Shown here piece after piece: positions 1 to 64,000 of a DNA stretch of 64,000 nt. Made by a program: the position numbers and the translations under genes. Source of the stretch: Amphiscolops sp. MND2022 (taxonomy: Eukaryota). Every line of letters begins with the position of its first letter. The stretch's first letter is position 1. The stretch lies in assembly GCA_964187785.1 (NCBI GenBank), contig OZ076409.1, positions 57,786,001-57,850,000 of the forward strand, read 5' to 3'. Under the pieces are notes generated by a model. It saw only the letters and a program-made list of their open reading frames with translations, was not told the DNA's origin and made no database searches.

Positions 1-249
1 TAGACGTAGTTTCATTTTCAGTCACAGTTTATTTTAATCATTAACTACAGTTTGAGTCAGTATCTGAAATACCTGTTTGCCAATTTTGCAGTAGAGCCGT
101 GCCCACATCCGTATCCTACTCGTCTGCAACCGCAATGCAGTCCGGGAGGATATCCCCAATTTGCGGGAGGGTGTTCATTGTATATAAATAGTACAAAGAA
201 GCGAAGCAAAATGCCCGTTACATCAAGGAGTCAAAGACTAGGACAAGTC

Positions 250-658
250 GGTGCACAGACAAAAGGGCCACAGACAAAAGGGCCAAAAACCAAAGTTATA
301 TTTTAATTTTTTCAATCAAAAAGTTGTTTTTTTTTTCAATGTAATAAAAAGGATGTGGAACTTGATTTATTTGAAGACGTTAGCATATTTGTTGTATGGC
401 TCGGTCGCTTTGCTCCCTTCGCTCCCTTCGCCACGTAGCAACATTGAGGCATGACCATATGGCACGTCGCTCGGTTTCGCTTCGCTCCTGCAATTAGGCC
501 ACTAGGGGTATGTGAACATAGCTGACTACGTTATAATAATTGAGCTTTTAAATAAAATTATTTTGGCCCTTTTGTCTGCTTTTTTGGCCTTTTTGTCTGT
601 GTTTTTGGCCCTTTTGTCTGTGAACCCTTTTGTCTGTTAGCCTTTTTGTCTGGACACG
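250..658. mobile_element. Foldback/Mutator-like MITE with 9-bp TSD
   Basis: GGACAAGTC at 241-249 and 659-667; inverted ends GTG..CAGACAAAA with subterminal CAGACAAAAGGGCC arrays on both sides. Confidence 0.8.
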
Positions 659-1559
659 GGACAAGTCGGAGAGTATTCAGCTGAAGCGGATCGTTTTTCA
701 CCCTAGGGAGCCAAAATGGACCTGTTGGCAGATGGGAGCCCGTCTCGTGCAAAAAACCTCATCTCTTCAGGTTCCTCCCACTTTTGTAACTGATTCAAGA
801 TACAGCGTGCCGTTTTGCCATTACAAAAGCTTCAAACGCTTCAAAAATTGATGGCTTCTATGAGAACTTTAGGATGTGTCTTTGATTGTGAAACTGCTTC
901 ATTACTGGGCGAGAAATTGAATTGTTTTCCAGTCCTAAATAACTTGTATCAAATCTACCAGCCTGAGTTGATGAGAAGAAACAAACAAACTTACCGGAGA
1001 GGTTTGGATAACAATGTTTGTCATTTGAATGTCGTCTAAATTGACGTATATTTCTTTGAGGCTACAAATATTGTGCAGCTAATCAGAGTTGTAGATTGTT
1101 GGATATCGTTTGGCTGACTAAAAAGTGGAATTGTTTCCAATGTTTACAAGAATTGAATGGGATTTTGGGACATTGAAATTGAGTTAAGCTATGCAAAGAA
1201 TAGTAGAATACGGGTTTTGATATCTTTTGTTGTCAAAATAAATTGGATTAAACACTGATACTCGACATAAACATGGGGAGTGAATTGAGAATTTTTAGCC
1301 CTGATTGAAATTGAAGATACGCTTTTGAAAAATTCATTTGTCAAGTTGACATGAGGTCAAGTGAATGGTTATGAGAAACACATGCCGTATATTTATTTAC
1401 ATATTCTACATAATTTAGACTGTTTTTTAAAGCAAAATTGCATCCATGTCAAACATTTTTGTCTAGGCTCTTTAACTCATTTTTGAAATATCATAGCAAA
1501 AACTATCAAAATTGATAGAACTTTTTATTCGAGTGAAATACAGTAGCGTTGTAGCGTTC

Positions 1560-1945
1560 TAAAAGAAGTTAGAAGTTAATTTCCCCATTACCGCGGGGTG
1601 GACGCCGAATAAGCAGTTCTGTTTTTTTAAGTCGGCGCCCGTTCGGATACTATCTCCCCATAGCAAGCCATGGTACCATATTTGCAGCCAAGTGGTCAAG
1701 TAATGGTGGACTTGAAGCTGAGGTTTCAAAGTGACTTGCTCAAGGTCACAAAGGCCTGACTGCTCACCGTTGCTCTTTTTATTTTGCTTTTCTCCGCCAA
1801 ATGCGTTATTTTTTGTCATTGACCATACCACTAAGCTAGGGATGAAGGACTTGCTTAAGGCCCAACAATGGTGAGTTGAGAGAGATTCGAACCTGATACC
1901 GCCCCAGTACAGGCCGAATGCTCTAACCACTACGCCATGCTCCCC
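1560..1945 (-). mobile_element. tRNA-derived SINE-like element
   Basis: Minus strand begins GGGGAGCATGGCGTAGTGGTTAGAGC (A box) and contains GGTTCGAATC (B box); no intact acceptor stem; 3' boundary approximate. Confidence 0.65.
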
Positions 1946-2060
1946 TAACCACTACGCCATGCTCCCCTAAAACCACTACGCCATGCTCCCCTCTAACCAC
2001 TACGCCATGCTCCCCTCTAACCACTACGCCATGCTCCCCTAATACGCCATGCTCCCCTAA
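1924..2060. repeat. Tandem repeats of the SINE 5' end (ACCACTACGCCATGCTCCCCT, ~6 copies)
   Basis: Directly visible. Confidence 0.9.
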
Positions 2061-4129
2061 AATAACGGACTTCCTTGCATAAAATATCAAAGTTCAAACC
2101 AAATACATTGAAAAGTGAAATGCAGTTTAAAACTCACAAATACGGAAAATTGATTGTCAGCTAGGAAAGTTTCTAAGATGCTTTGTAGATTTTAAAATTG
2201 TTTGTTTGAAACTACTAAAGTTCAAAAATCAATTTTCAAAATGCTATTCTTCTATGCTCAAAAGAATTCAAAGGGTTCCGTTTGATTAAAAGAAGTTTCT
2301 TCTTAGATTTTCATAGGTTTCCAAAATGTTTGTTTGAAATTAAAAAAAATCAAAAATCAACCGAGTTTCTAAATTTTTCTCGTATAGCCCATCTCATTAC
2401 ATGAAATGCATTGCTCATGTTTAATTTTTTCCATTTCCGAACCAATTCGAATTGAAACAATTCAAAGGGTTCACAGTTTGATTATAAGAATGAAAAAAAT
2501 CAGTAAGTTTGATTTTGTCACTAAAAATGGGAAGAACTCAAACTTCAATTAAAATTTACCTAAAAGTTGCATTTTCTTACTTTAAAAAATGGGACGTGAA
2601 ATTTTCAAACAAACGTTCTTGTAAACTAAGAAGAATTCTAAGAAACTTTTGTAGCTGACAATTTGTTGGGTCTCTGACCATTTTTAAGATTTTATGATTT
2701 GAATTTTATCATTTCACACAATGGAGTCGCGTTATTGTAGAATGCTCCTAAAGTTTGAGCACGAGAAAAAATATTGCTTCATTAAAAATCATTGATGATT
2801 TAAAAGTGTGACATGTTTGAAATAGTTTGTTGCGTACCATCAATGACAATAGATCAATAATTGGAAGAGGATTTGACAAGGCTGTAAGTTGCAGAATAAT
2901 TAACAATAATGATAATGATTCGGTTTCTTGAAACACTAAAGCCAGCTGTATGCTATGGAACCAAAATCGAAGACTTCGAGGAAAGTGTAATGAACAACCG
3001 ATGTCTGATTTCAATTGATATCTGTAGTTATCTGTTCTCAATACTCTCGATATCTGTGTAGTTATCAATTGATATCTGTTCTCATATTAATGACAATCGC
3101 TGTAAAGGCTGACCGTTTTGGATAAACAATGAAAAACAAGAGCTTTCTATGGTCAGTTGGCAAGCAGTGTGAACTTAAGCCGACCTCCAAAAAAGGAATG
3201 CGTTCCTTAATGCGCGTTCCTTTTAACACAAAATGGAAAATTTTTAACAACTCAAATTCAAAGCATTTTTCATGCTACTCATTTACTTAAGTGATTTGAA
3301 CCAGTTTAAACTGTAAAATAATTCCAAAAAAGAAATCCTAAATTTCTATAATGTCGTTCGAAGCAAGTAAGGATTGAGGAATTTTTCTCGAAAACCGCGG
3401 TGGCACTGATATGATTCTTCTAATTCAGTTTATGAATCAGAAGTGAACTTTATCTGGCGAGTGAAACAGTGGCTACTTTTACAAAAACTTATCCAATAAG
3501 GTTTTAACGGATACTACTTGTTGAACTGTAGTTGTAAAAATAGTTATATGGAGTGAAACGAGCGTTTTTAATTGACAGAATATTTTCAAGGCATGTTTTT
3601 TTCCAAATTCAGCTAAGACGATTTCCAAGTAACTCCCAAAAGTACCCTTTTCTGTCACGAAAAGGCAATTCACAATCTCGAATTTGAGCAACTCTGAAGA
3701 AAATAAATTCAGGTTATGAATTCTAAAATTTAATTGCTAGTGTCGCTCAGAATTTCAAAGATAACAGAGTTTACTGCTGCAGTATGTTATAACATATTTC
3801 CAGTGATATAGAGAACATGTTTTTTTTGCGTTCATCAGTTGAATGACACACATGGGTTGAATTAAAATTTGCTACTGAGGCATGAACAAAGAACCCACCC
3901 TAAATTACCACCCCCACCAGCTTTAAGGACAGGGGTGGTAACATGAAAAAAAAGTGTTTTCCGATACCTCTTTCTATTTTCTGGAATCTTTCAGTTTGTT
4001 CCTTCTGGGGGAAAGTATGATTGTTAAATGTAGGTGAACTATTCATATTTGCTGTGACACAAAGTTGATTTCCTGATTTTGCCATCTGGGCTAGATAAAT
4101 CAAAGTGAATTTAAATGTTTCAGCGAAAA

Positions 4130-4510
4130 TAATGATTTTAGACGTTATTCTACAAAAATACGGTGATTTTAGACATTAATCCACAAATTTAGTGATATTA
4201 GACGTTATTCCCCAAAAAAGTGATTTTAGACGTTATTCCACGAAAATAATGATTTTAGACGTTATTCTACCAGAAGACGGAATTTTAGACATTATTCCAG
4301 TGGAATACAGTGTTTTTAGATCGTATTCTACCAAAATAGAGTGATTTTAGACGTTATTTCACAAATATAGTGATTTTAGACGTTATTCCCCAAAAAAGTT
4401 ATTTTAGACGTTATTCCACGAAAATAATTATTTTAAACGTTATTTTACCAGAATACGGTGATTTTAGACATTATTCTGGTAAAATACAGTGAATTTACAC
4501 GTTATTCCAA
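4130..4510. repeat. ~30-bp minisatellite GTGATTTTAGACGTTATTC...
   Basis: About a dozen degenerate copies; resembles the subterminal arrays of the foldback elements at 18560 and 46311. Confidence 0.85.
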
Positions 4511-4529
4511 TGAAATAAAGTCTCTGGGT

Positions 4530-5015
4530 CTTTTTAGTCGGCGCTTTTCTTAAGAAAATAGCCCGACTGTTACAGTCACTCGTTTTTTTTAAATTAAGAC
4601 AGACTCGAAGTGACGAACGTTAAAATTAACGTTCAACTTTTAAATAAGTACTAAACTACTGGACCGCTAAAGGCAAACGGGGAGCGCATTCATTTACTTT
4701 TTAAACGTTACATACAAGCCCGGACGGGACTAAAGTTTTAACCCCCCCCTTTCGATTTTTTTTCAGCGCTGTGAGACTTTTTTTCGAAATTTTTTTATTG
4801 TCCCCAAAGGGACCCCCCTTTGAGTTTTTTGTTATTATGCTACAGAATGCGTGTTTATAAATCAAAAAGGGTCCCCCTTTTTACATTTTTCGGCACTGTG
4901 CGACATTTTCCGAAAGAAATTTTTTTTCGAAAATTTCAAGTTTTTTTCCAAAAAAAATGTTTTGCGCTTTTTGAGCCTTAGATATAGCGCCGACTTGAGA
5001 CGTTCCAGTCTTGTT
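4530..5015 (-). mobile_element. Non-autonomous repeat family (Helentron/DINE-like), copy 1
   Basis: Shared ends AACAAGAC..GAACGTCT.AAGTCGGCGCTATATC and AAAAGCGCCGACTAAAA (subterminal inverted AGTCGGCGC); internal GGGGACCC/CACAGTGCCGAAAA repeats. Confidence 0.6.
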
Positions 5016-5034
5016 TTAAATAAGAAGTCATCAG

Positions 5035-5753
5035 AAATGAAATACAATGTCCAAAATTCAACTGAATTTTTCGGATTAGAATTTTTCATTTCCGAAAAAT
5101 TTGTTGGATTTTACTCCTGAGAAACACCTAGTTTTTCAACTCACGCGGAAAACTTCGACAGAAATGTTCGCAAAAACCTTTAATAATCCTTCTTGTTAGT
5201 TTGTCATATTTTCTGAAACTATTTGACGCTGAAAAGGTTGAAAAAATAATTCAAACTTCAACCAATCAAAACAGCCTAATTTTTATATTCCGTTCTAAAG
5301 TAGTTCCCTAAAAATTCCGTCTAGAACTTTGTTATGGAATTGTTTTCGTTTCTCCTAACCCGAAAAGTGATAAATATTGCCTATTCCGACTTTTTTTATG
5401 CAAAAAAATTTTTTACACTGAAAAAAAATTCCAGTAATACGAATTTGTTTGCCACACTGGCACACGTAAGAATTTTGTTTACATCATATGTTAGCGTCAG
5501 CACTCATAAAATTTGAGGTTTTCCCCGCAAAAACATGGAAAATTTCGCGGGAAATTTTTCTTGAACTTCCTTGATGTTGCTCTGAAAACCCGCCAAATTG
5601 TATAGAAATCCTAATAAAAACCTGTATAAATAGCATTGCATCAGGGAAATACTCTAGCATTAAAGATTTTCCATGAAACTCCCAAAATCATGCTAAAAGT
5701 GCTTGGTAGCCTATAAAATTATGTAAAAGTTTCAAGCAGTTTCAACTAGGGTA
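5035..5753 (-). repeat. Dispersed ~720-bp repeat; inverted copy of 17842-18558
   Basis: End TTTCAACTAGGGTA matches TACCCTAGTTGAAA at 17842; shared internal blocks such as CCAGTAATACGAA.TTGTTTGCCACAC and TTCCGTTCTAAAGTAGTTCC. Confidence 0.8.
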
Positions 5754-6299
5754 ACGAACGAAAAAGGTTGAGGAAGAAAAAATCATCGAGGAAATTTTTG
5801 TACACGACTTTTTATTGATGATAAAAACCTTGAAGGAACAAGAGTTTCAGTAGAGATTCAGTACTCGAGTGTAAAACTTTCAATTTATATCCTGAAACAT
5901 TTGACCATCTTTTTTCATTAAAATCCGGATCAGTATCAAAGGAGCTTCCGGACTATTGGACCTTGGACAGTGTTATCAATAGTTAGTCTCTTACAATAAT
6001 AAAGCTATATCATCCTGTTTCTGCATCTCAATCATTCTACACTCTTGTTTCCAGTGGGGTGCTAATTGTGGCGAGTCCTATGAGAGACCCTGTGAGAGAA
6101 CTAAGCTAGACTCTCGAGCTGACCTTAAATTAATTGAAAATATGATTAGTTGTTGACAAATGTATTTAAAAACATAACTGAACTAAGGAATAATTTAAAA
6201 GATATAATTTGCCATGTGGTCTTCACAGCGTTCAGTAATGAACGATTGTCGAAACTGTTCCTTCTCTTCTTCTTCAGAACATAGCTAGACTGCAGTTAC

Positions 6300-8412
6300 C
6301 TTATAACTGATTTTCCTGGAATGTGCATAGTGCTTCCAGGAGTGGCCCATTTAGAGAGATTAATTAGTACTAGTGACATTAGTGCTATTTAGAGATCACA
6401 TCACATTTTACATAATCGTATGACCTTTTTACTATCTGCTATAAAAGTAACTGCCCATGCTGATAGAACAATCAATATTACACATACGATAGCTACAATA
6501 AAGTATTAAACACCCAATTCTTTATTCCTATTTGTATTGTTCACCATGGCGCAGTCAGAATGACTTCAAATAGTGAGAAAAAAACCAGCCGAAACAGTGA
6601 GCAGAAGCTCCTCAAGAGAGAAATCGGCAGATTAAAAAATGAAGAACGAGAACCCACCAGGAAAAACATTTCAAAAAATCGAGAAAAAAATTATAAAGAA
6701 TTATAATAATCACCAGTGATAATAACACCCCAACGGCTATTCAACAGTTGGGGGATACATCAACAATCTTCCGAGAACGGATAGACATAACACTTGAATT
6801 CTAATACCCCGCATGGTTGGATGACATAATAGTAGTGACCAAAAGAAACAGAGAAACGACCACAGATCCTGGAACACAACAGCAAAATGACGCCAGAGGA
6901 GATAGACAGAAATCGAGACTTTCACAGACTAATAGAAAAACTCCGGAATTTGAAGAAACGAGACGAAGCAGGGCCCTCTAACAGCTACCATGATCGACAA
7001 CTAACAGAGGAAGAACAAGAGCAGGTAAAACACCAAAAGGAAGAGATCGAGACATTGTTTTTCGATTCGGACCGAACAATCGCGGTACCGGCATAAGAAG
7101 AAGATACCAGTTTTGAAAGATACCTAGAAGCAACCGGTGTCAGGTACATCCAGATGGGGAAGGCCAGCAAATCCAAAACAACGAACACCGGGACCTAAAT
7201 GAAACCTTGAGACAGGAAAATTAAAAAGTCTCGACTGATTCATAAACACTTGAAAGCTACAAAATTAACCAAAGAAAAACTCCTTGAAACACTTGTGTGC
7301 TTGGAAAAAGGACCTAGGAGCAGACTCCAGAGGTATACAAAGAACACACAAAAACTATGATAGAATTCCGAGTGTTTTTCTACGACGACAAAATAAATAT
7401 TCCAAAATCACTAAGACAGACCGTTATTATGTGATTACACAAAGGCCACCCTTTAATGGAATGACAACTGCAGCCCCACAAATTTGGTGTCCAGGACTGA
7501 CCAAGCATATTCAAGCCAACGGCGACAACTGCAATCCCTGCAAAGTTCGAGGTAGAAATATTTAGCCCCAAATATCAAAGACCGAAATAATTCATATCCA
7601 CAGGTAAAAAAATCAAACTAAGAAACTAAATTGGATTTCATCGGACCAATCAGATACAGACACGGAGATTGTTTATTGTGCAATGATTAACCGGTGTAGC
7701 AGATGGCTGGCGGCAAGCATATGCGATGCCCGACCAGCCGAACGGCAATTTGTTTCTTGGAACAATTTAGTTGGATACAACGGACAATTCGTGGAACAAC
7801 GATAACAGCGGTCACGAAAATCAAATAAAAACTGAAAGACCAGAAAACTTAAATTAAGTTAAAACAATAATATTTCACAATTTAGAAAGTCCTCTAGAAT
7901 GAGATCCAATAACCCCAGAATGAGTTTTTGGAATCCAATAACGCCTTGATATTTACAGTGAACACTGTTCGGAAAAACATTGGAATGACAAGCCACTCAA
8001 AGACGGAATGAGGGAGAAACTGTGGAAGAAAAAAGGAAAGAGAGAAAAGCCCGATGAAATTAAAATCATCAATGCTGCGGCGGATGTTCAGTACTTTCAA
8101 GTTGATAAACTCAGTTCTCAATACTCACCTTGTTACGACCCTCTAGTTTACATGTAGATTTGTATTGTCCGTTATATGCATATATTTAGGCCCATGTAAA
8201 ACACAATTAACCCACAAGGCGGAATGTGGCTTTAGTGCTATTTAGAGATGACACCACATATCACATAATAGTTTGACCTTTTACTATCTGATGTAAAAGA
8301 ACCTGCCAATGTTGATAGCTACGATAATAGTATTTACGATCATTACTACACATACGATAGCTACAAAAAGTTTTACATTGCTATTTCTTTTTCCCTATTT
8401 CTATTTTTCAAC
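6300..8412 (+). mobile_element. Old, internally deleted Gypsy-like LTR element
   Basis: Diverged direct repeats (TAGTGCTATTTAGAGAT...ACACATACGATAGCTACAA at ~6380-6500 and ~8233-8367); TGGCGCAGTC PBS at 6547; integrase remnants (WCPGL...CNPC; LDFIGPI at ~7631). Left boundary approximate. Confidence 0.7.
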
Positions 8413-9225
8413 GGTACTCGAAACATTGATAAAGTTAACGGTTTATTTTCCAGAAAAAAAACAATGGATGTTTAGGTAGGAGTTGCACTATTTTGATTTT
8501 CCTGGTAAATCAGCCTACTTTGTTCAGCAATGAGAGGAAGTTGTTGTGAAGTAAGGTTTGTTGGGTATGGAAGTCAGAAAGGTGTTCCCAATGAAGGAGG
8601 AATTTAGTTTGATTAGAATTTGATTGGAATCAAATCGGTTTTCTGAAAACTTGAAGTGGATATGTTGAATAACATTGTAGAGCAAACTTTTCATCTATAT
8701 TCATCACTGGAAAATGACATAAAAAGTAAGAGTAAAATTTTGTGACGAGTATTCTCGAAACTTTGTAGAGAAATATTCATTTTGCAAAAATTCAATGTTG
8801 TTGTGGTTGACATGATTGGAATAGAACTGATATAGAGAATCAAAATTATATCAGTTAGGTTATTTCTAAATCTTTTTTGGGTGAGGATTGAAAAAACTAT
8901 GACAAATTATTCTCTGGGAGAGTGAAAACTCACGACGAATAGAAACAATTGAGAGACTAAATTTTTTGGAGACCAAAATGACTGAAAGAATGAAAGGCCT
9001 AATTGAAGAAAAGGACACCAACAGCTATCAACGGAGACTTGAAAAGCCACTGCAATGAAAACGAAACGCATCATATCTTACCCTCTTCCACATATACCTT
9101 GCGGAAGATATAAGTAAGCTGGAACCCGCGAAAAGACGCAGCTCAACCAGAGTCATAACAGTGAAAACGTTTGCACAACTCGATGAGAATGTGCCAAACG
9201 AATAGATGACAGCATATGTGCATAG

Positions 9226-9400
9226 CCCGAGTCGACCCTCCATGGATATCTTAGTAAGATCTTGGCCAGATCTTGCCAAGATCTTGGAAAAATCTTAGCT
9301 AAGATCGTGCCATGATATTTCCAAGAATGCCAAGATGTAGTAAGAATTTGGCAAGATCTTGCCATGGCATCCAAGATGCTAGTAAGAGGGTCAACCCGGG
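9226..9400. mobile_element. Short MITE with CCCGGGTTGACCCTC-type TIRs and GCCAAGATCTTGGC palindromic repeats
   Basis: CCCGAGTCGACCCTC ... GAGGGTCAACCCGGG; deletion derivative of 20337-21157. Confidence 0.75.
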
Positions 9401-11067
9401 AGGCCAGTCAGCAGAACAAATTCCGTGTTTAAGAATTCTGCTCGGATCGCATAGTAGAACTGATTTACGGACTACAAAGACATGCAAAAACGCCGTTTGT
9501 CATTGAGAAACAGCTTAATCAGCAGCAAAACATGCATCCAAAATATGCAACGAGACTTGCCGGATCATGGAATGACTAACGACACACGTCCCCAGAAATC
9601 ACAAAAAAGAAAAACTTTCGATCGATGGTGTCGTGTAGCAGGCGGGATTATTGTTTGAACTGAAACATCAAACATGATAAGAATCAAATTGAGTTCCTGA
9701 AATTTTACTACTAGAAGTCGACACGTGGTATAAGATTGTGAAGGAAGTTTTTTCTTCGATCAAAGTCCGTCTTCCCTGGAAAATGACCCGAAAACGAATA
9801 TAGAAAAAAGAGTCTCATAGAAAAAAGTAAAAGGGTGTGAACTCGTTGTTCAGTTTTTCATGACTGGAGTGTTTTCATTAAACGACACGTATTAATTCGT
9901 CTTGAAGTAAATGGGTTTGAATTGATAAAGTGAGTTTGAATTGATAAAATTGGTTTTTTTCCCAGCCATATTCCATATGAGAAACATTTACCAAGTCAGT
10001 TGCGTTTTTTTTAAAATTTCCGCCCATATTCTCTATGGGAAAAGGAAGTAACAAACACGTTTCTTTTTCCAAAAGGTGCCATGCTTCAAATTTAATCCAA
10101 TATTAAAGAGTTCAACAATCACAGATTTAGTTCCGTGCAATACGTATTTGTATAGTTTTTTTGATATTTTGGGAATGAACAAAATGATCCCAAAAATATC
10201 AAGTTTTTCTTTCGACTATGCTAAGAATTTTGACTTATATTCAAGTTTTTTACAATTTTTGATACGTTTTCTTAGTAAAAGATTGAACGACTGAAGTAGT
10301 ATAACGACTGAACAACTAACTATGCACTAAGCTTTTCTAAAAAAACTGCAGTTTTTTCCTACAAAAACACCTCAAAATGGCCCCAAATTATTTGAAAAAT
10401 TAAAAAAGAATCATTTTCTCAGGTTTTTTTTAATTTTCGTAAAATCTTCAATAGATTTCGTAGGTTAGGAAACGAAAACGTTCAACAAAAAGTGAAATAT
10501 TTATCGAGTATTCATTTTTGGAAAACGCCTCTGAATGACTTCAGAATATCAAAAAATCCAAAATTTTACTTTTTCGATCTGTTTTGAATAACTTTTGTTT
10601 CTGAAAACCTTCGTGCGTTAGAATAATAGAAACGTTCAAAAACGAATGAACTTGATTTCCACTAGACTTTTGTGGAAAGACATGGCATTTGAGACAATAG
10701 AGCTCTTCCTTGAAAAAGTGTGTAAACGGAACCATGATGTAGCGGTTGAGGTGTTAGGCCTGTCAGCGGTGAATCGCTTTCAGATCGCTTTCAGCCCAGT
10801 AAAGTTGGGTTCCGAGCAAGCGCGTGACCACTCTGTTTGTTGACCACAGAAAACAGAAGTGAAAAGACAACAACAGGCTGTCAGACTTCTGTGTCCGAGA
10901 GCGAAGTTCAAGTCCACAATCAGTTGACCTGATTGCTGCAGCTATGGCACTGTAGCTAGCTTTAGGGAGACGGTATCGGAAATTATACCACTTTCGAAAT
11001 TCAAAAATGGGCTAATCCCAGACGCCGTGAAATGGTTTTTTCTTTATTCTCAACTTGAAGCTTTTTG

Positions 11068-11395
11068 GGAGTGACAGATTTCGTCCCAAACAGATTTCGT
11101 CCCACGTGGAATTTTGACAGATTTCGTCCCACACAGATTTCGTCTCATTTTTTAACATTAAAACAGATTTCGTCCCATTTTTGACAGATTTCGTCCCAAA
11201 TAATTATTATAACGTAGTCAGCTATGTTTACATACCCCTAGTGCCCTAAATGCAGGAGCGAAGCGAAGCGGAACGACGTGCCATATGGCCATGCCTCAAT
11301 GTTGCTACTTGGCGAAGGGAGCGAAGCGACCGAGCCATAAAACAAATATGCTAACCTCTTCAAAAAAATCAAATTCCATACATATTGGGACGTAA
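11068..11395. mobile_element. Truncated foldback-like MITE with CAGATTTCGTCCCA arrays
   Basis: Six CAGATTTCGTC(C/T)CA copies at 11075-11198, then a core that is the reverse complement of ~357-541. Confidence 0.7.
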
Positions 11396-11434
11396 TGAAA
11401 AGTAGGTAAACGAAAAGTCTTTATTTCAGCTGGT

Positions 11435-12022
11435 ATTTTTAGTCGGCGCATTTTATCAAAATGAGCCCGACTATTACAGTGGCAAGTTTTTTTTCTCTTT
11501 TTTTCGTCAGACCACAGAATGTATGCCTAGTGGACTATTTTAACAGAACTACTAAAAGTACTGAATCGGTAAGCGGAATCACATCTGAGTTACTGCAAAG
11601 GGTCCCCCTTTCGTGTACTCAATTTTTAACGTGAGATACAAAACCGGACGGGACTACAGGTCCCCCCTCTGAATTTTTTCGGCATTGTGCGACTTTTTTT
11701 TCGAATTTTCTTTTGTCGCCAAACGGTCCCCCCTTCAAGTTTTTTGGTATTTTGCAGCAAACTGAAGTTTCAAAAAGCCCAAAGGTCCCCCTTTCTAGTT
11801 TTCGGCACTGTGAGACTGTTTCAAAATTCTCATTTTTCGTTTTTTCGAAAGTTTTTTCAAAAAAATTTCCGAATTGATTATTGTCTCCTTCAATTTTTTC
11901 GATATTTTGCAACAGACTGGATTTTCAAAAAGTCGAAAGGGTCCCGCCTATTACAAGTTTAAAAACTTAGCGCTTTTTTGAGCCTTAGATATGCGCCGAC
12001 TTTAGACGTTCCCGTCTTGTTT
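11435..12022 (-). mobile_element. Same Helentron/DINE-like family, copy 2
   Basis: Same terminal and internal motifs as 4530-5015. Confidence 0.6.
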
Positions 12023-13165
12023 CTCCAACAATTCAGTCCCTTAGACGAGACAAATAAACTGACAGCCAAATAAAATAGTCTTCTAGTTTTCAAACTAAAA
12101 TAAAGTGAAAATATTCTTCGAAAAGCGCCGACTAAAAATTAGAGAAATTGTCAAAGTTATGAAAAAGGCTTCATGGTTTTTTTGCAAAGAAGTTTTGAAA
12201 AAACGCAATTTTTGAGAGTTTTTTGATCTTTGATCCCCTATATCTCAGAACCAAGACCAAATACAGAGTCCATGGTTTCGTAAATTGTACAAACATTCCA
12301 TAGGCTACATTTCAGCCCAAAAATGACGTCAATTTTTTTTCATACTCCCAATTTTTTTCCCAATTTGTAACTGATTATTCTCAGAACTGAAAGTAGATAC
12401 GAAAAATATTCTCCCTCAAAGACTGAGGCAAGGATGCAGGCTAGTTTTTGTATTATCAATGTTTCAGCAAGTATGACGCCTTTGTTTTTCTGCCAACAAT
12501 ACATTTTTCATTTCTCTCAAACATTTTTCATTCATCTTTTTGGTTCTTTCATCAAAATTTCCTGATCTGAGACTAGATAAGTTCACATGGTTTTGGACCG
12601 TGGGGTATACACAATTTGTAGCATCTTCTGCAGACCATTGAACGTTTCTGTTCCAGGCCAGGCGCGACGGCATGGAGGTGTTTTCAGTCAGCGATTAATG
12701 AAACATAACTAGATTTTATACTGTTTTTTGTCGGTTTTTTTTCGATTCATTTTTTAGTTAAGTGGAAGTGAACAAAAACGTTCTACGAAAACTTCTACAT
12801 CGAGTCTATGATCTAGAGAAGACAAAAAGGTTCACATGGTCTCCTTTTCTTTTTTTGACATTTCAAAAACCTAAACTCCGAGACATTCGAAGGTTACCCT
12901 CTTCACGATCTTTAAGCAAGAGAGTGGATTTTACCGTTCCCCGCTTGTTTTGTTATATGAACTTCAAGGGAGCAGGACAAAACAGCTGATTTCAAAGGGA
13001 CAAAATTTTTTAAAAAGTTACAAAATAACCGTTTTCTGAAAAAAAAATATGTGAAAAGTTTTAAGCCTAATTGATCCGTTTTGAAATATTGGAAACTAAA
13101 GACACTAAAATGCAATTAGAAAATGAAAACTAAAAATCCAATCTAAGAAAGGTGGTGTACGAATG

Positions 13166-13702
13166 AACAAGCCGGGAACGGCCCAAGTCGGCGCCATATC
13201 TAAGGCTCAAAGATAACAAAAGGACTTCAAAGTGTCAAGTATTCTCTTCTACAGTACCCGTTTGAGGAAAAATTGAAAAAAAATCCGATTTTTTTTTTGA
13301 AATTTTTAAAAATTTTTTTGGTCTCCCGTAAGTCGCATAGTGCCGAAACATGTAAAATGGGGCCCTTTGGAAGTTTTTTAACATCCATTCTTTTGCAAAA
13401 TCGACAAAAAAATGAAGGGTGGACCCTTTGGAGATATTTTCGGAAAAAGTCTCACAAAGCCGAAAAAAATTGCACAAAAAATTTTTGGTCATGGCGGGAC
13501 TCGAACCCATGTCATTCTGCTTGTCAGACCTCAAAAAAGTCGTAGTGGCCAAGTGGCAGTGAAGTAGTGTGACACAGTTTAGTGTTAGTGCCGGTTTAGT
13601 GCCAACTTATAAAATTTATAAAATCTGTCAGTTCGTTGGTCTTAAAAAAACAGAAGTCACTACTATAGTCTGCGTTTTTCTTCGAAAAGCGCCGACTAAA
13701 AA
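13166..13702 (+). mobile_element. Same Helentron/DINE-like family, copy 3
   Basis: AACAAGCCGGGAACGGCCCAAGTCGGCGCCATATC ... AAAAGCGCCGACTAAAA. Confidence 0.6.
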
Positions 13703-14045
13703 TTAGAGAAATTGTCAAAGTTATGAAAAAGAGCAAGATCATTATCTAATTACACGTGAGACGAAAAACAGGAGGTATGGTATGAAGCATTAGCAATCTA
13801 CAATTTCACCTGATTAGCTTTGTCTACCGCGCGCACATGATGTATCAGGGAACAATCGGCTATATTCTCCTATTTTCAAATCCAGCTAATTTGTCACATT
13901 TCCAAATTCAGCTGATTAGTCCCATTTTTAATTTCTGCTATTTTGTCCCTGTGACAGGGTGAGACAATCACATTCAACCAATTATCATCAGTTCAGTATT
14001 CACCCATTACAATATGGAGCAGTCATGAAACCAGTGGAAAATACA

Positions 14046-14685
14046 AACAAGACGGGAACGTCTAAAGTCGGCGCTATATATAAGGCTCGAAAAGCGCAAA
14101 ACATTTTTTTGGAAAAAACTTGAGATTTTCGAAAAAATTTTTTCTTTCCGAAAATGTCGAAATGTCGCACAGTGCCTAAAAATGTAAAAGAGGGGACCCT
14201 TTTTGATTTCCCAACATGCATTCTGTTGCAAAATAACAAAAAACTCAAAAGGGAGACCCTTTGGGGACATTAAAAAATTTTCGAAAAAAAGTAGCACAGT
14301 GCCGAAAAAAATCAGAAAGGGGGACCCTTTAGCCTCGGCCGGTTTTGTAAGTTACGTTAAAAAAGTAAAAAATGAAAGGGGGGACCATTTGGAGACAAAA
14401 AAATTTCGAAAAAAAAGTCGCACAGTGCCGAAAAAAATTCGAAAGGGGGGACTCTTTAGTCCCGTCCGGTTTTGTAGGTTACCTTGAAAAAGTAAAAAAA
14501 ATGAAAGGGGGACCTTTTGCACTAAGTTTGCCTTGGCCCCTTTGCCGGACTGTGCGCCTTAGGTGGTTTCAGGATTGTTTCAAAAAGTAGACCGATCAGT
14601 GTGAGGATTGTAGTCTGAAGAAAAAAAACAGTCACTGCTATAGTCGGCCATTTTTCCCTTAACGGAAAAGCGCCGACTAAAAAAC
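14046..14685 (+). mobile_element. Same Helentron/DINE-like family, copy 4
   Basis: AACAAGACGGGAACGTCTAAAGTCGGCGCTATA ... AAAAGCGCCGACTAAAAA. Confidence 0.6.
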
Positions 14686-14789
14686 AGTCACTGCAATAGT
14701 CGGGCATTTTTCCGACTAAGAAATCACGTTTTTGTATTGGCACATCAAAAAATCACGTTACCGATTCTCAACAAACTCACCTAAACGAG

Positions 14790-17700
14790 ATGACAACAGA
14801 CGAGGAAACAATATATCAATTGTAGTGACTGTTTGGGCTTAACACTTCGAACCGGAGCGAAACAAAAGAGAACCGAACAAAGCAGACAAAGATGTATGGA
14901 CACGCAAATTGCAGGTGGAATGAAGCTAAATTTTCAATCGTCATACTGGCAGAGATAATTGCATCCTTGACCTTCAAAAATTTCTGACCTTGTTGGGCAG
15001 ATCAACAGGAAAAAGATCGAAAAAAGTGACATGACCAGCGGAACCATCATAAATATAATACATGAGGGAATGTAATATCAATTAAACAATTCAAACAACT
15101 CAAACGACAGAGGAAGGGTAACAATTGTCCAACAACGACCCTACAAAGAAATTGGTCAAAAAACCTAGTCACGCACGAATGAAGGAACAACCGGATAATC
15201 AAAGTTTCAGACAAAAAGATAACCGATATGAACATTGCAGCGCACCAGAGTGGACATTTCAAAACATATGCTTGCAAACTTGGCAGATTGCAGGGACTGC
15301 GAAACAAAAGGACAACATGAAAAGATGTGTAGATCTCTAAAATGAGTACGAGACATGCAAAGCATGATGTCGTCGGCGGATGAAGGCAACCGGGATTACA
15401 ACATATTTCAGAAAACAAACAGCAACAAACGGGAGAAGGTATTCTACAATGTAACACTTTTAGTCAAAAACCTGCCAATAAATTTCATAATCGACAGCCA
15501 ATCACCAGTTACATCAAACAGTAACTGCCTATTCAACAAAATAACTAAAGTAGAAACAAGTTCTTGGTTGATGTTAACAAACACGAAATCGAGTTCAATA
15601 TCGATCACAATCGAAAAAACCAAAGCAGTGGTCGAAACAAACAAGAAAACAATTTGCTTACAGTTACTAATAACAAAAATAAACGAAATGTCACCTTTAT
15701 TGGGATTGGATTGGATGCCATTAGAGTGCACAGGCAAGCCTTATTTGCTCAAAGCGCAACATAGTGCGTTCAATATCTCGGATTCCACAACCATAGCTTT
15801 AACAGTGCAAAACTGGCAAATTACGTCATTTGTCCCGGATTCCACGGATTTAGTCGTGGATTCCAGTAACAAATGCTTAGCTGTACGAACTGTCGGCATG
15901 CAGCGGTGTCCCGGATTCCACAAAAACGTAAGTTTTGCGAACTGAACCAATCAGATTGCAGAAATCATAAATTTCCTGGATTCCACGACTTTATGCTTGA
16001 CGCGATACGCGGCATCTCTTCTTTAATTAAATTCAAGTGGTAGACTGAACAAACATAATATTATGCACTACTTTTCGTATATTAATTCAAAATGATTCAG
16101 ACAATCACACCAATATCACACAAAATTTTTGTATTTTCAAGTTTAGTTCATCACAATCTGCCATTTTTGATGACATGCTTCAATTTTGGTACAAGTCACG
16201 AGTATCTCTATTCGTACTTCTTGGATTTTTGTGTCAATCAAAACAATTTCCTTTGATATAAGATTGATTTAATTCAAGTTCTTCTGCCTTTCTAATAATG
16301 ATCATGCAAAATGAATATTATATTACACAAATATTCGTATTTTAAAGTTTAGTAGCAGTTTTGAACAAACTGCCAGATCATCACAATCTGCCATTATTTG
16401 AAGACATGCTTCAATTTTGGTACCAGTCACGAGTATCTCTATTCGTACTTCTTGGATTTTTCGTGTCAATCAAAACAATTTCCTTTGATATAAAATTGAA
16501 TTAATTTAAAAAGATTATTCAAAATCAGCGGACCAATCAGAGAGCAGCGGCAAAAGTGTCATTATAGCAGCAGTATTGGCGTGGAATCCAGGACAGGCAC
16601 TGTCGTGGAATCCAAGAAACGCTTAACATCAAAGAAATTTTGTCCTGGATTCCACGACTTTTCTCAATTTTCGTGTCCCGGATTCCACGAAAAGCAGCGA
16701 AAAGCTTGCCTGTGCACTGTGATGGCAACAATTGCAAAAAAATCACATCGGAACACGAAGACGACAAAATACAAATCAATACCATAAAATGGGTACTGCC
16801 GAGAAAAAATATCATCAATCTGCAAAAAGATTTCAGAGAATCGTTTTACAATAAAATTGATATAAAGAAGCTGTCAGTAAGCTAACATTTGAAAAAGCGG
16901 TAAGACCAAAATTACCGAAGGGCCGTCTAATTACACAATTACACCTTCAAGATCAAATAGCAAAAGAACTAAAACGATCACTAGAGCATGGGTTTTCGAA
17001 AAAAGCAACTGAAACCACAGAAGTCTGCTTAGTGAGCCCCAAATCAGTAAGAGTGACAAATCGACAAAAAGATCAATAAGGAATTTAAACGAAGTAACGA
17101 ACGAAACAACGAACGATGATAAACTACTGAAGACACTTGTGTGACTGGAGATAAAGACAACGGAACAGATAAAAAAAACACTTAAAAAAAATTGTGTTTC
17201 CACTATTGAAAAACACATAAAACCTATGTTTCAGAACCCACTTCTAAAAGGGTGGGAAAGCCAGGAGGGACAGACGGGAGATTCCCACTGATGACGATCG
17301 AAAACACACGAAACACAAGCAGTAGAAAAACTGACAACTGAATACAAAGAATGAAACAGAATCCCATTCCTCGAAGAAGACCTATTCCAGTCACTTTTCG
17401 AGATGGGAAACACTAACACAAGCACGGTGTATGGACGAGGCAAGAAAAAACTAATCCGAGACAGAACATGAAAAATACTGAACGAGATCAAAGTGCTTTT
17501 GCATTTAAAAGCATGACCGAAGGACAGCCAGCACAAAAATAAAAGAGGTCCCTGATGACATAATCGTGGTGGATTGAAACGTTAATACCGATTCCACAAA
17601 AACAGAATGTTTAGATAATTCAAACATAACTGATAACAAAAACAATGTCGAAATGATAACACGAAATTCTACGAGAATAAAATTCAGAAATCCAATAGTT

Positions 17701-17830
17701 CGTTATGGAAACCCAATAACATTTTGACCATTCCCGGTAACGCTGTTGACAAATCGAATAGAAAATGAAATGAGCCCAATCAAGAGAGTAAGCAGTCGCG
17801 ACTGGAGGAGAGAGAGAGAGAGAGGTGGTG
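14790..17830 (+). pseudogene. Decayed Gypsy gag/protease/pol remnant interrupted by a MITE
   Basis: NFIIDSQSPVT (degenerate DSG protease motif) and PLLGLDWM in ORF 15355; purine tract near 17805-17825; boundaries approximate. Confidence 0.55.
15724..16719. mobile_element. Tc1/mariner-type MITE nested in the retroelement remnant
   Basis: TA|GAGTGCACAGGCAAGC ... GCTTGCCTGTGCACTG|TG; internal GGATTCCAC repeats and a duplicated ~130-bp block (16148 and 16378). Confidence 0.75.
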
Positions 17831-17841
17831 ACGACAGAGCA

Positions 17842-18558
17842 TACCCTAGTTGAAAGTGCCCGAAAGTTTTACATGCTTTTTATAGGTTGCAAGGCTAATT
17901 TATTAGGTTTTTGGGAGCTGCTTAGAGAAGTTTTCATGCTCAAAATTTTCATGCTGCGTCACTAACTTTTAAAGTATTTATCAAGATTTCTTTACAATTT
18001 AGCGGGTTTTCAGAGTAACATCAAGGAAATTAAAGACAAATTCCACGCGAAAATTTGTAGGTTTTCGTGGGCAAGGCCTCGAATTTTGTAAGCACAGACA
18101 CTACAATATGACGTAAACAAATAGTCAACCAGTGCCCGTGTGGCAAACAACTTCGTATTACTGGAATTTTTTTCGAAGGATTTTTTTTCTTTACATGCAA
18201 ATTGTTGGAATAGGCAATATTCATCAAATTTAGGGTTTGGAAAAACAAAAACATTTTCATATAGAAGTTCTATACGCTGTTTTTAGGAACTACTTTAGAA
18301 CGGAATATCGAAATTAAACGGTTTTGATTGGCTGAAATTTCAAATATTTTTTGAACAATTTCAGCTACGAAGATGTTTGGAAAATGTAGAGTACTAACAA
18401 AAAACCCTATTTAAAGTTTTTGCGAGCTTTTTTGATGGAGTTTTTTGCATGAATTGAAAAATTTTGTGTTTTTCGATGAAAAAATTTGACAAAAATTTCG
18501 GAAACCAAAAATTCTAATTCAAGAAATTCAGTCAAATATTGGCAATCGTATTTCATTT
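17842..18558 (+). repeat. Dispersed ~720-bp repeat; inverted copy of 5035-5753
   Basis: See 5035-5753. Confidence 0.8.
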
Positions 18559-18559
18559 G

Positions 18560-18965
18560 AGGGGAGCGGAATAATATCTAAGGAATAATATCTAAAACGA
18601 TTTCGGGAATAATATCTAAAACTGACATGGCTGAAATCATTTTTCGGGAATAATATCTAAAGTTTTAGATACTATTCCCGGTTCGAAAATGGACGTATTC
18701 AAATTTCAATAGTTTTGTCGAGTACTTCAGGTCAAAATGGAATTCGAAAAAATTGAAGGTAGTCGCAAGGGTTCTTTCATCTATTGTGCGAATGGATACA
18801 TTTACACCAAAAACAACGAGTATAAAGGTAAAATCAACTTGCGATGCCATTCTTACAAAAAAGGTTGTTGTGGCACAGTCGCTGTTGAAAATGGAATTTT
18901 TTTCGAAAATCAACCCCACACATGCCAAAAATCCAGATGAAATCCAAAAGATCAAAATCTAATTT
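18560..18965 (+). pseudogene. 5' end of a Mutator-like (MULE) transposon: TIR repeats plus FLYWCH zinc-finger fragment
   Basis: GGAATAATATCTAA arrays, then ORF 18737-18940 (GYIYTKN...LRCHSYKKGCCG...QPHTC) matching the FLYWCH pattern typical of MULE transposase N-termini; truncated. Confidence 0.65.
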
Positions 18966-20336
18966 TCGGTGCAAAAGCACTTTGATCTCGTTCAGTATTT
19001 TTCATGTTCTGTCTCGGATTAGTTTTTTCGGAGGTATACCATCGACACTAAAACAACTCGACAACCCTGTGCTGAGAAGCATACTGTTAAAACCAAAACA
19101 ATTTGATCATCCAGTCGGTGCTTAGTATTTTCCGCCCACATAAATGGGGGAGGAAAATCATGATCTGTGACGCGTTTTTTTTAAAATTCTGCCAAAACTC
19201 CACTTTACCTATTTGTTAAACCTGATAAAGGTGGAATTTGACAGCCTTTTCAACAAATCACCTTTAACAAATTATTATCATGACAACGCAGTACCTGTAC
19301 AATACTATATTTTGAGGCAAAAGGATGATCTATTCACTTAACCTTAACTTTTATAGCATTCAGAATAGATAATTAGGAAACACTTATTTTTCTTTCATTC
19401 CAGTATTTGCCCATTACAACAGGCCCATTTTAAAAATCGTGTGAAGAAAAAAAATTGCGTGATTATGAAATCAATTAGTTCAACATTTCAACGTTGAAAC
19501 AAAGTAAAAAATGCTCTCAATTTTACGTCTAGTTTTGAATAAGTGGTGTTTTGGTCGAAGCAAGAACCCTGATAAATTGGCAAATTGTCCAGGCACCTGA
19601 GTGAAATTGCCAAAAAATTACAAACGGACAAAAAAACGAAAATCTTTCGTCCAAACGAGCCCAATAAAATACATGTGTCTGTTTAATACCAAATTGTGGA
19701 TTGTGGAAAAGAGTTCCACACCCGAGTTCCACACTGTTCTAGAGACATCGAGGATCTTTTTGCTTCTTGTAGTTTCGCCGTATCCAAGTAATGAAAGACA
19801 GTTACACAAAGCTTGCCAGTTTGAAAAAAAGTCAGTATTCTAATCTTGCTGGAGGGGACTCTTTCTTGTTTCAGTTTAAAATGATAATACGGTAGGATCT
19901 AAAAAAGCGGAAAAAGTTTATAATGATTATACGGTAGGATCTAAAAAAGCGGAAAAAGAATGGAGATGGTAAGGTTTCTCCTGGTAATCCACCAGGCCAT
20001 TCCGGCGGAAAGTGACCAAATTTGCGATAGGTCTATCGGTAGTAAATCATTGACAAGCCACCATTACTGATTAATTCATTTTCTTTCCTTCTATAGAATT
20101 CATTGCGTGTGACAGTCAACGATGTTTTGACCATTTGGACGCGAGAATTCGACGAGTTGATTCAACCCGACAAAAAAACGGACTCGCCGTATTACAAGAA
20201 TTCAAGCGGATCCAAATTTTTGCGTTTTCAGTTTGTGTTAAGATTGCCGCTCTTGACAGAACTCAGCATTCCGGATTATAGGATTCATTCCGAGATTGTC
20301 ACCTGAGAATTCGATTCAATCACTGAGTCATAGCCT

Positions 20337-21157
20337 ACCTGGGTTGACCCTCTTACTAGCACCTTGGCTGTCTTGACAAGATCTTGCCAAATTCGTCCTA
20401 CATCTTGGCAACCATGAATCCCATGGCAAAATTTCTATTAAGATTTTACTAAGATGAAAACATTATTCCAATGATCGTATCTTAAGATACCACGATGAAC
20501 AAAATTCTAAGATTATAAAGAACACTATACCTTCGGTACACGCAGCCGAGACACAATCTAAAGGCGCATTTCTTCCAACAACGACTATTTCTACTCGTTT
20601 TCATAATCAAAATGCTCCAACCTGCTGAAAAAAAATTGCATGCAAAAATGTGTGCAAAATTACGATAACGTATTCTGGCTTCCGAAGTTCTGACAAGAAT
20701 CCTAATAACTCCATAACTCCTATTTAGATAACCGGAAATTTTTGTATATTAATAGTTCCAGCGTTCTTTGAGCACGCTACAGCATTCCTATTACTGCTAG
20801 AAACCCTGGTCAATGCCCCGGTTTGGGGTAGTGATTCAGCTCGAAGCTTTTCTGACGCCGTTGTTGGCGACAGTTTTGCAATTGATAGAGCAATTTAATC
20901 AATGCCTCCCTAAATAAACAGCATCAAAGCTTTCAATCAAATTTTATTCCTTGCTAACAGAAAATTATCATGAAAATGAAAACGATGTAAATCTGCATAG
21001 ATGTTGATTTTTGTTGACATCCTTTGACAAAATAGGATTTTTCATGAATTTTTTTTTGAGAACATGGCTCTCTTGATAAGATTTTACCATGAAAAAATAA
21101 ATACCGTGCCAAGATCTTGCCAAGATCTTACTAAGATATCCATGGAGGGTCAACCGG
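20337..21157. mobile_element. MITE of the same family (longer copy)
   Basis: CCTGGGTTGACCCTCTTACTAGCA ... GATATCCATGGAGGGTCAACCGG. Confidence 0.75.
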
Positions 21158-23874
21158 TGTAATCAAACACTAACTGCAATTTGAGCTGTCTGAGAATGGA
21201 CTTCTTCTCTGAAGGTAATTACAATTGACGAATAACTTCATCAATCTAGGAAGTATTCAATTCGAGTCAATTCAGTTTCCTGGAAAAACAATCTCGCTCA
21301 GTTTTCTTGCCAATTAATCATACTTTAGGTCTGTCAAATCCTTGGTTAGGGAATCAAAACCACCAAGAAGAAATAATGAGCAGAAGTAAGTCGGAAACAG
21401 TAGTAATCCCGCCCCAGTTGCAAAAGCAGTCAAAATTTCGTTTCCCTTTTCTTCTTTAGAATCATCTCAAAACTGGCAAAAAAACTAATTTTCATGGAAA
21501 AAATTTCAAGTACAACGGCATTGCATGTATTTTAAAGAAACTAGTTAAATGTAAATCTAACCTTGAATAAATAAACTAGGCTTGATAAATTTGTAAAATG
21601 ATAGTGCTTATATTCTCATACCTTAAGGCATTTTGCCATTTCATCAATTGCAAAGGTAAAATTAGAGTGTTAAAAAATTGTTGATTCATGTAAGGTCAAA
21701 GCCAGAGACTTGGTGGGAAGCAAAAAATGGGAAATAAAGACAAATAAACCAATTTTTTTAAAGCTCAAGTTTGAATCAATTAATTCAATTTGTTTATTTA
21801 TGAGGTCTCAATGGCAAACATCTAATCACGTGGAACACTTGGGGACAGGTGCTTGGAAAATTTCTGTAAATTTACAAGATAATAGCCAGTTGAGAAAATT
21901 GTAGAGATTGGATTTCAATTCTTCAAGTGAATTGAATCCTCAACGGTATAAATAATTCCTTCTCAGGGATAAATCTTTACGTGGGCAAAACTGATATCGA
22001 TTGTAGCAAAATGTCTACAACATATAGAAAATTAATGAGGGCTAAGAATTGCTTCAGTTTCAAATGATACCTATCTTGAGTTCCATTTGAAAGACTATCT
22101 TAAGGTAACTTAATTTGACGTAATGGACAACTACAATTCATGAACAATTCATGTAAATATCAGCAAAAGATTTGAATTGGGCCGTGCGTGGTTCGTAAAA
22201 TATATCGACAATCCAAAACGAGAAAAATAATTCGTGGAAAACAAACTAGATTTGTTCTTATGTTTCTACAATCTTGTAACAAGTGAAAGTTTTCTAAACA
22301 AATCTCACAATACCGAGCATGACAAACTTTACAGAGCAGTTCTGCCGAAAATGAACAAAATCAGAACAAATTGCGGGAAACATTTACCGCTAGTACTGGA
22401 ATGCCAAAATTCAGATTTATCAAAGGTTGAGAAAAACTATCAAACGTCAATTTGGGCAAATTTTCTATAATAAGAAATGGAATCGAACTCAATTAAAGAA
22501 AAATAAACAATGAGAATTGGACAAAGAGGATACAAAGGAAGTCTCGACATTAATTTGGATCCAATTAGCGATTCTATGCTCGGTCTCTAAACTCTCAAAA
22601 CAATTTTTTTAAACGGACTTAAAAGGAAAAAATTGTCTACAATGAGAGACAAGCTAGAATGAAATAAATGGAAAAAGAATAGCGATTGAACTCTATTTTT
22701 TAAATTAAATTACCCTATAGCAAAATCAATGTATTATTCTTCCTTGATACTCTGAAAAAAACGTTCGTAGAGAACCATGTCTGGATTTGTTTTAAAAATG
22801 CGGATCTGTTGATGAATATCTTAACGGGGCGTTTGGGCATTTTTATGGATTCGAATTTAAAACAGAATTGAACATGGAAGCCATGAAGCTTATAATTCTC
22901 GACACGTTTTCGGGTTCAAAAATGCCAGTTTTTTTCTCATTTTAACATTGCCGGAGCCTAAACTGCTGACCTAAAGAAACAAAATACTAACCCAAATAGG
23001 AACTCTAAAAGCTGTTATTACTCGAGCTGCTTTCAATGGATTCAATTAACGTAATTGACAAAATTAATAATAAGTTTATGACGTTCCAATTTGAAATATA
23101 GTACACAAGTCGGAAACTTTTCAATTTATATACTGACTACTGGTTGTAAAAAAATGAAGCCTCGAGATAAAAGACCCATTAATTGAGCAATAAGGTACTG
23201 AAGGCGGTTTCAATAGCCCTTATCCATTAAGCCTTGAGATAAAAAAAATTCATGGTGTAATATTGGACAAAGTGTAATCTTGAGCAAGTTGTTATAACTA
23301 GTCCAGTTAATAATGGACCCAGACTTACGAATTGATCTTACCAGGGTACTTAACAACGAATTTTCTCATGCTTCAAAAATTTATTTTTCTTCGTGTACGG
23401 GAAATTGTCAAAGATAACAAAAAAATTTAATAACCTTCCGATCGGAAAATGGAAGGACGAAAAAATTTAATAACCTTTCGATCCATCGATGGATTATTCA
23501 TGCTCTGTCCTTGAAAAAAAATCCGGAAAAACAAAACAAAAACCGACTGAACTAACTCAATAACGGCGTGAATTTAAAAAAGAGGATGGTTAAATGTTGA
23601 GCAAACTGCATTTTTCTGCTAGCGGGAAACAAATCAATATTTGCCATTTTTATTTTTGAATTATTTTTGCCATCACCACAAAAAAACAGAACTATGAAAG
23701 TTGGTTCCTCAATTATGAACGTCATTCCAGAATGTTTTATTAATTGCCACCTTGCCAAAATCAGATATACTTGAGGCTTTGTTTTTTTTTAAAAAAAAAC
23801 AAAACGAGACAGCATTCAAAAAATGAAGCTGTCATTAATGATTTGTCGACAAATCAATCTTTGAATTAACCGTC

Positions 23875-25403
23875 TGTCACACCCACCAAGATGTGATGGC
23901 TCCGTGGTGCAACTCTAGAAAGGAACAAGCAACGGTACCTCCTAAATAAACTCTTTCGAACTCATGTGGACCCGTTGATAGTGTGTTTTCTTGTGCATTG
24001 TTTTCTTTAAAAAGTCATGTAAATATGATATTTATACTATATTTGCCATGAAAGAACTTTCATTGTTGTGCTAACAAACCCTGTCTTCCCATTAAGAGTC
24101 CTTATGTTGATTAAACAATGAGTTATCTCGCCATCTAATAGTATAACTCGCAAGTTTCTGACTCATCATCATCATCACCGTGATAATCTGCATTTTAGCA
24201 TAGTACTATTATACGGTATTATGCGGATCAAGGTGTGACGTATACTCGTCACTATACGGTTTTGATAATACCATTATGCGGTATTATGCGTTTTGAGGTG
24301 AGATGTATATACGGCATTATAGGTCTTTTATGATAACATTATGCGGCATCCTACGGTTCGAGTAAAAACGATTATACGTCATTATGCGGTTCTCGCAGGA
24401 ATTATTGAATGATCCCAGGACGCGTTCTAATAGCATTTAGAAAGTGTTTCAGCCATATTTAGAAGTTATTTTGAGATATTTTCCAGGGTTTTGCAGTTTC
24501 TTGTCCATAACCACTTCCCATGATGTCATGTAAATGTGCTATTTTTATAATATGAAGTCATTTGACGCAATTCTATTTTTGTGCTGGTTTTCATGATGAC
24601 TCTAATAAAAAGGGGTGTCATGATTTTTAAATATATTTCGTTTTGTAATATAATTGGAAGAATTCATTCAAGATTTGTCTTTCACCAAAAGCAGTTGCTT
24701 TTCAAATGATTGTAAACCTCTTCGATTTCATCACTGTAAACTCTCCGATCTTGTTCTTTTGAGATATTAAAGTCAATTCAAATTCTTCCCCAAAAGCCAG
24801 AAAACATTTTCACTTGAGACGAGATGGGAAATAGACGAAATAGACGGTCCAGAAGACTAGAAACTCCTTCCCCAGAGAGAAGTGTAGAAAGGACCCAAGT
24901 AGAAACGCCAAATACAGGTAATATAACTTTAACTAATCCTGATACTGTTGTCCAAGAAAATTTAGGTGAAAACAACATAGGAGAACAATTAGTCGAACCC
25001 AGTCAAATCAGCACTGAGATTCAAGCTTGGACCCAAATATTTGAACAAAAGAACAACGATAGAATAGAGAAAATGAGAGAAGAAATGGACAATAAACTTG
25101 AAACCATTCTCAGAGAAATAAAATCAAATAAAAGTGCTTCAATAGCAACAAACCCAAGGTCTGAAAATGATGAAACACGAAACATGCAACCTACGGGATC
25201 CAAAGGAAACAAGTCTATAGGAGTACACGCATCTAACAATGAAAATTCAGAAACTGAAGACGAAGATTTTCCTCTTAAGGCATCTAGAATGAAGGATCTA
25301 AAACATCCTGCAAAGCCTTTGTTTCGAGCTGAATCTGATGTAGACGTAACTATCCATTCAGACGAAGAGTCTGATGCAGAGAGCCTAGACGAGGATTATC
25401 ACA
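23875..25403 (+). repeat. 5' LTR
   Basis: Starts TGTCACACCC and ends GGATTATCACA. Matches 38506-40034 except for five substitutions found by eye (24052, 24178, 25028, 25069, 25113). Confidence 0.97.
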
Positions 25404-26515
25404 TGGTGACAGGAGCCAACCGAAAACTCCATAGACAAAGTTATCAAAAATCAAACGACACCATTGGATCCCACGCAGACCTCAATTTACCAAATTTGAC
25501 AACACAACCACCTGACCCAGTGAATCAAATTGCAATTGCAATAGAGAAATTGGCGAACAAAAATTCACAACCATCACTATTTCATCCCAAAAATATACTC
25601 ACCTTCAATGGAAAAAATGAGAAAAATGAAAAGTTCGAATACTTCGAAGACTTGTTTCACACAACACTTCGAATGCAACCAAACCTAACAGAGGACATGA
25701 AGATTAACCATTTTCATGCCCACCTCAGAGGTTTAGCCCTCAAAACATTTAAAAACATACAAAGGACACCAACAACAACCCTAGAAGACATACTCAAAGT
25801 CTTTCGCAGGAAATATGTCAAACCAGAGTCCAGTGCTTCTGCAAAACACAGATTCAACAGACTCTCATTTGACCCAGAACACCAAAAACTCCCGGATTTC
25901 TTAGAAGAACTCCAAGAAAGTGCTGAAAAAGCGTTTGGGGAGAACGCCCACCAAATGATAGAGAACCTACTCTACGCAAAAATGCCTCCCCATCTTAAAA
26001 AGTCCATCAATCAAGCCTATCTTGAAAATGGCACTTACGAACAAATTGTTAAGCATCTCGAACGAGAAATGGAGCTTAATGGTCTAGAGGCTGACGAACC
26101 TCTCGTCAAAACCCAAATGACTGTTACAAAAAAAGAACAAATCACTGAAAAAACTAACAAAAAACCAAATGACAAAGCCAAAAAACAAACTCCAAAAACA
26201 GTACCAGACAAAACCCTCAAGAATGATCAATGCCGTTACTGCAAGGAAACAGGCCACATGATGGCTGACTGCTCCAAATTAGCTAAACGGCGCAAACTTG
26301 AGGAAGACCCCGATGCGGAAAAATGCCACACCTGTAACACACCTGGTCACGATGAGGAAAACTGTTACTTCGGAGCCAATATGGAAAACCGCCCACCGAA
26401 ATGGAACCTGACAGAAGCACAAAAGAAAATTATAGAAGAATACAAACAAGCCAAAAAACCAATCAGACCAAAATCAGAACGATCTCAACAATCCTCATCG
26501 AAGGATTTAAACTAG
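24824..26515 (+). CDS. gag: Gag (563 aa) with two CCHC zinc knuckles; N-terminal 193 aa encoded in the LTR
   Basis: Open ORF; capsid-like region (FNGKNEK...FEDLF...HLRGLALKTF); CRYCKETGHMMADC (26231) and CHTCNTPGHDEENC (26324). Confidence 0.95.
   Translation: MGNRRNRRSRRLETPSPERSVERTQVETPNTGNITLTNPDTVVQENLGENNIGEQLVEPSQISTEIQAWTQIFEQKNNDRIEKMREEMDNKLETILREIKSNKSASIATNPRSENDETRNMQPTGSKGNKSIGVHASNNENSETEDEDFPLKASRMKDLKHPAKPLFRAESDVDVTIHSDEESDAESLDEDYHMVTGANRKLHRQSYQKSNDTIGSHADLNLPNLTTQPPDPVNQIAIAIEKLANKNSQPSLFHPKNILTFNGKNEKNEKFEYFEDLFHTTLRMQPNLTEDMKINHFHAHLRGLALKTFKNIQRTPTTTLEDILKVFRRKYVKPESSASAKHRFNRLSFDPEHQKLPDFLEELQESAEKAFGENAHQMIENLLYAKMPPHLKKSINQAYLENGTYEQIVKHLEREMELNGLEADEPLVKTQMTVTKKEQITEKTNKKPNDKAKKQTPKTVPDKTLKNDQCRYCKETGHMMADCSKLAKRRKLEEDPDAEKCHTCNTPGHDEENCYFGANMENRPPKWNLTEAQKKIIEEYKQAKKPIRPKSERSQQSSSKDLN
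25404..25421 (+). promoter_or_regulatory. Primer-binding site (possibly tRNA-Leu-like)
   Basis: TGGTGACAGGAGCC immediately after the LTR-terminal CA. TGG complements tRNA CCA. Resembles TGGTGTCAGGAG (complement of tRNA-Leu 3' ends) with one mismatch; tRNA identity is uncertain. Confidence 0.8.
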
Positions 26516-29500
26516 AAACGCCACGCCTTTACAAAAAATCTCCACAAAAACCAAACTCATCTGATGACTGGCAGCATCAGTTGAGCCCAAAACCCACAAA
26601 AGCAACACTCGTCCAAAAAGACCTGATAACAGAAACTTCTCAACAATCATTGACCGAATACCACACTGAAGACTTATACGAACTCCTCCGTGATTCACCG
26701 GACAACTACTTCATCAAACAACAAACCCACCCCGAAATTGACTCAAAACCCGATATTCACCACAATTCCCCCGTTAAAAATTATGTCACCATAAACACTT
26801 CTTGCGATGATAAAAAACAACCTCTATTAAGTGAAGACCTCACCGAACACATACAATTTGACAGAGAACGAAACGTGTCATATCTCCCAATTTCAACTTC
26901 TTTGACATTGAAGCGAAAACGACATATGTACTACATACCGATGGACTTCGAAAAACTGACACTTGATGGTCTTATCGATACTGGAGCTCTCACAAGTGCA
27001 ATCTCCGAACAAGACCTCAACAAAATCAAGCTGCTCGCAAATGAAGCAATTAAAGAAACCGGTCCACCAAACTTCCAAATTATGGTGGCAAATGGACAAC
27101 TAGAAGTCCCCATTGGTACAGTATTACTAGAATTCGAAGTCGCAGACTTCATGTTAAAAGAAAACTTCATCATTATGAAAAACCTACCAAACCCCTTAAT
27201 CGGATTATGTTTCCTTCGAAGGAACAATGCACTTTTTGATGTCAATCAAGGCATCTTAACTTTTCCCTACCTCTCGATGCAGCTCAAGCCTGATACACAA
27301 ACAGCAATACGCCAAGCAACACCATTGTTTGCCGAAAATACCTATACCCTACAACCAGGGGAAACACTTGCCATAGCAAGCAAAATGCCTCATCTGATGG
27401 ATCATGATGCGACAGGAATTGTCACACCATCACAACAATTTGAAAACCACGATAGCCTATTTATCACATCATCACTCAGCACAATCAATAATAATGCTAT
27501 CGGGTATCAAATCATCAATTTTTCGGAATTGCCATATACAATAACCCTTGACACCCATCTAGCGGACTTTAAAATTCTCACCCCCGAACAAATCAAGCAC
27601 ATCCAACCCGTAGACCCAGCAGTACTATCTTTCATGATACAACAAGAGGAAACTACGGAAGTGTACATCAACGAACTCCTCAAAGTACCACAACCAAATT
27701 CTGAACAAGAATCGTACTGGTTTCCTACCCCGGAAGACCCAGGCGATCCCGCAACATATACTCCAATACAACAACGTATATACAACGAACTCCTTGAGTT
27801 AAAAGAACTCGAAAAACTGAACCCACATGATAATGAAACATCCAGGAAAACATTCCTCTCAAATTTCGACTGGACAGATACAACACTTAGTTCAGAAGAA
27901 CGACAAGAGATTGAAGAGATTCTGGTCGAATTCCACGACATTTTCGCCAGACATCGCTTTAATATAGGGATCAACCGCGAGTTCAAAGTGAAATTAACGC
28001 CAAATGACGACAGACCAGCTTATAGTCAAAGTTTACCGACTCCCATTAACCTCAAAGATGACATCACAGTAGAACTTGCGCTCCTACATAAATATGGTAT
28101 AATCACAACCTTACCATTTTCCAAATACGCAAGCCCAATTTTTGCACAGCGCAAACCTAATGGGCGCCTTAGGCTCCTTGTAGACCTCCGGAAAATTAAT
28201 AATCTCATCACTAAAGATTATGTCAACAATAACCACCCGGTAAGCACATTATCCGATGCAGCCCAACACATGGCAGGGAAAAAACTTTTCTGCAAATTGG
28301 ACTGCTCTCAGGCTTACCACTGCCTTCAAATGGCAGATTACCAATCTATCCAGATGCTTGCTTTCAATTTCGCAAGCAGAACATTTGCTTATCGTCGCCT
28401 TGCTCAGGGCCTCAGCCGATCCCTTTCTGCATTCTCAAGCTTCATGAGGGAATACCTGGACAGAGCAATCAAAGCTGACCAATGTGCCCAATATGTTGAT
28501 GACATTGGCATTGCAGCAAACGACACAAAACAATTGTACATCAACATCAAAACCGTCTTTGAATGTATCAGAAACGCTGGATTAAAACTTTCCATGTCCA
28601 AATGTCATTTTGGAGTTAAACAAGTCGATTTCCTGGGTCGCACCATCACACCAGATGGAGTTGCCCCTCAGGCCGACAAAGTAAAAGATTTCCTCGCAAA
28701 ACTCAGATTTCCAAAATCAAATAAGGCACTACAAAGGTATATTGGATTCCTAAACTATTACCGAAACTATATACCACGCCTTTCAGAACGGCTATCCCCG
28801 TTCTTCAATCTCCTCAAAGAAACTTCCAAATTCTATGTACCAACAAACTTGGTAGAAGAATTCACAAACCTTAACAAACTTTTGGAAAACTCTTGCCAAT
28901 TAGCTTTGAAACAACCATTGAAGAACAAACAACTCATAGTCATGTCCGATGCAAGTTTCACTGCAGCAGGATACGCTATCATGATCGAAGACGATCCGAA
29001 TCAAAAACTCCAATCCAGACGCAAAACATATGCACCCATAGCGTTTGGTTCAAAAACTTTCAACCCAACACAGACGAAGATGTCAATTTATGCGAAAGAA
29101 TTCCTTTCTATATATTTTGCATTCGTCGAATTTGGACACCTCATGTGGGGAAGCAAATTCCCAGTCATCGTGTTCACTGACAACCGGTCAGTAACCCGGT
29201 TTTTTCAAACGAAAATGATCCCACCAGCACTTTGGAACGCATGCGATTACGTTTTACAAAACAATTTTGTAATTGCCCATGTCGCTGGCTCAATGAATAC
29301 TGCTGCAGACTTCCTATCAAGGACAGAAGTCGCCCCAACAGAAAAACTAGAATTAACAATTCGCAATGACATTCACACGAAAGCAATTGAGGTAAAGATC
29401 CAGTCATCTGGAATTGCCGAAGAAGAACAAATCTATGTTCTCCCAGATGATGAAATCGACGAAACCCAACTTTGGGAAGAAAAACAAAATATCCGAAATC

Positions 29501-31398
29501 AAGCTCAAACTGAAACACACAACGACCCCGAAAATGAGGTCGCTGAACTACAACAATTTCACAAACCCACCTCAGGATTAATCTCTATTTCATCAGGATA
29601 CTTCAAGGACAATGCCAAAATCCGCCTCGAGCAGAATAATGACGTAGTCCTCAGAAACCTGAGAGCAAAAATCGAAGGCAACCCCTTCGACGAGAATGAG
29701 TTGGCATCAGACTACAGATACCAACACTACCTACAAAACATAACAAGAATAGAAATTAAACAAGAAGTCCTCACCCGAAAATACTATACGGACACAGGAA
29801 CCACATCTCACTACCAGATTCTCCTACCGGTTCAACTTTTAGATGAACTCTTACAAGCCCTTCATGGCCATAATTCAAACCACCCAGGAATCACGAAAAT
29901 GATTCAGGAAGCAAGACAAAAATATTACTACCCATGTATGACTAAATACATTAAAAAATGGGTCAGTAACTGCCAAGTCTGCATTCAAACGAAACGTATC
30001 AACAACGATCTCCTCAGAACCGAACTTCTTAATTGCCCAGAATGGGATCTTGGCCCGGAAGACATTCTACAGATGGATATTCTACCAAACCTCCCCTCTA
30101 GCGGAGGTTATGATCACATCATCACAGCAATAGATGTCTTCTCGAGATACTTGTTTGCTTATCCCGTGACTCGTATTACCGCCACAGCAGTATCAAGAGT
30201 CATCATGGATATACTATGCAAGCACACCTACCTTCCAACAACGATAATCACAGATTTAGGCACTCAATTCAACGCTCAAGTAACTCACGCAATTGCTGCA
30301 GTGCTGGGAATTGAACTTAAACACGCAAAAATGAAACATGCCCAAACAATAGGACTCCTCGAGAGAACCCATGCCTCAGTGAAAACACACCTAAAAGCTG
30401 CAACAGGCGAATTCAGGAATAACTGGCATAAATATCTCCCGTTAGCAGTCCTTAACCATAACACATCATACCATGCATCACTCGGTTGTGAACCTTCACG
30501 AGTCTTCCATGGCAGAATACCACATAATATCCTAGACTATAAACTCGGATATAACCCTAACCCACGATATCAACCACAGGCAGATGTGGCAGAAGAAATA
30601 CAAAAACGCATGAAAAACCTTTTAGATCAAACAAAGAAAAATATCATGCAATCCTATCTCAAGTACAAAGCCTACTATGATAGGAAAGCCAAAGCAGCAC
30701 CGCTCGAAACGACGGACTATTGCTACATTCTCAACCCAAAAGCCGACACGCAAGCGACGAAAATACCATTTCGAGAATTCAGATGGTGTGGTCCATATAA
30801 AGTGGAAAAAGTGCTCCCTAACAATAATTATATTGTCAGGAGACTTGGTACTAACAAAACGCAACTGCTACACAGGATACGCCTGCGAAAATTCACTCCG
30901 CAAGCTCCATTAGCAGATATTTTTGTCCGCGAAACTGATTGGCAAAATGATGACCAGATACCTATAGCAAATGATGATCTATATGCCCAATCATGGAATA
31001 CAAATTTTGGATCTAATCCGTTTGAAGATGGTCCTTCAGAATACTCAGAAGACACTGAGGAAACCGAATATACTCCAATCCAAATACCTAATGATAACCG
31101 CCCTCCCTCCCCAGGATCTTCAAAAAATAGTGGGGGGAGCCCAGTGGAACAGACCACTGAACCAGATCAAAATTGCGACAATCATGAAAATGAAATTCCA
31201 CAACACATCAGTGAAGATGATCAAAATACCCAAAAAACTCAAAAAGAACCAAATAATTCATCGGTTGATGATACCCAAAAAACCCTAGAAAATTCACAAA
31301 ATACCCCATTGCAAGAAGAACCCATAAATACTCGTGGTGAAAAATACAACTTACGCCCCAATCCCAACCTAAACTACTCTGACTCTTACAGATACTAA
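26401..31398 (+). CDS. pol: Pol polyprotein (aspartic protease, RT, RNase H, integrase), probably expressed as a Gag-Pol -1 frameshift fusion
   Basis: Uninterrupted 1665-codon ORF. LIDTGA (26977), YVDD (28492), SDAS/KE/TDN/ADFLSR RNase H, H-H...CQVC integrase zinc finger, D-D-E (QMDIL, TDLGTQF, LERTH) and GPY (30790). Confidence 0.98.
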   Translation: MEPDRSTKENYRRIQTSQKTNQTKIRTISTILIEGFKLETPRLYKKSPQKPNSSDDWQHQLSPKPTKATLVQKDLITETSQQSLTEYHTEDLYELLRDSPDNYFIKQQTHPEIDSKPDIHHNSPVKNYVTINTSCDDKKQPLLSEDLTEHIQFDRERNVSYLPISTSLTLKRKRHMYYIPMDFEKLTLDGLIDTGALTSAISEQDLNKIKLLANEAIKETGPPNFQIMVANGQLEVPIGTVLLEFEVADFMLKENFIIMKNLPNPLIGLCFLRRNNALFDVNQGILTFPYLSMQLKPDTQTAIRQATPLFAENTYTLQPGETLAIASKMPHLMDHDATGIVTPSQQFENHDSLFITSSLSTINNNAIGYQIINFSELPYTITLDTHLADFKILTPEQIKHIQPVDPAVLSFMIQQEETTEVYINELLKVPQPNSEQESYWFPTPEDPGDPATYTPIQQRIYNELLELKELEKLNPHDNETSRKTFLSNFDWTDTTLSSEERQEIEEILVEFHDIFARHRFNIGINREFKVKLTPNDDRPAYSQSLPTPINLKDDITVELALLHKYGIITTLPFSKYASPIFAQRKPNGRLRLLVDLRKINNLITKDYVNNNHPVSTLSDAAQHMAGKKLFCKLDCSQAYHCLQMADYQSIQMLAFNFASRTFAYRRLAQGLSRSLSAFSSFMREYLDRAIKADQCAQYVDDIGIAANDTKQLYINIKTVFECIRNAGLKLSMSKCHFGVKQVDFLGRTITPDGVAPQADKVKDFLAKLRFPKSNKALQRYIGFLNYYRNYIPRLSERLSPFFNLLKETSKFYVPTNLVEEFTNLNKLLENSCQLALKQPLKNKQLIVMSDASFTAAGYAIMIEDDPNQKLQSRRKTYAPIAFGSKTFNPTQTKMSIYAKEFLSIYFAFVEFGHLMWGSKFPVIVFTDNRSVTRFFQTKMIPPALWNACDYVLQNNFVIAHVAGSMNTAADFLSRTEVAPTEKLELTIRNDIHTKAIEVKIQSSGIAEEEQIYVLPDDEIDETQLWEEKQNIRNQAQTETHNDPENEVAELQQFHKPTSGLISISSGYFKDNAKIRLEQNNDVVLRNLRAKIEGNPFDENELASDYRYQHYLQNITRIEIKQEVLTRKYYTDTGTTSHYQILLPVQLLDELLQALHGHNSNHPGITKMIQEARQKYYYPCMTKYIKKWVSNCQVCIQTKRINNDLLRTELLNCPEWDLGPEDILQMDILPNLPSSGGYDHIITAIDVFSRYLFAYPVTRITATAVSRVIMDILCKHTYLPTTIITDLGTQFNAQVTHAIAAVLGIELKHAKMKHAQTIGLLERTHASVKTHLKAATGEFRNNWHKYLPLAVLNHNTSYHASLGCEPSRVFHGRIPHNILDYKLGYNPNPRYQPQADVAEEIQKRMKNLLDQTKKNIMQSYLKYKAYYDRKAKAAPLETTDYCYILNPKADTQATKIPFREFRWCGPYKVEKVLPNNNYIVRRLGTNKTQLLHRIRLRKFTPQAPLADIFVRETDWQNDDQIPIANDDLYAQSWNTNFGSNPFEDGPSEYSEDTEETEYTPIQIPNDNRPPSPGSSKNSGGSPVEQTTEPDQNCDNHENEIPQHISEDDQNTQKTQKEPNNSSVDDTQKTLENSQNTPLQEEPINTRGEKYNLRPNPNLNYSDSYRY
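26506..26512 (+). promoter_or_regulatory. -1 ribosomal frameshift slippery heptamer T TTA AAC
   Basis: X XXY YYZ heptamer in the gag frame immediately before the gag TAG; pol is in the -1 frame and open across the site. Confidence 0.8.
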
Positions 31399-31582
31399 AA
31401 AAACACACACAGAAGAATCGTTCTCTTATCTCTTTCCTGTCTTTTCAGTTCGTAACTAGACGAATTATCAGTTCATTCAAAGAAGATACAACTAAATGAG
31501 TAAAAAGTCGGATAGAATAAGGCTTCCGAAACAAACAAAACAAACTAGTAATACACAGATCCAAAGTCAAGCGAGAACACTC

Positions 31583-34500
31583 TCAATTCGTCTTCTTGTC
31601 TTTTCCAGACTTACTCTTCATTTTTTTTGATGCTCCTCCAGCTTCCAGGTCTCCACAGCGAGGAACTTCCAGGCTAACTCTGTTTAGTGAAGGGTCAGGG
31701 GACGGCGAACTATTTACACTGCTGTGCCGACTAACACTAGGTGTTGTACTGCTTGAAGTTATGGGTGGCTTCTCGGTTCGTAAAACGGCTTTCCTGTAGC
31801 CAGTCTCGAATTTTCCCACTAACGCTGCTCGACGCGGGCTACTTCCTTTAAGGAAATTCCATACGGAAAATTTCTTGTCGGTAAGTAGATCCTCACCACG
31901 TCCCAGAAGCCGGAAGACTCGAGGGATAGATTTTGGATCACGATACAGACTTGATACGTGTGGGACAGTTAAATAGGAAGCCTGTAAACTCCGCAAGCAT
32001 GACTGAAAGGACTCAGTATTACCTTCTAAACGTAGAACTGGAACAGTGAATTCTGGAGACATTTCGATAAGAGGAGGCAAGCATAAGCAAGAGTACTTAT
32101 AAAGCTGAAGCAACTCTGGACGACACCGGATCTCATAATGAGACGACAAAAAATGTACCCAATCTTCGTATTCTGGTATTGGTCCAGCACGGAGTTTAGT
32201 AACAAAGGAACGATACTGACTAATGATCTTTACTTTATCGCTGCTTGAAATCCACCCGGCACTAGAAAAGTAAGACGACAGCTTCTCAATTGCACTGGAA
32301 TAGTGTTCCTCGGGACCCTCGATCATAACACTGGAGTCAAAAGCTGACAACCCCCTGATTAAGTCCGACTTTATGACATCGTGGCACAGCAGTAACTTGC
32401 AAAAAGCCTTACAAAAGGCGATCGATTGGTCCACAAATTTCCCCGGACGGGGTAACCTACTTGCCAAAACCAACTTGTGGAAGTCTTCATTCAAAATAAA
32501 TTCACTAGACGTCTTGTAAGGAAGCTCAGTTTGGTCGAGATCAATAGTGAGATATCTGTCCCAATCGGAAATACTCCCTAGCACACTATCGGGTAGTATA
32601 CTTTGTAATTGACTGTATATGAAGACGGCAAATTGATTGTACAAACGAAATCCGCCTTCAATGCGCTTCTGTACTTCCGAAAAGGCCGAATTATCTGAAA
32701 CATACCAAAATCTACGTAATGGAACACATTTGTTCGGAATATATTATTGCACCAACACGTTTGGACAAACAACACAAAAACAGCACTAATTGATCAGCTA
32801 TGTCTGAATCAATTTCATATGCTGCATAGTAATATGAAACGAGAGCAAACGTATAGTAAATATCTACACTATACGGAATATCATACGGGAACTATACAGC
32901 ATTATGCGGATTGAAGCGCAATGAATACTCGCCATTATACGGATTGAAAGGAATTAACTATGCGGCATTATGCGGATCAAGGTATGACGACTATACGTCA
33001 CCATGCGGATCAAGGTATGACGACTATACGTCACCATGCGGATCAAGGTATGACGACTATACGTCACTATGCGGATCAAGGTATGACGACTATACGTCAC
33101 CATGCGGATCAAGGTATGACGACTATACGTCACCATGCGGATCGAGGTGCGACGACTATGCGTCACTATGCGGAAATAGCAGTGACGATTATATGCTACT
33201 ACCTTAGGCATATACAAATGATTATACGCAAATATGCGAACGGAGATACGATGACTATTCATCATTGTTACAAAATTGAAAGCAAATGCATGTGCTACAG
33301 TAAATGACTGGAAGAATGGATAAATGACGACCTCACGGCTCCTATTTCGAAACGGGAAGGCACGAATTACAAAATGATTGAACAGAAAATTTAAAAACCA
33401 GTAACAAATGATACTACAATACTTTATCAGAAGATGTGGAGCAACTAACAGTGGTCTAACACGCATCTGATGATGAAGAGTCTGGCTAAATAGGCTGTAT
33501 CCAAGCGGAAACATTCGTCGAGAGTGTTCGGCTGAAATAAGAGAAAATATATTGAGTAACAAAGTAATTCCAAAGAAATGGGATTATTGGGAAGTGTAAT
33601 AACCTCTCTCATGTGGAATCGGTATACTGGGAGTCTCGCTACCTGGTTCAAATGCTCCCGAACACGATCCCAATGGTTTGACAATTCTTCAATGATAACT
33701 GATGCTTCATCTAATGAGTACTCGAGGCGAATTACACACTGAAACGAGAGACTTTAAGATTCTGTGAAACAAATTTGAAAACAGCCAAGAGAAATACCTT
33801 ATGAAGGGTAGGCAAGCTCTGCAACCAGTCACGGTCAAGTGCAGTCCTCAATTTCATGAGGAGAAAGTCCAAAATTGTGCGAAAATCGTGACGTTCAATT
33901 ATTTGGACTGTCGGCAGTGTTAAACTAACTTCGAGGTCGGTAGTCCCATAAGTATTGACAATACATGGTCTTTTTGAGCCTGGTAAAGTGTTTGACAAGC
34001 AATCATCTAACTTGTCTCCAACCCCAATAAGTGCAATACACGAAGGGGGAACGTCAAAAAGGCTGAGGAAAGAGGCAAGCAAATTAAGAATCCTCCGGGG
34101 GAGTAATGGTCCTCGAGGAGAACTGCCTAAGCAGACACGGTGAAAGACATTCCCCGACCAGAATGATAAAATCACAAAGGAATGGGTTGGTGAATGCTGT
34201 ACTGCTAGTGAATATGCCCCAGAAGAAGTGGTCATGGTAACGCAGTAGTTCATCAATTCTCTGAACATGTACACGAGAATTCCCTGTTGAAAAAACATAG
34301 CATGAATAACAACTTAGTGAGGGAATGCTAACTAAGATCAGCGAGGTAGAGAAAAGTACTTACAAACACTCGTTGCTCACTCCAATTTTGGGTGGTCGAT
34401 TGGTCATTGGACATCAGTCGAGACAATTCCTCGTAGATCATTGTGAGGCTCTTAATGTGACCCCCATGTCTGAGTAATGTTCGATTTGAAAGAGGACTTT

Positions 34501-36110
34501 GTCGGTCGGACTAGATACGACTCCTAGTGCAGGTACAGCAGATTGGCCGACCAAAGGATGACGTGAGTCCAATTGGGGGGCAATTGGGTGGGAGTCTCTA
34601 GCCACCTTCTTTGCTTCCTGAAGGGCAATCCCTAGAATTTCCTTCCCATCCTTGTCAAACAGTGGGGTGCCAGGAATTTCCATGCGAATTCGGTGTTCTT
34701 TCGTCAAATGAGTGTCTGAACGGTAATGCGAAATTAATTCCAACGGTCCCCGGCTCATCAGCGATAGTTCCGTCCTACATACTCTACACCACCACTTGTA
34801 AGGTGTTTTCTCAGCATCCAGAGGACCGGTTGCGGAAAACTTAAGTACTGGATGTTTCCTGAGCATACTGACTGTCAGTGAGTACCTAGGTCTCCTCCTC
34901 TTGCCATGTGTTGTCTGTTGCCTTTCATGCCCTTCAGATGACAGAGGTCTGGACGATGAGGGTCCGGGAAGGTCTTCCTGACTTGATGTAGCTAGGAGTG
35001 TAGGATCCAGAGTGTGATCCACGACAGTTAGCGATAAGTGCTGATTAGCATCTACCCCTTCGCCGGACATGAAGTTCTGTGGGATTCGTTCTAAGACACT
35101 ACTTAGTGTCAGAATCTCCTGCCGAGTGACGTTAAGGCTGGGATAGGCAACGCCAGTAAAGTCCCCTTCAGTAGGAGCAGTGCGGGTGGTTTCTTGAAGT
35201 CCAAGATTTCCAATCTCATAATTGGCGGGGTCATCGAGTAGAGTGGGATTTTCCCCCGTAGCGTCATCAAGTAAAGTTGGAGTCAAATACTGCCCGAGTT
35301 GGAAAGGAGAAGCCTGGGCAATTTGGGGGGCAGGATAAGTCCCGGTAAAGTCATCTGTAATACTGGGTTAAAATCGCCCATGTTAGTGGTGGGGGTAGTT
35401 GCAGCTGTTTCACCAAGATTGACACGTCTATCTGGGGAGTGTAATTCAGCTCTCTGTTTTGGTTCCTGTGCTGAGCAGTTCTCTTCACGATTCACAGATG
35501 CAGGGGTAGTTACTACTTCTATACCCTCGTCAATGCTGAGAGGTTGAGCACTAGGAGACACAAAGAGAATTTGGAGACCGGCTGTTCTAGGCGAAGCTAC
35601 TCCTAGTGGGGTAAACACTTTGTCAGGCGTCTTTACAGAAGGAGATTTTTCTGAAGTGGCGGCAGTTTTGTGAGGCGATTTTTCTGGTGAAGTCCGTGAA
35701 GTCCAGAGTTCAACTAAAACAATGATCTATTACCTAATGAAAGAAGGAAGTGGATCTGATCTAGCAAGCGAAACACGTTTGAAAATGCCTGAAACCGGAC
35801 GCGGGGACAGGAAATAAAAGTAGAACGGAAGTAGCTTAGAAGTTCGAAGCGGAAACGTTTCAAAAAACCCGAATTTGGACTAGACATTTTCGCTAGCCAT
35901 TTTCAAGTTGCAAGCCTGGCCAGCTTTGCAAAAAACCAAAAAGTCTCAAATCTGAACCAAAATGAACCAAATCAAAACAAATGAGTTGAGCTTACCGGAC
36001 ATCGGATTGAGAGGTAAATCACTCCAAAAGTCGTCGCGGTGATGTGGCGATTGATCTTTTCTGGATCTTCGTTTGCCTGAAGAACCTGACCCGCCAGGTG
36101 TAGAATCCAT
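31583..36110 (-). CDS. Antisense multi-exon gene inside the retrotransposon: low-complexity N-terminus, C2H2/BED-like zinc finger, degenerate hAT-transposase-like region (this copy appears to carry lesions)
   Basis: ATG at 36110 (MDSTPGGSGSSGKRRSRK). Frame-preserving GT-AG introns at 35995-35714, 34363-34284 and 33797-33739 join the ORF-track pieces 35283-35618, 34438-35286, 33732-34298 and 33445-33684. The last exon is the 353-aa ORF ending at 31583. Motifs WCRVCRTELSLMSRGPLELISHYRSDTH and PELLQLYKYSCLCLP. Apparent frameshifts near 35365 and 34480; exons between 33460 and 32700 are unresolved. Confidence 0.75.
32971..33168 (+). repeat. 33-bp tandem array (6 copies) TGCGGATCAAGGTATGACGACTATACGTCACCA, with degenerate flanking copies
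   Basis: Directly visible; each unit contains the inverted repeat TGACG-N6-CGTCA. Confidence 0.95.
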
Positions 36111-36454
36111 TATCCCAAAAGAGTAATGAAATTATGCGAATTTGAAATTTTCCTGCTGGAAATGTTATGTAAGGAAGTCGGGGAAGATATGGATGAACTG
36201 CTTCTGTATGTGTGAACTACGACTAAAGACTGGACAAGGAAATTAACAATAAGTTGACTGAAAATGCAATATACGTAAGAAGGCGTGGCGTAAAAGAAGG
36301 CAAAGAGCAAATGATGCAAGTTTGCGCAAATGTGCAAGAGAATACTATAATCTGATTGGTTAATTAAATGTCAATTTCGTCTGCCAGCGTGATTGATTGA
36401 CTCATTGCATAACGCCAATGGCTAATTTAAGCATAGATGTTGTTTTGGCTGATA

Positions 36455-36700
36455 GTATACGGCAATATGTGGATTGCAAACGCAGAATATGCGGTAGTAT
36501 GCGGGTTGCAGAAGAAGAATATGCGGCAGTATGCGGATCGAGCAAAGACGAGCATGCGGCAGTATGCGGAGTACAAGAGAAGAATATGCGGCAATATGCG
36601 GATTGCAAGAGAAGAGTATGCGGCAGTATGCGGAATGCAAAGGAAGACTATGCGGCAATATGCGGTTCCTGCAGTGACGTATACTCGTCATCCTGCGGTT
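36455..36700 (+). repeat. Degenerate ~30-bp tandem array rich in TATGCGG(CAG)TATGCGG
   Basis: Repeated ATATGCGGCAGTATGCGGA units, ending in GTGACGTATACTCGTCA as in the LTR array. Confidence 0.85.
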
Positions 36701-37520
36701 CTCGCTGCATATTCTTAATAGGATGAATTAATGCAGTTCGTGGCTGGAATTGAACAGATAAAGAAGTATTACGTAATATTATGAAGAAAATTAAACACTC
36801 TCAATGATAAACACGTGTGATATTGTTGATGCTTAATCACAACGTCAGCTTTATGTTGAATTTAGTTCATTTAGTAAATTTCGAACTGATAATGTTCTGG
36901 GAGCTTATAAAAAAGAAACAATTGTCAGAACCGGAAGTTATACGTCAAACCATCACCCCACACGCATTTTTCAAATGCGGGACCAAGTTTAACACATGTT
37001 TTTCTTGGAATTAATGGTCGATTTAGCTGTGCTATTAATCAAAAGTGAAACATGCTTCATAACTCTTTTCATCATTTCATTAAATTAGTCATGTAAGACT
37101 AGATAAAGTTTTTCTCCCAACTTTTCAATAAATATCTTCACGGAGGCATTTACTTACTTTGATGTCCCGTTGAATTTTGTTTATATATCATTTAACTGTC
37201 TGGAAATTGTCGGAAATCCAAGTGATGAGCGGCAATCCGATGATGTGTTAAGTAAAACACCTTTTATGGAAATTGTTTATGAGTTATTGCAAGTGAGTCT
37301 CATGACATGACTCCTAGTAAAACCCTTATAAGGGGAATGGAGGACTCGAAAAAGCATGACTCTCAACTTTTCCGCGGGATTTTGTCAAAAACAGAAGAGA
37401 GAAGAAAATCAACCACCATATGGTCTTAATCAATCTGAAATTCGGCTGCCTTTCATAAACTGATAACTTGATACTTAAAATAATTCTCCCATTAATTTTA
37501 ACTTGAATAATTTTGAAAAA

Positions 37521-38549
37521 ATGGACAAGCTTCAGTTCAATTTCGATGAAGATAGCCTTTACTCTCCTCTATCTCCCGATGTCATCGATATCTCCAGCGA
37601 GACAGAAGAAACCTTCTCAGTTGCCCCAGGAAACATATCGCAATTGGGAGAGAAATTCAGAGTAAATCCGGCAGAAAACAATCTGATGTCAGCATTTGTT
37701 GGATCTTCATTAGCGACACTGTTTCCCAGTTCAAACGTACTAGCGGGGCACGGTGATGCTGCATGTGTGGAAGGAACCCAAATAGAGCAAGACCTTATAG
37801 AGTTGATGAACGACTCTCAAGACGACCCTGCAGGCTCTCCATCGTCGTTCATCGACAGTGAATTTGAAGAAGGAAACCTGTTCCCATGGACAGAAAATAG
37901 GGATGCAGCCCTAAATACAAATAGTGATGGCCGACCATGTGCCAGAGTGTTACCTATTGTGCGAGAAGATCAAGACGAAGGAGGAATCTTGCCAACCCCA
38001 ACGGTTACACAGGAGCCCAGTAGAGAACTTGGCCAAGCGAATATGCAAAGCATGCTCATAAATGACCCTATGGACTACGAAATACATAGCAATGTAGCCC
38101 AGTCACAACAACCAGTCATGAGGACCATGCAAGGATTCAACTTGTCCCCAATGTTATTCCCAATCCCGTTGGAGGAGACAACACAGGGTACCCGCCAAAC
38201 ACCGTTCGTCGTGCAACAACCCATGCAGCTAGGATTCCCATTCGACATGGTACATAGCCCAAACGTCTTGTTAATACCAGCCCAAGAAAGACAAGGCATA
38301 AGACTACTACCAACGGTCATGCCAAATGTGGCAGGGCATTGTGATTTCTGTGGGAAATGTTTCGATCAAATAGCATTAGAGACGCTTGGACAATATCTGG
38401 TCGCCACGGAGTACGACGGTGAAACTGTCAAGGAGAGAGCCATCAGGTCGAAAGCCTTTATCCACGGCTTCGAGGCAGCATTGTTCCTTTTTAAAAATGC
38501 GGGACTGTCACACCCACCAAGATGTGATGGCTCCGTGGTGCAACTCTAG
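37521..38549 (+). CDS. Extra sense ORF (~342 aa from ATG 37521), acidic/Pro-Gln-rich with C-terminal HCDFCGKC; unknown function, not env-like
   Basis: Long open ORF in the env position with no evident signal peptide or transmembrane segment. TATA-like CCTTATAAGGG near 37323. The stop lies 44 nt inside the 3' LTR, followed by AATAAA at about 38576. Confidence 0.7.
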   Translation: MDKLQFNFDEDSLYSPLSPDVIDISSETEETFSVAPGNISQLGEKFRVNPAENNLMSAFVGSSLATLFPSSNVLAGHGDAACVEGTQIEQDLIELMNDSQDDPAGSPSSFIDSEFEEGNLFPWTENRDAALNTNSDGRPCARVLPIVREDQDEGGILPTPTVTQEPSRELGQANMQSMLINDPMDYEIHSNVAQSQQPVMRTMQGFNLSPMLFPIPLEETTQGTRQTPFVVQQPMQLGFPFDMVHSPNVLLIPAQERQGIRLLPTVMPNVAGHCDFCGKCFDQIALETLGQYLVATEYDGETVKERAIRSKAFIHGFEAALFLFKNAGLSHPPRCDGSVVQL

Positions 38550-40034
38550 AAAGGAACAAGCAACGGTACCTCCTAAATAAACTCTTTCGAACTCATGTGG
38601 ACCCGTTGATAGTGTGTTTTCTTGTGCATTGTTTTCTTTAAAAAGTCATGTAAATATGATATTTATACTATATTTGCCATGATAGAACTTTCATTGTTGT
38701 GCTAACAAACCCTGTCTTCCCATTAAGAGTCCTTATGTTGATTAAACAATGAGTTATCTCGCCATCTAATAGTATAACTCGCAAGTTTCTGACTCATCAT
38801 CATCATCATCGTGATAATCTGCATTTTAGCATAGTACTATTATACGGTATTATGCGGATCAAGGTGTGACGTATACTCGTCACTATACGGTTTTGATAAT
38901 ACCATTATGCGGTATTATGCGTTTTGAGGTGAGATGTATATACGGCATTATAGGTCTTTTATGATAACATTATGCGGCATCCTACGGTTCGAGTAAAAAC
39001 GATTATACGTCATTATGCGGTTCTCGCAGGAATTATTGAATGATCCCAGGACGCGTTCTAATAGCATTTAGAAAGTGTTTCAGCCATATTTAGAAGTTAT
39101 TTTGAGATATTTTCCAGGGTTTTGCAGTTTCTTGTCCATAACCACTTCCCATGATGTCATGTAAATGTGCTATTTTTATAATATGAAGTCATTTGACGCA
39201 ATTCTATTTTTGTGCTGGTTTTCATGATGACTCTAATAAAAAGGGGTGTCATGATTTTTAAATATATTTCGTTTTGTAATATAATTGGAAGAATTCATTC
39301 AAGATTTGTCTTTCACCAAAAGCAGTTGCTTTTCAAATGATTGTAAACCTCTTCGATTTCATCACTGTAAACTCTCCGATCTTGTTCTTTTGAGATATTA
39401 AAGTCAATTCAAATTCTTCCCCAAAAGCCAGAAAACATTTTCACTTGAGACGAGATGGGAAATAGACGAAATAGACGGTCCAGAAGACTAGAAACTCCTT
39501 CCCCAGAGAGAAGTGTAGAAAGGACCCAAGTAGAAACGCCAAATACAGGTAATATAACTTTAACTAATCCTGATACTGTTGTCCAAGAAAATTTAGGTGA
39601 AAACAACATAGGAGAACAATTAGTCGAACCCAGTCAAATCAGCACTGAGATTCAAGCTCGGACCCAAATATTTGAACAAAAGAACAACGATAGAATAGAC
39701 AAAATGAGAGAAGAAATGGACAATAAACTTGAAACCATTCTCAAAGAAATAAAATCAAATAAAAGTGCTTCAATAGCAACAAACCCAAGGTCTGAAAATG
39801 ATGAAACACGAAACATGCAACCTACGGGATCCAAAGGAAACAAGTCTATAGGAGTACACGCATCTAACAATGAAAATTCAGAAACTGAAGACGAAGATTT
39901 TCCTCTTAAGGCATCTAGAATGAAGGATCTAAAACATCCTGCAAAGCCTTTGTTTCGAGCTGAATCTGATGTAGACGTAACTATCCATTCAGACGAAGAG
40001 TCTGATGCAGAGAGCCTAGACGAGGATTATCACA
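38506..40034 (+). repeat. 3' LTR
   Basis: Near-identical copy of 23875-25403, followed by the TSD CCGTC. Confidence 0.97.
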
Positions 40035-40042
40035 CCGTCTGA
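39455..40042 (+). CDS. 3'-LTR copy of the Gag N-terminal ORF (195 aa), terminating in flanking DNA
   Basis: Same as gag residues 1-193 except W>R, E>D and R>K; reads through the TSD to a TGA 8 nt outside the element. Confidence 0.6.
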   Translation: MGNRRNRRSRRLETPSPERSVERTQVETPNTGNITLTNPDTVVQENLGENNIGEQLVEPSQISTEIQARTQIFEQKNNDRIDKMREEMDNKLETILKEIKSNKSASIATNPRSENDETRNMQPTGSKGNKSIGVHASNNENSETEDEDFPLKASRMKDLKHPAKPLFRAESDVDVTIHSDEESDAESLDEDYHTV

Positions 40043-40631
40043 TAAAAATTCCCATCTATTTGAATGCATTTCCATTCACAAAACGTTCAATAGCATCGGA
40101 TCAAAATTGAATTACGAATAAACTTCTATGTCCCGTAATTTGAACAACGTCATTCTTTCATATATTTCTCGACAAAGAAATCTTTACCAGCTTTTCTTGT
40201 ATATGTTTCAGTCAGCAAAAACTTCCGGTGTGACCATTTCCTCAAAACTCAAACTATTGGAAGTTACTCGTTTACTGAAAGAATAAAGCAATTTATATAG
40301 CCAGTCTTTCCATAGTCGCTTTTTAAACATAATTCCTAATTTATTTATATCGAACTCAATTAAAGATCGAATTACAAAACTTAGACTTCATCAGTATTTA
40401 TCTTCTTACTTTTCAAGGAGAACTCAAACTTTTGATCAGGTAGGATAGAAGAACAACTGTAAACTTAACTAGGGTAGTGAATCTGTCAATTAGGACTGTT
40501 TCTTTCGAGTGATTTCACGGTACACTCATTTGTTATATAAGCACACAGAGACTAGACGTAGGCTATAATTTCTTAGCAAAATCAGGATTTCAGGCAAAAT
40601 TGTTCCTTAGAAATTGTTTCAAAAGGGTTAT

Positions 40632-40705
40632 CTGTTCGGGACTCGAACTCCTGAACCCCTATGTCACAAGTATGCGCATTAACCAACTGTGTCACTGGGA
40701 CACTG
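40632..40705 (-). repeat. tRNA-like/SINE head fragment
   Basis: Minus strand GTCCCAGTGACACAGTTGGTTAATGCG ... GAGTTCGAGTCCCG (A and B boxes); no complete cloverleaf. Confidence 0.45.
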
Positions 40706-40709
40706 TATA

Positions 40710-41598
40710 CCCAGTGTTCGAAGCCATGGAACGCTTGCCATGATCATGGTTAATCTTGCTTAATCATGGTTAACCATGGTACCCTTGCCAAGATCATGGC
40801 TAATCATGATACATGGAACGCTTGCCAAGATCATGGCAAGATCATGGCAAGATCTTGACAAGATAACCATGGTAAGACATGTAAGCTGGTATTAATTGTG
40901 CATAATTTATTCTTTTCGCAAAAATTCTTTGTCGTCTGCAATTTTTGAATTAGCCATTGTAATAACTTTGGACATAATATTTATTGATTGAAAATAGTTT
41001 TTTAATTGAAAATTATCAAAAACTTGCACAGTAATTTGCTGCACCTATTGACCGAGTTTTGTTACTTGAGAGCACGGCATTGTTACTACTATCATAAATT
41101 ATCATACAAAGCAAACTCCGAATCAAGTTATTGCAACTTGCGGGATTTGCGATATCGGTGTGAAAACCAACTTTTCTAGCTATGATTTGTTTACAATTAT
41201 GCAAATCATGCTATTACCTGATCTATTGAGGTAACGGGTTCTAATTACTGAAGTTCGAGAATGCAATAAAAACTCAAAATGGTCGGAGCAAAAACATTTT
41301 TCCTTTAATGTCTTGACTACCAATTTTTCTTCTGTTTAACCCTATACATGTCTGTTTTTTGGTCCCAATAAATTTTTAGATACTAGTTACAATTTGAAAA
41401 TAAGAGCTCTGAATTTTCCAAAAATTTCGCTAATGTTACCATGGAACCCTTGCCAAGATCATGGTTAATCATGGTTAGCCTTTGCACGATCTTGCATGGC
41501 CATGGCATCCTTGCCAAGATCATGGCAAGATCTTGGCAAGGCTACCAAGGAACTTGCCATGGATCTTGGCAAGGATGCCATGGCTTCGAACACTGGGT
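40710..41598. mobile_element. Non-autonomous TIR element flanked by TA
   Basis: CCCAGTGTTCGAAGCCATGG ... CCATGGCTTCGAACACTGGG; subterminal GCCAAGATCATGGC arrays related to the 9226/20337 family. Confidence 0.85.
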
Positions 41599-44500
41599 AT
41601 TCACGTACTCTAGAGCGCATATTTTTGTCGATATTGAAGTTCATTTTCTGAATGAGTAATAGTTGAGTTTTGATTCTTCATTCTTCAGGAAAGTTAAATA
41701 AGAAAAGACACAATCGTTTTTCCAGCCTACTAAATCCCAAAATACAGAAAACGCTGGAAATATTCATTACAAAAGTAAGTGGAGTATATTCATGTACAAA
41801 ACCTTTGTATTCGAAGATGGCTCATTCAACGTGAAAAACGTTATTAAAATCTAGTTACAAATACATTAGAATGCTTTTTCATGGTTTCGAAGCTTTTCGA
41901 GCGAAGGTAACTCCGATGACCTTTTTTTAAAAAAATGTTCCAGGCCTTGTAATTGGTTCTACCACAAACCAAAGACCGCCCTAGAAACTGTTTTGAGAAA
42001 ATAATCATAGAAAACAAAATGAATCGAGTGGCCCTATGGGGCAAACCGTGAGGAAAAACATCCAGGTTTTTGTCAAATTTTCTATATGTTAACGTATCTG
42101 GACAATAATTGGTTTGCTACCATGTCTGATGAATAATTGGTCAAAAGATTGTTGACGACTTTGCGGTGTGTGATCTGAGTTGAACAAACTGCCGCCTGTG
42201 ATTCGACTGACATACTTCCGCCACGACTCCGTTTTGAAGGATTATCTGGTTGACAGTAGACATTTTTTAAAAGTTCTCATTTACCTCCATGTTTCAAATA
42301 AAACTCTGGTTTTGAGTAGTACCGAGTACAAGATGTTTCGGACACAAGTAGAACCCCAAGTTGTTTGCGTTTCCATTACCGCAAAGATTTGATTTCAGAT
42401 AGCAAAATCGTGAACTTTTTCCACGCAGCCGATGAAGGATTCAGAGCAATGTTGTCTAAAATGGAGCGCAGTCCTGTGCAATTTTCTTTCGTACTCCTTT
42501 GAAGAATGCCTGAATCTGAAGGAATGACTCCAGAAACCCGGCGCAATTAAACAAGTTGGGACCGTTTGAAGCAACTTATTCACTGAGTAGTCAGTCAGTG
42601 TATTATACCTTCAATGTCTTCGAATGTTAAGGTTTGAATTTTGCTTTCAATGATTTTTGCGTTTTTAACGACATTTTTTGAACTATACATTTTAACATCG
42701 TAGTCGATTGTTCCAGTGGTTTTTCCTGGTATTGTGTATGTCTTGTTTTTCAACACATAAGGTTTTGCCTTCGTTGTAGAGGCGACTGCGGCTTTGCTAG
42801 TTTCAAAAGTGATGGAAGTGATTGCCGCTGTGAGTCTAACTTGAGTTCTGCTGGTGAAGAGCCTCTGAAAAAAATCCGCTATGTTTAAATGACCAGGCAT
42901 CAAAAAGCAGTCTTTAGAACCTTGTGTTTTTCGTATTGCGTCCAATTGTTTTCCGATGGGAAGCTCGGACATTTGCTGATACTACTGTTCAAAATTATGA
43001 ATGTTCGAAATAAAAGCAATCGACCCTGAACCCCAAAAACAGGCCTAAAAGTTCTAGTTGAACTTTTGATAATTGATTTTTGATTCTTAACCGTTTAGAC
43101 AAGTATTACTTCGATATTTGATATCCATCCTACAACTACCACACTGCATAAGCACAAGCTCCAAATGCTAGATTTGATGCGTTGCTGGACACGATTATCT
43201 GAGAATTTCCCAATGCCTTTTGCCAATGAAAACAAAAACTGAGAAAAATCTCTCATTTCTAAAAATAGCGGTCAAAATTAGTAATCAACACTGCAAGCAT
43301 TGACAAACGAAGGCCCTGTCCCAATCAGTCTCCAAGTTTGCATCCCAACTAGTGCTCATTACATCTTTTTTTTTCATCATGATGGGAGTAGCTGCTCCTC
43401 AAGGCTCCAAACAACGTTTTCAATGACTGAAAGATTGTGGTATTGTGATCGTCTCAGAGGTATCACCTCTGAAATCATATACATTCGCGTATTGCATGTT
43501 CGAAACGTTTGTTTTAAACACTATTTTTTCTGAAATTCGTCTATCTTTTCGTTCGAGTTTTCGCTTTGTCCGACTTCATCAATTTTGTCATCGAAGTCGA
43601 TTACTGTATTGTCAACTTTTATCCATATAGTAACCATATGCGAGAGGAACTTTTCTCCAAAGCCTTCAGAGAGGGTTCTGATGCTGCTCTAGAGTGTCCA
43701 TTACCGTTAGGACTATAGTGGTTCGGGAAGAACCCGCGTGTTCATTGGTCTTCCAGTGCAATTCAATCGAGATCATACGTCTCTTGACTATCACAAATGA
43801 AAACTACATGATTTGCACGGTCAACAGAATTTCAAAGAAACTTTTATCAGATTTTTGAGAAAGGCTAGACCTTTCACACAAAACTTGGCGGGAATTTGAC
43901 TATTGTAGAGAAGTGATCTAACAAAAATGTCAAAGCGTAAAACAAAGTCCTGCTGCCGAGCTTCGCAGTGACTGATGTAATCGTAGTTCGTTTTTTCCAT
44001 CAAATCTTTTAGCAGCACCGCGATGCAACATGTCTTGTATCTGACTTTGATTAATTTCAGCCTGTTTCATATCTTGCTAAACTTGTTTTCAGTATTTTGT
44101 CACATTTTGTCGCATAGCAAAGGTTTTGCGGTAGCGCGGACGTCCAGGAATGTGTATTTTGTAGACAAAATTTAATTTTGGTATAAATTGTTGCTCAACT
44201 AGTTGATTATTTACGTTTGATTGAGAATTCAGAAGCTCCGTTATGGGATTTACTTATGGCATTTACTTATGGCATTAAATTATGGCAAAAGCCACAATTG
44301 GGACTAAAACTCAACTACTGGTAATTCGGACTGGTTGACTTTTGTTACGTGAGGTGAATTTGTTGCTTAATCAGTTTCCGCACAACTTCCGAACGTCATT
44401 CCGAACAAAACAAGGTTCTCATATAAAGAAACTGGAATATAGTGACAATCTACAACTTTGGAATCCATAAGTAGTCAAAAACATTACTTTTTGTTTTGCT

Positions 44501-46111
44501 GATTCTGAAAAGGAATTTAAACATGAACAGCTTCAATTATTTTTTCAGGTCTGCCAGGTGTTTCCATTGCAACCAAAATTGCAATGAAAGAAAAGTTCAA
44601 ATAAGGTGGGGACCGATTTTGGACATAAATATACTGTAGAACCGAGTCCGAAAAAAAGTCTCAAAGAATCTGTAGGAGTGGTTATCACACAATTGGCATG
44701 ATTTGCACGAAAATTGTTTTTCCTGTTACAATGCGTTCAACAGAGTCCCCGTTAATCTATGAATTTGGCATTTGGAATAGACTACCGCAGCAAAAGCTGG
44801 TGAAAGCCTTCACTGTATTTTTTGCTTTTTCCAGCGTTTTCGGTCATGGAGGTGTGTTCATTTATGTGACATTTAAAACATGCCTTTTTCTCCTCGATCA
44901 AATCAGATTGCCCCCGAATTGTTTCGTCTTTAAACAACCTGAAAAACCCCGCACGATGTTGCTTCAAAACAATCAGTTTAAACTCGACAAAACGTTTTCT
45001 TAGAACGAAACATTTTGAATACCGGGAAACATCTCACCATTATCAATTGCACTGTTTGTTTATTCCACCGTTTTCTCGACTAATCTAGGTTTTTCTCGTA
45101 TTGAAATGAACGCTGTTTTTTTTTCATTTCGGGTTCTCCTCCCGAGTATCTCAGTTCGTTTCTTGCGTTCTCGATCATGTCACCGATCAGTCATCGCCAC
45201 TACCCAGCAGTTTTGTGAGTGACCTAAGTTAAGATGTCCATAACATCGTCAAGAAATATTTGAACTAGGGAAGAAGTGCATGTTTCAATCAAACAAATTA
45301 TGATCAATCCTCAGATCTTAAAATCAAACTCAACATCCTAGCAATTTGATACTTCGTTGAAAACGAAACAACTTACGAACGCAATCCTGAACCGAGATCC
45401 TTCATTTCAACATCTTCTTTACCTTTGATTTTCTGAGAACAGTTTGTCGATAAAATGTTCTCCGTAGAATACATTGTCAAAACAAATCACGTCTTGTGCT
45501 ACCACTGAAACAAAAAAAAACTTTATCTCGCAAGAATGAAAACAGAAACTAATTTTCTCGATAGGGAAAGAATTGTTGGATATGTTGGAGAAATTATCCT
45601 TTTGAATAATGTTTATCACCACTGAAGTTTAGGCATTGTCTACCATTATAACGTTTTTGTCTAAAACAGTTACATTGATCTTGTTATTAGGAATACAATG
45701 GTTTCCTTTCGTTTTTTTATGTGAACTTTAAAAAGGTGTACTAAGGTGGTTCATGTTTTTTTCATTTTTTTGATCGACCATATTGTTTGATGAACATTTT
45801 TTTCATCTGGTCGCTATCACCATACATTCCATCTTGCTGTGCCCCAATTTGACTTAAATTATCGTTCATATTACCTACTAAACAGTGATAAGGCAATACC
45901 AACCGTAAAGCATATGAGACAGTTGTTGCATTGGCAGAGAGTTTGACGTTTGGAACAAGAGAATATCAAACAAGACGCTGGCTATGCACCGAGATATTTT
46001 CCGCCTTTAATTGGTTAACAATAAATGCCTATTCAGAAATTACCTCCTCGGGAAAACGCACTTTCCTTCGGATGTAACCTCAAAATTCGGATTTCGCGCA
46101 ATACTTTCGAG

Positions 46112-46209
46112 CCTCCTCTTCCTCCTCCTCCTTCTCCTCCTCCTCCTCCTCCTCCTCCTCCTCCTCCTCCTCCTCCTCCTCCTCCTCCTCCTCCTCCTCC
46201 TCCTCCTCC
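46112..46209. repeat. (CCT)n microsatellite
   Basis: About 30 CCT units. Confidence 0.98.
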
Positions 46210-46310
46210 ACTTTCTAGTAAAACACAATTTACATCGAATTCAAGACGCCCTCTTAGCCCTGGGATTATTTCCTCCCTTTTCGCCTCCACCGATGAGCCA
46301 TAGCTAATTT

Positions 46311-46460
46311 GGGAGGGGAATAGGATCTAAAGAATAAGATCTAATATTTAGTGATTTTAGATCTTATTCCCTTTAGATCTTGTTCCCGTCCTGAAATTGT
46401 AGATCTTATTCCCTTCAGTTCTTTTTCCCATTTTTACTTTAGATATTATTCCATCCTACT
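46311..46460. mobile_element. Small foldback MITE (GAATAAGATCTAA / TTAGATCTTATTCC arrays)
   Basis: Inverted arrays of a 13-14-bp motif at the two ends. Confidence 0.6.
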
Positions 46461-47159
46461 AGGCTATCAGTATAGTATAGCTGGATAGTACAGGATAAAC
46501 ACATTATAGTATCAATATGGCTGAGTAGGGAGTCTGAGTAGGAAGTGGAATAGTACAAAGTCGAATTTTGGCAAAAATGGAAAAAAACGACACACAGATC
46601 ATGATTTTCCTCCCCCATTGAAAAGGTGGGTCGGAAAATAACAAGTAACTAGAATAGTCAAGTAACTAGAAGAGGAAGTAACTAAAATAGTGAAGTAACT
46701 AAATTGGTGAAGTAACTGTTATTGAGGCTGAAAAATTGGGAAGAAATTTGGCACGATTTGAAAAAAAACGCAACACAGGTTATGACTTTCCTCGCCCATT
46801 CTATAAGGGCGGAAAATAATTAGTTCCAAGTTGTTGAGTCTCTGTTTTTTATCTTTCCTCGAATCTTTGATAACAGAATCTGCCTCAAACAACACCGAAA
46901 CTTCTCTAAGGTAATTTTGATTGTCATTTTTTCTGTTTGAGTGTTTTGTCTTTGTTAATGAAGTGTTTGAAGACTTCGACATTGGTTCCTGGTTCTATTC
47001 AATTCTACATTGTATAGAACAAACCAAAAAAAGTGGCGGAGGGATTTTGAAACTTTATGGAGTAAAAAATCTATGAATATTAACAAAAAAATTTATAGAA
47101 AGTATTGGTTTTCAGTCTGTTATGAGTCGAAAAGAGTTAGCTGTCCATCAATATGTTTT

Positions 47160-48106
47160 CTGTTAGTAGGCATCCTTTCAAACGTCTTGAAAATGACTCC
47201 GTCGAAGTAACTTGAACTTCTTGCAAGATGAGATTCTTGAATATATGTGCGCAGTTCTTTGCCATTTCTTGGGTTTTTCTTCTTCACCTACTACTTCAAT
47301 ATCTGCCATACATTTTCGACTAGATTTAGATCCGGTGAGTTCGGAGGCCAATGTAAAAATTGAAGATTTTTGTGTGCAAAAAATTTTTGGTGTACTTGGA
47401 AGTGTGGGGTGTTGCCTCGTCCTGCTCTAATATCCAACCGTCGGGATAGAGACAGTCTGCATACGTTAAAAACTCCTCAACTATGGTGCAAAACTGTCGG
47501 ATATCAATAGTCTCTGGTCCATCGATAACCTTGAGGTAAAAACCGCGGAAAGATAGAGCGCACCAAACCATGACTTTGGGTCCAAATTTCGGTGTCAGTT
47601 TCACGGGTACCCTTCCACGGCGAGAGCTCGAAACTCTGATAGTGTTTCGGTACAGTTGAAACAATGACTGGTCGGTCAGAAAAAACATCCTTGATTCCGT
47701 ACGATTTCCAATATTTAGCGAAAGAAATTTTTATGAGGTGCGCGTGTGTCAAAAGTGGTCTTCTTCGCGGCAAAATCTTCCCTATTGTTGATGAAGCAGG
47801 TTTCGGTAAGCTGAACTTTTGCTCAGCAGACCGCCAGTTTTCTCTCGAAACCGATGCGCGATTTGTTGACTTGAAAAATTGGTATTCTTAAGAGCTATGC
47901 CCGCCAATCGACGGCGGTCTGAACCCAAAAATTTACGCGGTCTGTCACTTCCTTCTTCTCTGGATAACGATTCACCACTTTTTAAAATTCCAAAACACCT
48001 CTCAAATGTTCGTTTGGGCATGTCAGAAAAAGAAAAACTTTTCTCGTTCTTCGGTTACTTTCGGTAGAAAGATTCAAATCTACCTCGCTTTACTTGAAAG
48101 CTCATT
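47160..48106 (-). pseudogene. Tc1/mariner transposase pseudogene
   Basis: GS.RPRK HTH-linker motif, KVMVWCALS.RG, WILEQDEATPHTS and (W)PPNSPDLNLVENVW across frameshifts and stops. Confidence 0.85.
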
Positions 48107-48934
48107 TTCGTAAATGGTTGAGTGTTTTGAGTTGATATTGTGTTCAATTGACTTGTAGCAATTAATTCAAAATTTCATCTTAGGGCAGATCCTTGTCTGA
48201 CCTTTCAAATTTGTCTTTTGACCGAAACTGTAAAATCAATTACCTGAAAGCTATTAACGTTTTTCGAAGTGACTTAACTTCAATGACAACCGCTACTTTT
48301 TTGGGTCTAAGCTATATCTATCGTCGTTTAAATTGTGACATCTTTCTTTCTGTTCATTCTGATGGAATGTTTTCAGCAACACTCTCATCACTTGCTTCAA
48401 TATTCGTTTTATAAGGACTGCTGAGTTTTCTTCGAAAGTGGTTTCGATTCCGTGATCTTTGTTCATGGAAGTTTGTTCCGTTCTTGTCTATGCACACAAT
48501 TTCATCACTTACTGCTAACGCATGAGCTCTTGTCCTCGCTGACATTAAGCCGAATCGATGTCGTGATCCAAAGTCAACAGAATGCTCTCATACTTCCTAC
48601 TTTCTTCCTTGAATATTTTGAGGGATGACACCAAAGACACTCGTTACATATGCTGTTATTTGAGTGTTTTGCCTATTGAGAAAACCTCGTGACGTGTTAG
48701 CAGCTGGTTTTTGTCTAGCTGTTTGAAATCTGAACAAAGATTGGCCAGTTATACAATTCCGACTATCTGTTTACAGGTTATTCACTCATTGCAAACTTTG
48801 TATGCTGAAACAGAAACATAATTGTCCGAATTGACTTACAAATGAATGCTCACATGAGTGTTCATTACTATACAAAGTGCGATTTGATTCAAACAATTCT
48901 TGAGTCAAGTAAATGACACAGAGACAGTCTTTCA

Positions 48935-48993
48935 AGTAATATACAGTAATATACTACAAGTAATATACTACAAGTAATATACTACAAGTAATA
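48935..48993. repeat. 14-bp tandem repeat CAAGTAATATACTA
   Basis: About four copies visible. Confidence 0.8.
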
Positions 48994-49699
48994 GTTATAA
49001 CCCCGATAGTCCGCCATTGTAATCTTACCGTTTCAAACGTAGAAGAAGAGAACCTTCGACTTATGATTTCTAAATTACGTTGTAAGTGAATAGAACGTGG
49101 AATTATTGACGAGTAACGTTTCCAGATATCACAAATAGAATAAAAAATTCAGTGATGGAGGCCATAAAAAAACCCATAAGATAAAATGGTTCTCGACGCA
49201 TTTTTGTTTTTGTCCAAAACGAAATAAAAGCATGATCTACGAAAAAACTAATTGTTCTGGAAAACGATATCTAGTGGAAAACTCATACAAAGTTTTGAGA
49301 AGAATAATGAGCTTTCTAAAAATATCGAAAGATAAAACAAAAGAATCTTGCAAGATTCTCTGTTTCCGACGAATATCTTGATATCAAGGAGTCATCATGA
49401 AACGTCGCCGATGTTTTGTCTCCAAGATCCGAATATTTTTTGAAAGAGACTCAAGAGTGTAGTGTAGAAGTCTTCTAACTTATAGTAATAAACTTTGACA
49501 AGCAATTACGGAAACAGAACTATAGGCTGTCATTTGGTGATAATCGGATTCCGAAATTATTCAGGTAAAAGTGCGTCAACCTGAACCCCTCTTTTTTCAG
49601 ACTTCGTTTACGGGAGTTCGGAAAACAATCGATTTGATAAAACAAGATATCCAACAGAAATAAAAAAGAATGAATTACCAGGCGCATTAAAATTCACGA

Positions 49700-50600
49700 A
49701 ACGAAAACAGATCAATGAACAATCGGTTACCAAAAATGACCGAAACAACATATTCTTATCAAACAAGAGTCAATTGGAGTGGTGTTCCCTGAATTGGTGC
49801 TCAAAACATAAATGCAAGGACACCAGAACGCGAACACTATGCTAGGACACAAAGCATTCCACCAACTGAATCGAACGAGAATCAACTGAATTAACAAGAA
49901 GAAAGCTAACGTCGAGAAAAGTGGAGAAACAGATAACCAATGCAACATTAAATCGAATATCATTTTAGAATGGAAAGAGTTTGTCATCAACGCAGGATCT
50001 CCTGTTACAATGATGCGGCCAAGAAAAGAGTTTCTTAGGAAAATGACATAAGCAAAATCAAAAAACGCTATGAACACAAACGGAAGACAAAATTGCACTT
50101 TCCAACAAACACTGTCTCAGACGGATTGAAATACAGTACGGCCGGTGAGATTCATGAAAGGTATATATAACTGAACATCGAAAGTCATCCAAAGAGTCCA
50201 AAGAGGAGAAGATTGTAGAGACACCAAAACGACAGCCAAAAAAATTACGGAGCTGAAAGAAGAAAAATTTGTTAAGATGGAGAAGGAAGCGAGTTCGGGA
50301 CACAATTCGTCGAAGAAAAAATGGTAGATACCTCCCAAATCTCGAATCGGAGTTGCCGGAAGTACAACCACCAGCAACCGCATTGGTAGACAATCAAGCA
50401 ATGGGTGTGAAAATTACCGGTAACATAGCAAGACTGTCTAAATGAGAAATAAAACGTAATAAGAAAAATTGGACTCAAAAACTTTGATTTACACAGGCTC
50501 AACTGTTTCGAGGAACTGAAGACAAGAGAAACCCGCACGCACCGTTAACCGGCAGCCCGCTAGCAATACCCGGAAATTCCAACCCGAGAGAGAAAGCAAA
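49700..50600 (+). pseudogene. Decayed Gypsy gag/protease fragment
   Basis: FVINAGSPVTMM (degenerate protease motif) near 49980; boundaries approximate. Confidence 0.4.
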
Positions 50601-51199
50601 AGTCTCAAAATTACGGGATTTCGATTTTTCCCAAACAGGAGCGTGTGGACAACTAACGAATTTTGCTCACAAAAAAAATTGCTAGCAAAAGATTGAATTT
50701 TACGATTTTTTTTGGCAGCCTCTTCTGTTTTGCCAGTTCATTTCAGTTTGGCAGGTTGTTTATTCATGGCGTATTTCTCTCTTTCACACCAACAGTTTTC
50801 TCAGGGTGTTTAAATGCAATTAGGATTAGTTACATCAGCTCTACCACAAGTCCCTCGCTAATTTGGAGGACAAAGGAAGAACGAAAATTTACAACTGAAT
50901 GGCACCAATAATAATATTTAAAAAATGACAACAAGGATATATATGATACAAAAATTAACAAATTCTATCACAGCCATTAGAATTCTACAAAATGCAAGCA
51001 CCTTACTAAAATGAACTGAACTCGCGCACATTCGTGTTACTATAACACGATTAAAATAAAGCAACAATGTTTTAAAGTTTAATATCAGTGCTAAGTATAT
51101 TTCACTTCTGGTTTTTTATTTCATAGGCACTGGGCAGGCTTGTTTTAAGGCTCTTTCCCGTTTTTGGCGGGATTGTCAGCGTATTTTCAGACTGGTTCA

Positions 51200-54100
51200 C
51201 AATCGATTGTTCGATTTGTTCGAAGCCTCTCTCTTGTTTGGTGTGTCTCACCGTGAAGTCTGCCTCTTAGCTAAAGTCTTCCTGTTCGAATTCTCCTTTG
51301 GATCTTTCTTTCTCTAAAAAACACTTTTCAATCATAGCTGAAATTCAATGTGTTAGGTTTTTTACCCATATGCTTTTCAAATGCTGACTTTGCGTCTATA
51401 CATTTTTCCGATCTCAACGCAAATAGGATGGTCGGTATACCAGTTTTTTTCTCGATCTATTTTGATCTTTTTGTTCGTTCTTAATCTTTCGTTTTATTGT
51501 ACGTCCCATACATTCAATCTTGCCGTTGCCCCGATCGTCTTCCACCGGCCATATTCCATGTTACAGAATTAATTGAACTTTTCATTTTTGAAAACCGTGC
51601 CTGGGTCCGTTCTTTTTCTCTTCTGGATTTCATAAGCTGCAATATAATTTACCGAGAACTCGAGTACCTTATCCGTAGTTGGGTTCAGTGAAAATAGGGC
51701 ATTTGGCCATCCAGGGTAACTATCCACTGACACTGAGAGATGCTTTATTTTGTTTGCGCGCATTTTGATTTGATACTTATTGAATTCTCATCTGCTTTTA
51801 GGCATTCTGCGCATTTTGCGCTTCCTCGCCTATTCCAAAGCTGGATGCGAAGCCAGTGCATATCTGAGGCCTCCCTTAGCATCACAGTGAGTCTGGAATG
51901 TCCAAAGTGAATGATACGAAGTGAATTTTCCCTCGGGTTAGCTAAACTCTGGTCCATGAATAACAGACCCTGCGCATTTATACCAAAGTAATTAAACTTT
52001 CGCCTCCGAAACGAAAATTTACAGCGATGTTTTGATCTTTAAAAGCTTTGATTTTCCGAATTGTTTTGTCTGATTCGTAGTTCGCTTGAAAATAAATTCC
52101 ACTAATTTTAGAATTAGACAAATCATTCTCTGACGCCGTTATTCTACTTCCACTGCAATTCCCAATTCGTACGCTTTAACTAGTTTTGTGCAGAGGCGCG
52201 TGAACGGTCAATACGTTTCAAGTTCTTCTCGTTCTCTTTTGCTTTTCTGCTGCAGTTTGATTGGTTTAGCCTCATTTCCCCCATTAACCTTATGCAACGG
52301 TGGTACATTTTTACGACATATTGTGAAAACCAATTGTTGAACATTTCCTCCGATTCCACAACAATTCCTTCATAGGAGAAGGATGACGTGATAAATAAAA
52401 ATAACTAATAAATAAATAAATAAACAACTAATCGGCCAGGTATATGTACAACAGCGAAATTGAGTGATAGTAATCTGTCACCCATTTAGTTATTCTGCCT
52501 TAAAACGTTTTTTCCTCTATTGGATTTTAATACACTATGCATTGCCTTGTGATCGGAGACTACCCCAAAATTACCGCATACACGTAGTTTTGAAATGTTC
52601 AAGCAATCAAACTGCAGCAAGTGCTTCGAGTTCTGTTGTATCTTGTTTCCAATTCTGTTAAAAATCTTGACGCGTACGAAGTTTCTTTTGATGTGTTCTT
52701 TCTGCCACTCGTTTCATTTCTTTCTTTACTTTCTCGAACGCTTCTTCATTTTTTGGCAATCAATTCCAGATCGCATTCTTCTTTTGTATGAATGATCGAA
52801 TAAGCGAACAAATTGACACTAAATCTGGAACAAAATTAATGAATAATTCACTGCGCCTAGGAACGATTTCAATTATTTCGAAATCGTTAGCCTGAGCTGT
52901 TCTGTTATTCCTTGCACTTTTGAGTTTATTGGCGAAATGGCTGACCCTGTCAAATTGAAACCCAACCACTCAATTTCTTATTTCGCAGCTTTCCTTTTCG
53001 CGCCTTCAATTGTAACGGGGTCGTGGATTACTTTTAGATTTCCCGCACATTTTTTTAACGTACTAGCTTGGTTCTTTTTGTTTCAGTTAAAACGTCTTCA
53101 ATGAAAACAAACACTTGTCTAAATCTAGCTCGGAAATGTCCATTACTTTTTGAAATTTTGTCGGCATCACCGTAAGACCGTGAAAATCCTCTGACAAAAC
53201 TGTATTTTCCCGTTGATACTTTTCAAGTAAAATGAAAATTACAATGTTTAGCGGTCAGTAGATGCAGGGGAACTTGGGCATGAGCAGCTTATGTCATGTC
53301 TAACGGTAAATACCATGCCTCTCCATTTTCACTATTCAACGTTCCCCTACCATATCTATTAGAGTTTCCAGATTTGGCTCTTGGTAGTAATCTTTGTCTA
53401 TTGCTTGGTTAAGGAACCTTTTTTCTTCACCTATTTTTACCGAACGATCCTTTTTAAAGGTGATGACTGTCGACTGGTTGAAAACAATTTTTTATCTCTT
53501 TTACTTTTTCTAAGTCACTGTTTATTTTGCAACCTTTTTTATTTCGGAATCTACGGCGTTTCGCAATTCCAGTGGAAATCGTTCTCTTTTTCGCTAAAAC
53601 CTTTTCTTCTAGTTTCACTTACTTACAATTTTCTTGCTTTCTACACAACGTTCTTCGTCTTTTGCTATAGACATAACATCTAACTCACCTTCATTACTCG
53701 TTCAAACTTGTTTTGAAGCGCGGACAGCCATTCCTGCCGATCATTGACCTTGTTCGTTTTCTTGCTACTAGAATGTATTGATGTGTTTTTGATATTTTGT
53801 TCTCCCAGTTGTATTTCGCAGAATATGTATTCAAGTAAATTTAACGGTTTCCCGGTAAAATTCACATATTTTTCGCTCCTATTATCTTCCGAACTTGTAC
53901 CTTCACGCTTCATGACTGACTTCAGCTCATCAAATACAAAAATTGTTACCGCAGATCCTGAATCGATCATTGCTTTGAATCTAATTTCGTTGATGTAACC
54001 TTCCATGAAGTAGGGCCTTGTAACTTCGTCGCCTTCCACGTCGAGCACTGCAAAGAATTCTTCATCTTCGTAGTAATCTTCCTGATTGACCAAATGCACT

Positions 54101-54400
54101 CTTTTGTTATATTGATCTTGATTGCCATTGGCTCTGAATTTGCCAAAAAGCAGTGCATTGTCTTTTCTTTTCTGATTGCACATTATTTCAAGATGGTCTT
54201 TTCTGACGCAGTAATTACACGTGGCCTCCTGTCCTTAGCTTTTTTTGAGGTGGTCAAGCGTAAAATTGCCTGCGCTGTATCTCCAGCATTCTCTTGTATT
54301 GTGGTGACTTCTGCTTCCTGCCAGACGTGATGTAATCCAGAAACAGGTGTTAGAGTTGTCATCATCGTCGTTTGCTCGCATTACCATGTCGATGACTAAC
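51200..54400 (-). pseudogene. Decayed Gypsy element (protease and integrase remnants)
   Basis: FKAMIDSGSAVTIF in ORF 53680-54183; HFGHS...W...CAEC and VSVDSYPGWPNALF integrase remnants at 51570-51960. Confidence 0.75.
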
Positions 54401-57400
54401 GAACTTTGCTTAGAAGGAAAGAATTGCTAGCAAGTGATTGAAGTGTACGAAGTCTATTTTTTGGCAGTTTCTTCTTCTTTGCTAGTTCACTTCAATTTGG
54501 CAGGTAGTTTAATTATGACGTAAATAAATCTTTCACACTAACAATTTTATCAGGGTATTTGAATACAATAAGGATTAATTTTATCAGTTCTACCATGGAG
54601 CGTCCAACTGAAAAATTCTAGTTAATATGACTTTGTTTAGTGTTATTCGCATACATTTTTAACGTACCACGATCGACTATTTCATGTAAATCATTTTTAT
54701 ATACAAATTTTATATACATTTGTATATACATTTTTGTATACAAATGTATTCTCTGTAAATTTCAAGCTCTCATTCCTAACCGAGCTTAGAATAGATATTT
54801 TTCTACAACACTGATCTTATCAACTTTACTCGCGAAAAAATGAATATTATTGAAACAACATTCAAACGGCAACATTTCGAGGAATTTATTGGACGAATAC
54901 ATTGTACGAATACTGATTTCCATTCAAATCAATTTTCAATCTCACCTGAAGTTTTTACTACAGGTTTCTTTGGTCATCCTTGCGGTTACTTTTTTTTTAC
55001 TGAACTGCCATTTGGAAAAAGTGAGCGTAAACACAGGGCTTCTCAACAGATAACATTTGATAACATAGATCTTAAAATCAGAAGTTGAGAGTAGTGAGAT
55101 AACATTCTAGGGCCAATTTTGTTTGTAATTATCGATGTGATACAATTTTCGAAAACCAATGAATTTGAGGAAGCAAGAACTTGCTAATAAAAAACTTCTT
55201 CAGGTAATTCAAGGAGAAGCGAATGCAATCGTTATAATGAACAATGTAAACTTGATTGTATGCAGAAGTCCACGTTTGTTTTCCCTCGAATTCATGTCTA
55301 CAAAAACAAGGACGGTTTCTGCTTTACTTGCTGAAATGTTAAAACAAAGTAACAGTTTAGGTTTACAAACACTAAATAAAGCCACTTACTTCTTTATTGT
55401 AACTAGAACAGCGGCAACTTCCAGGTAGATTTTACAATTATTTATTTGTTGGCAATTCCGACTGAATAACCTCGAAGATGCAGGGTCCAGGACCAGCTGT
55501 AGACGGTGTAATTGCGGTGAGTTTTAGACTCAGTGGTATGTTCTGTAAGTAATACAAGTAAGTGGTTTTAGTACTTGATTAATGTATCTTGCTCCACCAG
55601 GGATACAAACGGCAGACAGTGATCGAAGAATTTAACACAAAACGTGATTAAATCTCAACAGATTGGCTTTTGGGTTAACGTTGTGTAAACAGGGAAAAAG
55701 CATTTTGAACAAACAAGACTAGATTTCAATCGAATAAACATTTTTCTCCTTGCAATTTCAAGTTAGGTCTTCCACAACTAATTTATGTCGAAATCTGAAA
55801 CGTGGAAACTACACATATTTCAATGTACTTTCTAGCTCAGTAGGTTATCCTGAATTTACATGGTGTTGATTCAGTCTGCAAATTTGGAGGCCTTAATGTT
55901 TTGTGAAGCAGTGAGACTGGTGTTGAAAAACAAAAGCGCTTTTCGCCACAGTCAACTCTGAGCCGGAAGCCGCACTAAATGTCAAAAACGAGATGGACGC
56001 ACCGCTGTTTGTCAACAAAAAATTAGCTCTATCACAGTGTGACAAACATTACCAATACTGCACACTGTGTTGTAGATAAAACAAATGGGTGCTATAATCT
56101 TGAATTTTCTCCGTTTCATATTGACTGTTTTCACCAAGGCAACTTATCTGCAATGGTCGTTTCGACCGGGAAGATAACAGTATTATCTTACAGGTATATT
56201 TACAAATGTTTTAGCACCTTTTTCAGTTTATGCTATTGATCAATTCGATGGTGAGAATGGTACGTAACCGCCCGCACTCGGTCACACTCCCTCTTCTTTC
56301 TTATGAAATAACTCATGACAAAATGTAATGAATGTGTAAATGCGTGTCAAATGTTACACTTCAATGTCAAATGTTAATGTCAAGCAGATTTATAAATTAT
56401 CGATGATGATATATCGGTTGAATGTTTTCATGTACGGTACTTCACTAATTGTGGCTTTTTATTAATTGTAACTATAATTACAATTAACAAAAAGTTACAA
56501 TTAGTGAAGTAATAAGATTATTTCAATGTAAATGACACTGGTAATGAAAGATAAAGATAGCATCAAATTGAGTTTGCTATATTTTTTAATTCCTTGACAC
56601 TCTCGTTCACTTTCGAATCGGTCATCTTATCAAAGTCTGGCAGACCATGCAATGATTCTATTCTTCTGTTTTTTCTACAGAACGGCTGCGCTGGCCTTGT
56701 TGTCTACTTTTCCCACCGTTACAGTTTTGTCGGTTGCTTTCGACATTCCTTTGTGTGTTTTCAGCAATGCGCTTCTTATGGACTTTTTCGTTATCTTCAT
56801 TCGCACCTTCTGTCTTTTTTGTTCATCATTTGATGATTTGACCATTTCCATAGCAATACTCAGCAATTTTCTGGCTTTGAGTTGTTTTTGTGGCTTCCTT
56901 CATTTTTCCATATTCAGGCTGTGTTCGCCGCGGAGTGTATGACAGACTCATTCATCTCCATGTTTTCTCTTCCTTCCGCACTTTTGCACTTTTGAGACAT
57001 TTCCACACTTTCGCAGGTTTCCTATCTGATGACTTAATCTCTTGAGCGAAGAACTTTTGCTGAAACACTTCTGGTTCGAAACTTCATTTGCACTGCCACA
57101 TCCCGTTTTGACAACAGTTTCTTGCACTTCTAAGACGACTCTATAGCGCGTTTCGCCTGCTTCCTTCCAGAGTATGTTTCTGAATTTACCCCCGAGTTTC
57201 GAGGCTCGCGTTTTAATTCTGATAACAATCATTGACTCGTCATCTCATGGGAATCTTCTGGTTTAAATTCTAGTGGTGTCTCTAGCTCTAAACAAACTTT
57301 TAGTGGTTCAGTTGCTATAGTTTTTGATAATTCAGATTTCTTCTATACACCAACTCAAATGAGATCTAACTATTGTCTGTCGCAGCAACTCTGAGATCGA

Positions 57401-57463
57401 TAAACCAACAATCCCCTAACAAAACCTTTTCAATTTTTGCTCGGATACGTTAATTTATTGTAA

Positions 57464-57645
57464 CGACAAGCGCTTAGCCGGAACAAGAGCCGAAGGAACT
57501 GACACAATGGATATGACCCGGCACAAATCACCATTAGCCCATTTTGCCTCCCAAGGGTTGCTGTCCCGAGGAAGGGACCGTCTTACAGGATGCTCTCCGG
57601 CCTGATCCAGTCTTTAACTGCTGAGAATAACGAGAATAACGGGCA
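57464..57645 (+). repeat. Dispersed ~190-bp repeat, second copy at 61683-61870
   Basis: Shared GACAAGCGCTTAGC...GACCCGG.ACAAATCACCA...GATGCTCTC.GGCCTGATCCAGTCTTTAACTGCTGAGAATAACG. Confidence 0.85.
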
Positions 57646-58117
57646 TCTTCAATAGGAAAGTGGAGGGTGAGGTTGTTATCAGTTCATCTTTCGTATCACT
57701 TGTGCAGGGATTGCTCTCGCGAAATATTTGCAATGCCCATGGTTGTAGTGTCCAAAGATATCGGATCTACCCCCATGTCTTTTGTAAACGGTGACATTGG
57801 TTCCGCTTCGACATCGTTTGGAATATTGATAGTGGCACTTTCGAAGTGTACTACTGTACGCATCAACTGCAATTGTGCTAGCGCTTTGTGTCAACAAGAC
57901 TGATATCTCTTCCATCTGCTGCTCTAATTTTGGTTCTGTACCTTATTATTTTCCGCCGATATAATGGGGGAGGAAAATAATGATATGTGTTGCGTTTTTT
58001 TTCTTTTTTCCAAACTCGCCCATAACTCCTCTCTTCACTTCCCTCTTCTCTACACTCTCTCACTCCACTTCACTTAGTCACTTGACTATTTTTAGTTACT
58101 TGACTATTTCACTAGTA

Positions 58118-58190
58118 ACTATATGGCGCAGTTGGTAGTGCGTGTGCCTGTCATGCACGAGGTCATGTGTTCGAACCCGGGCTGAAGCGT
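58118..58190 (+). repeat. tRNA-derived (Asp-like anticodon arm) SINE head
   Basis: TGGCGCAGTTGG (A box), GTGC-CTGTCAT-GCAC arm, GTTCGAACCC (B box); no acceptor stem. Confidence 0.55.
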
Positions 58191-61100
58191 AACATTTCTA
58201 GCGAAAAAGATCCCGGTGCTTAGCGGGAGTCCTGTTATTCTGAATACTGGTTCTAAGGAGAGAGGACATTCTCGATGACGGTACTGAAGTAAGACTGGAA
58301 GCCCCGAAGTTCCTCTCTGGCTCTGTAGCTCGAGAGTTACCTGACATTGAAGGTAGAAAGTCGGAGACAACATCGAAACTATCCTCCAAAGGCCAGTCTT
58401 CCACATTCAGATCCTCTAACTTCATTATTCGGCCATGTTCATCTACCACTTGGGATTCATTTTCTGCTTTCAAGACTGGTTCATCGAATCGTTGTGCTCC
58501 ACTGGCATCCTTGACTCTTCAATAAGGAGCAGAAGCGGTCGAAGACATTCCAACGTTTCATTTCAGCTTCAGATAGATTCAATCTGCTTCAATAGAACCG
58601 CTTGTGTATCCAAATTTGGTCTCCTGGTCAAAGTCAAGATAAGTTCTAGTGGTCACAGCTTGCTGAAAAATGCTCCACTTGTTTCACGCTTCTCTTTGGG
58701 CAAAAAAATTGCGCGCAAGCAATTTGCTGCAGTAGTGTTGGAAAGTGCACACCAAACAGACAGTCGAGCTGTAATTGAACTTTCGACCTCAATGAATATG
58801 TGTGTGTGTTGTAAATACCCATAAGTCTTCTCTGCAAATTTGACGTGATGTTCAGTGCTTATGCTGCTTGGCGATGCACAACAACACAAAATTGTGGCAC
58901 CAGAAAGGTCAGAAAGACTTCACGCTTGCGCAACTTGGTCAAAGTTTTTGTATTCAGGTGACTCCTCTCAAAATCTTGTGTTATTTTTTATCGGAATACT
59001 CAGGCTGGTCTCTGGATTTTCAATAAGCTGTTCGGGTTCACGGGGTGACGCCTAGGAAGTGTGTGTTTTTTTGAAAAAGTCAACACGAAAACCGCCGCAA
59101 GCTCTTAAAACCTCCGATTGGAGTTTCGTCAGGATCAAATTTGAAAATATCGATGGAGTCAAAAATATATGACCCCTGCAGGCACTTTTTTTGAATCGTA
59201 GAACTTGCCACGTTTGGACCCAGGAAGGACTAACAGGTCCCTTCGGTTGGAAAACGAAAGTGTTTTGGTCCGTGCGTTCTGTACAGCGGAAGTATTAAGG
59301 TTTTATGTTGTTCGTTTTTCTGATAATTTTCAGGGGATTTGTCAAAATGAGTGTCTGAGCACAGTCAAAGTCAATTCTATGTCATGACGTGTAGAAAACT
59401 ACACAGCACGTTTTTTCAGTCACACAGATTTGAAAATTGACCTTCTGCGCTGTGAAATACCTCCAGCTAGAAGGTAGAGTCTTTCAATTTTTTGATATTT
59501 CGAATTTGTTTCGGAAAACTAGAGTAACTCGTACAAAAACTCGAAACGTAGGATCGGGCTCAAAATTAGTCACACAATCCCACGTATAGACAGATACACT
59601 GAAACAAGCACCTATTGGGGCTCGGACCACTGGGCGAGATTTAGATCTGGTACTCTCGTTCCGTATCACCGTGTCTCAAATGAAGACCCTCGTCCACAGT
59701 GCTGAGCTCGCAAGCTCACTTTTCCGGCAACAAACACCAACTGACACTGATAACAGTAATCTAAAGCAATGTAGTCCCAACATTCCAATAGGGTGCGTCA
59801 ACGTTTGCAAAAAATGGTCCAACTCATTATAATACACAGGATATTACAACTGTAGGTAACAAAATACTATGATCCAGCAAAGCAAGCCGCTCAATACTGA
59901 TCAAATCAAAACCTACAGTTACAGCAAAATGTTTACGAAGAGGAGTTCACACTAGGGGTTTCCACAGGTTTCCAACATGTAAACCTGGCCCTTACCCCAC
60001 TTTCCCAATTTTGGTTTCAATTAAAGTTCGAACTGAAACAAAGAATATGCAAGTCCGAGAAGTGTCGGACTTGCTTCCTTGGTTTGTCGCGTGCGCAAAA
60101 GTTTACAGCACTTTACGACTGATGCACTGACCCAAAAAGTGAGTCCAGATTTGCGAAACTAGGCTCCAGTCACAGCGGTTTTCCAATTCACTTGAAAAAA
60201 CTTAAGTGACTAGCGCTCACGTAGAAACGTGGTATCGGGCTCAAAAGCTGCCCGTTAGGTGAGTGGCACCGTCAGTCCTGCAGTTTTGGATTATTTTAGC
60301 TCATTTTCAGTTTTCTGAGGTCGAAATGTCAGAGAGCTCTTCTCGACTTTGATTAGCGCTAGGCTCACCAAGTTTTCGGCAATAACGTTTATTTTGGTGG
60401 TAGTTGCGAATATGCGACCACTTTCAGGGTAGGGGTATCGAATCGATGACCCGTCCCTGATACTAAGACAGTCCGGTTTTGGTCAGAAACGGTGCTTTCC
60501 AGTGCGTTTCTCCACTTTTCTCAGTACTCACATGCGATTTTCAATCTCACAGGTTTTTTTCACTACAAAAGCGGAAATTGCGAGCTCGTTAAACACTGAG
60601 TTTATTAGCACTTATTGTACATAAACACTGAGTGCATTAGAGGTTTTAATGATGTGCCGAAGCACATCTGATACTGGCCAAAAATCAGTTTTTTGACCTG
60701 TTATTACTAAGATGACTTTAAACACTCGCTTAAATCCTGTTTTTGGTACTATGGAGCGTGCCAAAAACTAATAGCGGAACAGAAGAGGAAATTAAATTAC
60801 AATCCAGTACTCTCCCAGTGGCATTTCATGGTGGTTTTTTGCTAGTTTTGCCAAAATTCCGGATTTTTCATACAAAGTGCGTCCCAAAAAGAACTCCTCC
60901 AACGACTTTTCTGGTAGACGTTACATTAAATAGCAGAACTCTAGAGGAGAGGTTTTGAGTTGCTTTCAATCTATTTTTGCAACTGCTGTGGCTAATACCT
61001 AGAGCGCTTGCACTCCAAAAATTGCTAAAAATGACGCTTTTGCAAGATTTGCCCGCAAAATCGAACTTTTCTCAATGAAAGCAGATGCAAAAGCAGACAC

Positions 61101-62427
61101 TAAGTTGCAATATAGGAACACTAGCATACCTAAACGATTCTTCACTCAAACACACGCAATCGAAAAAAATTCAAACCATACTCCAAAAAATTGTTACTTC
61201 TGACATCAGGGGTGGTACCGTCAACTCATTTTTCTCAACATCCAGACCAGCCAGAGACAAACGGTTTAAACCGTCGGGAACGTCAGTGCCCGTTCTAAAT
61301 TTGCACCCAATGCCACCCTTTTATGACCTCTGTAGCAGAAATGGGGAATGAGAGTCGGGAACATTCGTTTCAGCTCAATTATTGGTCGATTGGAATATGT
61401 TGCATCCATCAAGTTCACTTCTCGTATATAAGAGCAAGTCACAGAAAAGAACTAGAACAACCTGATGAGCACCAGTATTAACGTGCTACTGTCCACCGCG
61501 CTTCTAAAAAGAAGACCCGCTTATGGGAACTTGCAATTTCAGACGATATCTGTCAACATCTCCTGACTGAGCCTAATCGTTATTGGCGTCAAACGCCAGA
61601 GGGCCGGAAAATTTAAAACCAAGAAGGAAAACTTCCCAAGACGATCCCTCTGTGGTCGCCAAAAACTGACGTCTTATGTAATGACAAGCGCTTAGCGTTA
61701 AGCCGGAACAAGCGCTGGAGGATCTGATACCATGGCTATGACCCGGGACAAATCACCATGGCATTAGCTCATTTTTCCTCCAAATGGTTTCCGTCCCGAG
61801 GAGGGGGAACCGTCTTACAAGATGCTCTCAGGCCTGATCCAGTCTTTAACTGCTGAGAATAACGGGCATCCGTCTCGGACCTTCGCCTCGAACCTCCGTT
61901 TAAACAGCCTTTAAAAATAATGCCAAGGATAAACAGAGTAAATTTCCATCTTCAGGCTGGTATCGGAATTATTACTAAAATTCGGAATAGTATCTAAAAT
62001 AGCACAAACTAGCTGTCGGGCTAGTCCAGACGGCTAAACTCAGCAAAAGTACATAAGAGCACACACCAAACCGGCAATTCACACAGCTACAAGCCGGTGC
62101 GCAGGGGCTCCAAGCACCAAACAAGGATAATTAAACCAGGGTAAAACCAAGGTAAAACCAATTTGGGCAGTTTTAGTTTGCAGTACCACTTACATAGTTC
62201 CAACCAAAAGCCAGCTAGCCTGCTATTTTTCGCATTTCTGTTATATAATAAGATATATACCATGCTGGCGAAGCGGTATGTCACCGCATCGTTCCAAATT
62301 GAGAAACTGATAATAATTTGATAGGAGTAACGACAGTCAAGGTGGTTGTGGCAAGACTCCACAAACTCCCCAATCGATTTTCATTAAGGCGCTTTTGACA
62401 GCCTAAATTGTCGCTTTAGACTGATGG

Positions 62428-63206
62428 CCCATGTTGAGCACTCCCTGCGAATTTGTACAGATCTGCACAGATCCTGACAGATATTCCAGGATTGTTCGAA
62501 AATTGAATAGTCATAAATTCAGTTTTCGAAAATGAAATTAGTTGGTTAAAAAGTGCTCCACGAAAGAAACACGCCTCTTATTTGAAGTTTTAAAAAAGTT
62601 TCTGTGCGAATCTGTAAAAATTCCAGGATTTGTTAAAAATTAACCATACCAATAAATTACTATAACGTATTCCGAGTTTCCAGCAATTACTAAACCTACT
62701 CCTGCAAACCATTTTCCCGGAATATTACAATCACAGCACTCTATCAACACCTCTACCAACCCAGAAGGTTGTCACATGTCAAATTTCATCCGTCTAAACG
62801 AAGTCAATATGGCAAACGAGCCTGTTGAAAAACCACTTCTGGAAAGTTCAAGTGAAATGGATAAATTCCAGTGTATAACCAACACCGAACATTCGCTAGA
62901 CACCAAAATTACCATGATGGGGACAAGATTTCCTGCTCAAGAATTTTGAGTGATGGAGAGTTTCAACTGACTGAGCCTTGGTCAGCAAAAATATCTACTG
63001 AAGAAGCTTAAAATATGAAATGCATAGTTTCACTAGAAGGTCCGGAAAATGTTTCCTGAGAAACTGTACCGAAAATCTTTGAACATCTGTAAAGATCCTT
63101 GCAGATCTGCAGTTGTCCTTACGTAGCAGTGGCACGATCTTTACAGATCCTCAAGGAAAATTGGCTCACAGATCTTTACAGATTCTCAAAGAAAGCTCAA
63201 CATGGG
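62428..63206. mobile_element. Non-autonomous TIR element
   Basis: CCCATGTTGAGC ... GCTCAACATGGG with subterminal (A/G)CAGATC repeats. Confidence 0.7.
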
Positions 63207-64000
63207 GGTTTTGTCTGATAATGCATTCGAAATTTAACTAACTTTGAATTCACTTTAGTATAGCTGATTTCCGAGACAATGTTTTGTTTTCGAGAGAAAC
63301 TTGTTTCGAAACAAATGACTGGCCTTTTTAACAACCTCGAAGATGGTATTGTTTCCCTACTTGCTCCTTTTCAGTTGCATTTGATAGGACTTCTTGAAAA
63401 TTGGCGTTAATTTTTGGGTTCATTTTTGACACTAAAGGTCTCTGTTTACTGTATACATTCGATCAATTCAATCAATATTGTGCATATTTTGGTTTTTATT
63501 AGAATTTCTTGAGATCCGGAAAAAAACATACTTGTTCAAAACTGTATAAATTCTGAGAAAATAAAACAATTTGAAAGATTTTTTTCTTAGCCCAGGACAT
63601 TTCTGTCAGCAATCAATTTTTTAATCAGCAACTTTCCAGAAATCAGGTCCTTTTCGAACTTCAGAAAACTTGAAAATGATACTTGATTTTTTTTAAAGTT
63701 TGAAAAAACTGAAGGTTCTGTAATGGTTGAAATTCAGAAATCATGAAAAAAAGTATTGAAAGATGAAAATCAAATTTTACAGTTAGTCTTGAAACAGAAA
63801 CAGGAACACATCGGTGACGGCTAAGAAATTGCTCAGGCGACTATAGTATAGTTTATGCATTTTGAGGCCTTGATTGGAGATTTTCGGGTTAAGTGAAGTC
63901 TTTATACCTGGGAATTCATGCAGCCCCATAAAATATCATAGTAAAAATTTTGCATGCATAACTAATGATCCTTACACACTTTTAAAATTATCAAAAAAAT

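Follow-up and report, generated by a model that had tools for sequence, protein, structure and literature searches.

An antisense gene of probable hAT transposase origin, with candidate target arrays, in a young Ty3/Gypsy retrotransposon

A Ty3/Gypsy element of ~16 kb with paired TG...CA LTRs was found at positions 23875-40034 of the window, the 64,000-nucleotide stretch of DNA analysed here. Opposite in orientation to gag and pol, it bears a gene that may be a captured, dead hAT-type transposase acting as a trans-acting regulator of the element via TATGCGG arrays, a proposal held with about as much confidence as doubt. In the proposed mechanism, a Gypsy lineage would have captured an intron-bearing hAT-type transposase gene in the antisense orientation and would retain it for an accessory protein that has probably lost catalysis. 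The predicted targets of this protein are the TATGCGG arrays of the element itself, and binding there would regulate transcription of the element in trans, most likely through activation or de-silencing. The features of the element are collected in Table 1.

Table 1. Features of the retrotransposon and its cargo, in window coordinates
Feature	Position	Strand	Remarks
Left TSD, CCGTC	23870..23874	+	
5' LTR, 1529 nt, TG...CA	23875..25403	+	includes 65-bp-period TATGCGG array and gag codons 1-193
TATGCGG array, 65-bp period	about 24198-24392	+	within 5' LTR
gag, 563 aa	24824..26515	+	low-scoring Ty3_capsid, Retrotrans_gag and zf-CCHC matches, none reaching its curated cut-off; cluster n=29
Primer-binding-site-like stretch	25404..25415	+	TGG start abuts LTR; gag reads through in frame
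pol (PR-RT-RNase H-IN), -1 frame relative to gag	26356..31398	+	1680 codons open
Last antisense exon, 370 codons	31583..32694	-	helical domain, then basic tail
Antisense intron (putative), 755 nt	32695..33449	-	encloses 33-bp-period TATGCGG array
TATGCGG array, 33-bp period	about 32889-33174	+	within antisense intron
Two short antisense exons (putative)	33738-33604, 33531-33450	-	
RNase H-like antisense exon (putative)	33798..34283	-	top rank of model is Hermes
Large antisense exon (putative)	34364..35713	-	disordered part, basic KRRR motif, BED-like C2H2 finger, helical region
Possible micro-exon, uncertain	starts 35788	-	
Antisense exon 1 (putative)	35996..36110	-	ATG at 36110, donor GTAAGC
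Divergent spacer, 1410 nt	36111..37520	.	between antisense gene and ORF3
TATGCGG array, 32-bp period	36456-36665	+	within divergent spacer
ORF3, 342 aa	37521..38549	+	stop 44 nt into 3' LTR; cluster n=31
3' LTR, 1529 nt, TG...CA	38506..40034	+	second copy of gag N-terminal 193 codons
Right TSD, CCGTC	40035..40039	+	

The insertion is very young and its lineage was recently active. The two LTRs of 1529 nt differ by 5 substitutions and 0 indels (p=0.0033) and CCGTC lies on both sides, in agreement with a preliminary description of this DNA, which had counted about 5 differences in 1529 and an exact TSD. That description had also called gag and pol intact; both frames are indeed open, and the pol domains follow the Gypsy order of protease, RT, RNase H and integrase. 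The gag ATG lies within the 5' LTR, which encodes 193 of its codons. The RT contains YVDD, the D..E spacing of the integrase is 35, and the closest solved RTs are of the foamy-virus type (E 3e-31) and Ty3 (E 3e-24). Just 5' of the gag stop, a candidate slippery heptamer, TTTAAAC (26506-26512), may mediate a frameshift into pol; a strong RNA structure 3' of this site was looked for and none was found. Ahead of the 3' LTR stands a candidate polypurine tract, short and atypical. Between pol and the 3' LTR, the 7107 nt of cargo (31399-38505) hold the antisense multi-exon gene (36110-31583), the spacer of 1410 nt and the sense ORF3 (37521-38549), and these coordinates match the layout given earlier, namely gag-pol, antisense gene, a divergent spacer of ~1.4 kb, ORF3 and LTR.

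Splicing of the antisense gene has fair support from the family alignment, in which conservation stops at GT/AG sites and the exon phases are compatible. Across the donor at 33797 conservation falls from 96% to 18%, and past the donor at 34363 it falls from 96% to 54% and then 31%. The short exon 33738-33604 is matched by 6 relatives at 42-73% identity, one of which also matches 33531-33450, and of 16 long relatives, 11 have the basic tail at the end of the protein. Among 3850 candidates, none was a longer or fused form of the last exon, which is weak evidence. Only the sense genomic RNA of LTR retrotransposons is reverse-transcribed, and introns in an antisense gene can therefore survive. The preliminary description called the antisense gene spliced, which is predicted here from conservation in the family. 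In this copy the gene is damaged: compared with the family cluster, the frame of its largest exon is broken twice, at about 35360 and at about 34480. A fresh copy with intact gag-pol and a broken antisense gene would follow from the proposed action of the regulator in trans.

Structural models suggest where the antisense protein came from, a point on which the preliminary description was silent. The exon 33798-34283 and the last exon 31583-32694 were folded separately, and for each the Hermes hAT transposase (8edg_A) ranked 1st of 48,161 chains. Residues 1-119 of the former model align with 144-267 of the Hermes chain (Z 6.9, rmsd 3.7, 113 aligned) and residues 1-280 of the latter with 240-596 (Z 5.2, rmsd 7.0, 180 aligned), so that both ranges are collinear with exon order; the Z-scores are modest, both being below 8 with unrelated folds tying within 1. 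Topology and fold searches gave an RNase H-like core for the exon 33798-34283, and Foldseek returned three Hermes entries among its RNase H-fold matches, with nothing at E<=0.001. The top 50 fold rows contained none of the other insertion-domain transposases, which does not exclude them. In the large exon, a finger of the form C-x2-C...H-x5-H-x4-H is 98-100% conserved in 63 relatives, and Atlas points for it to zf-BED (11% of members), zf-C2H2_12 and FAM200-ZBED5, with scores of 0.88-0.90. At the sequence level, Pfam gave zf-BED in 0 of the 63 members of the large-exon family and hAT families in no antisense family member (64 members for the last exon), PDB profile searches with the antisense exons gave nothing at E<0.04, and Atlas gave no usable match for the last exon. 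On the models and the finger together, the antisense protein is probably of hAT-type origin.

The DDE triad of Hermes consists of D180, D248 and E572 (PMC2533014). In the relatives, the column taken for the first D holds Q in 60, E in 10 and D in 2 of 85, that of the second D holds G in 42, D in 25 and N in 14 of 85, and that of the E holds P in 34 of 64, the columns having been placed by where strands end and by the usual spacing of the motif, not by superposing residues. Given a hAT origin, these modelled positions indicate that the protein is very likely a dead nuclease.

The cargo is not confined to this copy. The antisense family forms 233 clusters at 50% identity, with 22-78% identity among the 150 listed, and 154 clusters at 90% identity, with at least 823 sequences in the 120 clusters listed. 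The preliminary description had named cargo in one copy only as its refutation; that idea was rejected, since ORF3 has a cluster of n=31 and the antisense family runs to hundreds of copies. Its recently active lineage with accessory genes is supported by the young LTRs and by both genes being multicopy. The ORF3 cluster (n=31) and the gag cluster (n=29) share 6 of 14 other contigs among those listed, and ORF3 accompanies the gag subfamily of 24824-26515. Of the contigs with this antisense variant, 2 of 17 others share the gag/ORF3/LTR subfamily, against 0 of 74 in the control (p=0.033); for comparison, 7-8 of 12-15 are shared between exons belonging to a single gene. The preliminary description had suggested asking whether all full-length copies keep both accessory genes; with ORF3 on 6 of 14 listed contigs and the antisense variant on 2 of 17, and broken here, retention of the same pair by every copy finds no support. 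That the variant's contigs mostly lack this gag subfamily implies cassette exchange or another carrier. In other families, the antisense gene was joined to an antisense PBS/LTR end (P0538/P0539, E 0.012) and to an antisense pol (P0129/P0494, E 1.6e-4), with 0 matches for 505 reversed decoys; the chimera P0302 has the opposite orientation, and the junction matches are few and weak in a repeat-rich setting. Loci of relatives were sought in viral, metagenome and genome contigs and 0 were found. Taken at its own strength, the conclusion that the cargo is borne by the lineage is well favoured.

ORF3 has an acidic N-terminal half, a Q/P-rich middle and a CxxCxxC at its C-terminus. It has no Pfam match and no transmembrane segment (maximum 19-residue hydropathy 1.1), and on these two grounds an env was ruled out; more likely ORF3 is another accessory factor that works in the nucleus. 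The organisation like that of a complex retrovirus, proposed in the preliminary description, accordingly holds for the layout only, because there is no env.

The motif TATGCGG occurs in 24 copies on the plus strand and 0 on the minus strand; across LTR, intron and spacer, a count of 20 on one strand compares with 0.31 expected; tandem arrays inflate this count, which amounts to three independent arrays and not 20 independent sites. Dense same-orientation motif arrays are present in the non-coding regions of the element, as for VANC and TnpA. Two repeat-derived ORFs, 32860-33583 and 36397-36727, were rejected as genes, being array translations. Action of the regulator on the TATGCGG arrays is predicted, and this prediction could prove right or wrong with about equal ease. 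CpG o/e is 0.80-0.94 in the element and its flanks, without depletion, so that a methylation sign for the anti-silencing version is absent.

Other readings of the antisense gene have to be weighed. The same dead transposase could have been captured for another job, in which it would bind DNA or chromatin of the element for copy-number repression, integration tethering or targeting, or in competition with a silencing factor of the host; the arrays would then serve a host factor or ORF3; this is rather unlikely, even though the evidence on origin and conservation fits it equally. Conservation extends beyond the finger to the entire transposase body, as a role in oligomers or in binding DNA ends would suggest, and the young copy transposed or persisted with its antisense gene broken. 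What speaks for the regulator instead is the placement of the arrays in the gene's own intron, in the upstream spacer and in the LTR, which is the arrangement of VANC targets in the relevant part of PMC5735166. A protein not derived from hAT at all, namely an RNase H-fold accessory from a Mutator-, Kolobok- or Dada-like transposase or from a host gene, would make the rank of Hermes a reflection of scarce solved relatives. The low Z, the absent sequence-level match and the fact that solved structures alone could be ranked among insertion-domain transposases would agree with it, but one chain tops the ranking for two separate exons in the correct order and the N-terminal finger leads are of BED/ZBED type, and such an origin is improbable.

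Hardly more probable is a gene that forms a mobile unit of its own, be it a non-autonomous DNA transposon or some other hitchhiker, inserted in this and other elements and not a fixed Gypsy gene. Such a unit would suit the hAT-like origin, the introns, the frame breaks of this copy and the contigs mostly without this gag/ORF3 subfamily (2/17). Against it, that overlap exceeds the control, the stop codons of the gene and of pol are only 184 nt apart, the gene's intron bears the motif of the LTR, and a dead transposase whose frame stays open in hundreds of copies at 22-60% identity requires another vehicle. Furthermore, no qualifying inverted pair with a duplication surrounds the gene: 31399-31590 was compared with 36111-37521 for 11-mer inverted pairs with at most 2 mismatches and a duplication of at least 3 nt, a search with 98 chance pairs that old decayed ends would escape. 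Since this comparison found no TIR with a TSD (the 8-bp kind included), the idea of a hAT transposon recently nested here, complete with ends, was rejected, and the nested insertion that the preliminary description had offered as a refutation was not found. The regulator reading in its fullest form is tentative, possible more than probable: a large and still active animal Gypsy lineage would have turned an entire spliced hAT transposase into a trans-acting transcription or anti-silencing factor of its own, the LTR, an intron and the internal promoter would hold the cognate arrays, and the regulator cassette would be swapped between subfamilies, giving a class I element with a VANC-like system made from a class II enzyme.

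Known systems resemble the element in different respects. Plant Gypsy elements of the Retand, Grande and RIRE2 types have pol-3'LTR regions of 2.9-6.6 kb with conserved antisense ORFs (PMC11963269, PMC7264820). As far as those accounts go, they share with the present element a pol-3'LTR region of considerable length (7.1 kb here), a conserved antisense ORF, tandem-repeat arrays and a proposed DNA-binding regulatory role, and Retand/Grande is a closer precedent in layout than the complex retroviruses. The parts of these papers dealing with the Retand-type antisense domain, TRP28/Transposase_28 (PF04195), report it from flowering plants only, and Pfam gave no TRP28 match in the antisense protein; the word 'intron' is absent from both main texts (PMC11963269, PMC7264820). 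Unlike Retand, the gene here is apparently multi-exon, encodes a whole BED-finger/RNase H/insertion-domain body and is accompanied by a second sense ORF.

HTLV-1 HBZ is an antisense gene, and nef is a 3' ORF overlapping the LTR. Complex retroviruses are like the present element in having an antisense gene, here a proposed regulator, and a last ORF that enters the 3' LTR; they differ in that env is missing here, the proteins are unrelated, and the antisense gene apparently has an internal promoter region and not the 3' LTR. hAT transposases have domesticated dead derivatives of the ZBED/FAM200 types. The modelled protein is predicted to follow the Hermes order, from a putative BED-like finger through an RNase H fold to a putative helical insertion and C-terminal part. 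It departs from hAT transposons, which are autonomous, and from ZBED/FAM200-type derivatives, which are single-copy host genes, by DDE positions that are mostly non-acidic, by absent TIRs and by many copies inside a retrotransposon.

VANC (VANDAL) and TnpA (Spm) are proteins of plant DNA transposons shown to bind and de-silence (PMC5735166; bioRxiv 10.64898/2026.08.24.746577), and the DNA-binding part of TnpA has been traced to a transposase (bioRxiv 10.64898/2026.08.24.746577). In the portions of these works that describe them, the likeness consists of an element-encoded protein and short motifs of one orientation, tandemly amplified in introns and upstream; the difference is that the carrier here is a retrotransposon and that binding is only predicted. 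The words retrotransposon, LTR and Gypsy are absent from the main text of bioRxiv 10.64898/2026.08.24.746577. Invertebrate Gypsy-like elements with accessory coding beyond gag-pol include those with bdelloid rotifer ORF3 types (PMC5408684) and planarian Burro (PMC6431247), whose extras comprise env, GDSL esterase, DEDDy exonuclease and apoptosis/ubiquitin domains; within these accounts, no antisense transposase derivative is mentioned. Among the papers listed, no title or abstract opening describes an LTR element with a gene derived from hAT, subscription journals and Repbase lying outside this scope.

For the antisense accessory ORFs of LTR retrotransposons, the pertinent section of PMC7264820 describes origin and function as unknown. 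The one studied here gains a nameable likely origin, a DNA transposase, and its candidate target in the same element makes function directly testable. If the proposal is true, retrotransposons would join hosts and DNA transposons in domesticating transposases, and an animal element would possess a self-regulation or anti-silencing system of a kind so far documented in plant DNA transposons. Such a system could help explain how one Gypsy lineage reached hundreds of copies, and it would mean that jumping genes of one class had been tamed by those of another.

The element is a real, young Gypsy-type LTR retrotransposon. Its LTRs, 1529 nt each with TG...CA ends, differ by 5 substitutions and 0 indels (divergence 0.0033), and the target-site duplication CCGTC flanks the element on either side. 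The gag and pol frames are open, with the Pfam domains of pol in Gypsy order (protease, RT, RNase H, integrase zinc-binding, integrase core), an RT YVDD motif and a D..E spacing of 35; the heptamer TTTAAAC sits ahead of the gag stop, from which we infer a -1 frameshift at the gag-pol junction. Between pol and the 3' LTR lie 7107 nt with an antisense gene, ORF3 and, separating the two, a 1410-nt spacer. The preliminary description of the element was accurate.

Features of the element and of its surroundings (window coordinates)
Feature	Position	Strand	Remark
LTR retrotransposon	23875-40034	+	Gypsy-type
gag	24824-26515	+	frame open
pol	26356-31398	+	frame open
Antisense gene, last exon	31583-32694	-	
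Antisense gene, short exon	33531-33450	-	inferred
Antisense gene, short exon	33738-33604	-	inferred
Antisense gene, middle exon	33798-34283	-	
Antisense gene, large (finger) exon	34364-35713	-	
Antisense gene, first exon	35996-36110	-	inferred
Spacer	36111-37520		
ORF3	37521-38549	+	
Inverted repeat pair	5035-5650 / 17945-18558		long
Inverted repeat pair	4693-5016 / 14045-14496		long
Inverted repeat pair	356-541 / 11202-11378		long

The gag start lies within the LTR, so that 193 codons are LTR-encoded, and the frame runs on through the primer-binding site. Since 12 of the 14 other listed gag relatives start at the same position, this is a family trait. The gag ATG was observed 580 nt inside the LTR (24824-25403, second copy 39455-40034); therefore each 3' or solo LTR carries an open 193-codon frame running into flanking DNA. 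A cluster of LTR-borne gag fragments has 40 members, and 14 of the 15 listed extend to the LTR end, beyond which the sequences diverge. A literature search on such an LTR-borne open gag frame gave no match. At the other side, the 3' end of ORF3 overlaps the 3' LTR by 44 nt.

ORF3 encodes 342 aa with a net charge of -24 over the first 170 residues, a Q/P-rich middle and a C-terminal CxxCxxC. An identity as env was ruled out, as neither a transmembrane segment nor a Pfam match was found. It falls in a cluster of 31, with full length in 12 of the 15 members listed, the 14 other listed members being 93-98.5% identical to the window copy; with contigs told apart by their length, six of these 14 share contigs with gag, and six contigs are common to ORF3 and the LTR-fragment cluster. 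A single family of about 30-35 copies would show such sharing among its parts, and ORF3 is lineage cargo. The earlier proposal of a lineage with accessory genes is supported for ORF3 as shared cargo. The cargo is not peculiar to this copy, because the clusters of ORF3 (31) and of the antisense gene (hundreds) are both multicopy.

The antisense gene appears to be spliced and multi-exon. Exon conservation ends at GT/AG sites; the donor motif at 34363 is found in 58 of the 64 relatives extending that far (120 total), and that at 33797 in 81 of 93 (120 total), where the conservation of columns falls from 96% to 18%. Six relatives match the first of the two short exons, and one of these six also matches the second. 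Inferred introns measure 59-80 nt apart from a single 755-nt one, and the last four exons have compatible phases; the first exon and a micro-exon are uncertain. At the 50% identity level, 233 clusters match the last exon (22-78% identity among 150 listed); the finger exon has 154 matching clusters at the 90% level (120 listed comprise 823 sequences, and 28 clusters have at least 10) and the middle exon 130, none of them with an informative name. Relative to P0211, a related family protein, the large exon of the window copy has two frame breaks, near 35360 and near 34480, and 9 of 15 listed members of its cluster have 433 aa. Assembly error is a less likely explanation than genuine damage, because gag, pol and the LTR pair are free of indels and several bases are involved in the second break.

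Profile searches of Pfam and PDB with the exons were blank. The middle-exon model (85 sequences, pLDDT 81) has an RNase H topology, and among 48,161 chains the hAT transposase Hermes (8edg_A) ranked first (Z 6.9, rmsd 3.7, 113 aligned, chain residues 144-267), as it did for the separately folded last exon (64 sequences, pLDDT 78; Z 5.2, rmsd 7.0, 180 aligned, residues 240-596), both Z scores being middling and tied with unrelated rows. Foldseek matched the middle exon to integrases, Mos1 and three Hermes entries (E 0.005-0.04) and found no match for the last exon model. The weight given to a hAT origin comes from one chain heading both lists in collinear order. Upstream, the finger exon encodes a near-invariant C-x2-C...H-x5-H-x4-H, for which zf-BED, zf-C2H2_12 and FAM200-ZBED5 are Atlas leads only. 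Hermes catalysis is reported to require D180, D248 and E572 (PMC2533014). In the putative corresponding columns, assigned from strand ends and motif spacing, Q occupies 60/85 and D 2/85 at D180, G 42/85, D 25/85 and N 14/85 at D248, and P 34/64 at E572. Because these columns are mostly non-acidic, the family likely cannot cut DNA; being conserved and numerous all the same, it requires another vehicle.

Several observations speak for the antisense gene as a part of the element. No TIR with TSD flanks the gene, the configuration that the preliminary description had associated with a nested insertion; its stop lies 184 nt from the pol stop; and TATGCGG is common to LTR, intron and spacer, with 24 plus-strand and 0 minus-strand occurrences in the element (1 in the remaining 48 kb). 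Its arrays have a period of 65 in both LTRs, of 33 in the long intron and of 32 in the spacer. In addition, segments of 6/505 family proteins matched the 5' LTR-gag-pol zone (E<=0.05), versus 0/505 reversed decoys: P0538/P0539 join the antisense gene to the antisense primer-binding site/LTR end and P0129/P0494 join it to antisense pol, the junctions expected if this arrangement had suffered internal deletions in other families; P0302 is oriented the other way, with the finger exon fused to the start of a related gag, and P0324 gives a weak match in the sense frame. In the natural chimeras P0302 (sense) and P0538/P0539 (antisense), which come from related families, the antisense gene is joined directly at the primer-binding site, which may be a recombination hot spot. 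On the other side, of the 17 further contigs that carry this variant, only 2 appear among the 26 listed for the gag/ORF3/LTR subfamily; this overlap exceeds the control (0/74, p=0.033) but is far below that between exons of one gene, which share 7-8 of 12-15. Two contigs of the subfamily carry another variant instead (P0341 and P0439, 64-67% identical; 96% alike). The simplest reading of these sequences is that the window copy is a mosaic, with a cassette exchanged between sister subfamilies; an independent carrier is a less likely alternative.

Elsewhere in the window, weak matches to the middle exon at 11443-11631 (+; E 0.006) and to the last exon at 17892-18056 (+; E 3e-4) may be what is left of an old, related element. 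Open frames at 53680-54234 (-) and 15346-15945 (+) resemble by eye degenerate gag/protease fragments from other LTR retrotransposons and had no match to this element's gag/pol at E<=0.01. The three inverted repeat pairs (75-93% complementary) are probably oppositely oriented copies of dispersed repeats. Another dispersed family, built on an 11-bp unit, lies at 9231-9302, 21096-21154, 40704-40862 and 41440-41603; its copies at 40704-41603 are inverted relative to each other at a distance of about 0.9 kb and resemble a small non-autonomous DNA element. Tandem arrays occur at 1920-2061 (~24 bp period) and 4125-4521 (31/147-178 bp period).

An intron-bearing gene can persist in a retroelement only in antisense, as introns in the sense genomic RNA would be removed by splicing before reverse transcription, and the BED fingers of hAT transposases bind short subterminal repeats. 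In plant Retand and Grande elements, antisense ORFs together with tandem arrays are described, as here (PMC11963269, PMC7264820), and extra ORFs, again as here, in rotifer (PMC5408684) and planarian (PMC6431247) elements; among the open-access papers listed, none was found to describe a dead, spliced transposase of hAT type carried as conserved cargo by an LTR element. VANC proteins are reported to bind short same-orientation motifs that their own elements carry as tandem repeats, both in introns and upstream (PMC5735166), and transposases can activate cognate copies and repeatedly turn into regulators via catalytic-residue loss, according to a 2026 preprint (10.64898/2026.08.24.746577). Based on the BED-finger, VANC and preprint precedents, a model was proposed, at roughly even odds, in which the antisense protein binds the TATGCGG arrays and, once bound, would act in trans to control both the LTR and the divergent promoter. 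Rival models hold that the protein represses the element, that it tethers, or that the gene is a hitchhiking unit. If the protein regulates in trans as proposed, a young copy could do without a working antisense gene of its own.
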